From: Iphione sp. A-MEVVRFRX5
Taxonomy: Eukaryota
Reading direction: 5' to 3'
Length of the DNA: 64,000 nucleotides
NCBI GenBank assembly: GCA_976226885.1
Contig: OZ320316.1
Span: 37,200,001-37,264,000, forward strand
How positions within the stretch are numbered: position 1 is the stretch's first letter; every line of letters begins with the position of its first letter. The position numbers and the translations under genes were made by a program. Positions 1 to 64,000 of this stretch are shown piece after piece. Below the pieces are notes generated by a model. The model worked only from the letters and a program-made list of their open reading frames with translations, was not told the DNA's origin and searched no databases.

Positions 1-3000
1 ATGAGTCCATTATTTACCTACAACTAAGAGGTTTCTCCCAGTGTTGCTTCCAATACTGTACCAGTGCATAGTTGCTGATGAAATAAATTCTGTAGACAGC
101 ACATCCGTTACCAGGTCTGGCTGGCATTTCATGAATTTCAGCGATAATGAAATGGTGAACTCTCTGACAGGAAAAAGATTGGAGTTCTTCGAAGAAAACG
201 TATCTAGCTTAGACGTCTGTCCCACCTTTGTAACCACCCCATTGTCAACGAGAAAAATATTCTGGCTTAATGAAACGGTTCTTTCTTAGCGTCCCTTTTA
301 GCCCTGCTCAGCCAATATAGCAGCGTAATCGACTTGGATATCCTCATAACCTAACCCGACTTGAGTCCTGCTGGCATTGTCTGTATTTTCTACCTAAAGG
401 TACGTATACTGTATCCACTGTTGGTTTCAGAATATTAATTGTTTCCCTCGCTGTTTGTGTAGGCCACACTATAATACGCAGCCGTGTACAGCTCTCTTGT
501 AGCCCAACATGGCCATGGTTGCAGGTCGTCACGCACGATCCTAATGTCACCCTGACAGACCCCAGTCAAACGCCAATGCCGTCAGAGGCTTCGCCTGTTG
601 TCCGCGGCAATGGGAAGCTTAGAATAGAACCGGGGACAAGAGACGTTCATTACGCCAAGACACCGCACAGCAAGCTGTGATGCCGTCTCTGGCCCCGGTT
701 GCCTCCTTCCTCCCCCGGCCATTCGGGGCCATCGTCTATGGCTCCGGAAATCTACTGGCTGGCAGGATTTGTGTACCTGGATCGCAACCTGAAGGGCATC
801 GCTAGGCTCATTTGGCTGTCCGCATTCCCCTTGAGGTGTTGCTAGAGCCGATAATGAGCCTGACCCACCAATGGTTTATGGCTTTAGTCCCATATTCACT
901 TCCAACAGCGCCATATATGTCCCTGGTGAAACGTGTACCCGGATGCAATTACCAAGCTGTCCAGACAGCATTTAAATTTTAATGACAGGAAGGTCCTGCC
1001 AATGTCCTGCCAATGTCCTAGGAACTGAAGCAAGTTCTATTGACCTACTAGTTTTGAAAGTATGGCACCTTACCTAATTCTCCTTTTCAATTTTTATTCT
1101 CAAACTCCAATTTTATATAGGACTGAGATGTACGTATCATGCATATCTTTGCCATTTACTTTCATTTCTTATCTCGTCAGCAAAGTTTATTACGATTGGC
1201 TTAGTTGACTGTTGACTCAGCAGTCGAGATTAAATGCCTGAGAATTATAAAAGATTCATCTCGCCTGACCACGCCATGATTTAATGGCCATAGACAAAGA
1301 TATGTATGTGCACTATTGATGGCTTGCTGATGCCATTAAGTTTCGGCCCGCTTTAATCACCCGTTATGAATGTATATCCAGGAAACGTGTGAGCGCCCGA
1401 TATCGTTTGGCAGCAGGTTCCGTCCGTTGACGTCACATCCTGAGCGTCTTTAAAGGCGAAGAAAAATCCCAATGAGAGAACAGTGAAGGCGGGCCGAGGC
1501 GGATGGTTGCGTTTTCTGCTCGGGTGTTGTTCATATTCCCCACCGACTTTCTTCGCCATCGCCGTTAGCGGACTATGAAAAGTGAAGCCTAATAAGACAG
1601 TAGAGGCGTTCTTTCTCAGCCCGGGTGCGAGAAGCATGCAACCCCATCAGAGAATGATTATGCCTTCATTAATTCCGCTCCAGCTTGTCGACGACGTGGC
1701 CAGTAATCAGTGCAGCCACAATGAATATCGCTCGGAAGCGTTCAACGCCTCATCGCCAACACTAGCCAAAGCCGTCGGTGCCGACAGGACCACTATGGCA
1801 ACGCCGTCCTATAACCCACTCCCATCCCAAACTCCGGCGCCTGAAATTTCAAAAGGAATGTAATCTGCCTGTTTGCTTTCAGAGCCTTGTTTGATATATG
1901 ATCAAAGGGCGAATAATACATTCCTTTGGGACAGGGCAGTTTACATTGCTCCTGAAGGAACCAGTCAATATTTGTTGGCAAAGACGTCACATGCAATATT
2001 TTTACACAGCCGTCACACAAACACCTTTTGCTGTGTGTGTGTTGGTCGTATATGATTAGCTGGGCAATAACGGGCAGTCTGTACCTATGTTAGAGGGAGG
2101 TAGAGGTAGCCTTCGTGATCGATTGGACTACAATTACCGTCCAAAGCGACCGCGACAAATTGGGTCTGGAGCCTTATCTGGCATGACTCTTCGCCCAGGC
2201 CACTGCTCAAGCAATGGATCCCACCTGAGAATAATATGGACCGATAGTTCTTTCCCACGAACATTATCAGGCGAATGGATCAAAGTGTACCCTGACACGC
2301 AGCTCTGCAAGCGTGCGAGCCACAATCTCACGCTTTCTTCACCCAAACATCTAGCAGCCTGCCTGGGTGCAGCCAACAAGTTTCAAGAGCACTTCTGTGG
2401 TGTAATCCGTTCTGAGAACATGTATGGTGCAAAATTACACTTTTATATGGTTTCCTTGCTCAAGGGGTAGGAAGGGCTTTAATGATTGATAAAATCTTGG
2501 TTTCTGATGCGTTGAAATGACAGATGACCGTGCTTATGGTGTCAAAGTAGCGCCAGGTTGCCCAGCGCCATAGGACGCCACTCTCCTGTCATCGCTGACA
2601 AAAGATGCAACACCTTCTATATGGGAGGCTTACTTGACGTATGGGTAGCTTGCTTGATAGGCTATCTGTCTTCAGTAAGACGTACAGTTAGGGCACGCAC
2701 ACAGATCACCGTCCTTTTTCATCCCGTATGGGATGCACTGCGTGTCTCGCGGGAAACCCGAGTCGCTCTGAGTAGATATAGACTTTGCCCTACATACAAT
2801 GAGAACAGTTGCTTTCACCGGTACTCATGCCCTCCAGCTTCCTTCATAGGAAGCATGACCAATGCTCTGCCGCTGAATTTCATGAGCATTCCAAGCTGCA
2901 CTGTATATTTGAGTGGTTGTTTTACGTTGCCTGAGAGTTGTGTTTGGATTAGTTCGGTGATACAGATCGTCTCTATGTTAAAGTAGTTCAAGGAATATGC

Positions 3001-6000
3001 TTGCATTTTTATCAGTGACATCACGGACATCAAAGACAATGTCATTCAGCGTTGCACTATCGTTTTTTTAAAAGGATATCCGCATCTTTTGTCCCTTCAA
3101 AAAGCAACAGGCACTTAATTTCCTACATAACTTCTTTATGTTGAGTGTGGCATATTACCAGCAGCAATAAACTGCGTTTCGGGGAAGGTTTGAGGTATTA
3201 TTCTTCTGTCGGAAAACCATTATATCCACTTTCGTTAAACCATATCTTCCTTTAAATGCATACAGCATATAGGTCCACGTTTGGATGTTTGCGTTCGTCT
3301 ACAATGATATCTTTGGTAAGAGTACACGATAAAGTGTGACAGAGAACAGAGCGAAAAACAGAACGAGAAACAGAGATGGATCAACGCTAATGGAATTTCC
3401 AGGCGCTGTAACAGTTGGCATTCTAGCTGGAAAAAAGAAGGAAAAATGAGTGGTGAACGCTGGTACCTCCTGGGGTCGTTAGCCGGGGTCCGGCAATATG
3501 GAACTGGCTGTGAGACGTTGGGCAGGCGGCCACATAATCTGTGCGTATGTAAGTGTTTGCGTCTGTGTGTGTTTATGCCACTGCTTGTCTGTGCAGTTTG
3601 GATTGCTGGGCAATTGCGATGGATGCCTTGAGAAAGAAGCACGAATAAGACACCGGTGTCAGAGTCCAATTATTGTTATGAACATTCAGGGATGGTCGCC
3701 AGTTCCCCCTGCTCGGCGAACACCATTTTCACTGCCATTCGCAGACGTATTCGGAATGCATGGATTCCGGAAATCCTTGAATCAATTTGCCTGCATGCCG
3801 GCAGCTAATCCTAGGATATGCGGTCTCCTAGAGATAGCTGGCAGAAGAATATCTCAAATGGAAGCGTGCAACATCCTTGGCAGGTTCTAGCAAAGGCTTT
3901 GAGAGTGGCTGGGCACCAATCGGCCTACAATGTATCTGGCACGAGCATGTATGAAGAAGTTCTGGTGTAAAGCCATATTTGCCTGTCACGCAACAGCGGA
4001 AAATCTGCCACATAGGCATGAAAGCTGCATGGCTGAAGTTGTAAAGTGTTGTCTACGAACCCCACTGACGAGAGGATACGTACACGTGTGCCGACGTTAT
4101 GATGCACTGTACATCGAAGTTGGATCATATTGAACGCACGAACTCGGCGAGATTGACAGAATAAAATTACTCCCAGTCAATTGCCGTCCGAGAGATTATG
4201 TCGACACTCTACCAGACTTACTCCATCCCCATTTCCCATATATGCGCCTGTATAGCTGCCTGGCATTAAGCAGACTCGCTACTGTAGTAGCTGTCCCATC
4301 TGTCGACTGAAACACGGTCACTTAGCCCAATAAACCAGATATTTTAGTATCATGACCTGTGTTTTCCACTGAAAAGTAATGGACTTGATTTATGAAAATC
4401 CGATCACCCGACTAATACTGAAGTAATTCCATGTATAACAACATTCTTCTGGAGGGAACACCCACAATGACTGTAATGCATAGTTCTATACACTACTATG
4501 CATACCGGTACCTTTGTAAACATTTTCGTTAGTGGCCATCATATACTTGAAAACACGGCGATTCTGAACAATATTTGCAAATGTCACAGCAATAAATGTA
4601 CATGTCATTAATATAGGAACAAAGTCGCATGTTTTTTTAACCAATATGACAGATAGTCACGTTTAATCATATTGTTGCACATGTATCTGTTATCGATGAA
4701 ATGCTGTAATATACGCCATCCACTTTTGTAAGATCATAGTTAAGGTGATGACATGTTAACAACTCCGTGTTTGGAAAGTAAAGCCTCAGAATTCTCTTGT
4801 TGGCACATTATGTTGCGTGGAATGGTCCTTTGAACTTTCTTTGGAGAAGAGTTAGCCTACGCCTCCGCCCTTGTTTGAGTAGAATTAACGTGTGCAGTTC
4901 CTTTTATAATTGTAGCTTTTTTATCGTCTTTTTCCCCTGCATGCTGCTTCTTATTGAGACTTCTCCGACGCAGTTCAAAAGAGATTGATCGGGGGATTAG
5001 TTCAAGGATCATTTTTGTTTTCCCTTTTTTGTCACCCAAAACCTGCAGCACAAATCGCCAGAAGAGAAAATGTTATCAATCATTTGGAAAAATTTAAGGA
5101 AACTTTGCATCGGCTGCATGTACTATAAAATTTCCCAAACAAGAAATTGAAAATAATGACACATCACCATCATGCATAGATCTAAAGGGTGTTCTTTAAT
5201 CACAGGGTGTATGGCTATATCAGCCTCACGTACGCTTGATAAAAATTGAAAAAGTGAACTGAATACTAATTTTTCTCCAGTTGGTTCAGCACTGTTCACT
5301 GCAGGAGGTACCTGCAGCGGTCTTCATATTACCATTCAAATGACACCCATCTATACTGTTATATACTTATCTATATAGGTCACCGTGGGTAGAATTTAAT
5401 TTCAATTTAGATCTTTTTCGGAAACCGTTACCAGAAAGAGTCATCATCCGTCCCTCGAGCTGTAGAAAAAAAACACTTACGAATATCAAACTGGAAAAAA
5501 CACAACTTTACACACAAAGTATCTATAGCTCTCCTACCGAGTGTGGCTAATCCTTGCATGCAGCCAGTCACCACGAGCCACCAGCAGCTACTCGAGCTGC
5601 TCCCGACTGCCGTGGACCGCTAGCTGCTCGGTCACGACAGTCGACATCGTGACAACTCAGGCAAACCAATCCACAGGAGGAGAAGACCTTTTCCAAAGCC
5701 AATTACGAACATACGTAGGTGGGCCGAAACTCATTTCATTGAACGTGGTTCACAATCGGCTTTCTGCTGTGGTGAGCGGCTTTACTCTGGCCCACTTGAG
5801 TAAATGAGCCACTTCATATGCTCAGTTGCGGTGAACCGGACAGATTACGATGCGCTGGCAATACCAATATGGTGGTTTTCAGCGACTGCGGAGGGCCTCG
5901 AAAAAAAGAGAGGACCAGGAGGATGGGTGTGTTTCGGTGGGCAACTATTCGTGTTTGGTGGGAGATTAGCGAGTGGTTGTGACGGGGAAGAGCTTGCCAG

Positions 6001-7599
6001 GATCCATAGCAGGCAACTGCAGGACTCCAGGGACCGTTCAGGACGAGCTCCGGATGCTGGAAACAGGCGGCTGGATCCTGACCGATGGTTCTGTGTATGT
6101 GTGTGTGCGTGTGTGTTTTGGGGGTGGGGGTGAGGGAGTAGGTGATGCGTGCGTGGGTGGGTGGGTGGCAGGGGCCGCCCGGGGTTGGCGGCGACCAGGC
6201 AGCAGTGCGCCATGAGCCGTGAACACACCGCTTTTACGCGCCGAATCGTCCGTTTCAACATTGGCGGGATTTCATTTACACGCCGGGCGATAAAATCGAT
6301 CAGCGTATTTAGACACCATCCAAAGGCTGTACCCATTAACAGACCAAGGTACGTAAATAACGCGTCGGGTCGTCTCACAGCCTCCCACCATTAATCCCCC
6401 GCCCACCAGCTCCAACCCCGACCTGCTAAAAGCAGGAGTTTCTATTTCGATCATAAATCAAGGCTAATAGTTCTGACTGGCCTCTCCTTTGGAGAACCGA
6501 ACACTTTTTTATTGTACTGGAAAATATGGTGCCATTGCATGTGTCTTCGGAATAAACGTGTCTGTTTGTGTTGGTATCCCTGGCGGTCATTGAGATTTAC
6601 TGAGCGTTAATTAGGAACCTCGCATTTGCGTGGAGGAGTCTGCTTTAATAAACAATGTTAAGTATGCAAAACATGTGAACCGGCCGTTTGAGACAATCTG
6701 TCCCATTACTATTCGAATCGATGTCGATAGGGGATGGAAAGATTATTAACTATACTGGTGGCTCTACTTGGTCTAAAATGTAAATTATATATTAAAGTGA
6801 ATCAATCATCGCTGCGTCAAAGCTATTGATAAAGATCTATTTTTTCATGAACACAGGTGCATGAATTATCATTCAGCATGTTAAGTCGTTTTGTGGTTAA
6901 TGCATGTTTTGACAATGAATTGTTTCCATTGAATTATGAATTATTTCACCTGACTTAATGTGCCCTTTCATGGTATGCGAGAGATTATCTGACTTTTAAA
7001 AATACTCTTTTCCAGAGTGAGTGTTTTACCCGTTAAATTCATTAAGCTTGTCTGACCTCTTTATGATTTATGGACGTCGATCACTACAGGACTACGGGCT
7101 ACACTACTCTTTCCCCCCTCCTCCCCTCCTCTCGCTTCACACTCCCTTCCGATCGGCACCTCCGGTCACTTATTGAACCTATTTCAAAAGAGCCCCTGGC
7201 TGCACCTGCTCATTGCTGGCTATTTTATACCCCCCGTTTCGCAGGCATCCATTTTCGTCTTACCACTGACCAATAGCTGGCGCTCCCTGACGGCGAGGGT
7301 TCAGGGAGCAGCTCTCCACCGTTAATTCTGAGCTTCTCGGCAAAGTAATCGTCCTCCCCGAAGGTGGGAAAACAAGTCCGCGCACACAAATGTGAAATTG
7401 GTCTCTGCAACATTGAAAAGCGGCCATGTCCCTGTGAAAGCGCTTCCACACATCCATGAGCTGTACGAAGTATTATGGAAAATATTTTAGCCATGTTATT
7501 GGCACGAAACGATCTCAGGCGAAAAAATAGAACTGAACGTGCTCTGAAAGTACATGTGCACCTATTGTATTTGCAGCAATCCGCTCACTGTGGAATGTT

Positions 7600-7691
7600 G
7601 TCGTTGTCACCATCGTCATCGTCATCATCATCGTCACCATGATCATCATCGTCATCATCGTCGTCGTCATCGTCATCATCATCATCATCGT

Positions 7692-7723
<32 letters not shown>

Positions 7724-7750
7724 TCATCGTCGTCATTGTCATCATCATCA
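7600..7750. repeat. Compound (CGT/CAT)n trinucleotide microsatellite
   Basis: About 50 consecutive cat/cgt units. This explains the poly-D, poly-H/R and poly-M/T ORFs in the track. Confidence 0.97.
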
Positions 7751-8819
7751 ATCACCATATTTATTGTTCTTAATTCCACCAGTAGGTGCGCGGCTTGTAG
7801 TTCTGCACCAAAGGCTTAAATCATAGAATACATTGTATACTTAGGCATGCGTCATCGTTGCTAGCGACCCTCATCAACAATGTATGTTGTAGTGTGAATG
7901 GTCTTTCAAAATCAGAAGAACACGACTACATGTACGCACATATCATTCATTTTACAAGCAAATACAACTTGTGTGGTGTCACACACATGGACAAATTCAA
8001 TTTTGAATGTGTTAAATAACAAGCGCACATAATTCGATTAGTTCTGCAATATTATGGAATTATCTGCGGGACGATGTCTGCAACGCATACAGTTTCAGGT
8101 GTAGGCTAGACTGTGACCAGTGTACATTTTTCTGTTTAGGTGGTAGTACTGGCGTGGGTTAGGTTCGTTGTCCTGCGGGAAAAACACTGTGTATGTCCAT
8201 GCCACACATCAGCGGATGTATTTGCTGTTTTCCTTACTGATATGGCAGCATTGGTTACCAGTCACATCAGGCAGACGCTATATAGACGCTTCCTCCGGGG
8301 AACCATAAAATGCACTCTTTCAGACGGGTCTTGCAAACGGAAGGGACTTAACGGCCGTTCTGCTGCATTATCTCCTGCCACAATGAGCACTGACACATGT
8401 GTACACAGGCCACAGGATGATTCCATACCGTCCAGTATTTCCTACTTCGGCCCCTAGTGGGCGAGGCTGTCAGCGCTCAATAGTCGGCATGAGAGCGCTA
8501 TAGCTAGCATGCTCTGATGTTCGGGTAATTATTCATTCTGTGTCATATTCAATATGTTTACCTGGGTCACCGGATTTATCAGAGGACCGACATGTGTCTA
8601 CATTACAGCCAAAGAGTACGGTTGAAAGGACAAACACAGGGGATATTGCTTTATTTGTCCACGTGGTTCTATACATCTTCTTCGACCTGCCGATAGAATA
8701 TTGTTTATTTTGAATGTTCCCATTGCAAATTTTGAATGCTGATTATCGTTTTATATCTTAAAAACATGCATAATGCATATAGAAGGTATATATTCTGTCC
8801 TGTGTAAAATCCTCTTTGG

Positions 8820-9680
8820 GATATTAACTTTACATTTGAACATCGGCAATTCCACGACATTCGTGATATTTCCAAGGAAGTGCCAGAGCTCAAATTTATA
8901 AAAATGAATAGTCTGCGCTCAGACCTGCAGTATGACTTTCGCAACGGCAAATCAATGAGCAGTGCAATTAATGATGTCATCCACTTCACACTGTCCGAAA
9001 TAGATGGTGGGAATCTGATTGGAGCGGTGTTTGTAGATTATCAAAAAGCATTTGACAGTCCGCAGTACGATGTCCTTCTGAAAAAGAACTAAATAAAAAG
9101 GACCTTGGCAACTGTGTTCCCTGGTTTGCTGCATACTTAAAGGGCAGGAAAATAAGGACAAAGCTGAATGGCAATATCTCTAGCTATGTACCCCTTTGAA
9201 TGTTGGTGTTCCCGGGGGCAGCATTTTGGGCCCGACCTTTTTAGCTTATTATTAATGACAGTCTTAAAAAAACTTAAAAGACTCTCGACCATCATGTATG
9301 CAGATGATACGATGTTATTAAGTTCTGGTAAATCAGTCAGGGACGTATCCCTCTGAGCTCCCTTGAAGCGTGGTGTACAGCAAACGGCTTGAGAATGAAT
9401 TAATTAATAACTGAATGTATGCTGTTCTCTTCCAAGAGGAGCAGGCAAAGGAATGGGGAGCTTAACATTTACATTGGCCACCATATTCTCAAACAGGTCG
9501 ACTATTATAAAGTATCTAGGATTATATTTAGATAGGCACTTAGATATGTCTGAGGAATTTAATCCTAAGCTCAAAAACTGTGTGCTAAACTTCCTAAGGT
9601 ACATAAAATATGTGGCTAATTCTCACGTGGCCATCGAAATCTTAAAACGTTATTTTATAAGAAATATGAGGTGATCAAAA
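8820..9680 (+). mobile_element. Decayed non-LTR retrotransposon (CR1/L2-type) reverse transcriptase fragment
   Basis: Frameshifted RT motifs in the correct order: QYDFRNGKS, GAVFVDYQKAFDS..YDVLLKK, a degenerate GxPQGSxLGPxLF (ggtgttcccgggggcagcattttgggcccgacctt), MYADDTMLL, IKYLGLYLDRHL. Boundaries approximate. Confidence 0.82.
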
Positions 9681-9739
9681 TCGGCTGATGTAGTGAATCT
9701 CAATAGTCAAATATTGATTAACTCATTCAAAATTGGGAT

Positions 9740-11280
9740 AGATCAGCTGAGAAAACCCTTGAGAATATAGTAGAAACGGGAAAATACATTAGCGAATGGA
9801 AGGTTGGTAAGATATGCCCAGTTTACAAGACATGGGGACAAACAATTAGCACTAAATGTCAACCCAGTAACAAGCTTATCATTACCAGGGAAGATTTTTG
9901 AAAAAAGGTTAGCTTCTATCGGTTATTGGTCTAATTCACAACATGGTTTCTAATGCACAACATGGTTTCACAGCTAAACGATCCACACGAACTGCATTAG
10001 AAATATACTGATGGATATAAGGAAAGGACTAAGGAGGGGAAAGGGGTGGCAATAGCTGCATTTGATCTGAGTAAGGCATTCGACCTTCTTAACCATGACG
10101 TTCTGATCATAATCATAGAAAACACAGGTGTAGATCAAAGATGCACTGCATTGATGAAGGGATATTTCACAAATAGACATCAATACATGATGATGGGGGA
10201 AGAAAAACCAATCACACGACATCAGATGTTAGGAGTCATGTTTTGGCCCTGGCGTTCAATATAGTGATGAAGTCAGTTGTATAGAACTTGCCAGAAAACA
10301 TACTTCCCACGGTATCTGCAGATGACATCGCGTTTGTCATGTATGGTTGGTAACACAATGAATGATCTCCATTGTAATTTAAAGAAGGCTTAGACCATAT
10401 TCTGTCTTGGTGTACTGTCTTGGTGACAAAGGACTGATTCTCAATAATCAGAAAGCAACTACAGTGAACTTTCACTTAGGAGACCACCTAAAGGAGTATG
10501 GTTTCCCCTGTGATCTGGTCTCCCCTGAGGTCCCTAATTTATATAGGAAATATACTGTTTGGGACTATGATTTAGTGGTCTCCTCTGTGATCTGGTCTCC
10601 CCTGTGATCTGGTCTTAAGGTGAGAGTCCACTGTATGTAGTATTGAGAGGGATTGATTATAACACACTGCAGATTGAGACTACAGGAGTGGCAATCGAAC
10701 GAGCAAATGAAACAAAAATCCTAGGTTATGTGATAGACCGGAACCTATCTTGAGAATCGAGCATCATAATGTCAAGGGCAAAATATTAGATTGTGCCTAA
10801 AACTCGCAATTTGAAAATGTGTTTAATTATGAATGTAAGAATTATGCTTTTCACAACGTTGGTTATGCTGTGTACATTGCACCTTTTATTGCTGGAGCAA
10901 ATAAAAATTGTCTCGGGTCACTTCAAAGGCTATATAACAAAGCCATAAAGCTGTGTGTACATCGCAGAAACAAGTGGGGTAAAGGTGTACGGAATGTATA
11001 CAGGAAAAAGAAGGTTCTACAGTTGAATGAAATTGTAACCACTAAAACTTTATGCCTGGTCCATAATCTAATGACGACAAATAAAAATGAAACAATAACA
11101 AGGTCAAGTAAACTGAACAAGTCAAAGTAACAAGCAATGAATCGAAAATTGCACATAAGAGCTTCAAATATATAGGAAACCTTGAAGGATTACCGAGAGT
11201 TCAATATCAAAGTTAATAATGGCAAGTAGTTTAAGAAGAATTTCACTAAACAATGCTTAAAACGTATTTTTAAATAATAC
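9740..11280 (+). mobile_element. Second decayed CR1/L2-type LINE RT fragment, interrupted by a MITE
   Basis: Motifs in order: WKVGKICPVYK, HGF, AIAAFDLSKAFDLLNHDVL, ADDIAFV, KGLILNNQKAT, then after the MITE ERANETKILGYVIDRNLS and a LINE-type C-terminal region. Many stops and frameshifts. Boundaries approximate. Confidence 0.8.
10462..10633. mobile_element. Tc1/mariner-pogo-type MITE nested in the LINE
   Basis: TA-CAGTGAACTTTCACTTAGGAGACC ... GGTCTTAAGGTGAGAGTCCACTG-TA: imperfect terminal inverted repeats flanked by TA, with internal GGTCTCCCCTGTGATCT subrepeats. LINE-like translation resumes on the far side. Confidence 0.82.
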
Positions 11281-12129
11281 AAAATCGTTTGAATTGTGCG
11301 TATAATAGATCTACAAACTACCTTACATTTCATATCTGAAAAGCATTGTATGAGTAGAGTAAGCATATGATAATAAAAGAAATACAAATACACATTCCCA
11401 CAAGCTCCCTGACAGATTGCCTCCATATACACCCTAAAATGTCATTACTTTTCTCTCAGTTCACATTACGATATCATCTATCCAAAATTTAACAGAATTG
11501 AAGAAAATACCAACCTAAGGAAGGACTAACATACACCTAAATAGAATAAAGTCAACTCAAGCCCCAAACGACCATCTACATTTCGTGATGAGGCTATGAA
11601 ATCAGCTCGAGGATGGGTACAAATTTTCCAGTACGTGTATAACATTGTTAAAAAAGAACCTAAACAAGGTGTTATTGAATAGACTGTGCAGTGAAAACTG
11701 GTGAGTCTCATAAGAAATCTCTACTTCGTCTATTATACCTACTCATAGTACACCCTTTTTTGTATGTAAAATGTGCGTTATACCTTTAAATAAATCATGT
11801 TGCCATTTGAACACAAAGAGATTATGTTGATATCTAAAAATCTGGTACATTCGCTTTTCTGTATATATTGTATATACAGAGGATATTCAAAAACCGAATG
11901 ATCCCTGTTTCGGAGAAAATCATTCGGATTTCGGGTATTTTGGATTTCAAATAGTGGCCTAAGGCCATAGAAAATAAGTTGTGTAATTAATGTGAACTAG
12001 TCTAAGCTTGAAATAATCAAGCAATGCCCCTGCAAACTTCCCTTTGACTTTGCATACCTAGAAATAGAATATAAATTGTGTAATTTATGTGAACTATCTT
12101 AACTATTATCAAAATAAGAAAAAAACATC

Positions 12130-12965
12130 GGAACCAAAGAAGCCTAGTCTAGGGTCTCCTGATGAAGTCCACAATGGCCTTCTCCTTGCATTTCTTCACT
12201 GCTGGTATCTCTGTCTTCTCCAGGATGGCACAAAGAGAAGACACAATCTCAGCATTGCTATTCCCAGAAGGATACAGCCCAGTCCAGTCCTTGCCTCACT
12301 TGCTTGATGGTGACAGGCTCCACATCTTCCTCCTCTTCCTCCTCCTCTTCTTTCTCTTCTCTCTTCCTCCTGCCTACCAGCTGGATGATGCTGTGATCAT
12401 CCAGCTCTCCTGATGTAGGCTCCTGGGAATCACAGGACACATGCTCATTGGTGTTCCAGTGTCCTCCCCTTGCTTCTCCTGGAGATCTTTGAGCAGGGCC
12501 CTCAGCTTTGATAGTGAGGTGTTCTCCTCTTCATCTGTGGCTTGACTGGTGGTATCTGGTGGAGTTTCTTTCTCTGAATCTCTGGATCCAGCCCCTGCTT
12601 TAGCCAAAACTCTTATCCATCTGCCAGTCCTTCACAAAGAACTTGACCTTCTCCACTAGTATGTCATCTGTCAGGACTGCACTTCTGGCCCTCATGTCAT
12701 TGAACCAGAGGAGCAGGGCCTTCTCCAGGTCAATCTGTTTTGGACATCCTGCCCTTACAAGGCTGCCCTCCTCATCAGGCAAAGACAGCCAGTGGTCCTT
12801 CTTCTTGAAGATATCAGTCAGGGAAGACTTCCCAACTTGAAATTGAAAAAGGAAGAGAAATGGCCAATGATGCCAGCCAACAAAACTTGACTTGTACTGG
12901 CAGAGAATCTTCTTCTGCTGGTTGTTAATGGTGGTCCACCTTCTCTTGGTATGTGGTTGAGACAT
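12130..12965 (-). pseudogene. pogo/Tigger (CENP-B-like) transposase remnant lacking the DDE domain
   Basis: From ATG 12965: MSQPHTKRRWTTINNQQKKILCQYK...VGKSSLTDIFKKKDHW (HTH1) and LEKALLLWFNDMRARSAVLTDDILVEKVKFF...SRGWIQRFRERN (Tc5-type HTH). This runs straight into a Tigger-like acidic tail (PTSGELDDHSIIQLV...EEEEDVEPVTIKQVRQGLDWAVSFWE...ETLD). In-frame stops and frameshifts present. No TIRs recognised. Confidence 0.8.
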
Positions 12966-13899
12966 GGTGTCTGTAGTTCGCTGGGGTTCTCTGGAATGCT
13001 CTTGAGAGGTACTCAAGGTACAGTGACTGACCACTGCTGAGCACCTCCCTTTCATCCCCCCCAGGATGGCTGGAGGGCGTGGGTGGGCTTGACTTCATGA
13101 TGCTGGTGATGCATCAATTGCACCAAAAGTGAATTGTGACCCGTTGCATATAATGCTAGAACTAGTGGCATCATTGAAAGTAAACTAGATGAACTAACAG
13201 AGCCTGGTGGCTCTAACCAGGAAATGCAACAATATGTAAGAGGAATCTATGTTATGGCACTCACGAGTAAGTGATCATCTACCTAGGATCTGAAAAGGTT
13301 GCTTGATAGCTTATTGTTGCACATTGATTTAAACAACCCCTACCTAGGAGACAGTAAACTTAGGGAGACAGTTTCTTGTCAGTCATACTTCTTTAGGGAC
13401 GGCAGAGAATGGGGAGTCATGTGTCCCTACCACCTTACTACTGCTAACAACACTGTATTTTTGTAAAACTCGAGCAGGTGGCAGGGAGAGCCATAATTTC
13501 ATGCGATCTAAAGGCTTCACAGATGCTATATATTACGATCGAAAGACAAGTTTGGCAAAAGGTCAGGTAGATAATAAGATATGTCAATACTGAAGGGAGA
13601 CTGGACATGGTACTTCTTGTGTTATAGGTCTAGGAAACTGGTACTATAAATAACAATGACATATATATCTACACATGTTTATCTGTCATAGTAATTCCAA
13701 CAGCGTACTAACTTAAAAACTACCTCATCTATTGACTCGGTGGACCCAAACCTCCTGCCTGGGTTGAACTCAGTTGGGGGTCGGGTGGTTTAAAGTACAT
13801 ATGGTTTTAGTCGTTCATTTACTGACAATAAAAGCCTTAGGTTAAGGCCTGTGTCTTTTATTTTCCATAAATGAGTGTCTTCTATCTTATATATAGTTA

Positions 13900-14720
13900 T
13901 GTATGACTTACCTGTACAAATAAGATTGTCTAAAAGCCTGGTAATTGGGCTTTGAAGCTAGCGGAGATCTGCAAATATTACCATACTCCTAGTTGGGCTG
14001 CCATAGGCAGTTGACCTTATTGTTGCACCACTTCTAGACACAGGTCGGGTCAGTTTGCAAATTAAATTTCATAATCCTGAAGTTGCTGTTTCCTGGTATC
14101 AGGATCCTGTCATCAATATGTAGTATTATTTTACTCGACTTCACTTCTGATGGGACATTGTTTACCCTTATCAACAGCAGTGGACCCAAGATAGATCCTT
14201 GTGGGACCCTGCATTGTAGCTTACCTGGTTCTGAGATCCGACCATTACATTACACCAAATGTGACCCATGTGACAACTAACTTCAAACCATTTAGTATTT
14301 CTCACACTAATGGCTGAGAGTTTCTTTATGAGGATGTCCTGGTTAGCACTGTTAAAAGCGTCCTGACAGTCAATGAAAACAGAAGCCACAGCATTCCCTG
14401 CATTTAATTGGCTATGGATGATATCAGTCACCTTTGCAATGGCCCTCAAATTAAGCCGCTAGATTTAAGTTTATGCCCTTGAAGGGCCTATTTACAAAGG
14501 TTGCTACTTCCCATTCTGCAAAGTGATGATCATTATCAGATACATGTAGCTCAATTTTGATACCTTGGTTTACCATTGAAGTTGTGTTTGATAGTTTTTG
14601 CAGAATTCTTTTGATTGCTTTGATGCTGGCACAACTTTGCTTGAATAAATTTCTCTTTTTTGATGGTTGCAAGATAACTTGCTTCATTTGGCAATACCTT
14701 GGCTTCAAACCAGTCTCCAG
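13900..14720 (-). mobile_element. Decayed CR1/L2-type LINE RT fragment
   Basis: EWEVATFV..., AIAKVTDIIHSQLNAGNAVASVFIDCQDAFNSANQDILIKKL, and a degenerate PQGSILGPLL (plus strand cagcagtggacccaagatagatccttgtgggacc). Frameshifted. Boundaries approximate. Confidence 0.72.
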
Positions 14721-17700
14721 TTCACCCACTCTTAATTGCCCTGACTAGTAATATGTGTATGTTAGCATACACGTGTAAGTTCGATGCAAAGAAAAGACAT
14801 ACTTTTAAATTCTAAAAGCTCAATTAGACATGAATTCTTTATGAAAATGACCTTGAAAGAGAAAACTGGTCAATTGACTAGGGAAAGTGAAAACGATGTC
14901 TGTTTTTTACACTACCTATATAAAACGTTGCCTGAAAGTAGTACGGCCATGGGGAGGAGATCTCATGTGTATGAGACATGTTGTTGTGTTCATGTTTTGT
15001 GTTTTCTTCAATGCTATGTGAATCCTTTGTAGTATAATGGAAGCAGTCACATGTTTTAAGCTAGAAAACAGAATATGAAGGAAAGGAGAAAAAAACATTG
15101 GCACTACTTTTTCAGTTACCTGGATATTCATGCCTCTGTATGTCCAGTCAAGCAGAACTGAGGGTTGTAAAACAATGTGTAGGGGGGAGGCAGTCTGTAC
15201 TTTGACCTATCAGGGTGGGAGGGGGAATGCACATGTGTGCGTCCAGGTGCTGAAGGCGCTTGTTACATTTAAAATGCATATTAAAATGTCACTAGCCATG
15301 CACAAAAGGACACACAACGCTTAAAAAAAGTATAGCAACCTACACATGGAAAGGTACTTTCGGAAAATTATCTCTCTTAGTGTTCAAGAAATGGGTCTAT
15401 TGCAACCTCTAATTGCCTTTCTTGTACTTTTACCTTGCACACTAGTATGCTACACCGCCCCTCCTGATTTCGCATAACCATTGGACGCTGGCGTTTTTTT
15501 CTATCAGGGTACCTGCTCCTCGCCATTATCTTCTTCATCGGGCTCTGCCCGGCTAGATTCCCTGTCTGAGGTCCATTGGCTGACCTCTTAATAATTGCAC
15601 ACCTCTAGTCGTCTAGGTGGAACCTCCGCACCGCGTGGCTGATCATCTTCTCTATGACATACATGTACTCCGAGAGATCTGCTCTATTACATGATCTCTC
15701 TCAGAGATCCCTGGCTTGAAGATAATGATAGTATTTTTCTCAGAGGTGAAGAGCTTGCCTGTAATGATGGCTTTTTGCGACCAGGTTATGACCAGATGGA
15801 TATCTTCTGAGCAAATGATGGACAACAGATCAGCATCACCTGCACCTGTTCCATTGATGACAGAGAGTAGGTGATGATCTTGGTAGTTTGCATTATGCAG
15901 GACGGTCGCATTGGCTGGGACTTACATCAGTCTTACATAATTGCCAGATCCCAGATGCATGAGAGGGCAACTTTATAATATTCGCCCTCATTTCTCTATT
16001 GAATACCATAAGCATTCTTAGGAGAGGTTGAAATCCGGACCTCCTTCTGCATATAAACTAGGGCTCCAGCGTTTCAGGCCCCCACATTGGTAAGACGTCT
16101 TTGTTTTTTATTATACGAAATGTTTCTAGAATTGATTTGTCGTTCCTCTCAATAGTAAACGGTTATTCTGCCATCTGACTTTTCCCTACCTCAAACGCCG
16201 CTACCAAAGACGAGGGTCTGGTCTGATAGCATAATGCTCTTTCACGTACGCCGCAAATGCATTGTTAATATAATTCTGGATTTTACCGATTTCCAAGCTT
16301 CTCCATGCACGGTCATCCTGTCTTCTGGTATCGTGTTTCTGATCCAAATTTAATATACTGTTCTTGCTCAATATGCAACGTACATGTACTGTCTTCGATT
16401 GACTTTGGTTGCCAACCCGGTGATAAATCTTATTGCAAAGCTCCACTTCAATTTTGGAACCAAGGCCTTGTGCTTTAAGCGTGAGGTTATACATACAACC
16501 CAGCGTTAATCAATGACAGTTATGAAACTGTTAAGGAATCAGAGTACATAATTCACAGCTCCACTCCTGTCATACGAGAAAATATGTCTGTTAATCTTCT
16601 AGAAGTGTATGTAAAATGTATTCCTAGCCTGAGTATTTCCAATATTGAACACTTCAAGTTTCCTGTTAGATGCTCCGATGCTGTAGCGCAGTAAGCAGTA
16701 CCTTCTAGCGAGGCGTCAGCGCATTCTGTGTCATCTTGGGTCTCTGGCATAGAAATTATGGTGCTCAGCATTGGGGATGGTTAATGACATTTACAACGCT
16801 TATTTTCATGCTGGCATGACACATGCGCATTAACTCATATCGACTGGGCAATACTGTTGGCCTTAGCATGTCATAACCCGTTTGATACACTTTTACTGTA
16901 ATAACCAACTAAGGTAGTAGGGCAAATGGCAGTTCCGGTAAAAGTTGTGGTCAAAATTCACCTGAACTAACATATACATGTACATGTAATTTGTTCAGAC
17001 AGCCGGCTGGCCGGTGGTCTATCAAATAGGAGATCAAACTTATACCAAATAGTTGTGCCCATTGTATATGATAAGATAAGTAATTGTTTTGGCCGATCTG
17101 GCTGGCTGGCGCACATGATATGTCAGACAGCTCTTGTTAGATCTCAGACACGTAAATAGTAGTATAAAACTGTTAAAGAATTGAATACAGGACAAGATAA
17201 TTTCATCTCTTAAGCCGTTTTAGTATTCCGGACGTTTTGTAAGGGCAAATCAGAAGAAAAAGATCTATACTGGTACTTAAAAAATCGTGGGTGGCTGTCG
17301 ACCACGTTTCTGGTCTGATTGTAACATGAAACGGTATCAAACTTGAGGCATTTGCAAAATGGGAAAGACATTTTTACAAACATCAGAGAAAAAAACTAAA
17401 AGGAATCGCCTTACCGATGTACTTATCGTGAAAATAGTGAATTCTTGTAACGATGACTGACAAATCGGGTCCGATAAATTTTAACGGTGTGCAGTTTATT
17501 CTGCGCAGCAGCGACGGCCTTCGAGTGAACAGTAGGCAAGATAGCGGCTAATGGCTGAGGCACTCAAGTATATTCGACGAGCTAGACCATGCACGGACAC
17601 TTCCTCCGAGAGAGTCTTACCTCGTCCGACGACCGAATCGGCCGAGCCTATCGCCGGTGGCTGCAACCAAATCTGATTCCTCACAATTCGTTCGACTTTT

Positions 17701-20700
17701 ACACTGGCCAGATTTTACCCACGTCTCCTCGCCAGAACGGCGCCGATCGTCAGGGGACTATAATGTGATTGAGGAATTAAAACGATTTGGGAGCTGTAGG
17801 GACGTCGTGTCAGTGGAGGAGGAGGTCCTGCCAGGCCGGCTCGAGGCTGGCTACCGACGAGCAGCACCATTCAAAGAAGCCTTTAAAGAAGTCCTGAAAG
17901 TCATGACGTTCCCACCAGACCAGGACCCCTTGACTCAGCCATAACAGTATAATTCGTTCTCGCTACTAAAGGAATTACTAGCTGCGAGGACGTGCAGGTC
18001 CTGGTGAAGGAACCGCCTAGCAGAAGTAGTGGTATGGCACTGGGTAAGATGTAGTATGACATAAAGGTATGCAATATCTCTGGATTTTATCTATGTGAGA
18101 ACTTATTTTGTGCTTTAGCAGACTATTGGAGGCGTTTATTATATTAAGCACGCTTACATGGTGGAGGGAAATGAAAAACTGCTCCACTTAAACGTCGAGA
18201 AATTAGGTCGTCCAACCGGGAGGTAACTTATCTCTATGAACAGGACGAGAAAATCAAGTTTGTTTCTGGCAGCACGCTTGCGCTGGACGCCTAGCGAGGA
18301 GCCTATATGGTACCTCGTGATTGAACTCATCTTGTATGATCCTAAAAGCAAGTTTGTGCCTTTTTGCATGCCCGCCCACCATAACGGTACGGTTGCATGT
18401 CGCGCAAACAGACCCGTTTCCTCTCTGCTTCAACTTTGTATCATTTACTTTGTCCATTAGATGAGTTGTGCCTCGTTCACACAAAAAAAATATACGTTAT
18501 CTTTTTAATTCACCCTAGGAAGAGCCGGCGGTAAAGAAATAGGGTCGGCTTAGGTCGCCCTATCTCGCACAACGTTCCATTAGATAATTACTTGCCTTTC
18601 AAAACAATTGCATTATCTTCATGCACTTTCACCGCGAAACCTTTCGGGAGGTAAAATAAACAACAATTCGACCGCTAGTAGGAACCCTTAGTAAAGAACA
18701 TCAGCCTCTACCGGAGAAATAGATTGGCACTTTGTACTAGTATTCCCGTTTTAGACTAAGTTGGAAAACAGAGGGAGAAGGCCATTGCTGTGGAGTTGCC
18801 TATGGGTAAAGTCTCTCTCCTTTCAACTCCCATTTCCACAGTACCCCACCCCCGACCCTCCTACATGCTTGTCGTACTGCCTAGCTTCATCTTTGTGATC
18901 ATCTCCCTTCCTGCTCCTCGAGTTGCTCACATGAAAGTCCAGGCGCGGTTTGGCCGGTGGACAGAGGGGGCTTTGTAGTCAGTCCAGTCCAAGTCGGTCA
19001 TACGCTACTCTGTGGGTACTGCACGATGTTTGATTAGGAAAACCCGACCGAAGGTAGTCTTGCAATTACTCACAGCAGTATAATGTACTGGACGATACGC
19101 TCTTGTTGATACGAAAACATAGAATACTGACACAGGAAACGCAGGAGCATACGGCATATCAAGAGATCGAAGTAGAATGTATTCGTAGTAAATGCGCAAC
19201 GACTCACACAATGATCTGATGATATAGTCTCTGCGATATCAATTCACCACACCTAAAATAGCATCTGATTGAACTAATCTCAGTCGTAAATATTTCTAAT
19301 GTATCTTTATTCGACATATACCTGACGTTGCCCCTTATATGGTAAGGTGAATAGTAGTTCGTTCAAAATTCACTGCATGCGCATTCTTCTATATCGAGGT
19401 ATATTATATAAAACTACCCAAGCCAAGGTCTGCAAATCATATTTGCCCAATTGCATGCAGTTGAGGGACGTATTGGCGTGACGCGAATCCGCTTCGCCGT
19501 TGCCTTAGGCGCCCCCTCCTGGGGAAGATTGGCAGACGAGGTCACACACTCTTCCAACCTCCTCCAACCATTCATGTGTAACCTGGGCGCCTCCGTCTTT
19601 CCTCAGAACTCCTTCTAGTAAGTCTAGCATTCCTCGCTGTCCTTTTCCGAGATCTCCCCCATTGGCTGTGGGCATACGCAGGCCCGTGAGGCAGTACCGG
19701 GGCATCGGGATAATCTGGTCCATACCAGGGGAAAACTGACAGTTGCAGCCGGTCAGTAAAGAGAGCAAAGAAGGCACTAGGGAGGAGAGGGCGGGAGAAA
19801 GGTGGGTGAAAGAAGAGAGAATGTAAAGAGAGGAGCAAGGAAGAGGCGGTAAAAACACCGAGAGAAAGAGTGAGAGGAGAGAGGTCGAGAGATTTGTATC
19901 TGGATGAAAACGTGATCGTGCCTTACAGAGAAAGGAATAAGAGCTTTGATCCCTCTCCTACATCTATCTCCCCTGCGACTGCCCCAGCTCCCACTTTCCT
20001 TCCGTTCAGATGCACGTCAGCCTACATGCCCTTAGCCCTTGCGGTTCTATGGATAGCCAAAGCGGAGCACCGGAAAAAACCTTCCCGAAAGAAAACTACC
20101 GTCTATTTACTGGCCCAAGTCTTATCGTGCCACCGCACGAACCAGGCCGGGACCTGGCCTAACATTACAGTTCACGGCCGTCTAATGGAGGCAAATTTCG
20201 GCCGTGGCCCAATCACTGCCGATGGTCGGCATGCCCATGTATTCTGTACGCCAGCCACTGGCTGGACTGCCTCTCGGCACTATAAAAGACTCATCCTTTA
20301 TTGATGTTTCACGAGCAGAACTGCGCTTTGCGTCGCGTCAAAAAGATATAAAAGAGTTCTCTGGCCAAATCGTTTGATGATTTAGAGCGGTTCTATTGGG
20401 CTTGCGCCGTGACCTGACTTTCTGGGTAGGACCTAAAATGAAGTGCAGGCGGCTGCGTTTTTTTCGGTTTAAAAATATACACGTGTCTACATCCGTCATC
20501 GTTGAACCAGCACCGTTATTCATGGGTTATGGATCTCGAGGTTGAGCAGCTCGTCCCCGTTTCCAAATAATCCTTGTCTGTATGTCGTCATCGGCGGCGA
20601 GTGTTTGTCGAGCTCGCCCCCCTCCCCCCCGGTCCTAAGTCCACAAGTGCGCACGGTACGTTGGCCGACAGGGCAGCGCCAAAGCAAACGCGACGCCGCG

Positions 20701-22593
20701 GCGTACACTGTGTCTACAGAACCGGCGGGTGGCCATATTCCAGGTACACCTTGTTGACAATATCAACAGCAAACTTAAGCTCGTAACAGGTAGCACTGAT
20801 AATCTGACAACGACAGACCCATCCCCAACAATAGGCATCGCACTGCATTCTGGCCGATGGCGGGTGGTAATGTGCTTTCGGTGTAAATAGTGGCCATGGG
20901 GTAGGGCGAAAAGGCAAGTAACTATTTGGAGATGTCAGTGTGTCGCGAAACTTTGGCTGCTGCTTATGTATACCCTGTAGATATTTAGCGATGTTTTACA
21001 ACACGTTGGTCTATAAGCACTTCAGTACGAGATGAGATTCAGTCGAGTGTTCGGAATCCATTTTGGGGCAAGGGTCAAATAGTGAAAATCAAGGGGATTA
21101 TTTTTTATATCGCCATATATATCCTTTATGTCTTTTTGGTTTTGGGTGAAGACGTATATATAAGATGTATTTCTGTTTATGTTTTTTTCTTAAATTGACG
21201 TGAGGGTATCTGTTATATACAAGGCATTGATGTCAATTCTCAAAAATAGGATGCATAACTTTCATATCCATCAAATGTGCGTTGTACATGGAATAAAATA
21301 TTACGCTTTGTGTCAAATGCCGTGTTCCTTACTGAAAACAATGAAGGCTGATCAAGAAAAGGACGAGAGCAGGAGGTTACTTCGATGCAAAGCTATGCAG
21401 AGGTCGTTCACTTTATTGCTTTTACCAAACACAAATTGACCCATACAAATCATGCAATCTGTTTATTCTCCATTCATAATTCCACGCTGGAATTGCTGGA
21501 GCGGAGAAACCCATGCAAAGAAATAGAGACTAACAATGAGACAAAAATAACTACAGGAAGGGTAACGGAAGTGTTTGGCTTTAAAAGTTGCAAGGAAAAC
21601 ATGCCGTTTCTAAAGAGAGCCAAACCATCCATCTTTCTTCTAGTAATTACACTAGTTCATATTGAAGGGAGGACATGGAGCCTTTGTGCCCGTATCCGCC
21701 TGTGTCAGAAGCCTGAATGCCGGCGCTAAAATATACTGACCATTCGCCTGACTGTCATCAGTACATTTACCTGTCAATTAACGGCGGCATAAGAGGTACA
21801 GCGGAAAATTGTGACATCTAAGTATAGACCTACCTAGATCGGAATAAAAGACTCTAGTATTCCAAACTGAATCTTATCCTAACTCAGTAGTTCTCTGGGT
21901 AATTAAAAGGTTAGTTGAAAATACACCATTTGCCGGTGGGCATTTAATTTCCGAGGTGGTATGAACGCGATAGTCAGTAAGGGATGAGATGTACGAGCAC
22001 TCTTCCTTTATGTACCAGTCACAAGACAATAAATTACAAAGTTCCTTGAGGCACGTTCAAACTTTAAATGGAACGATCTATCATAGCCAAGGAGGTTGAA
22101 CAATAACGACTGCAAGGCCTTCAACGTAGCTCCCTGGTGGCAGAATAATACTGTGTTGAAATGTGAGAGCCGAAGCGATCGTGAAAACCACCTCAAAGAC
22201 GAGACCACCTCCGGTATATGATTGTAAAAATACATACTACGTGCAAAAAGAACTCAGCGTAAAAAAGGAAAATCAATATACACGCGCCTTACAGGAGCAA
22301 AAGGGAATAAAGCTATCTAAAACACATAAACAGGACACAGGGCAAATAACATTTTTTCAACTGAAAAAACAATCGAAATTCGTTGTAGTGACATTTATGT
22401 CTTAAAATGCTTTACGCCATCGGTCGTATTTGGTAATCCAATAAACCATTATATATCATCTTCGTCCTCTACAGATTGAATCCAAATCCAATTGGGAAAA
22501 AATGACCATTCGGGAATATGTTATTCAAATGAGAATCGACTAATACATTACAACATTATATTTATATCATTATATTATATCATTATATTTATA

Positions 22594-22773
22594 CAGTCTA
22601 CCCTCGTTATCTAACAGATAGTAGCGGCAGATATTTCAGTCGGCTATATGGATATTACTGATTAGTGAATTATCATATAATATTAATTTACAAATTTTAA
22701 TGGCGTTACTGTGAATAATGTCGGTAATACTCATTTTGTCGGTTTTGGAATTGTAGTAAGAGAGGGTAGACTA
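22594..22773. mobile_element. TA-flanked MITE (pogo/Tc1-like)
   Basis: TA-CAGTCTACCCTC ... GAGGGTAGACTA-TA: 12-bp TIR with one terminal mismatch, about 180 bp, no coding capacity. Confidence 0.6.
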
Positions 22774-25700
22774 TATACATATATATATGCCAACATAAAT
22801 ATCTACTGATTGCCGTAAATGAAGATCTTGTCAAATTTCCTCCGAATGGTGAGGAGTGCTGATTTCCAGGTTCGCATAATCGAGCTAGACAATTAATCTC
22901 GTCTAGTGGGCAGGTCTCAAGAAATCAGGTCAGTCTTCCAGCGCAGATTACGGAGGTTGGCCTGACCGAGTAGCCAACATAAAACGACAAGGGAACTAGT
23001 GTAATCATCAAAGCATCTAGCCAGCTCCCTGGTCCGCACCAGCTGGAGGCTCGGCGGGAGCCGCTCACCCGTCTAACGTGAAGCTCGACCGGGCTCCACT
23101 GCTCTCGTGGCTTCAGCAATCGCGGGAATCCTTTGCTAATCCGAACTGCGAACAATCCCCCTCTCATTAATGGCCACTACAGGGCCCACGTCGTGCCGAT
23201 AATCCGATAAGCTTCGATGATAGATAAGCAGTTCCTGTCAAATCTCTGCGGCAGCGGTGGTGCGCCGCCAACGTTAGACCTGCTGATTACCCGTGGGGCA
23301 TCGCCCAGTCCCCCTCTAGAGGAGTCTTTGTAAAAATCATCAGAGAAATTAATCAGCGGTCAAATTTTTAACAAGCGCCTGGAAGGCGAGGCGACAAGCT
23401 CAGCCTCTGAATAATACCCCTGGATGGGAGATAAAACTCTATGATATGAAAGCTTCATAGCAGCCATCCTCCCTGAAGGGGAACGGAGGCGGGGACTACA
23501 AGATTATAACGCCTGCTGAGAAGGTATTACTTCGATATTCTTATAATCACCATGGGATGGACTAGACAAGGGACTATTATCGACAGAGGAGATTTCATTC
23601 AGAGGAGTCAATCACGCTTAGGTGTTGCTTATTTGGCACAGTCACGCTCCGCGTTAAAACACTCATCGACTCTCGTGCCTCACCTCCAGCCAGCGTCGTT
23701 TCTCACTGCATCTCCTAAATTAGTCAGGCTGTCAGGGCGCTTGTGAGGATGGAGGCAATACGTCAGTGCTAATACCACTCACCACCTTCTAGAAGAAGCT
23801 CTGTGACACCACCATGTCCTGCACTTACAGGGGTCTCTTAAGATCCTCACCTCTTCACACCGACGTACCAGGTGAAGAAACTGTAGTGAGGGGGAGGGGG
23901 GCAAAGTTACCTCGCAGCGTCTATAGAAACCAAGCATCCCCCCCCCAACATCGTACCCATCCAATATACAGACGTGCAACTAAGCTGGCTGGCCCTTAAG
24001 CCCACCCACTTCTCCCAGCGTTGTCGCCCAGGCAATCACTGGCCAACTCTTGCGTGCGCCGTCGGCTGCACAGCACCGGCGTGTCCAGGAAGACGCCCCG
24101 AAGGTGCCGCTCCGTCGGACTCGGTAAGCTTTAAGAGCATCACCCCTTCAGACGTGGCGCCAAGTCAATAGCTTTACTTGCAGCGGCCTCCCAAGCAAAG
24201 GACAGATTTGTATTCGCATTCCGGCGGCGCTAAAAGTGGCACGACGTCGAGAAATCAATGGCGGGCGGTGCCGCGGCCGTGGGTGGCTTCGTGCGGTGCT
24301 CGGAACAAGGGGTTCCCCATCCTGAATGTATGGCTGGCTAGCTTCCGATAATCTAGAAGGGGACACTAGACCGTAAACAGAAGACATGATCGGTAAGAAC
24401 GGCCATGTTGTCAGCTATATTCCTAAACTGATGCCACGCTTAGCAGGCTAGAGACAATAGTCGAGGTTTGCTCTTAATATCTACTCAGAGTATCACTGTT
24501 AAATCATTCGTTAAAGTCAAGAGAAACGTGGAGGTAAAGTACAAATCTTATAGCGCTCAGACACACCAGGGACAGGCAACTATAGGTTTAAAGTTCTCAA
24601 ACTTGCAGGCCCTCGCCCTTAGGTTAAGGTGGCCGGGGAGCAGGTGGTAGTGAGTGTGCAGCGAGCAGCTCATCTTTAGAAACGTGAGCTCGCCAAGGGT
24701 AACCCTACAATGGAGGATGTGAGCGGTCCTCGCCAAGTGGTCCACGGAAACCATCCGTCGTTGTCGTACTAAGCTTAATTTCCTGTTAATATGCGAAGGG
24801 AAAACATGGTGGAGCAGGCTTGTGCTGTCTCAGATCACTTAATTTGAAAGGATTCTTCTTTTTTAATGCTTAATCACCGCCTAGATTGCACGATCGTCTT
24901 GGGGTCTCTTCCGGTGCCCAACAACCAGTTTGTAAGCTGTATTGTGGAAGTTCTTTGAAGATTGGAAAGACAGCAGCTGCAGCCTTTAGGAAAGGGAAGA
25001 CAATAAGCCTCTCACATACACCAATATCCCGGTAACTTGAGCACGCAACAATGATAAATACCCTTCATGCACTTTCCTTGCGTGAGTTTTCTCTTTGTAT
25101 TATGCCAAGGATGATGTTCAGTTTAACAGTGACTCATTTGCGTATATATCACATATTCACCTCATCCATACTGATATTCGTATCCGGATGATGAAGATAT
25201 ATCTTGAATATTGTAGAATCTATGTCCTTGTCTGCGTTTTAAACGAAATTTAACTTTCTCCACGTAGAAGTAGAAAGAGAGTGTGGAAGTACTGAAATTG
25301 AAAGTATTTCTGTCTGCATGTCTATGTGTTGAATGTCACAGTAATAATAGCTGCATGTATTGTGTAGAAAACCTTCCTATTTCACATACTGAATCAATGA
25401 AAAAGACATACAAAATGGAATCTATTCTTGGTCCAATGTATATTAGATAGATGACGTCTGATTCAAGGATATTTCAAAAGTCGACTACTCAAAATACATT
25501 TTCCAAGCAAAGGACCTGGGCGACGTTCATCGAGCAGGGACAGGAATAAGAGGACAAAGTACATATATTATATCATTCCTTTGAAGCAACAACGGCTTTT
25601 CATCTCGTACAGTAGCTATGTTTCATATTGCTTCTCTTCAAGGACATTCAACGATAGCAATAGGTGTAATAGTGTAAATGAGAGACCTTTCCCCCATCTG

Positions 25701-26584
25701 ATCTTGTGCTCCTCTCTCTCCCCTCCCCTTCACTTCTTTTCTTTTTCTCTCCCCCCTCTCTCTCCGTCACTTACGTAACGCTTGGCTGTTCTTTGCAATG
25801 CACGTGGAGTCAATGCTGAGCAATTAGTACATCGTCCTCCAGGGACTTAACATTGTACCTCGGCAAGTGTCGCCCAAGAGCAATCAAGTCAATTCCTGCT
25901 GCTGCCAATCAGTCGGACAGCACTACATTTTCGGGATGGAGTCGGTGGGCCTAGCAACCCGGACGATTAATGTACCGGCCAAAAGACGGCCGACTTTCCT
26001 CTCGACTACAAATTAAGGCGCCCAGGAAATAGATCAACCGGTACGGCAACGAGTGGCTAACAATTATGGCATTTCAGGTAGACCTAATGAGAGCGATCTA
26101 AGATCGATCTGGTTTTTTTGTTCTTAATTATGTATTCATCGACATAAATACATGTACTAAAAGAGGAACACTTCATCATACGCACCATCGGCATTGTTTC
26201 GTCTGGGGTCTCGAGAAAATAATTCCCTTACACTAAGCATAGTTTACATGCCGTTCAGTGGTATAGCAACCGGCATCCCAGCAGAGGAGGGTTTACATAC
26301 GGAAGGAATTTGAACGTGATCAGCCGTAGACTAATGGCCATTATCAGGTGACTTAGTGGTAAATAGAACTGTAGAGATCGGCCTGAAGGCCACTTGATGT
26401 TAACGGGCTCATATTCTGGTCTAGCTGCCGTAAGACCCCGTGAATCAGACCAACTGATACCACAGTAAGCCGCGATTATGGTGACCCGTCGTCCCCCACA
26501 CCCCAAACCCCCACCCAGCTCAAGTCCCCGCACCATAGATGACGTCAATCGGAGCCCCCATCCCAACCCTACTCCACCCCGAAT

Positions 26585-26585
26585 C

Positions 26586-26670
<85 letters not shown>
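26585..26670. repeat. Poly-C run followed by (CT)n microsatellite
   Basis: C12 then about 35 TC units. Explains the LSLSLS ORFs at 26478 and 26539. Confidence 0.97.
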
Positions 26671-26672
<2 letters not shown>

Positions 26673-29600
26673 CCATTATCGCCTACCCGCGCGACTCCGA
26701 CGAAACCTTACCCGTCCTTTTTCGAAAAGCCATCGGGCGTTATGACCGAACGACGGGGGCGAGGGCGTCCGTTCATGAGGGTCAACGTGCGTGTTTGTTA
26801 CTGCGTGGGGAATGGGTTTGGAAAGGGGGTGAGGTGGATGTTAGCCTCTGGGCAAGCGGAAATCAAGGTGGGCTACCGTTCCTTGACCATCAGTGAATGA
26901 TCCGGGTGAAGGGAAAGTGGCCACGACAGAGAGCGAGGGCACATGAGGGGCTGGGGGCAGCTGACGTGAAAGGGGAGCCGCAAGTCGGGATCGATGCGCC
27001 CGACGTCGAGCTTTCCAAACAGTGCCATCGGTCACGTTAGCAATGCAACACCTTGAAATATAGGGAAAGCATGCACTAACGCGCGGCGGAGCTACCATAC
27101 ACAACACTCGCAGAGGACGTCTGATCCAGCCCCGATTCATTTTACTTCTTACGGAGCTGCTCCCCGCATTGCTCCTTGGCTAGCCCTGGGCTACCAGAGG
27201 CGTCGTTCTGTCATGTCACGCAGCTATGTAAACGGACCCCGGAGCGGCCAGCGCAGCACACGAGCCTATCCTCGTGTTGTCGATGCTGAATTCGAACCTT
27301 TCTCACTACATATGGACAGAGTATTCCATATGGTACAGAAGAAAAGGAGAACGTCTACATGACAGGGTGCAGGTTCCGTGACTCTATCAGGTGGCAATGT
27401 GGCCTGTTTTATTTTTTACCTGCATTGGTGTCCATGTGTGTTCATCTGTGTTCGTCTGCATTCATCTGCATTTCTATTGAATCAGTGATTAGCAGTGTGG
27501 GGGTGTTCCTTACATGTGGGTGCGGGAGGTGTGCATTGCTCTTTTTTGGACCAGGTCCGATAACTTTCATGCACACGCACACTAACACACAGTAGCATAG
27601 AGAGATGAGGATTTTTAGCTGGATAGACACTAATATAGAATAGATGACATGAAATTTTATCTAATTTGCATATAATTTGCATTGAAAAAACTTGCTCAGA
27701 ATTCTTTGCAATCAGCACAAAAACACACAGTTTGAACACAACTGGGCAGAATTCTTTCCAAAGAGCAAAAAAAATGCAGTTTTAACAGAATCAGGCACAA
27801 TTCTATGTGATCAGCACATACTCTCTCTGTTCTCTCTCTCCTTCATTTTCCCATCTGCTTCCTGCAGGTGTAGAATACCACTGTGCAGGAGACTGAAGGA
27901 GATTGTGTGTGTGTGGGGGGGAATGCAGACCAACATATATAAATGTCTCCCACACCTCTCTGCACTCTACCGCTTGAATGTAAAACCAGGCCTAAGAGGA
28001 ATGAATATGAGCAACCCTGAGCGCATTAACAAGAGACCTTTCATGAAATGACTGCCATCTTGTCTTATATTTAGTTTGAGAAAACTACGTTTCTGGAGTG
28101 ATATAAACCCGAGATGGACATAAACCCGATATGGATCACTCTAAGTTACTGAGTGAAAAGACGAACATGTTTACTGCTGCCGCAAAAAACACCCTGGGAA
28201 TGAAAACTAAATATCAATTTGCTTCTGGATACAATTAGGAGAAGATGCTGTATATCTACTATTCGGCTCTTATGAATTGGCGTCAGAAAATGAAATACGC
28301 CACGCGGTTCCTCGAAGAAATACGTGAACAGATACTTTGATCTTCTAATGATTCTTATTATCTCCCATACTACAGAAGAATCAAGTGGAAAAAAATATAT
28401 TAGGTGTTTTAGGAAAGACTACTTAATGGATTTGAAGATGATTATGAGTAGTTTTCTAGCAAAAATTAGTCTTGTGACTAATTATCAAGTATAAATACAT
28501 GTAAGGTATATCGGCCCTTTTCATACGGTTATCTCTGACCAAAAACTGCTGTGTCTGTTTGACATTTTGGAGCAAAGCAACAACCGTGCAATGATCCCGA
28601 AGACCATGACTATTTTTATTGTAACAGTCTGATGTCGCGGATTAAAATATCCTATAAAGTGTAACATAATGAATCCTCCGCGCTGTAGGGATTCCCTTAG
28701 GTAATCCTCTTAGAGATGTAAGGTATGGGCATTAGTTCCTTGATAACTTTGACTTCAAGCGCCAGTACTTATGCTCTGGTCCATTCAGGTGATGGTGGGT
28801 CGCAACACTCCAGCAGTGTACTCTATTAGCTAACAAGAACTACTTTTCTCGCTAGCCTTCTCTCTATTCTTCTAATGTATCGAACACTGGCTTTATACTT
28901 CTTTGCATCCGGAGATCTTATGACTTAAGAACATGTGTTTCATTAATGTGCGTTTCTAATAGAGAGGATGAAGATTAAGATGCTTTAGATATAGATTATT
29001 ACCTTCTAGAGAGGGGTACGATTACTTAGTCATTGCTTGTGCTCCATCTTGTTGTAGGTTGCCTTTCTTTGTCGAAATGTGAGGCATTAGCAAGTTTCTA
29101 AAAAGAAACTGTGTCTCTTTTCATGGAAATAGGAGAATACCTGACGTATTCACAGATTTTTAAAAATAATATACCGGACCTGTAATGGTCACTTCGGCCG
29201 CAGATGACGTGATGCACACTTCTTTCATTGGTTGCAATGTCATTCATTTTCTAAATTACAACCAATTAATTACCTATCACGGCGGAAGCTTGGCACGAGG
29301 TGTGTGTAATTACCTGGTGGCCACTAACGGATAAATGCAATTCCCCGAAAGCAAAGCATGGTGTGTCGGATAATATACATAGTATGCACCGTCCAACGTA
29401 GACTACTAACTTGCTGTTCTCTACGGTCCAAAAAGGAATTCCAAAAACGATAATTACATTCATGTTATTCGACGACATCGGGCAGAAGGAGTTTATCTAT
29501 AAGGTTAAATTTCCAAGTATCCATGTGTGCATATTCCTTGCCTATCCGTACGAACGTTTGTAAAGATATTAGTGAGAAACATAGGCAGCTGTATATCACT

Positions 29601-31689
29601 ACGTACATTGATTACAGATGAAGCTGTGTGTATACAGAGAATATATGTAGGTATGCACGTATGCATGCATACATGAATGTAAGTATGATTAATTTTTGCC
29701 AGATGTGGATAAATCTGGCAGAGAAGGTGTGGAGTTTGTGTAATTTGTGCCGCTCGTGCATAATTTGTGCCCTTTTTAATATAAATTTCTAACAGAAACA
29801 TCTTACTGACGGATGGATGCTAACCGATACATCTTACATATGCATCTGTATCGCTCCTTTATGTACTTCTGTCATAAACACGGACATAATCCTCAGTGAA
29901 AAACGGGAGAGTTCCCAATCGTGCACATGGTCCATGTTTTATCTTTAGAAGCACATGCACATGAAGTCACTACAGCAAATAAGAATAGGAACCCAAAACA
30001 CGATATCATGGGTCTAAAACTCGGACCAGAATGGGCACATGGAAATGTAGCCTAAGGCAAGTTCATAACTGGACTAGGCATCTTTCTGCACGGAAGACTC
30101 AGCATGCCTCCATTTTCTGTGGTGAGCTAAGCCCCTATTGTAGAAGGTACCGACGAAGTGCACCGACTTGCACCAGCTGCTTATGACAAGAATGTTTGAA
30201 GGCTCTTGAAGTGATCGTTACTTCTAATCGATGGACCGCCTACCTCCAACCGCTAAGTCTATTGAAGGCAACTGATTGTTCACTGTGCGACAGGGGACAC
30301 AGCGGGTCGTATTGATCAACTGTTAGCAACGATAAGTAACCGAGGAAACGTTATATAAGAGTCACAATACGAGCAGAGCAGGGGATATATTTGGATATAT
30401 TGGTCATTGATACAGTATTCAAGTGAAATATTATCGTCACGTGTTCTGTGTGAAAGGCCTAAGATTGGAACTCGGGCAATGAAGGTAAACAATAATTGAG
30501 ACTATTCCGTTATGTTTTCAAGATGTAAAAACTCTTCAAAGCTCTGCGAACCTAGAAACCGACGTCAGCGTGTATTGCACGTTTCTTCTCGTCTCATCGC
30601 CCCACTAATGGCGATACAATGTCATCGTTTCAGCCTTGGTTTTCAAACGTGTTCATGAAAAGTCTAGCCGCAGGCTACAAGTTTGATTAAGGCTTGTCCC
30701 CATGCTCTCTCATTAGGCGCTATTTATTCCATAAGCTGCTCCCATTAGCACTGTGCTGCCTAGAAGCCAGCTCTCAACACTTGGTTGGATTACCTGGCTG
30801 TAGCCTCTGGCTTTTCACCCACAACCCACCTGCACATTGCATCGGGTCCGCGGAGAATTTCTCAGGTGAAAGTGGTAGCGCCGAACGATCCGACAACTAA
30901 GCCACTTTTGAGTTTCACGCGAGTAGCTCATCCCTCAAACTATAAATCTACACATGTGGTTTAGCATAGATGCCAACGTAGTGCTCCCAGCAGGAGCAGT
31001 TATAAACGAGGGGTTGGAACCGCCTACCGATCAAGGCACGAGAAACTCAGCTCGTAGGCCATCCCCAAGATGGTAGGGTAGCGTGAGCAACTCACCCATG
31101 TACTATATTCGTGTATTTATATTAGCGACCATAAAAGGGACGGGCATCTGCCCTTGACTAATGACTCTGTTCAGGTGAGCTTCTAACGTTTTGTGGGACT
31201 TTTTGTGGGGGGACAGCATATTTCACGCGGAGTTTCAGAGAAGCCGGATTTTTACACTTCGGCTAGAGCTAGAGTTACTACTTAAAGGATGATTAAAAGT
31301 ATCGTCTCGATCACAAGTGTTTTAAGATGTGAATCGATCTCATGTCCTTTTCTTCGAAGAAAACATGTTTGCATGTTTTCTGGTTCATCCACACCTTCAC
31401 AGTCTTCGCTAGAATGGGAGTTTTATGTGGAGGGGGTTTTCATTATCGTCATATTTCGCTCCTTATGGGTAGTGCTAAATGCTTAGTGTTCAATGTCAAT
31501 TTTTGTCTGCGACTAGCACCTAATTAATACAACAGTGTGGGTCCCGGTACAGGTATAGATTGTGATGGACAAGGTAGGTCATACGACATTTTCCTAGTAG
31601 CCGCTGGAACGTTGACATTTCGCCATTATACTCCCCGTGCCTGCCACAAATCCTCCTAACCGTCCTCACTTTGCCTACTATAACTTCCA

Positions 31690-31835
31690 GTGACGTGGCA
31701 CCGAGGTCACATGACTTCCGCACCCGGCCGCGGCTTCCGTTGCTGATTGGCTAATGGCCTGTCACGTGGCGTCACGTCACGCCGGCAGAATCTCGCCACA
31801 CGTGATACTTGATTAGTTTCGAGTGACGTGATTGG
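31690..31835. promoter_or_regulatory. Dense promoter/enhancer-like motif cluster (E-box, CRE/UPRE-like, CCAAT, ETS)
   Basis: TGACGTGG 31691, GTCACATGAC 31706, CTTCCG x2, ATTGG x2, CACGTG at 31763 and 31799, TGACGTGA 31824, all within ~150 bp of CpG-rich DNA. No linked gene identified. Confidence 0.4.
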
Positions 31836-33110
31836 TCCGCGGGGTGTGGAGTGAGATGTCACTTGTTATTGTGTCGTCGCGGTATTTAATTCAGATGAGC
31901 ACCATGCTGATACCTGCCTTTGCACCTTTCCATTTCCTCAGCGCGCCGAGCTAGTTTACAGCTCGATCTATCTTAATACAACTTCAAACTACAAGAGATC
32001 GAGTCAACAGGAAAGGCCGATAACAAGCCTCCCCTCCTCTTTGAACCGCCTGTGCCATGGATTCCTCGTTGTTGACCACATTGGCGATTCATTCCACAGC
32101 AGGGTACCTTGTACTACACGCTCTCCTACCATTGTTCTCCGTTAAATCCTAGCGCCGTCCTGGCACTTTGAGCTATTTCTTTTTCCTTACGCCCATCGAC
32201 TCTGTGGGTGGGTTGGCGATTACGCGGGCAGAGGACCTAAATCAAAGCGTTAGCTCGACCTGTGAAGAATTTCGCGGTGGAGAGAAGCACATCAATCGAT
32301 CTCTATCTGCATGGCGTCAAATGCGGCCCACGCTTCGAGGGTTCTTCAGTTCAGGCCACTCATTGTCAGAGCATGGGAGCAAACAGCCCTGGAGGAGTGG
32401 ACGCTGGAGGTGTGATCCCTGCCTTCAGGAGGAGGAGCAACCTGAGGGCAAAATAATCTCTGCCCTATGGGTGCACTAAAGCCTTCGGACAAAGGCGGCC
32501 GATATCTAAGCACTGGAAGTAATTGGGTTCTGTCGAAGAAGTAATCACTAAGTTTGCCTTCATAGGTCAACAACTTCGACCCTGACTCCGCCCGACCCTT
32601 TTGGTGCACCGGATTGCCTTTCGTCGCTCCTAAAAGATGTTTATCGATTTCCCAAGTTTATCTTATCTGAATCATCCTGTTTAGCTTTGTCGATATATAA
32701 AGCTCTTCTGGCCTCATTGATTGCAGTCACTGAGGTATAAAAACAGGGGTAATTCAATCAAAAGTATACATTGGTTTTGTGTGATGTGCACGTAAACCGT
32801 TTGGACAGCAGAAGTAGCATGCCACTGATATTTTTGTTGCTCCACTGTATTCTTCTTCCCTTTTAAGCTTTAACCAGCCAACAGATGACATTACAGACGA
32901 TATGTACACAGACGTGCTCATGTGAAGTGATGTTAAAAGGCATAGGATGATCACCTCCGACGATCCGGAATGAGTCTCTACTGTGTCATATTTTATCTCA
33001 ATTTAAAATCTCAATCGGTAGTTCAGGATATGTCTCCTATCCTACAACGATATAGAATTCTTAGAATAAAGATCCATAATATCTGCCTTGATGATTTAGT
33101 AGAGAGGAAT

Positions 33111-33470
33111 GGGTGGGGAGTTAGCTCAGTGGTAGAGCACTGGTGCACTAACTGAGAGGTCGCAGGTTCAATCCTGGGCCTGGGACTCATGATCATGACC
33201 AGACAGATTTACTGTAGCCCCAACCCAGAGTGGTCCTCAACTTGTAAAATGGCTGTGGGTGTATAGGATTCTGTCCCCTATGCACAAAAAGACCCCAGAA
33301 ACCTATTCGAAATAAGAGTAGGGGGCAACCCTGGGTATCCTAGTCTCTCAGTTCTCAACAATAGATGGTAGTATGCTACCCCAGGAGGATATGGAAGATC
33401 CCTGTTGTATGATAGGTGAATATATTCCTGGTAAAAGATACAATGAAATGAAATGGAAATGAAAATGAAA
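33111..33470 (+). mobile_element. tRNA-derived SINE with Nin/Deu-like central domain and (GAAAT)n tail
   Basis: Pol III A box TAGCTCAGTGG (33122) and B box GGTTCAATCC (33165), but no intact acceptor stem. Central AAAGACCCCAGAAACCTATTCGAAATAAGAGTAGGGGGCAACCCTGGGT resembles the Nin/Deu SINE core as I recall it. Ends in gaaatgaaatggaaatgaaaatgaaa. Confidence 0.8.
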
Positions 33471-36400
33471 TATGTAAGGAGGCGAAAGAAGTGCAGGATA
33501 TTACGGTATTACGGATAGGCCAATGCAATGCAAATTCGATCAAAACATGCCAGAACATGAACTAGAAAGGGTTGATAGGAGGATACAGATCAAAGAAGTA
33601 CAGAAGCCTTACACAGTGTTATAAAAGGTCAGTGTACTTTAAGTTTTGCAAGGTATAGGAAAATACTCTCTGTATGCGAAACACACTATGATGGAAATAG
33701 CTTCAGGAAAATATTACAACGGGGGGGGGAGGGATGGAAGACATACACTGTTGAAGGGTGTTACCTTATGGAACTAGTAAAAATATTGTAAACACCAACT
33801 GGAGTAGAATCATGTAAATTGACATTCTTCTTTACAAATAATTATCTGTGCCAAGTGCGTCTGTAATACAAGGCAATATCTATATGGTATATCTCCTTTA
33901 TAAATATTTCCTAATAGAATACCGAATCCATACATACTGGACAAACAATACATATAATGTAGGCTTCCAATGTAAATGAAGCAATTAAAAAATCCTCAAA
34001 GCCAATGAAGGCATCACAGGGCTTTGGGGGCCCAGCGCCTTGTGTGGTTGTGTGCGTGTGTGTGAATGCGTGCGTGTGTACATGTGTTTGGGCAGGGGGG
34101 GCTTATGCGCTGTTCTGATGACCGCCGCCTAAGGGCCTAATGCGGCCGCCGCGATGCCCGACGACGCACAGGCCGCCTGCTGCCGCCCCTGAGCGACGCT
34201 CTAATGTAGACAGAGATTCTGCGTGTCACTTGGGGGCGCGGTGACACAGCAGACGTCGCATCCAGCATGACCCAGGCGCACGCCTTTTTCATGACCCAAT
34301 CCTCGGCGCTTGCGTCTGACAAGACTGGCTCTTACCGCCCAGCCTTCGGGGAATTGCAGTTTTTAAGCCTTCTGGCGCCCGAGGATCAAGGCCAGGGGGT
34401 AAAGGCCGGCGTGTGGGTCGCGATTTTGAAAGTTCTGACGATGACAGATGAACTAGTGTGACGTGGCCTAAGTGATAGATCACGTTCAGACAGCTAACTC
34501 CTCCAAGGTCATGTCGGGAGGATGAGGGTGAGACATCCCTGACATAGGTGTATGTGTAACTGACCAACGGCCCAACTCTCACACGCCAGACACGTCGTGT
34601 GGCCCAGTAATCAGGACCCTGTGATTAAAGACGTCCATTATTATGACTGGTAATGACAGCTTTGTGTCAACAGTCGATATGTCATTCTTGTCATGTCACC
34701 AGGGACATACCAGGCACTGTGCAAATGACGACGAAATTAAGCAACCATAAGCCACGCACAGTGACCATAGCCTACATGTATATGGCGAGAGGGATATTAA
34801 TAGGCAGTACCGGAAACAACTGCCACTCTTCTGCTGCCTCTGTCCAGCTCGTCAGAACGGACAAATATAATACGACATATTCATTATATACAACAAAAAA
34901 CGCTGCGAACAGAACATTTATCAAATATATGTTCTATGAAAACGTTTGGTACAAGAAAAAAGGCAAATCCATTGAGAAAAATAAAGATACAGATATAGAA
35001 AAGGCATGGGTGGCTATGGGCGGCCAGTTGCTTCGACGGAATCAGGAATCACGTTTCACGACAGAGGTATTTTCGAAATGACAGTATCACAGGATGGCAC
35101 CTAGCGGTTCTTCAAGAATAGATTTAAATGAAATATTACCGTAGCAAGGTTTTAATTAAAAAAAAACAAGAATTGTATGTTCCGGTGATATAAAACCACG
35201 TGGTAGATAGAGTGCACGGACTACATCTATAGTTAAAATACACATGCGAATTAACAGTGAGCACTTCACGAGTTCTGCACCTAGTTTTCCTTTTCTTATA
35301 GATCTAATAAAACATTAGGCAGAGAAAATTCATCAGGACCCGTTGAGCTGTCAATCCTTAAACGGTGACCAGACAATTATAGCTGACTAACTTTAGATTA
35401 GGTGGCGGTGAGATGCAATTGTGCAAAAGTAATCAGCATAGACGTAGACATTTAATCAATAGCTGGGTTAACTGTTGCACTGTCATCATGATGACAATAA
35501 AAATGTATCTCATCTGTGGTACTATGGTTCCCTTTAAAATCTGACCACAGTCGCTTCTCGAATTGTGCCACCAAAACTAGGACGGGAAAAAAACAAAATG
35601 AAGACTCTGAGTGGATGTACTTCCATTCGGTTTTAGCCCGAACGTTGTGGGGTTTTTTTTATTAGAGTCGCAATGAAAAAGTGGTTTGTGACGGTGTTGT
35701 TTAAAGTGTTTCCGAGGAGTTTGTGCCACACGTCGGTTCATACATCATGAACGGACACGGCCTGTGCCTGTGAGACAGGAGGAAAGGAGCTGGGGCCGCC
35801 CGAAGACACCACCAGCGTCGCCAGGGGAGAACAGCCAAGACAGATCGCCCTACGTCATGCCACGTATCCAACACATCTGAGCGGGCAGGTGGACATTTAA
35901 TACACCTAATAGACACCGTCTAATGATCGCTAATCACCCCAGTTGAGAGATTCAGGCCGGCCCGACCGACTAAATACAACGGCAGCGGCCGAACAGCTGG
36001 TGAATTAAACAGGAGTCCTCTCGGCATGGCACGTTCCCTTAAGAAAGGCGCAAACAGATCTTCGACAGCCGCCATTATTTAAATGCGGTTCTATACGCCG
36101 AGCCACACTTGGCGATCTGTGCATTTACATTTCAGCATATTGCAGCATGGGCAGCCAATATTTCATATAACCAGTCTTTGGTGGTCCCTATGTCAAGGCA
36201 ATAGAGCTTAATTAACGGCGCATGCCGATAACACTTCTCCAATGGGAACGTAATTTTAATGAGGCCAGCAAAAAGTACCCCCAAGAATTGATGTTCCCCC
36301 CTTTCTATCAATTACGGCAATAGTTTGTCCTTCTGTCTCGGTATGTTTCCTGCAGCGTTTATCCGTTTCTATTTTCGGAGTTTGTCCTTTCGCATTGGCC

Positions 36401-39400
36401 ATAGATTATGGAAATAAAGCGCAGGCTGAATCGAGACAAAATCCTGTAAGGATTTTTAGTTTGCATCCACGGGGCGTACTTGATTTATGCACACCTGCCT
36501 TTAACTTGAAGCACAATTTAATAAATAAACATGTACAGGGATTTGTTAAATGTATTAATCAAATATAGAGACGGTTTTATCTTTTAGGATTTATCCAATA
36601 TTCTATACATGTATATTGTTCTTAGATCAAAATCACAGAAACGAGAATGATGTGGGAAATTCATGTGTAATTTGACACAAGCCGCCCTAATTTTTCGCTC
36701 ACACATACATAACAATATAAAATTCATATTGCTATATCTATATATAAAAATACAGGTAAGAACTCGAAGAACCAGCCACGCTATTTAAGAGTGTTAGATA
36801 TGTGTGTTCTCTAGTCCTTCTGATTCGGAAACTATCGATTGAATCTCACGTGAAATGGTATGTCCCAAAAGGTGATTGCCTCAGGGTGAAGGTGGAAGAT
36901 GAACCACTATGACAGAGCCACAAGGTTTTCACAGTGGCACATCAAACAACGAAGCCACAGTTTTCAAAGAGTAAAAGTATAAACACGATGTGCAAGCCGA
37001 AACAGAGTATTCTATTTCAAATGACACTGAACGTGGCCAATCAATAATAGAAAGTAGAGTTAGGTAGGTGCAGGCCAGTATATACCTTATCACATACAAT
37101 TCCCTAAGGCCTTTATAACACATGGGCGGGGGCAGACATGGTAGTACGTAAACGGTACCTGTGCCTATAGGGCCCCTTTGGGAGCATCACACAGGCCACC
37201 CCAATTATGCCATACGTACTAACATCTACAAATCGCAAGGACCTTTGGGAAATTCGCCATATGCCTACGGGATTCTCGATGACGTCCCACGATGAGGGAG
37301 AGGGGGTGGTAGTGGAGTGTATGGGTGGGGAGGGAGACGTGGAGATACATGTAGTTCAGTGGACCATAGGATAGGCGAGAGGAGAGAGATATTCTATACA
37401 TAGTTATATTTAGAGAACATACATATATATGTATTCAAAATGAAGCAAGAGATTGTATAAATATGCTTGGCCTTTGTAGACATGAGTCTCATATGTAACC
37501 CCTATTCTACAATGTGAAACAGGACACTGGTCAATCGCTCTCTCCGTACGAAGCAAGTGAATCATGCGAGCATCACGTCCGTTTGGAGCGCATGTTCTGT
37601 AAAGGGCTATTCATCGGACGCCTTGCCCGGCAAACTCTGTTTGTACATACGATATTACAAACGTTTCGTTTGGTAATGTGTGAGTGGAATACGATCCTTG
37701 ATTTGTATTTGTGTAGAGATGTACGTGTCGAGGTTTCAGGTTTCCTCTTATGGGTTTGCACTTATTGTTTATATAACACCCTAATTGGCATATTCATACC
37801 GATCCTATCTCTATTGTCGAAGAAAAACAGGCGGGTCTATGCACATGTACACGTGCATACTCAGGCAGGTAGTATTTCACAACCATGAACATAACTAAGT
37901 TACTGGCGGTAGGAACGTTGCTCCTGAAAAGAATATGAGCTTATTTTATTGTACGACATGGCGCATAGATGATAGCTTCGTATAACTGAGCTGATTTCAT
38001 GCAGCAGGCAGACCCGATTCGTGATACAGCTCTATAAATATATCATGTGCACCGCCTTGAAATCGTAATAGGGTGTTAGAATTGTTCTCCGCAATGGATA
38101 TCTTCATGGTAGATTCCGCATGATGTTTCAAATCAACATGCATATGAAATGGTAACGGGAAGAAGCAGGTACAAGGTAGGAAAGACTTTGCGTTCATTAG
38201 TACCGACGTCACCAATGGAACAACAGCATTAACATACTGTATGCACGACAGCGCTAAGTGATAGCAGAAACAGTGGAGACCATCATTACCATCGAGCAGG
38301 GTGGGATAATTGTCTGCTATCAGGTAATTAAGACTAATTAATCTGACCTTTGTCTCCACGTCCAAGCAAAGCATCACTTGGTAGCGATCGTTCTATACCT
38401 ACTCAGAGAGGCTTAATATTAGCTGTTGGAAGATAATTGACCAGCAAAGTGGGTAAATCTAGAGACGTGTTAATGTAGCAAGTCCGACAAACAGAAGCTG
38501 AAGCGATTACTGAATGTGTGCGTGTTAGCTCTTGTTTAAAAAATTTCTATTAACCAGCGGTTCTTATTACATCTTCTATTGAAACTATCTCAGCTATGTC
38601 AGCTTAAGTCTGCCAAGATAGATTCACACTATAATGTGGGGAGTTATGTTAGAAGAGTGCAGGCACGCTAATTTAAGGTTAAACATCGTCTTGGACTGGC
38701 TGAGACCAACTACATTTCAACCAACGTACGGTGTAGATGTATGGGACCCTGTGCCTCATCTAGAGAAACTGGTACAACCCAGAATATTCTAACACCTAAT
38801 ATTATGGTGATGGATGCGCAGTATACTACACCAGGACCAAAAGAAAGTTCTCTTTATATCTGAATCTGAAATTACCTCCAATATGTTATGAACATACATG
38901 AATATGTATACATTGTATTTATAAATATATATTTAGAAACATGTATCTGTGTGATTTCATAAATGTGTATTTTAGCAGACATGTAGGCATGCGATAATAC
39001 TGAAGAAAATATATGTACTGTGCGTCAGTTCTTAGTTTAACTGTAAAAATGATACTGTCAAGACCTGCATAAAGTGCTACTTTGTGTAAGGAAAGCCTGT
39101 GCCCCTTAATGTGTTTTGCATGGAGCATTCGCCCACGCAGCGGTTGTATGTGAATTCCGGGATGCAAGGAGAAGATCTCTAACCGCAAGAAACTCACAGG
39201 CTCTCAGTATGAGGTAGCTTTAGTCACGGTGACGTCTTGGAGAGTTCATTCTACCAGACGGCAGTAATTACAGTGCACCTGAAGGCCCGCCTGACATATT
39301 GCTCCCTCCCTCTCCAATCTAGCCAGGTAAACGCCATCCTTCCCTCCGGCAAGGACATAATTAGTACTCAAAACACAGACCACCCACAAAAACCTTTCCC

Positions 39401-39635
39401 TGGTGTACACGGTGAAGAGATGTCCCAGCTTCACCCTGTGTCATTTACGAGCCAGAGTTATGGAGGTCCGACGAAATCATTTGCATCAGGAACATTTAGG
39501 ATATATACTATTAGCAGCAAACCTCTTGTTATTATCCAAAGACATATCGATACATATTGACCCTCGTTACACATTATACATTTAAAAAAAATCTCAAATA
39601 AACAAGAAAGTTTAAAGTGGAAAAGTGGCACTTAC

Positions 39636-39905
39636 CGCCTCTGGGGAGCGCCCCTGGCCATGAATCTTGTGGAAGTGTAGCCGCAGCCTGTCCTTTATAT
39701 CCTGGAGACATTGACAGTTGTCCTTGGGCACTCCGTGCTTTTCCATCAGCAGGAAGCCCTCCCATACCTCCTTCAGGCCGGTGACCTCCTCCAGGCTGAG
39801 TGCCCCGCCGGCACCGGTGCCGTGCAGACCGGCGCCGCTGGCCCGGCGACCTGGGCTCTGGAGGCGCTTGGGAGAGGAAAGGACGTTCTGTGGATAACCG
39901 GACAT
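39636..39905 (-). CDS. First coding exon (90 aa) of an uncharacterised gene divergent from the dynamin-kinase gene; carries a copy of the shared N-terminal module
   Basis: cacaccATG at 39905, then 270 nt open with GC-rich codons (MSGYPQNV...LSLEEVTGLKEVWEGFLLMEKHGVPKDNCQCLQDIKDRLRLHFHKIHGQGRSPEA), ending at a consensus phase-0 donor GCG|GTAAGT. Aligns without gaps to exon 1 of the + strand gene. Downstream exons not identified. Confidence 0.7.
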
Positions 39906-42296
39906 GGTGTGCCGAGTCTGGGGCCGGCAGTTAATCAATGGTCATCTATATCTCTCCGCTCGGTCTGCGTCTCCCACTGTGCCCTTTCGTGCACCACAGG
40001 CGACAGTCTAATGGAGCCCCTCTAGATTAGCATCTGCGAGCAGTTGAAGGCTTATCAGTCCGTTCCTCCCGATCACGAAATCTGCTAGATGTCGCAGATG
40101 TAACGTTTTCCGCGTGTTTCTGGAGAGTTGAATTCCCCTATTGGTTGCCTGCGATTAATCGGCATTTATAAATACTACTTACTCACACTGCTCCCGCTCC
40201 GCCCGATACCAATCCCCCGGAGTGACAACTACCTACTTAAAGCGCTCTCTAATAACGGGGGTGAGCGACTTTCTGTGAGAATCGATCTAGTGATATAATC
40301 TCACTTGAAGTGTCTGGGTTAACCGCAAAGCAAATATTCCTGTTTATCCGAAGGAAACAGTGAAGGTGGGGCCGAGACGAACGGTGTCGTGCTGTGAAGT
40401 GTCGTGGCCTGAAGTTCACTCAGAGAAAGGCGCCGCTGGAACTAAATTCGTTGGCGTTCTGCCCAGCCAGCTCTACAAGAGGAAGCAAAAACATGGGAGT
40501 TGAGAGTCAATTCAGGCAACAGTGGCAGGCGCCCGGCAACTGTTGACATTTTAGAAATTAGTTTTGGAAACGTGTGAAAAAACCCAGGGATGTATTCTCT
40601 AGAGCGGCCGCTTAAACTGGAGCCTGCCCCAGACCCTCGCTATCGGGGACGTAGTGCTAGGAAAGAAAACAAATCAAGGTCATCTGCACTGAGTCATCAT
40701 TCCCAATGGTTCCTGCGGTGGCATTCAATTATCAGTGTCAGGCTCAACCTTGTTTATATTGAAATGCTGCGTGGACAAATCACTTGTTCCATCCTACCAG
40801 ACAACCGCCGGATTTTTAATTCTAAATGAATACTAACCACAGAAATAGAAAAGAGACTGTCATTCTTGCCTCTAACATCACAGCTAATGTCGACTTAATA
40901 ATAATTATGTGTCAAAAGGGACTTTTTAATGTCTCCTTGTGATAAATAGGTCAACATTAATTAGTGAAGCTTTTCTGAGGCAAAAAAAATTATGTAGTTA
41001 CTTCCCAGCCGCCACTGAAACTTTTACTTCTAGAATACGAGCATAAAAAGGCCTGCTTCTGCATATAATTGAATTTGCCCTCAGATGACAGCTTAAGTGC
41101 ACTTAACGTTAACGGTCCCGAGCCTAAATGCTCGGCTAATAATTCATCTATGCTCAACCTGAGCAATTCTTTCCCGTCTTAAGTGACTACAGCCTTGGGC
41201 ATACAGACAAGACTCTGACACCATGGATAGGTCTGTTCGCAAGGGGCGCATCAGTGAAAATATGATGCCATCAAAGACGCCCGCGTGCACATCCCTACTG
41301 CTATTGACCCCGCTCCATGGAAGCTTTAACGCAGGCTGCTATAAGTACTGAACACCTTATTCATTTTGTATGGCCAACCGCGGCTTCCCCTGGCCTGCTG
41401 TGTCTCCCTCAGCCCTGTGTCAGCATGTCGGTGATATGGGTCATAGTGTCTAGTTGTTGCGATTGTGGCTAGGCGGCAAAGATACTCTTTATCATCAGCG
41501 CTGATACTGACATTTACTCGCTTCGAAGACATGAACCATTCTCACCGAGAACTCTACGAGAAAGAAGCATACGTAGCGACAGCCCAGAGTACAGCACAAG
41601 TTAGGGATGTCCCACCTAAAGGCAATCAATGACGAGTTATGACTGTCGACGCTTGCTGATTAAATCTAAACACTCCAGCGCTCCTGAAATATGACTGTAC
41701 TCACGAACTTTGTATTCTTCTTCCTCTTCCCGTTGACTCATACGTCTGGCGCAGTTTTACAACACCAAACGGTTTGGAGCGTGGCTTTCGTGCTGCTTAG
41801 TGGCGTACTTTTTAGTCGGCTGTCACCGTCAGTCTCACATGGTAGCAGTCTTGCCGCATAAGTACTGTCAGGTTAGCGAGTCGCTCTTCGAATGAGTCTC
41901 AGCAGTTGCCGACTTGCTCGGTCTGGTCCTGATTGTCAGCGTCTTACGTCTTCGCCTACAGCCGCTGCTGCTGCCTGCTGGCCGTTGGCTTTAGGAGAAC
42001 GGCTGCAGTGCTGCCACCAAGTAGACATTGTAGACTGCAATGACCGGCAGCTGTGTGATCGCCACCATCGACATCGCTGCCGCCGCTCGCTGCCACTGCC
42101 ACGGCTGCCACCGCCGCCAATGCTGCTTGCGCTGGTTCTGATGCGACCGCTTTGTTCAGTAGCTTTAACCCTTCGCTGCCGGTCAGCGATCTCACGTGCG
42201 TCAGCGCTCGGTCCGTCCCCGACTGAGCGCTGCACGCCGCCGCTACGACAGGCAATGGTCGCTATCGGAAACTCAGCGGACGTCGCGGCGGTCCAC

Positions 42297-42372
42297 TTCT
42301 GCTACTGCTGCTGCTACTGCTGCTGATGCTGCTGCTGCTGACGCTGCTGCTGCTGCTGCTTATGCTGCCGCC
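42297..42372. repeat. Imperfect (GCT)n trinucleotide repeat
   Basis: ctgctactgctgctgctactgctgctgatgctgctgctgctgacgctgctgctgctgctgct. Confidence 0.93.
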
Positions 42373-43138
42373 TTGATTGTCGACCAGCACTCAAGGCAGG
42401 CATGGCTGGCTGCAGTGCTGCCCCTCGCTCAAGGCGGCCTACTGGAGGTGTCCCTTGTCGGGCCGGTTCCCTATACCAGGCCCCGCTGGTGACGGACCCT
42501 GCCTGCTACCGGTGCATAGGATGACGCTGCCAACACTGCCACCGCCGCCACCTCCTATGCCGAAATAGGACGGCCGGTTAGCCCGGATAGGAAAACAACC
42601 GATCAATATTTTCACCAAAATAATGTCTGCTGCTGAGCGCTCGTGCAGAACCCTAATTGTTGAGGCACCCAATTTGGGCCATCGCGAAGGAGAAATATTG
42701 CGCTCCAGCTGCTACGATTGAAGGATCTAGTAAATGAGAGAAAAGGAGACGATTGCTCTCTGGTAGGGACCTCTGGGCAACCCTTTGGCCTCAACGATTC
42801 ACGTCTCGGAGGACAGATGTTATAGCATGATACAGCTAGGGACAAATGGAGTGTGAGGTAAGATGGCGGGAGTAAGCCCGACACATGAAGGACGATTTCC
42901 GGGGCACACAGGACACAGTGACGGCAAAATGGCCACTCGAGCCACCGACGTCACTGGAAGTACCCTCGTGGCGAGGGTTTGGTGTTTTTACTGACCCTAC
43001 ACTCAGTGGATCCACATCACAGTCATGCTTTTGGTGCCATGACTCAACTTGGGCTCTGACAGTTGAATACTCCTGCCCGACATTAGCCTTATAGCATTGG
43101 TCCGCCGTGACAGCTCTGTCAATTTTCTCTTGAAAGCC

Positions 43139-43333
43139 ATGGCTCAGAAGCAGAAGGACGTTTCTCTGACCGAGAAACAGATAAATGAAATCAGTGACTT
43201 GTTCCAGGCCTTTCAATGGATTCAGAAGCTAGAAATAAACCCAAGTGGCATTACAGATCTAGAGGGTGCAAAATGTCGTCTGCTACAGTATCTACAGAAA
43301 GAATATGGCGCTGGCAAACATCGCCATGGAAAT
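43139..43333 (+). CDS. Dynamin-kinase coding exon 1 (N-terminal module, 65 aa)
   Basis: gccATGg; [65 protein letters not shown]; donor AAT|GTGAGT, phase 0. A further upstream exon cannot be excluded because the frame is open back to a possible acceptor at 43094. Confidence 0.78.
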
Positions 43334-46300
43334 GTGAGTATAGTTGAGCTTAAGTCAGTTGAAATAAGTGTCTATAAAGACAACATAATTAGCATTTCGT
43401 GTGTAACAGGTCTCTCAATAAATATGTCACATCATGTACTCCTTGGGTTTTCTAATAGATGTAGTTAATACGTTAATCGATATTTTACAAGCAAATAACG
43501 CATGTTCTAGTCGAATGTAATATACGATGATCTCGTATTTTACAGCAGTAAGTATCTTGTGTTCAGCCTATCTTTTCAGAACATTCTTCCACTACCATAA
43601 AAATCAGGACTGAGGGCGCCAACTAAGGTACACATAGTAGTAAGCAGACATGATTTATTTAGATCCAGTCTGGCACACAGACACAACACTCTCTAGTCTA
43701 AGAGGAAAAAATCATTGCTCTCTTAACAATCAGCCGTCAGTCGTGCCTGTCTAAGTAGGCTTATTTTCTGTCGTCAAACACAGGGTACGATTCTGAAAAA
43801 GACTAAGAGAGGCACGTTTATGATGTGTAAAGGTGAGGGAACATGGGAATCCATGAAGTTCGACAGAGAATTAGACTGGCCAGGAGCAGGGCTCTCCTGT
43901 GACACTTTGACATTTGATTTAGAGGAACGGGCTCTGACGATAGCCATAATTTGTAACCGCTGTTCGTGTCAACATTGTTTCCTTTATAGTGGATTGAACG
44001 TCGGTTTGAAATAGATGCAAAATTAATGCAATTTAGAATATCAAAATTATAATTAGGTTTACAAAAATTAGGTATTAATGGCACTGGCTTTGCTTTCCTT
44101 TATCATCTTCAATAAATAACCTATTTTGTGTACAGATATGATTCACCCAACATACTCCAGATCCTGAACTGCCACGTCAAACTGTCACATTCTCTGTATC
44201 CTTGGCCCTACTTCGTCAAACCTTCACTATGCATCTTTCCCCAAATACTTTTAATCAGTTTTTGCTGCAGCTTTCTATGAGCTCCATCACTCTTCATCTA
44301 CCTACCGCTACTACGTCGCCTTTACATTTTGAAATCTCTGCTATAAACGATATGTTAAACAAACACTACAGAACTGCGTCAATGAGATAGAACCCTGCCG
44401 AACGTACGATTTTGCTAATATTTTATCACAAATGTTGCTGTATTCCCAGAGATGATCCTGTGTAGTAACTGATTAAGAATAAGATGACTGCCATATAATA
44501 TATGTATAAATGAATGTATAATATTGTGATTTCATTGCCATTCAGTTTTTATTTAGCGAAAGACATCGAAGGCATCATCTCTCTAGATGGCTAAATCTAT
44601 AGTGATATGAAAGAACGGTTCGTTGCGACAATGTAAATTGATCGATTCCAGACTCGCGACTAGATAGGCCTCGATCCGACATGATACGAAACACTCCATC
44701 CAATTCTTCTCTCAAAAACAAATCAGATCAAACTTATTCAAGAGACTTCATTTACTAATGTGTACGATTAGTGCTTGAAGTCTAATGGTACTTGTATTAT
44801 TATTTTTACTTTGTTTAATGTATTTTTGCGTATGTCACGCCTTGGACCAGCCAATTTTTACCAACTTCTAGTTTAGATAGTATTTATAAATGTGTATGTA
44901 CATATAAGACATCCGTTAGGTTTTGCTATGAACGCGAGCCTATAGATAAGCCGTGTATACTATGCATTTGATTTTGGAGGTAGGTTTTCGCTCTGATACT
45001 GGGGCTTTTTTAAATGGCGTACGCCCTGTCGTACATGACCCCTTTCACATGTTCACAGGTATAGTTCCGCAGTATAGGAAGCAGGAAGAGCCTCCAAAAC
45101 GGAACTCGAGGCTGTGCAATTTATATCGCGAAATTAAATATGTGTAAATTTGTACGTTCGCGTGAACGTCTCTCTGGTGCCTGGCCTAATTGAATCTGGT
45201 GGGAGTAATGGTATTGTTCGTAGAGTTCGTGACGTCATGCAGTGTTGCACACAGAAGACCGAAAGAGAATCGATAATGAGGCAGACGACACCTAGCTAGT
45301 TGTTAATCTCGGTGGGAGAGGTGCTAGCGCAGATAGTGTGACGGTCTGTCTAGGTTTTGCTGGAACAACGCCATTGCTAATGAAGACTATTTGAAATCAC
45401 CTACATATAACGAATATGTTGGGAGAGGTTTTCTGAAACGACATGTTTGCGGACTCTTGAATCGTTTCTCAAGCTTAACATGAAAAAGAAAAGAAATTTA
45501 AGCGTGATTCGACAAAAGTTAGGCGCTCTGAATGTATAACAAATGTGAGAACAGTACCGTGGATTTAAATGCTATTTTTGTACTGTTGTTCTTTTCTGTT
45601 ACGTTCAACATATACACAGGAATCGGTTGAAGGATCGGTATAAGCTAAATTTATCTTTCCGAATGAATGCATGTTATTTCATGTGTTAGCGGGCGTGTTT
45701 GAGGATACTGGTACAGTGATGAGTCTCGCAATGTGATATGCACTGTTCATTATTCTGCTGTGAATGGAGGTTATTAAGGCTCGTGGAAAATGCTGGTTCT
45801 AAGCGTGACTCACGAGATGATTCGTAGAGAAACCTTTGGTAGTATCACTAGCGGAGCTATGCTCTTTCTATGACATTTAGAATGAAACGTCTCTACATTG
45901 CATTCTCCAGTATTGATGTCGTATGGTTATGATATCAATACCTATGTAGTTTGAAAATTATTAAGTATCTTAATCTAGATAGATTGTGACGTTTACTTTT
46001 CATTAGCGTTAGTCAGTTAAACCCAAATCTACGCACATGATTATGATTTTTTTTAGAAACATTGCCTCTTTCCTCTAAATAATGTTGTCGAACTTTTCTT
46101 AGTGTCAATTTTAGGGAAGATTTACGCCTTGACCAATATGTTTGTAAGGAAGCGGGAAAATAACTGAAGCATTACAAGTACGTTTCCATTTATCGAGTTC
46201 CTTTTGTATATATACACTCGAACAGGATAGTATGTGACAGGGTCAACTCATTGACACCGGAAGTTTTAAACATGTTGATAAGGTCCACACTAAAAGAGCG

Positions 46301-49300
46301 TGTAAATATAGAATTGGTCGATAAACTATAAACTGATACAATCATAAGGGAGGTTTTGTTGTGTCATAAAGCATAATTAGCCACCACCATCCCTCAGGCC
46401 TCGTGATTCAGAAATATACGAAGAATCGCCACGATGAAGGGCACCACCTTGTTCGTTGAATTTGATTTGCATTTTTCAATGCCCGAGTTATCGTTTCCTA
46501 CATGTGCAGGTGTCGGAAATCATGCAGGACGTGCTCGACAAGGACCGAGAGCTGAGGAGGGAGCTGCTCCAGCTCTACCGCCAGGTGGAGTCCTATTTCA
46601 CCCAACTCCCACTGGCCCGTCGCCGTGAGCTCGAACATAGTATACCGGAAGTTGGCGAGCAGATCCGGCAGAATGTTGACAGTCTAGAGCGAAGTGATTG
46701 CCATATCCTTGTAGCAGGTACTCAAACGACTGTATACATGTATGCATCCAATAAGTGGTATTACTTCTACAATCATGCAAATTTGACACCCACCAGCAAC
46801 AGACTCTGCTTTATAAGATGAGATATAATATATTTATGGCAAAGAATATTATAAGTTTGATCAGGACGTTGTCACGCCCATCTATCCACATGCAGCATGT
46901 ACGTAAAATGTATACAACTGTACATGCAAGCACCATCAACTTTTATAGCTTGATATTAAGGTCTCTAAGATGGCATGACATACATGAATTACCCTGGGTT
47001 GGAATACTAGCATAATACTATTGGATCTTCAGAGACCAGCACACTAAAGGTTTCCCCTTGGCCTTCTTTTGAATAGATTTCTGCGGTCTTGTTATCCTTA
47101 AAATTCCACACATAAACCAATAGCCTTTTTTCATAAGTTGTGGTCCATGAACCCTTGCCAGGGTCTAGTAAATCTATCTAGTGATAGTCAATGTTTTCAA
47201 AGTTCGGCATGACCCTTCATGATTTGGAACCTGCACCGACCTGTGCAAGTCAGCACTTATACCATGTCAGCCAGCTCCCAAACGATTTATTACCGTCAAG
47301 ACTATCCTTCACAAAAGGAATCCCATGTGGGCTGGGGAGTGCCTTACCCCCCTTCCTACATTTTCTTCTACTCTCTCACCCCTATACAAAGGACATATAT
47401 ACATATGTGAAATACAAACGTATGATTCAACTTCATGAGATTCTTTCAGGTATTTCATGTTGACTTGTTTATTTGTATACATTTGTATATCCGGTATATG
47501 TATAATGACTGTGTCAGTTATCATGGTCTGAATCATGGCTTATATCGAGTTCGATGAGCATACTATCAGTTAATATTAAGGTCCAAATCATTCTCTAATA
47601 CATTTTGCGATCGTTCATCAAATCCCTTTCTGAAAGTGAAATTTTCACTTTTCACTCATCGAGTGCTATGTCATATTCAGATATAAAGATGGGGCTTTGG
47701 TAACAACACTCAATTCCAATATAATCTGACATTAGTCATAATCTCAACATAACATATTTCTTCTCTCAACACCACACTATCAAAACATATTATGAATCAT
47801 TGGGTTCTTTTCGCGGTATGTACCAGTGGATACGTGGAGGTGAATATATACAGACTGCAGACAATACATACATATTTTTTCCTATTCATTCTATTGAAGT
47901 TGTCTGTGAAATATTGTTACGCCGTCGGTGTTAAAACGTTAAAAAGAATAGAAAGACAAGTATGGCAAAACGCAGGTGATTAATAAAACATTTTCTCTTC
48001 CACCACAGGCGAGGTGTCTGCGGGGAAGTCGAGTCTATTGAACCTTATTCTTGGAATAGATCTTCTGCCTACTTCTCTCCTCAGCTGTACGTCAGTTATG
48101 TGCGAGCTTAGGTAACTACAATAAAGTTACCAAATTATGGAATGTGTATAGAAAGCAGGACCTGTTAATTCACAGCCAGCGTTGACGAGTGGATATAGTA
48201 GATGTAAAGAATATGCGATGTTTATTTTGTTTTACCTGTACCTCCTAACCAAATTAATAAAACGCATTGATAGTTTTCAAATGAACGCCTAACGCACACT
48301 TTGTACCTAGAATGTTTTCGTTTATTTTCTGTTCTCCATAGTGAGAATGTACGCAGCTATCACTTCGTGGTCATAGTTTACACAATGCCTACTCGTTACC
48401 ATTCTCTTGCTACAATATACTGTGATTTGTCAATAATGTCACTCCTCCTAAGGCATCTGTAGGAGCTTCCATTGTTTAATGCATGATGTGAATAACTTCC
48501 AATGACTCCAATTATTATGATTCGTGCTAGATGTGTATATCTGTGTGTATCTAAAGGCGTTTAAATTTTAATGTTATCAAATTACAGTTTAAATTGATTT
48601 GCGGTTTATATACGTCAATTATAAAGAAATGTATAAGAATACAAAACATATTTTGGGTACAGAAGCTTTAAAATGTGGATTCAAAATATGATCGTGGGCG
48701 TTATTTCTCTCATGTTTACGAGAACTCCCTTTTTTCATTACTGCAAACATTTTTCACCTTAAATGTGGAACGTACAAACTAGTAATATGATATTTGTAAA
48801 ATATAAGTAACCATGATCACTCTTTTTCATCTCATTTATCTACAAAACACCTTTAGAAAACTCTCTCAAGGGAATCGAGAATTTCGTATTTATATCCATT
48901 ACCAATCTTCAAACAGTCACCAAAGCGATCAGTCACAGGTGTATCATACAAATCAACCGCAGTGAGTTTAGCAGAAATCTATACAACTGCAGAAGACAAT
49001 GAAAATGTGTCATATTGAATTATTTTTCCTGGGGTCGATTTGACTCGAGTTCTGACGGCAGTATACCGGTTGGAACGATCCCTATTCTAAAAGTAACAGA
49101 CAAAATTAAACTATACATTTTGGAATCCCAAGGACTTTTTCATTTAGATTATGCGATGACGGCACTCAATTGACAGAATACGTGTGATATAACCAGTTAC
49201 ATACATATATGTATATACATGTGTCAGGTGGCAAGTCTGAATCTGATCAATTTGGGAATTGCCTGTCACCACTGGTGAATTGATCATTGGTTTGTAAATG

Positions 49301-52300
49301 CCTAACCTAACCTGAAGAAGCCGGCAATTCAGCAAGGGCGACTCTGATAAACAAGCACTGGAGAGGTTGTGTACATGAGCACAACTTTGTTAACTGTTCT
49401 GACCGGCTGATGTGAAGGGGGACAGCATCTAAGGTGAAGTGGTATCAGTACTGAACTCAAAGAGTAGGACTTGTATATAAAAAGATACAGAACTTAAATG
49501 ATAAGGAAGGTTAGAGAATTCACTAAAAATAATAATAGAGATCTAAAATGCTGAACTTGAACTAGCATTAATTCTTACCTTTAGAACTCGGCCTTGAAAT
49601 AAGAAGAATGAGTATCATAAGAGAAATATAATAACATCGAAAATCAGTACAGTTTTCTAGCCCCGTAATATCTCTACATAGAGATGTGTTGAGACAAAAA
49701 TCTATTGGATTGTATTGTTCTTAAAATTATTCACTGGTAGGACAATTTGTGAATGCTTCAGCCAACCATGTGTAAAAAATAATTGGTGGATGGGCAAGTA
49801 TGATTTGCAAATAAGACCAATTCAGGCATACACATGTTGATGTATATGCACTCATATCGAAATAAATCAAAATTCCCTTGTCAACCAACTGAAACTCTGT
49901 GATACAAATGGCCTTGAAATGCAAAAGCACTCAGTAACTTGTGAACCGACTGTGAAACGAAGTATGTTCAGTTACTATTATAAGGAGCACTGTGCATGTG
50001 TTCACCCGCAGCTCTCCAATGGGGACACCTGTATAGTGGTGATTCATAAAATCAATATTCTCGGTGACCTAACTCGTGTATCCATGCACCCAAGGGTGTG
50101 TGTGATCTGTAAACTGTTACTGGCATGATCCAAAGGCGAACTTTCAGATAAATGCATATATTTTAGGCATGGAAGTCAGAGACTTACTGTCTATTTTGCA
50201 TGTATGAAAGAATATACATATACATATGTATGTGTATGCCTTAATAAGGGAAATATTTTTACAAAGTGAGCTTTTTCATAAACAAATATGGCTAAAAATA
50301 ACAGCAGTTTGCCATTCTAGCATAAATATGGCTGATATGGGAGGTCAGAAATGATTTTATATGCACCTTTTAGATAGCGTTTCTGCATGCTTAAGCCAAT
50401 GTTGATGCACTCCTTACAGTATAGATAGAAACATTGTGTGGAGAAGGTAGATGACTGCGACATTAATTCTGCAAATCAACAATTTGCTGGGAGGCACAAT
50501 ATTTGTAGTAAGTGAAAGTAAAAGGGCTTTCTTGACACTACACATCAACGAATAAACGACGCACTGTTTTCATCAGGACACTTAACTGTCTCGTGTAATT
50601 CATGAGTATTGTTTTAATAGACAATATATGGAGTAACATTCCTTGTATTGAGCATGTTTAACTGTATGCCTCCCATTACCAGGTATGGAAAGACTCGCCA
50701 CGCCTTGGCCTTCTCCGTGGATACAGCTCAGGCCCCGGAGAGGATCGACCTCAACTGTGACGACCCGGCGGGCGTGCTGGCCCAGTATGTGCACCAACGG
50801 GGCGACCGCAAGTCAAAATTCCCTTACAAACGCGTGGAGATTTACTGGCCATTTCCTCTACTACAGGTGACCATATATCATCACGATTGTCTAAAGACAT
50901 CCATCGCGGTGTGTTAGTACATCAGATAAATGTAACTTTGCGGTCCCTCTGTCGATCTGCACAGCACCAGAATTGCCGTGCAATTACATGTACAGTGAAA
51001 CCCCTGTACTAAGGACACCCTCTATAAAGGACACCTCCTACTATGGACAGACTGGAAACAGAACCAAATCTATATATGCATGTTTAAATACCACCTCTAT
51101 AAAGGACGCCCCTCTTTGTGGACACTTTTGAGTCAGTCCCTTTGCTGTCCATAGTACAGAGGTTCCACTGTATATGCCAATGTGTAGGGAGCCGAGCCTC
51201 ACGGGATTTCTCTATGCCGTTAATTGAGGGGGTACATGGTGTGGGGGAGAGGCATTATCACTACAATGGGTTAAAGTACATGTCTAGATTTGTCAGTGGC
51301 TCTGAAACATAATTTATTTACCTTTTTCTCTTGAAATGTGTATTGACTATACATCCACTCTTTGTATATGAATATAGAATGCCTGTTGGTCTACTCAACT
51401 CAGTCTATTATTAAGAATTCAATGCCCGGCTATTTTTCGACTTAAGGTTTATATTCTTTGCAAATGTCAAGTAAAAACTTCTGGTACTTATCAATTTCTT
51501 TCTTTCTGTACGTCTTTCTCATAAAAAGGGGAAGGTGGCAGGTACCCAGCTATTTTTTTTCTTTTTTAGAGCTTTATTTACACTGGAAGTAATATTACAA
51601 TACGTGTATACGATCCCGGTATTTTCCTGAAATGCTTTCCTAAACATGAGATGATAATGGTAATGTAGTATATACAGTGTAATTCATGTAACAAGTGTGA
51701 TATGTAAAACGCCTTGCAATCCATCCATCATTCACATTAGGTTTTACCCTCGGAGACCCCATGCACATGTCATCATGAAAACTCTGTGCCATCAACTGAC
51801 ATAACATTCTCAATAGTCTATCCTCTTATCAGTAATCTGTCCTCAGAGTCCTACCTTTGCTTCAATTTCTGTTGAAATTGTTTCTAAATTAAAAGTTACT
51901 AGTGTTCTGTAAAGTTCAGTTCAGAACCGTGGCAGAGCACCAGGTTCTATATGATATTCACCCAAAAGTCGCCCCATGGAACCGTGTCAGAGCCCCAGGT
52001 TCAGTATAACACATACCCAAGAAGTTCACTCACTATCAGAACTACCAGAACTATCCAGCCCTATGATATACTCATGCTTACCAACCTTTATTACTAGGAC
52101 TGTGCCAAGTCCCACTGTTAAAGAAACTACCGTCTACCACCTACATGAATATATTAACTATTCCCACATTACCAGGACTTTCTGGCCCTATTTTATTATC
52201 ATATTTGCAACTAGGACTGTGGCAGAGCCCCAAGTCCCACTATGAGAGAGAAAACCAACTTTTGCTCGCATGAATATGTTAGGGCAATGAGTCCTTATGT

Positions 52301-55300
52301 CAATTTAACATAACCATGATACCTGCTTTCTATTGTATTATACACCCGAGACCTGTATCTAAGTCATTTTGGTGCTATGGTACTCTATATGTTTGGACAT
52401 CCTCTTTTCCTAACATCTTTAAATATCTCCTACAACCTGCATAGTTCATAGCGCTTAGTTTCTTGGCATGCTTCTCCCATAGTATATTTTGAAATCTTCT
52501 CCTCTCTCTCGAAAGGATCGTATGGGTTTTTCATTTCATCCCGAGAAGCAATGAGACACAATACTTAGGCAGAGTTACTCGTAAATATTCTAGCTATCTT
52601 ACAGTGATCATTTGCTCTCATAGGGAGGCATCGTCATTGTTGACAGTCCAGGTATTGGGGAGAGTCGTGAAATGACCCGGATGGTCAAGGAGTTTCTCCC
52701 GACAGCCTTTGCGTTCATCTATGTCGTCAACAGCAGCAACGCTGGTGGATTGCAGCCAGATAGGGTACGTATTTAACTACAGTCATTATTCAGCACATGG
52801 ATTTCCTACACCATATGAACGGTACTAGAAGTGTAGGAGTATCATAAATACTTCCAGTCAGTGTTAGTCTGTATGGTTATATGGCTATATCTACAATGAG
52901 TATATAAAATTATAAATGCCACTTTTCTACCAGAGAGTGCTCAAACGAATCCTATTAGAAGTCTGATTTGAGTGCCATTTTATACAAGACAATGTACGCA
53001 GTGTAACAATTAGGTTGGGGGTATGTATACAGACAATGGGAATGTCACTCAACGTTGTAAGAACTGTTTTGTGAAGTGTCACTTTCCGTTTTCCCCCAAA
53101 ACGTTCAAGTCTATATAGATTTCATATACGGGCGGATATACCAACAGAGAAGAAGCGAATCTCCGTCCGCAAACGATAGTTTAAGCAATATGGATTTTGA
53201 CATAAAGAGGGCTAGATATGGGCGACGATCGTATATTGATAATTACCCAATAACAGTAAGCATTTTGAGTTTGAAAAGTTTTAAATTGTATGGAGAATGT
53301 AGATGAATGCGCATAATGTCGCATTCATCTACATTCTCCATACATTTTGAAGCATTTTGCGAACAAACAAGTGATATTGAACAAGATGGTTTGAATTCAT
53401 TAAAAAATGAAAGTTAGCCACATAATAGATGGGGGAGAAGGCCGGGGGGTCAGAAGATCGGTTTCTGTATTCAGTAAGTCACCATGAACGTGACTTACTA
53501 CGACACAGGATTAAACCTGACTTAATCAGACCGACTATAGACATATGTGAAATCTATCTCATCTTTGTTGATCTAAAGAAAATTTTATTCAATAATCAAA
53601 ATTGAATTTGGACAACTTTGCTCGTAGTACGCGCTAGTGTTCCATCTCGCTAGTGCATAACGCACCGCATATATGACACTAGGATGGTGCAGTATCGCAG
53701 CCTCATGAATATTGTTTGTTTGGAATACTTTGCAGCTTCAGGACCTCCTGGCTGAAATAAGCCGTCAGAATGAGGACCACGTAGTCTTCAACCCCCGTTC
53801 AGCTATCTTTGTGTGTAACAAATGGGATCAGGTCCCCTCCGACGAGGCTGAGCAAGTGAGAGCAGATACAAGGACGAAGCTGCGCTCTTGCTGGACGGGA
53901 GTTCATCACTCACAGATATTTGAGATGTCCACTACCAAAGTAAGCCCTGACAAAGGCTTCCTTCCTCGGGAGAAATTATAATTGTGTTGGCTGTTCCTCT
54001 CTGATCTTTTCCACCTTTTCGGTGCGATTATTTCTCAGCATCCAAACTATGTAATGTTCTGGCCGTGACACATTATCCCGCTGTGTTTATCATCAATGTA
54101 AAAACGTTACGTCGCCCGCAGTCTTTTAATTTCAATTTTGATCTTTCATCCATTTAACGTGACGTTTATTTAATGACAGACCACAGAAAACCTCTTTCTT
54201 TCTATTAAATTCGTAATGGGAAAAGTTGAAAGACCAGTCGCAAATTATTGTCCAGGTAACACATTTGGTAGTTTTACTCAATGTTATTTTATGATACTGT
54301 GCCATAACCTCGTATATTTAGTTACTTGCCGGGCTCAGGTTCGTGTTTCATCGAGATTTACCTAATTGGCAGGCGAAGAAGTCCCTTCAGGAGTCAGGAT
54401 ACGTCACCGAAGACTTGGGCCGGCTCCTCGAGGGGATTGAGGCCTTGCTGCCCATTAGTCTGCGCTGTAAACTGGAGGTTCATTATAGGTATGGATCTCT
54501 TAGCGGCCCACTCTGGGCATTGAAATTGCACCTCTATCGAAGCAAGGCGTGCAGTGACCAGCACAATCAATAAACTAGCAGATGAGATATTATGGAAAGT
54601 CATGAGAGGGGATAATTTCAGAAAGCGCGCATTTTATAGCGTGGCAAGGCCCATATATTAAAGACATTTACTGTCGTATTCATAGCCTCCAAGAATGGAG
54701 ACATGTGCTTCGACAAGAAAATCGATAGCAATGCATTAGTCTGGAATTTCATTCAAATCCGCACTATACATCGCTTAAAGCATGAATTGCCTACATTAGC
54801 GATGGGCGACGATTTGCCACGACCGCCTGTATATTAAAGGAATGTGTTGAATATAAAGACTGACCATAACCAGTTGGGCCTTTCAATAAAATGCAACTCT
54901 GAATAGCCGGGTCATAGACATCAATGAAGAATTCCTCAGCTGAACATATATGTTTTTAGTGCAATACCAAAATCCATCTGTATTCATTACCACGGGAGAC
55001 AAATGCCTGTAATAGTCATTCTTTTGAAGGGTAGCCCCTCATATTGTGACTAGACCACATCGACGTCTGATTTACATGCATAACTTAATTAATACAAGCA
55101 TGATTTCCATATGCCTATGCATGTGTGTTTTCATAGCTGTGCCACTGTAAAAGGTTTACACTCTGAAAACTGGGGCACATGGCCAGAGTGTATCATGGTC
55201 CCTGTGATTCTATGGCAGTAAAAGCAGGAAAGCTGATGCAAATTTGGCCACAAATGGCAAAACTGAGGCTAATTGGGCTGTAAAATGGTAAACCGAGGCA

Positions 55301-55919
55301 AAGTCAGGGTAAATGTAGCAAAACTGATACAAATGTTGCTGTAAAACACTAAAACTGGTGCACATCTGGCCAAATATCAGTGAAAATCCAAAAACTGGTG
55401 CTATAAAATTCCAAAACTGATGCCATATTGTTTGGAAATGTGCCATTTTTGCCTGATATCAACCCCTAAAAATAACTTTTGCTATACTCTGTTCTGAAAC
55501 ACGGTCATGAAAATTGGGACATACCCCATTCCAAAATCATGACAGTGAAAACACACTACGCTTTAGATAAAGGACGAGGGCCCACAATTACGGGCTATAA
55601 TGTACAAGGTCTTTAGGACCGAATATAGTTAAAGAACCCGTAATTGTTGGTCCATGGACTTGATCTGATTTAAACTGCCCCTCCCTAAAACTGTAAGATG
55701 TACGGTGTGAGGATTGGGTTCACCGAGTTGATAGACGAGATGACTCTCGTGCCCTCCTTGAACTGAGCGAAGTGACGGATCGGTAGAGATAATTTCATGC
55801 CGCAGCCTCTCAGTCAGGGACATTACTGTACGATGTGTCAACTGACTGATACATGACCCTCTTTACGCTCGTACATTTTCAGAGGCTAATGAGAGTAATG
55901 TACGGATTGGAAAGAGAAA

Positions 55920-55990
<71 letters not shown>

Positions 55991-58900
55991 AACTCAACAA
56001 AAAAGAGACAGACGACGTGGAGGGTCTCCCCACACATTAATAAATTGATACAAGGATGACACATGAAATTAAGTACGAGGGCCTTTTCACAAGTCCTTTG
56101 TTGTTAGTAAAGTGACTAACGAGGGCCTTGCCACTGCAACTATCCCCTCGACCCCCCCCCCCCCCCCCACCCCTCAACTGAGGAATTTGCCGACGCATTC
56201 AAGAAGGTTTGATTGGGTCTTAACTGAACGATTTTAGAGAGAGAGGGATAAAAAGACAACTGAGCAATTTGCGGACCCAGTCAAGAAGGTTTGGCGTCTG
56301 CCGAGGACCATCACCACCACCCTGCTGGCCAAGTCATTCACGTGCCAATCAAGAGCCGTCACAATCAGTAACGATTTGCCACCATGTAGTGGGTGGGTGG
56401 GGCATGCTGTAACCATTGTGCTGGCTTTGAAGCGCAATTGACAGGAGCATTGTTCTTCACAGAGGCCATGTGCCACACATCGGTTCGAGTCTGCACCGTG
56501 CCCTGACAAGATTTCATCTCAGCAGACACAGAAACAACAGCAGAAGTGTGAGACAACTGTACAATTACGTACCCAAAAGTATACACCAACAAACACAATA
56601 GCACAGACATACGTCTATTTAACCTGTTTCCTTCTTCTTTTCACCGTTTCCTGCGATGCTCAGAGCGTCTATGTACGATTAGAATTCAAACAAACATCTT
56701 TATTATTGAATCTCTTACCTATGCATATCATCTTGGAACTAAAACAGCCTATATGCCAACTAGAACATGCTTTATACAGGTGGTTAGTGCAACTGCTTCG
56801 CCGATCGGCCTTTTACCTGCGGGTACACATCGCCAACGAGACGAGGTCGGACGAGGAGCGGAAGGAACTGACTGAGCATTTGACGAACCAGCTGGATCGG
56901 CTCGAGACGGAGGCGAACCGCGTCAGGACCGAGCTGAGGGATGACGTCTACGAACGAGCCCAGCGGGCCTGTGACGACCTCATCGAACACCTCGACTCAC
57001 CACCAACCAGGGCACGGTTACTGCTGTGGCAGGTGGGGTGAACTTAATCATGAATGTCCGCTCACACCTGACACCTGGGGAATATAGGCCTACAGTCTTT
57101 AATTTATCGCTGTCCATTGCTATTAGCTATACTCTAAGGTACATGTATGTAATTGCCTGAACGTATGCCTCGCCATGTCCGCCTTGTCTGTGCCCATCGA
57201 ATTTGTCTCTTTGTTGAAGTCCCCTTCCCCCTCTCTTGTCTCTCCCTCTCGCCGTCACTCTTTCTGTCTCTCTCTGCCTCTGTCTGTCTGTCTGCCTGTC
57301 TGTCTGCCTGTCTGTCTGTTTGCCTCTCTCTATTATTTATTCCCACTAGTGCTGAGTCACTCATTTGTCTCTTGCGCTGTCATTCCCGTTTGCCACCATT
57401 ATTTGTTGGGTCCCAGATCCAAGCCTGTAAAATTTAACGTCATCATTCTGTCACTAGAGGACGCCTCCAATTCAAAGAACAGCACCATCTGGTGTGTCCA
57501 TTGCACTTTACTAAGTGGTAACGGAAAATCGTGTTAGTAGTGATTTCTATTAATGAAACGGCACACACTTCTCAGCAATTAGATTTAATTCGACCAAAGA
57601 AACACACGTATCTGATTTTGGCTAGATGCAAAACAGACGTAAAATTCATGAAAGCTCGATCTGTACAACAGTGCGCCCGGCATACCACATGCAGACAGTG
57701 GCAATGAGCTACTGAGCTACAAAAATTGCAACCAGCAGGAAAATCGTAATAATCAAATGTACGTTTTACTCGCTCTATCACGCTACTTCCTGTCATAAAT
57801 AATGAGTCGTGCATAATAAATCGTGAATAATGAACCTAATGAATCGCGTACACCGAAATTTCATTATTTAATATCAGTGCAATACTCCTTAAACAGACCT
57901 CTGTTTTTTACACCTTGTATGTCTTTGTTAACCCAATAGGGACTGGAGATGCCTGCAGGCACTCCCCACATAGGTCCTGAAGATGCCTACAGGCACTCCC
58001 CACATAGGCCCTGAAGATGCCTCCAGGCATTATTTAGGTCACATTATATCATGATGTGTTTTTTGAATTTTGTGATTTTTCCCATAAAGAACATATCTAA
58101 CACAATTGTAATAGTGTAATTTTTCATTATTTTTATCAAAAATATATAATGATTTATGAATTATTATATTATATCCATTTATTGGATGTCAATAGTCAAA
58201 GCCTTAGTCCTTCAGGAGGATAAAAACCCCTATAGCCTAGCCCTATAGGGATTAAGTATCAAACCTGTCCCAGTCCTGAATGGGTTAAAATAGATATTTG
58301 TGGCGATTTCTTCTTTGGTTGATGATTACTTACTTATTAGGAAACTTTCATATGTACAAATGGGTTTCCCTCCCTTTGATCTTAAAATCTGATCTAGCTC
58401 GTTATTATAATACATGTATTTCAAAGAATAGACCTACGTAGGGCTTGAATAAGAACACGTACAGCATGTCATGCAATGAAGTCCTGTTGGACAGAGTCAT
58501 TGTCCAACCGAAAATTATTTATTTTCCTGTTTCCTACCTTCAGGAGAGTGAATGTCCTGATGGCTCAGATTGGGAGGCGCTCCAGGAGCTGCTCATTGCC
58601 AAGATCAACAAGCGAATACGTAGAGAGGTCAACGATTGGGACTCGCGCAATTGTGTATTCCAAGTAATTGTGTATTTAGTCACTGTGTGTAATTCCATAA
58701 CATGGATTTCGTGAATTGAACATGTGGTAGAGCAATGAATGGATACTCTCCAGTAAGTTGCAATTTTCACGTCCGTTGTTCTTCCTTTATATTCAGTCGT
58801 TAAGGAAAGGCTTAATCTATTTTATGAAACCTCATTTGATCATGGATGTACGTTTCGATTTAGATTATGGTCATCCTTTGTTGTTATCACGTAGGAAATC

Positions 58901-61900
58901 CAGATGAACATGCTCCAGAAGTTCCAGCAGGAGTTTGAGTTGATGGAGGACCAGCTCTCTGTGATCGAGGGTAACATGATGGGGACACGTAGTACTCGCT
59001 ATGACGCCCAGGCGGCGCTGCGCCAGATGCGCCTCCAGCGGCGCCCGAGTCTGACCAAGGGCCAGAAGATCGCCCTGGGCCTGGCGGCGCCCATACTTCT
59101 ACCGCTGGGCGTCGTCGCCGGATTCTTCGTTCTGCCCGTAGCAGGCGTGCGAGCGGTTCGGAACAAACTCAACGAGATGAAACTGCTCAAGAGCTACCGC
59201 GAGAACAAAGAGAAGACCCTGACCACGATGACACAGGAGATTCTCAACTCGTTCATCGACAAGAGCGCCCTGTCGCGGCTGATTCGAGAACAGCTGCAGG
59301 TCGTGACGGCCAACATGGAGACGATGCTGTCCTCTGTGCCCAACATCATCGAAGCTGACCGCATTCTTATTGAGAAGCTGCAGGAGGAGCGCAACCAATC
59401 CGAGGTGGCCCTCGCTGAGCAACTCCTGCCCATGTACCAGTTGTGCCTGGAGCACCAGGGCAAACTCGACCTCTTCTTTGCCGAAAAGATACGGACTTAC
59501 GACGTGGATTTTAAGGATCTGGACTGGGATCCGTCGCGGCCGCCCATCGCCTCGGGTAGCTTCGGGGATGTATACGCCGCCCTGTGGAAGAACGGCAACG
59601 GTAACGACAAGGATGTCGCCATCAAAATTCGCCGCGAGGCACTGGACCAGAGCAACATCACGGAGCTGCTCGTCGAAGAGGAGAACCTAAGGTAAGGAGA
59701 TTTGTGCATGTGGCTAGTCAAAGGACAGGGCATAAAACTATACATGTACAGTGGAATCTCAATTTACGACCACATCGATTTCTCCATTTCGACCATTCTC
59801 TATTTAAGACCACCTGAAGTGGGTACCAAAATGTTGTTTTCTATACATTTGATACCCTATTTACGACCAAATTCACTATTACGACCACTTTTTATGGGAA
59901 CAAAGGGGTGGTCGTAAATAGAGATTCCACTGTATCTCGATTAAGGATTTCCATGTTATTTTTCACTGTCCACTTCACCTACATGGATTTGGAGGAGGAT
60001 CACTTCTTATATCGTCCTTGCCTCATTTTGTGTAATGATAGTTTGTAGAAATAAGGTGTAAAGGCGGAAGATAGATTGGAAGCATTAACTGTGAGCAAGC
60101 CACTCGGAATAAAGGAATAGCACATGTGCGATATCGAAGTCAGCTACATGTATATATCTCCTAAACCATTGCACTTTCACAAATCAATCCCTGTTGTCAG
60201 CGCTACCGGTAAGAGATAGCTGGCTTTAAACACAAGGCTAAAAACTGCTTCGACCACCTTTCCTTTGTAACATTTAGAAAGCTGCATCACGAGAACATCG
60301 TCATCTACTACGGTACGTGTGCGCGGCGCCGAGATCCGGACGGCCAGCTACAGATCCTCATGCTGATGGAGAAATGCGAGGGAACACTCCGAGCAGCCAT
60401 CATCGGCAAGAAGGCCAAGAACCCGGGTAAAATCGTCGACAACCCATCTATGCAGTTAGAGGCCCAGCGGAGGGTGCGCAGCTACTGTCGTCAGTTATGT
60501 GCGGCCCTTGCTTACATGCACGAGCGAGGGCTGGTACACCGGGATCTGAAGCCACAAAATATACTGGTGACTATTATTGTGTACTTTGTATGGATTTCCA
60601 GTGTTAGAGGGACAAATATATTGCATCGTTTCCTCTTCGCTGTATCTAGTGCTACAAATGCATGACTTTTACCGGACTTCTGTTGTTTCTGTTGTTGAAT
60701 TATTTGCATGTAGATATTCTGTACTTTGCGTCAGCGTGTGTGAATTCTGCCAGCTTGAACCTGTTTTATATCAATTTTATCTGCACGAATTCTCAGACAC
60801 ACGCACACGAGATGCCGTCACCAAAGTCTCAGGTCTGTCTATTTCTTGTTGCATCCATCTCTATTTCTCACCATATAATTGCTGTATTAGCACTGTGCCA
60901 TCTTCAGAATCCCCTTTTCTTGATGATACCATCATCACCCAACGGACGCTATGATAGATCACAATGTCGCCCTCTGTCGACAGCTGGTGGTTGCCGGGGG
61001 AAATGGATCACATGGATCCTATCCAGCCTGAGCGCGCCCTGCCGGCAGACATGCTAATTGAGCATGAGCTGATGCGCCATGAGGGCTTTGGGGCGGAAGA
61101 TACTAGTAAAAAGGTGCTTTCTTTATGCTAGACCCGGTGTAGTCCCATCGTTGGGCTGGAGAGGTGGCTTCAGCAGAGAAAGATCACCTACGGTAGAGCC
61201 GGTAACCTGCCTTGCTGACGAATGAGCTTCCAATGCGACAGGCTTGTCTCTATCATTCAAATTGATCGCACTAACCCATCTAAATATTGGACGATGATTA
61301 GGTCTCATCACTCAAACACCAATATGTATTCCAACCGGCTCTCATTTGTCCCCCAAGGGATCCCACCTATCTATGCTTCTCTCTTAACCTCCCTCAGCGC
61401 GAAGATCAGTTTGATATGATCGCTCAGTGCTCAGCCTGACAGGCGTCATAGTTTCTGTACCTCAAATCTATGTGACGCGATTATCATATATGTAAGTAAA
61501 GCGTCGCACATCATTACTTCGAATCTCTCTGGTTGCCAAATTTATAAAGTGTAGAATGATCCCATATTTGAAATACAATTATTGAAGAATCGGTAGATTC
61601 GAGTCTTTAAACTAATGAGGTCTGACTGTATATACAGGTGTGCATGTATATGTTTCCAGACTCATCTGTGTTAAATTTGTACCTATGGCATCCCCATAGG
61701 TACGTATCCTCAGCGCCAGTGGACCTAATTTAAGCACGAGAGTCCATATCCCGCCAGGCAGATAGGTAGGGCAACTAAACAGATCTATAAGGCAGTGGAA
61801 TATGTCCCAGCAGCTATAACATATGCAACACCTTTAAGAATTATAACGGTTCATGTATCAATGGGGAGACTACTAAGATTTTTTTCTCTATTCGACCAGC

Positions 61901-62286
61901 TGAACAAGCTTGAAGTTGTGAAGATCGCCGACGTCGGTCTGACCAAGCCCGAACGCGACATTTCTGGCACGGTCTGCGGTTCGACGGCTTACGCGGCGCC
62001 TGAGGTCATTGAGGGCATTGAATACAACAAGGCTGCCGACATGTACAGCTTCGCTGTTATCACCTGGGAGCTGTGGTATGGGAGGACGGTGGCCGACGAG
62101 CTGACTGCTCTACATAAAGGTAGCGTGGAGACGGCGGTGAGGGCCGGCGCCCGACCAACCTTCGTGTCGGTGGCCCCGGCGCAGTCTTGGCGGGACGTTA
62201 TCGAGCTGTGCTGGAATGGTGACCCACGCAAGCGATTGTCAGCCGGAAGATGCTTTGACTTCTTCAACAGCTTGAAAGACATCTGA
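43139..62286 (+). CDS. 12-exon gene, 998 aa: N-terminal helical module + dynamin-like GTPase (BDLP/mitofusin type) + helical stalk with hydrophobic segment + DSTYK-related protein kinase
   Basis: join(43139-43333, 46510-46717, 48009-48111, 50683-50866, 52624-52764, 53736-53939, 54373-54488, 56780-57032, 58544-58663, 58895-59691, 60278-60566, 61900-62286) = 2997 nt. All 11 introns are GT-AG with matching phases and no internal stop. gccATGg start. GTPase motifs GEVSAGKS / LPTSLLSCT / DSPG / NKWD. Kinase motifs ASGSFG / VAIK / HRDLKPQN / DVG / YAAPE / DMYSF. Confidence 0.92.
46510..46717 (+). CDS. Dynamin-kinase coding exon 2
   Basis: tgcag|[26 protein letters not shown]...SDCHILVA(G)|gtactc; phase 0 to 1. 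Confidence 0.9.
47020..47170 (-). mobile_element. Possible degraded SINE core fragment in intron 2
   Basis: Minus strand AAGACCGCAGAAATCTATTCAAAAGAAGGCCAAGGGGAAACC resembles the core of the SINE at 33290-33330. No tRNA head recognised. Confidence 0.35.
48009..48111 (+). CDS. Dynamin-kinase coding exon 3 (P-loop/G1 and G2)
   Basis: ccacag|(G)[33 protein letters not shown](R)|gtaact; phase 1 to 2. Too short for the ORF track. Confidence 0.95.
50683..50866 (+). CDS. Dynamin-kinase coding exon 4
   Basis: taccag|(R)[12 protein letters not shown]...[14 protein letters not shown]|gtgacc; phase 2 to 0. Confidence 0.93.
50993..51170. mobile_element. TA-flanked MITE (pogo/Tc1-like) in intron 4
   Basis: TA-CAGTGAAACCCCTGTACTAAGGACA ... 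TGTCCATAGTACAGAGGTTCCACTG-TA: ~25-bp imperfect TIRs with internal CTCTATAAAGGAC subrepeats. Confidence 0.85.
52624..52764 (+). CDS. Dynamin-kinase coding exon 5 (G3 DSPG)
   Basis: tcatag|[47 protein letters not shown]|gtacgt; phase 0 to 0. Confidence 0.95.
53287..53344. repeat. Perfect 25-bp inverted repeat with 8-nt loop (intron 5)
   Basis: TGTATGGAGAATGTAGATGAATGCG-cataatgt-CGCATTCATCTACATTCTCCATACA. Confidence 0.95.
53736..53939 (+). CDS. Dynamin-kinase coding exon 6 (G4 NKWD)
   Basis: ttgcag|[33 protein letters not shown]...QIFEMSTTK|gtaagc; phase 0 to 0. Confidence 0.95.
54373..54488 (+). CDS. Dynamin-kinase coding exon 7
   Basis: tggcag|[38 protein letters not shown](R)|gtatgg; phase 0 to 2. 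Confidence 0.9.
55215..55425. repeat. Degenerate ~30-bp minisatellite (AAAACTG-anchored units)
   Basis: Recurring (a)aaactga/aaaactgg...aaat at roughly 25-40 bp spacing, about 7 units. Confidence 0.55.
55910..55987. repeat. (GA)n microsatellite
   Basis: About 32 GA units. Explains the ERERER and LSLSLS ORFs. Confidence 0.97.
56780..57032 (+). CDS. Dynamin-kinase coding exon 8 (helical/coiled-coil)
   Basis: atacag|(R)[17 protein letters not shown]...[11 protein letters not shown]|gtgggg; phase 2 to 0. Confidence 0.92.
57230..57330. repeat. (TGTC/TGCC)n and (TC)n simple repeat
   Basis: tgtctgtctgtctgcctgtctgtctgcctgtctgtctg within a pyrimidine-rich tract. Confidence 0.9.
57932..58284. mobile_element. 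piggyBac-like MITE (TTAA target duplication) in intron 8
   Basis: TTAA-CCCAATAGGGACTGG ... CCAGTCCTGAATGGG-TTAA. Internal 34-bp unit AGATGCCT(G/A/C)CAGGCACTCCCCACATAGG(T/C)CCTGA repeated about 2.4 times. Confidence 0.75.
58544..58663 (+). CDS. Dynamin-kinase coding exon 9
   Basis: cttcag|[40 protein letters not shown]|gtaatt; phase 0 to 0. Confidence 0.92.
58895..59691 (+). CDS. Dynamin-kinase coding exon 10 (stalk, hydrophobic segment, kinase N-lobe start)
   Basis: acgtag|[10 protein letters not shown]...[27 protein letters not shown]...[10 protein letters not shown]...VAIKIRR...EEENL(R)|gtaagg; phase 0 to 2. Confidence 0.96.
59749..59932. mobile_element. TA-flanked MITE (pogo/Tc1-like) in intron 10
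   Basis: TA-CAGTGGAATCTCAATTTACGACCAC ... GTGGTCGTAAATAGAGATTCCACTG-TA: 25-bp TIR with one mismatch and internal TTTACGACC subrepeats. Confidence 0.9.
60278..60566 (+). CDS. Dynamin-kinase coding exon 11 (kinase hinge to catalytic loop)
   Basis: atttag|(R)[14 protein letters not shown]...LMEKCEGTL...[13 protein letters not shown]|gtgact; phase 2 to 0. Confidence 0.96.
61900..62286 (+). CDS. Dynamin-kinase coding exon 12 (kinase C-lobe, stop)
   Basis: gaccag|[35 protein letters not shown]...[13 protein letters not shown]...CWNGDPRKR...LKDI-TGA. Confidence 0.96.
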   Translation: MNKLEVVKIADVGLTKPERDISGTVCGSTAYAAPEVIEGIEYNKAADMYSFAVITWELWYGRTVADELTALHKGSVETAVRAGARPTFVSVAPAQSWRDVIELCWNGDPRKRLSAGRCFDFFNSLKDI

Positions 62287-64000
62287 GACATATCTCCAGG
62301 TTTTAAACTCCCGAAAAGAAATATTTATGTAGGTATTTGTATAAATGTGCGTGCGAATCATAATGGCTTCCCCGTTCACCCGAAAGGTGAACATAAAGCC
62401 ATGGGTGCTGATTATACTCATTTCTACCGAGTTGGTGGGAGCGTTAAGGACATAACTGCATAATGTATTTTGCTACGCAATGGGAACAGACAATACGCAC
62501 TCCTTCAGCATTGATAACGTAGTATTGACCCATTTATATATACTGTCAGGTCCGTGTTGCTAGATTGTAAACGCTATGAGTCATGGCAAGCGTTCATGTT
62601 CGGGCACTGACCATGAGAACCAGCAATATATTAGTTACTTGTATCATAGTGTATATTTTTAATGGCCAAGATGTTAGATTGAGTATTTCGAACAAAATGT
62701 TGTCTAAGTCCGATACTAAAAGAAGCATTTCGGGTGTAAGTTGCAACTACGAGAAACCTATGGTCATTTGGACAATACCAGTCTTCACTGATCCTCAGGT
62801 GAAAGGTAAACGTTAAATTAAGGCTTCCATACCGTAGGTGTGAAAAGTTACCAGACAGCGCAGACTTAGAGAAAAAATTATTTTTTCATTCGGCTTATAG
62901 GCAAATGATATACTTGCTTTAACTGGGGGAGTCATCTGAGTTCCCGATTTATTACTGCTATGATATATAAGCTCATTGTTCAGTTATTTGTTAGAAACTT
63001 TCATTGTTTAAGTTCATACGTGGCAACCTTGCCGTGTATCTGTGATGTCTACAGGAATCGTTATGGAATTTCCTGCTTTGATACGCCAAATTCTATGATA
63101 TAACGTTATATGGTAAGCACCAGATCATACACCACCATCTTTCGTATTTGGCACTATAAATACATCTTGTATGCCAGATGCGTACAATGCTTTGCACCTC
63201 TTCATTAGAAAATTGTGTGATTTAAAAAATACGAATGTGTTCTAGACCTCTTGCCATATTTTGCTTCCTGACACTCTTTTCCCCCTGGCACATGCTGATA
63301 ATTGACGTTCACGTTACACTGTACATCCTCATACCCAAAGATGTGGTCATAGTTTGAACACAATCGATAGTACGAGTAGCACCAAAACTGTATTGGCAAC
63401 ATACAAGGTGCATCGCGACTATGTACACGTAATGCTAGATATATATAAAAGTAAGACTTATGACTATTAGATGGCATTTCTTCAGTTACGATGGATTGCA
63501 CAACTTGTAGCCGGTCATATTATCTCAGTCGAGAATGTCTATTCCACCTCATGACTGGTCATGCAGTCTGTCGCTCTTCATCAACCAAGTGAACTCATAA
63601 AAAGTCATTAATCCTGAATCCTGAGATTTGCACTTTGCACTGGCGAGTTTTCTCGGATACAGCTTATAGCATGTGCTATTTAAAGAGAGTTATGAAGTAA
63701 CAACTGTCAGCAACGTATGACATGTAACCAAGCCTTGGTATATGTTCAAGTGAAACGTTGCTGCTGAGCATACAACGGCTTTCATATACACGTTTTGTAG
63801 CATCAGAACATGGAGTAAACAAAGACCCAGTAAGGTTTTGATATACGTTAAGTACCTGCAGAACATCTGGGACCCGCCAAATACTCGAGTTTGTAGACTT
63901 AATCCTCCTGTGTGATAATAAAAGTGCAATTGATGTTAGCCATCGCACATGTGTTTTCTTATATATTCTGTCGCAGGTAATATTTCTGCTAACATAGAGC

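Follow-up and report, generated by a model that had tools for sequence, protein, structure and literature searches.

A 12-exon gene joining a bacterial-type dynamin GTPase to a protein kinase, and its probable kinship with DSTYK

A gene for a dynamin-kinase protein

Within the window, the whole 64-kb stretch of DNA that was analysed, 12 plus-strand exons between positions 43139 and 62286 splice into an uninterrupted 2988-nt coding sequence for 995 amino acids and a stop codon (Table 1). All exons are bounded by GT donors and AG acceptors, and the spliced sequence contains no internal stop codon or frameshift. The encoded protein aligned over aa 1-985 with full-length amphioxus and hemichordate proteins (~37% identity) and, of the 82 columns whose conservation among 41 homologues reaches 90% or more, it kept 80; the model is therefore not a product of chance. 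These results confirmed the original prediction of an intact dynamin GTPase-kinase gene, whose motif coordinates were all exact (G1 46717/48009-48029, G3 52642, G4 53817). Its claim of a complete open reading frame of 998 aa held as to intactness and not as to length, our model being three residues shorter. The earlier count may have come from the exon-1 donor, since the donor at 43333 (AAT/gtgagt) gives 995 aa and the weaker one at 43342 (ATA/gttgag) gives 998 aa. At the level of sequence, the data thus establish a functional 12-exon gene with a 995-aa predicted product of three parts: a ~65-aa helical N-terminal module, a complete GTPase in the class of bacterial dynamin-like proteins (BDLPs) and a C-terminal TKL-like kinase.

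Table 1. Exons, domains and motifs of the window gene, with the neighbouring exon
Feature	Position	Strand	Residues (aa)	Content
Neighbour (head-to-head), first coding exon	39621..39854	-		same ~60-aa N-terminal module
Exon 1	43139..43333	+	1-65	start codon; small three-helix N-terminal module
Exon 2	46510..46717	+	66-135	long neck helices; first G-domain strand
Exon 3	48009..48111	+	135-169	G1 P-loop GEVSAGKS (aa 135-142); G2 threonine
Exon 4	50683..50866	+	169-230	G-domain insert between G2 and G3
Exon 5	52624..52764	+	231-277	G3 DSPG, 52642-52653 (aa 237-240); family-specific NAGG...DR motif
Exon 6	53736..53939	+	278-345	G4 NKWD, 53817-53828 (aa 305-308); G-domain end
Exons 7-9	54373-54488, 56780-57032, 58544-58663	+	346-508	helical neck and trunk
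Exon 10	58904..59691	+	509-771	last trunk helices, membrane hairpin, kinase N-lobe; continuous ORF
Hydrophobic hairpin / paddle	59063..59161	+	562-594	within exon 10
Protein kinase domain	59522..62283	+	~715-995	exon 10 end, exons 11 and 12; G-loop SGSFGDV
VAIK	59615-59626	+	746-749	kinase motif
Exon 11	60278-60566	+		kinase
HRDLKPQN	60537-60560	+	858-865	kinase motif
Exon 12	61900-62286	+		kinase
DVG	61930-61938	+	878-880	kinase motif
APE	61996-62004	+	900-902	kinase motif

In the homologue alignment, M1 was invariant across the family. An AF2 model of exon 1 with 40 homologues (pLDDT 77) contained helices at residues 12-17, 21-30 and 41-57; it had no significant match in the PDB, SAP domains being among the weak rows. 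In blastp/tblastn searches, the first coding exon of the head-to-head neighbour matched over 30 family members at residues ~2-95, P0238 being the best (31.7% across 60 aa, with an E of ~1e-5 against a small database). No family exon besides this one was found upstream of the window gene, and 10 open segments of the neighbour's strand had no Pfam match. We regard the neighbour as context, and a common system with the window gene is only putative.

Residues ~66-715 comprise a complete BDLP-type dynamin, made up of a G domain, neck and trunk helices and a hydrophobic hairpin of 30 residues. Exons 3 and 5 each matched Pfam Dynamin_N on their own (6.9e-8 at profile positions 7-38 and 2.7e-4 at positions 102-140, respectively). 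Across the family, the G, K, S and T of exon 3 were invariant or nearly so; the D, P and G of DSPG and the N and D of NKWD were invariant, and the W of NKWD was at least 90% conserved. Exon 4 was assigned from tblastn, the splice model and a phmmer alignment of the homologue to the part of BDLP that separates switch 1 from G3. The hemichordate homologue model had helices at 62-125 followed by a strand at 129-135 in the exon 2 region, and long helices at 361-540 in the neck/trunk region. On the Kyte-Doolittle scale the hairpin peaks at 2.39 over 19 residues; it is the sole such segment in the window protein and is kept, together with its Pro and Gly, by family members from amphioxus, hemichordates, corals and Lingula. 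One mollusc clade has a basic loop in its place, and permanent anchoring is therefore not family-wide. In the homologue model the hairpin lay at the trunk tip, within a low-pLDDT stretch (541-599; hairpin pLDDT 30-38), which makes the membrane topology one that we infer.

The C-terminal kinase carries every catalytic motif and looks active. Pfam Pkinase / PK_Tyr_Ser-Thr matched the end of exon 10 and exons 11 and 12 (3e-14, 1e-13). Because exon 10 alone spans the junction, with the last ~205 dynamin residues, the first ~55 kinase residues and a Pfam kinase match at its residues 215-259, the fusion is no gene-model artefact. Relatives lacking the kinase aligned over their whole length and ended at model aa ~715. 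Physical joining of the GTPase to a full kinase was thus borne out, and the expected Dynamin_N and Pkinase domains were both found by Pfam on single exons of the gene.

Distribution and conservation of the family

The window protein aligned end to end with ~270 database proteins (274 relatives) from five phyla, found in corals, molluscs, Lingula, hemichordates and amphioxus and carrying no annotation beyond "uncharacterized", "DSTYK-like" or "bacterial dynamin-like". Among the best 120 of the 274 relatives, nearly all had precomputed Pfam assignments to PF00350 as well as PF00069/PF07714, and nine of 10 further representatives carried both domains. An exhaustive search with exon 10 returned 201 relatives, the full-length ones matching at about residues 520-790. 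Genomes had many paralogues (dozens of loci in Branchiostoma), several of which share a contig: a single 34-Mb contig of Oculina carried at least 10 models. No second family copy was found within the 64-kb window. In a tree, the window gene nested within the Dynamin_N + kinase family, beside Lingula and mollusc members. These comparisons place it, as a lophotrochozoan member, in an old, multi-copy Dynamin_N + Pkinase family that spans cnidarians, molluscs, brachiopods, hemichordates and cephalochordates. A multi-copy invertebrate family hidden under uncharacterised or 'DSTYK-like' names had been anticipated, and the best 120 of 274 relatives agreed with this. Our literature search on the family found no paper.

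Comparison with a locus in a related genome (L001) gave a dN/dS of 0.043 over 610 ungapped codons. The exons (e.g. exon 6) were conserved, the introns were unalignable, and exons 8-9 showed 80% nucleotide and 88-90% amino acid identity. By this measure, purifying selection on the gene is strong. In the family alignment, kinase catalytic residues were conserved to the same degree as GTPase residues.

Affinities with bacterial dynamin-like proteins, mitofusins and DSTYK

Structural work used a hemichordate homologue that is 37% identical to the window protein. A PDB sequence search with its residues 1-700 returned BDLP (7.9e-15), Campylobacter DLP (3.8e-12), MFN1 (2.4e-9), IniA (1.6e-8) and MFN2 (3e-7), and no classical dynamin. 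Its AF2 model (pLDDT 77, pTM 0.72) had BDLP 2j69 as the top Foldseek match (E 1.6e-17, 741 columns, TM by target 0.55), which places Nostoc BDLP ahead of mitofusin as the best solved structure. Cyanobacterial BDLP clusters in the Atlas aligned with a TM of ~0.6 over ~550 residues, and PADLOC matched LeoBC at 1.8e-15 over residues 95-679. The proposed BDLP/mitofusin class was upheld, with bacterial BDLP closer than mitofusin and with classical dynamin and Mx absent from the matches.

Like the class of Nostoc punctiforme BDLP (PDB 2J68/2J69), taken here with Campylobacter DLP1/2, IniA, LeoA/LeoBC and DynA, the window protein has GxxxxGKS, a switch-1 Thr, DxPG and N-x-W-D in its G domain, neck and trunk helices that fold back on themselves and a hydrophobic membrane-inserting tip. 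Unlike BDLP, it is encoded by a eukaryotic gene with 11 introns and adds the ~65-aa N-terminal module and the kinase; bacterial BDLPs lack the exon 1 module, and BDLP clusters align from residue ~69 on. Its hairpin (~30 hydrophobic residues) exceeds the BDLP paddle in length. MFN1 and MFN2 (Fzo family) share the BDLP-like dynamin branch, motifs of the DSPG / N-x-W-D type and helical regions with a membrane hairpin between them, but match more weakly than bacterial BDLP and have no kinase; for the N-terminal part, mitofusin ranked 17th by features. No Fzo_mitofusin domain was reported on the best 120 of 274 relatives. Some of these 120 bear the automatic name 'mitofusin-like'.

DSTYK is similar in length and also has its kinase at the extreme C-terminus, and among the best 120 of 274 relatives several are automatically named DSTYK-like. 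By language-model features, DSTYK was the nearest non-family group (0.93; 24/40 matches), and predicted DSTYK structures superposed on the family homologue over 652-656 residues (TM 0.53-0.57). A superposition of ~650 residues, well beyond the kinase alone, supports, short of proof, a DSTYK N-terminus that would be a degenerate BDLP module. The claimed resemblance to DSTYK was supported indirectly, by predicted whole-protein structure and features, and not by the kinase domain alone, which resembled a generic TKL-type kinase without DSTYK-specific signal. The idea that the window protein retains the ancestral architecture of the DSTYK N-terminus is favoured, indirectly, by the same whole-protein comparisons. 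DSTYK is probably a derived relative with decayed GTPase motifs, and the family may show how the front two-thirds of this human disease kinase, so far unexplained, arose.

Possible mechanism and function

In the mechanism that we propose, the hairpin would keep the protein anchored to a membrane, the two enzymes facing the cytosol. GTP binding would open the folded BDLP module, leading to G-domain dimerisation and oligomerisation on the membrane, and oligomerisation would gather the kinase domains for trans-autophosphorylation. Membrane or nucleotide state would in this way be converted into a phosphorylation signal. These steps are read from BDLP, mitofusin and kinase biology, and any link between the GTPase cycle and kinase activation is purely our inference. 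The working analogy for GTPase-controlled kinase output is the ROCO group (LRRK1/2, bacterial and Dictyostelium Roco), in which a dimerising ROC GTPase is coupled to a TKL-type kinase in one polypeptide. Unlike the window protein, ROCO proteins use a Ras-like ROC-COR GTPase rather than a dynamin and have no membrane hairpin, and homology is limited to the kinase; no ROC or COR match was found on any family member checked (window exons, best 120 of 274 relatives, 10 representatives). Taken together, a functional three-part gene, a membrane/GTP-gated kinase and DSTYK as a derived relative form the reading that we favour and consider fairly probable.

It is scarcely credible that adjacent dynamin and kinase genes were read together here, or that the locus is a decaying paralogue. 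Although the gene model was built from genomic sequence alone, such an origin conflicts with the composition of exon 10, with an end-to-end architecture repeated in ~270 proteins of five phyla, with 2988 nt free of stops and frameshifts, and with a dN/dS of 0.043 and conservation confined to exons. That the window gene is the single-copy DSTYK orthologue of the species is also very improbable, even though feature and structure searches put DSTYK nearest outside the family. In the chordate (927 aa) and mollusc (972 aa) clusters of DSTYK no member contained Dynamin_N, and these clusters were separate from those that combine Dynamin_N and a kinase in the same phyla; the window protein keeps all GTPase motifs and nests by Lingula and mollusc members. 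DSTYK was, moreover, absent from the best 150 of 201 relatives in the exon 10 search and was not returned by a length-restricted sequence search. As originally proposed, the gene thus belongs to a separate paralogous family, which coexists with DSTYK in molluscs and the chordate phylum.

Dynamins that recognise membranes in defence include GBP, IRG and Mx in animals and DynA and Eleos LeoA/LeoBC in bacteria. An innate-immune role, in which the dynamin would sense damaged or pathogen-containing membranes, the kinase would trigger defence and the paralogues would reflect an arms race, is possible but tentative; it would refine the favoured membrane-gated kinase and is compatible with it. The many paralogues per genome (as in Branchiostoma), several on one contig (as in Oculina), the occurrence in lineages known for expanded innate repertoires and the small, adaptor-like helical module that exon 1 and the head-to-head neighbour have in common are consistent with such a role, as is the reported phosphorylation of STING at late endosomes by vertebrate DSTYK (PMC11933320). 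The LeoBC match of the N-terminal half points the same way but reflects BDLP-class membership only, and a strong PADLOC kinase match, 'mad6', is non-specific because ordinary STK10 and bacterial kinases score higher. Selection on the window gene is, moreover, purifying rather than diversifying (dN/dS 0.04), and the window holds a single copy. A housekeeping function in organelle fusion, tethering or repair, as for mitofusin, BDLP or DynA, with the kinase tuning the protein itself or local partners and relaying no signal, seems to us rather doubtful. In favour of it, the window protein has the fusion/tethering design of a complete BDLP with membrane hairpin, its sequence is strongly conserved, and zebrafish lacking DSTYK are reported to show notochord vacuole fragmentation, a membrane-fusion phenotype (PMC7012607 and PMC6981171). 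Such a function is nevertheless hard to square with genomes that contain dozens of paralogues, with the family's loss in vertebrates, insects and nematodes, which is only apparent because it is based on the best 120 of 274 relatives, and with kinase catalytic residues as conserved as those of the GTPase.

Gene model, integrity and selection

Twelve coding pieces on the + strand, assembled from stop-to-stop segments between 43.1 and 62.3 kb and bounded by canonical GT...AG sites, join in a consistent frame to form a single CDS of 2988 nt that encodes 995 aa. The ORF is intact, as had been predicted from the sequence, but the predicted length of 998 aa was not reproduced; the longer value probably reflects use of a weaker exon-1 donor at 43342, which adds 9 nt. 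The positions predicted for the GTPase motifs were exact (G1 at 48009, DSPG at 52642 and NKWD at 53817). There were no runs of N in the window, and within its 64 kb the gene was found only once.

The original prediction that a dynamin GTPase is fused to a kinase was supported by the single CDS, by Pfam matches to both Dynamin_N and kinase profiles, and by an exon that spans the junction. When exons were searched singly, Dynamin_N was matched by exon 3 (6.9e-8) and exon 5 (2.7e-4), and kinase profiles were matched by the end of exon 10 and by exons 11 and 12. Exon 10 (aa 509-771) is a single ORF in which the dynamin module ends, contributing its final ~205 residues, and the kinase starts, contributing its first ~55. 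Residues 1 to ~985 of the model aligned to ~60 full-length proteins of other animals at 31-39% identity; in one of these database relatives, P0155, residues 1-1004 aligned collinearly with model residues 1-985 (37% identity) in an equal domain order. Relatives that have no kinase (P0231, 709 aa; P0239; P0253) aligned over their whole length to model residues ~13-715, ending at the kinase start. Of 82 columns with 90% or more conservation among 41 homologues, the model keeps 80, the two changes being T137V and I265V.

Exons 6-12 are common to the gene and to L001, a related locus in another genome (ENA ERZ25767047), and nucleotide similarity between the two is confined to exons, ending a few bases from the predicted splice sites. 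Over 610 ungapped codons there was no stop, and dN was 0.088, dS ~2.1 and dN/dS 0.043. This low ratio, the absence of stops and the restriction of similarity to exons show strong purifying selection on the gene. Judged by three independent lines, namely the exon 10 bridge, the shared architecture and purifying selection, this is one functional gene.

The two loci also differ in intron content. Between its homologues of exons 8 and 9, L001 contains a 930-aa reverse-transcriptase/endonuclease ORF (6473-9265; RVT_1, Exo_endo_phos_2), an intronic LINE-type retrotransposon, and directly upstream of it a 473-aa ORF with a NADAR domain (3628-5049); the matching intron in the window is only 1.5 kb long. 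Introns 7 and 8 and the sequence upstream of the gene contain long (GA/CT)n microsatellites, which give rise to spurious RE-, SL- or LS-rich ORFs.

Coordinates of the gene and of neighbouring features in the window
Feature	Position	Strand	Basis or remark
Exon 1	43139-43333	+	splice model
Exon 2	46510-46717	+	splice model
Exon 3	48009-48111	+	splice model
Exon 4	50683-50866	+	splice model
Exon 5	52624-52764	+	splice model
Exon 6	53736-53939	+	splice model
Exon 7	54373-54488	+	splice model
Exon 8	56780-57032	+	splice model
Exon 9	58544-58663	+	splice model
Exon 10	58904-59691	+	splice model
Hairpin region	59012-59194	+	aa 545-605
Exon 11	60278-60566	+	splice model
Exon 12	61900-62286	+	splice model
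Microsatellite, upstream	26560-26700		(GA/CT)n
Microsatellite, intron 7	55880-56035		(GA/CT)n
Microsatellite, intron 8	57200-57340		(GA/CT)n
Neighbour first exon	39621-39854	-	ORF 39612-39938
Region between first exons	41890-42500		GC ~0.50

Dynamin module, predicted membrane hairpin and kinase domain

BDLP-type dynamins have been studied in bacteria, in chloroplasts and, as mitofusins, in mitochondria. The GTPase motifs of the present protein are G1 GEVSAGKS (aa 135-142), a switch-1 Thr in the T162 region, G3 DSPG (237-240) and G4 NKWD (305-308), and their residues are invariant across 50 relatives. For structure and database searches on the dynamin module, the collinear hemichordate protein P0010 (991 aa), a homologue with 37% identity, was used as a stand-in for the window protein. 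Against all PDB sequences, residues 1-700 of P0010 matched only BDLP-class dynamins, namely Nostoc BDLP (7.9e-15), Campylobacter DLP (3.8e-12), MFN1 (2.4e-9), IniA (1.6e-8) and MFN2 (3e-7); classical dynamin, Mx, atlastin and GBP were absent from these matches at E <= 1. The AF2 model of P0010 (50-member alignment; pLDDT 77.4, pTM 0.72) gave Nostoc BDLP (PDB 2j69) as its top Foldseek match among PDB structures (E 1.6e-17, 741 columns, TM by target 0.55; chain of 671 residues), and kinases and IniA came next. A Foldseek comparison against BDLP, MFN1 and DSTYK had been proposed as a check; run with this homologue against PDB structures, Foldseek placed BDLP first. The neck and trunk helices behind the G domain of P0010, at 37% identity to the window protein, match BDLP over its full length. 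In the ESM Atlas, both the Atlas model and the AF2 model retrieved cyanobacterial BDLP clusters (TM ~0.6 over ~550 residues), with mitofusin ranked lower. Thus the sequence, Foldseek and Atlas searches agree on the BDLP/mitofusin-type assignment originally made, with BDLP the closer of the two. A VIA search with the whole model returned a list filled by kinases, with nothing on the dynamin part. Residues 95-679 of P0155 matched the PADLOC profile LeoBC at 1.8e-15, and the NCBIfam DynA profile matched at 2e-13; LeoBC is the dynamin component of Eleos, an anti-phage system (Millman et al. 2022).

The kinase residues are all present, including the G-loop, the VAIK Lys, the alphaC Glu, the HRD...N loop, the DFG-type Asp and the APE motif, and the domain is predicted from these motifs to be catalytically competent. 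The sole strongly hydrophobic stretch of the protein (KD 2.39) is a hairpin at aa 562-594, at the tip of the trunk; family members from amphioxus, hemichordates, corals and Lingula retain it together with its proline and glycine residues. The family splits at this region: a hydrophobic hairpin of ~30 residues, in which Pro and Gly are conserved, is present in most members, whereas in one mollusc clade (bivalves, gastropod, cephalopod) a basic, non-hydrophobic loop replaces it, which suggests membrane-anchored and peripheral sub-families. The trunk helices that flank the hairpin pack together, from which we infer that it is likely re-entrant and that both enzymes lie on the same side of the membrane. 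As read from its sequence, one chain combines an intact, selected BDLP-class GTPase and an intact kinase with a predicted membrane hairpin.

Other identities for the two enzymes were rejected. A classical dynamin, Mx or DRP would carry T-K-x-D at G4, where this protein has NKWD; Pfam Dynamin_M and GED matches were found on none of the relatives (the best 120 of 274 and ten further representatives), and no classical dynamin or Mx chain was among the PDB sequence matches of P0010 at E <= 1. ROCO/LRRK proteins resemble the family in having a GTPase and a kinase in one chain, but this is a functional analogy only: the GTPase here is of dynamin type, and neither the exons nor the relatives in that same set gave a Roc or COR match in Pfam. 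The family kinase also matched the PADLOC profile of mad6, the MADS defence kinase, at 1e-47 to 1e-61; this match was set aside as non-specific, as better values were obtained for STK10 and for ordinary Ser/Thr kinases of bacteria (1e-72 to 1e-78).

Family distribution and relation to DSTYK

When exon 10 was searched exhaustively with HMMER, 201 representative clusters were found, and among the matches listed the full-length ones all align at residues ~520-790. A word-indexed search with the relative P0008 returned 274 proteins. Among the best 120 of these, the hosts were Branchiostoma (dozens of loci on many chromosomes), Ptychodera, Glandiceps, Saccoglossus, scleractinian corals, an octocoral, bivalves, a gastropod, a cephalopod and Lingula; nearly all of the proteins matched PF00350 together with PF00069 or PF07714, as did nine of ten further representatives. 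It had been anticipated that relatives would be found as uncharacterised or DSTYK-like models, and both names occur in this set, along with "bacterial dynamin-like protein" and "mitofusin-like"; some Branchiostoma lanceolatum members carry the misleading names MAP3K12, MAP3K13, MAP3K15, MYO3B, TEC, FGFR4 and SLC15A4. The same best 120 include BDLP modules without a kinase (~600-710 aa) in corals, Lingula, amphioxus and Saccoglossus, auto-named "mitofusin-1-like", "mitofusin-2-like" or "bacterial dynamin-like protein". A quick ML tree showed several old clades of mixed composition (deuterostomes, lophotrochozoans, cnidarians), with the window protein beside Lingula P0188 and a mollusc clade (aLRT 84).

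The gene is an unannotated member of an unstudied family whose proteins are visible in databases but carry names that are uninformative or misleading. The dynamin-kinase fusion was undescribed in the literature found, including surveys of the dynamin superfamily, one of which explicitly excludes BDLPs and mitofusins, and the architecture is new as a variant both of that superfamily and of GTPase-kinase fusions. The combination of a complete BDLP with an active-looking kinase is conserved between corals and amphioxus, often as many copies within a genome, and was likewise undiscussed there; it may be an instance in which animals retained or acquired a membrane GTPase of bacterial type.

DSTYK is a human disease gene (kidney/urinary-tract malformation, spastic paraplegia SPG23), and its N-terminal two-thirds is treated as a region of unknown function. 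The kinase of the present gene had been thought to resemble it, but the kinase domain alone gave no DSTYK-specific signal. DSTYK was absent from the exon 10 HMMER matches (best 150 of 201). A 540-residue C-terminal query restricted to proteins of 297-945 aa, a range that excludes the family and admits the ~927-aa DSTYK, returned seven family fragments and then generic kinases only, with sensitivity limited by a word prefilter. By a heuristic comparison, family members and DSTYK motifs have almost no 5-residue words in common. Membership of the DSTYK orthologue group was rejected: the gene keeps intact G motifs, its kinase alone is not DSTYK-specific, and DSTYK was not retrieved by these two sequence searches. 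With G1-G4 intact, and with DSTYK clusters lacking Dynamin_N and separate from the family clusters, the gene is a DSTYK paralogue and not its orthologue. The original interpretation was largely right: its BDLP class, fusion and non-orthology held, and the resemblance to DSTYK showed at the level of the whole protein, not in the kinase domain alone.

Whole-protein and structural comparisons brought DSTYK closer. By language-model features of the whole protein, DSTYK clusters were the nearest non-family group (0.93, 215/256 features, 24 of the 40 best matches). The chordate DSTYK representative (927 aa; Dynamin_N in 0/67 members) superposed on the Atlas model over 656 residues (TM 0.53/0.57) and on the independent AF2 model over 652 (rmsd 5.9, query range 52-991, TM 0.53/0.56), and a mollusc "DSTYK-like" cluster (972 aa) superposed similarly. 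Unrelated long kinases aligned over ~400-440 residues (TM 0.32-0.38). Since the kinase domain accounts for only ~270 of the ~650 superposed residues and unrelated kinases align over fewer, ~380 residues of the DSTYK N-terminus appear to follow the dynamin-kinase architecture. When the N-terminal part was searched alone, the 40 nearest models were all real BDLPs, with DSTYK not among them. We favour, at roughly even chances, descent of DSTYK from the dynamin-kinase architecture, for which predicted structures are the only basis; the DSTYK literature found does not describe its N-terminus as dynamin-like. A fuller reading, to which we give slightly less than an even chance, is that the N-terminal two-thirds of DSTYK is a degenerate BDLP module inherited from this family, and that the present gene shows the ancestral form with its enzymes intact, in which a dynamin anchored to a membrane would switch on its own kinase by GTP-driven assembly; it would be a second and independent GTPase-kinase signalling design beside ROCO/LRRK, possibly with a function in invertebrate innate immunity. 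If the link is true, the so far unexplained N-terminus of a human disease kinase would be accounted for in terms of structure and evolution, and we consider this link the most valuable question raised by the gene. In published reports, DSTYK phenotypes are membrane-related: DSTYK was described as a STING kinase, with phosphorylation at late endosomes (PMC11933320), its phenotype includes fragmentation of notochord vacuoles (PMC7012607, PMC6981171), and it was linked to the mTORC1/TFEB lysosome pathway.

Possible mechanism, immune role and neighbouring gene

BDLP and mitofusin undergo GTP-dependent opening, G-G dimerisation and polymerisation on lipid, and kinases are generally activated by induced proximity. 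By extension from these two bodies of work, the dynamin module may assemble on a membrane and bring the kinase domains together, and their proximity would then lead to trans-autophosphorylation. With this architecture, the hypothesis that assembly dependent on membrane and GTP acts as a kinase switch can be tested directly.

Of the original description of an expanded invertebrate immune family, the expansion held (dozens of Branchiostoma loci among the best 120 of 274). An innate immune role is plausible: it would be consistent with the expansion of paralogues, with the existence of defence dynamins (Mx, GBP, DynA and Eleos) and with the reported phosphorylation of STING by DSTYK. However, the present copy evolves under strong constraint, which speaks against such a role.

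Exon 1 encodes an extra module of three helices (~60 aa, AF2 pLDDT 77) that is missing from BDLPs. Foldseek gave no significant match for this fold (best E 0.74), with SAP domains among the weak rows, and Pfam SAP was matched in 2 of 41 members at 0.012; "SAP-like" is a guess. No family exon was found in the neighbouring gene beyond its first exon, and ten open - strand segments matched no Pfam domain. That first exon lies head-to-head with the gene, ~3.2 kb upstream, and encodes the family's ~60-aa N-terminal helical module (for example LQDIKDRLRLH, as compared to LQDLKERLRLH in Lingula P0238). More than 30 family members align with this exon at their residues ~2-95, but its identity to the gene's own exon 1 is only 19%. 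The GC-rich region between the divergent first exons has overlapping Ala- or Arg-rich spurious ORFs on both strands, and may be a shared CpG-rich bidirectional promoter.
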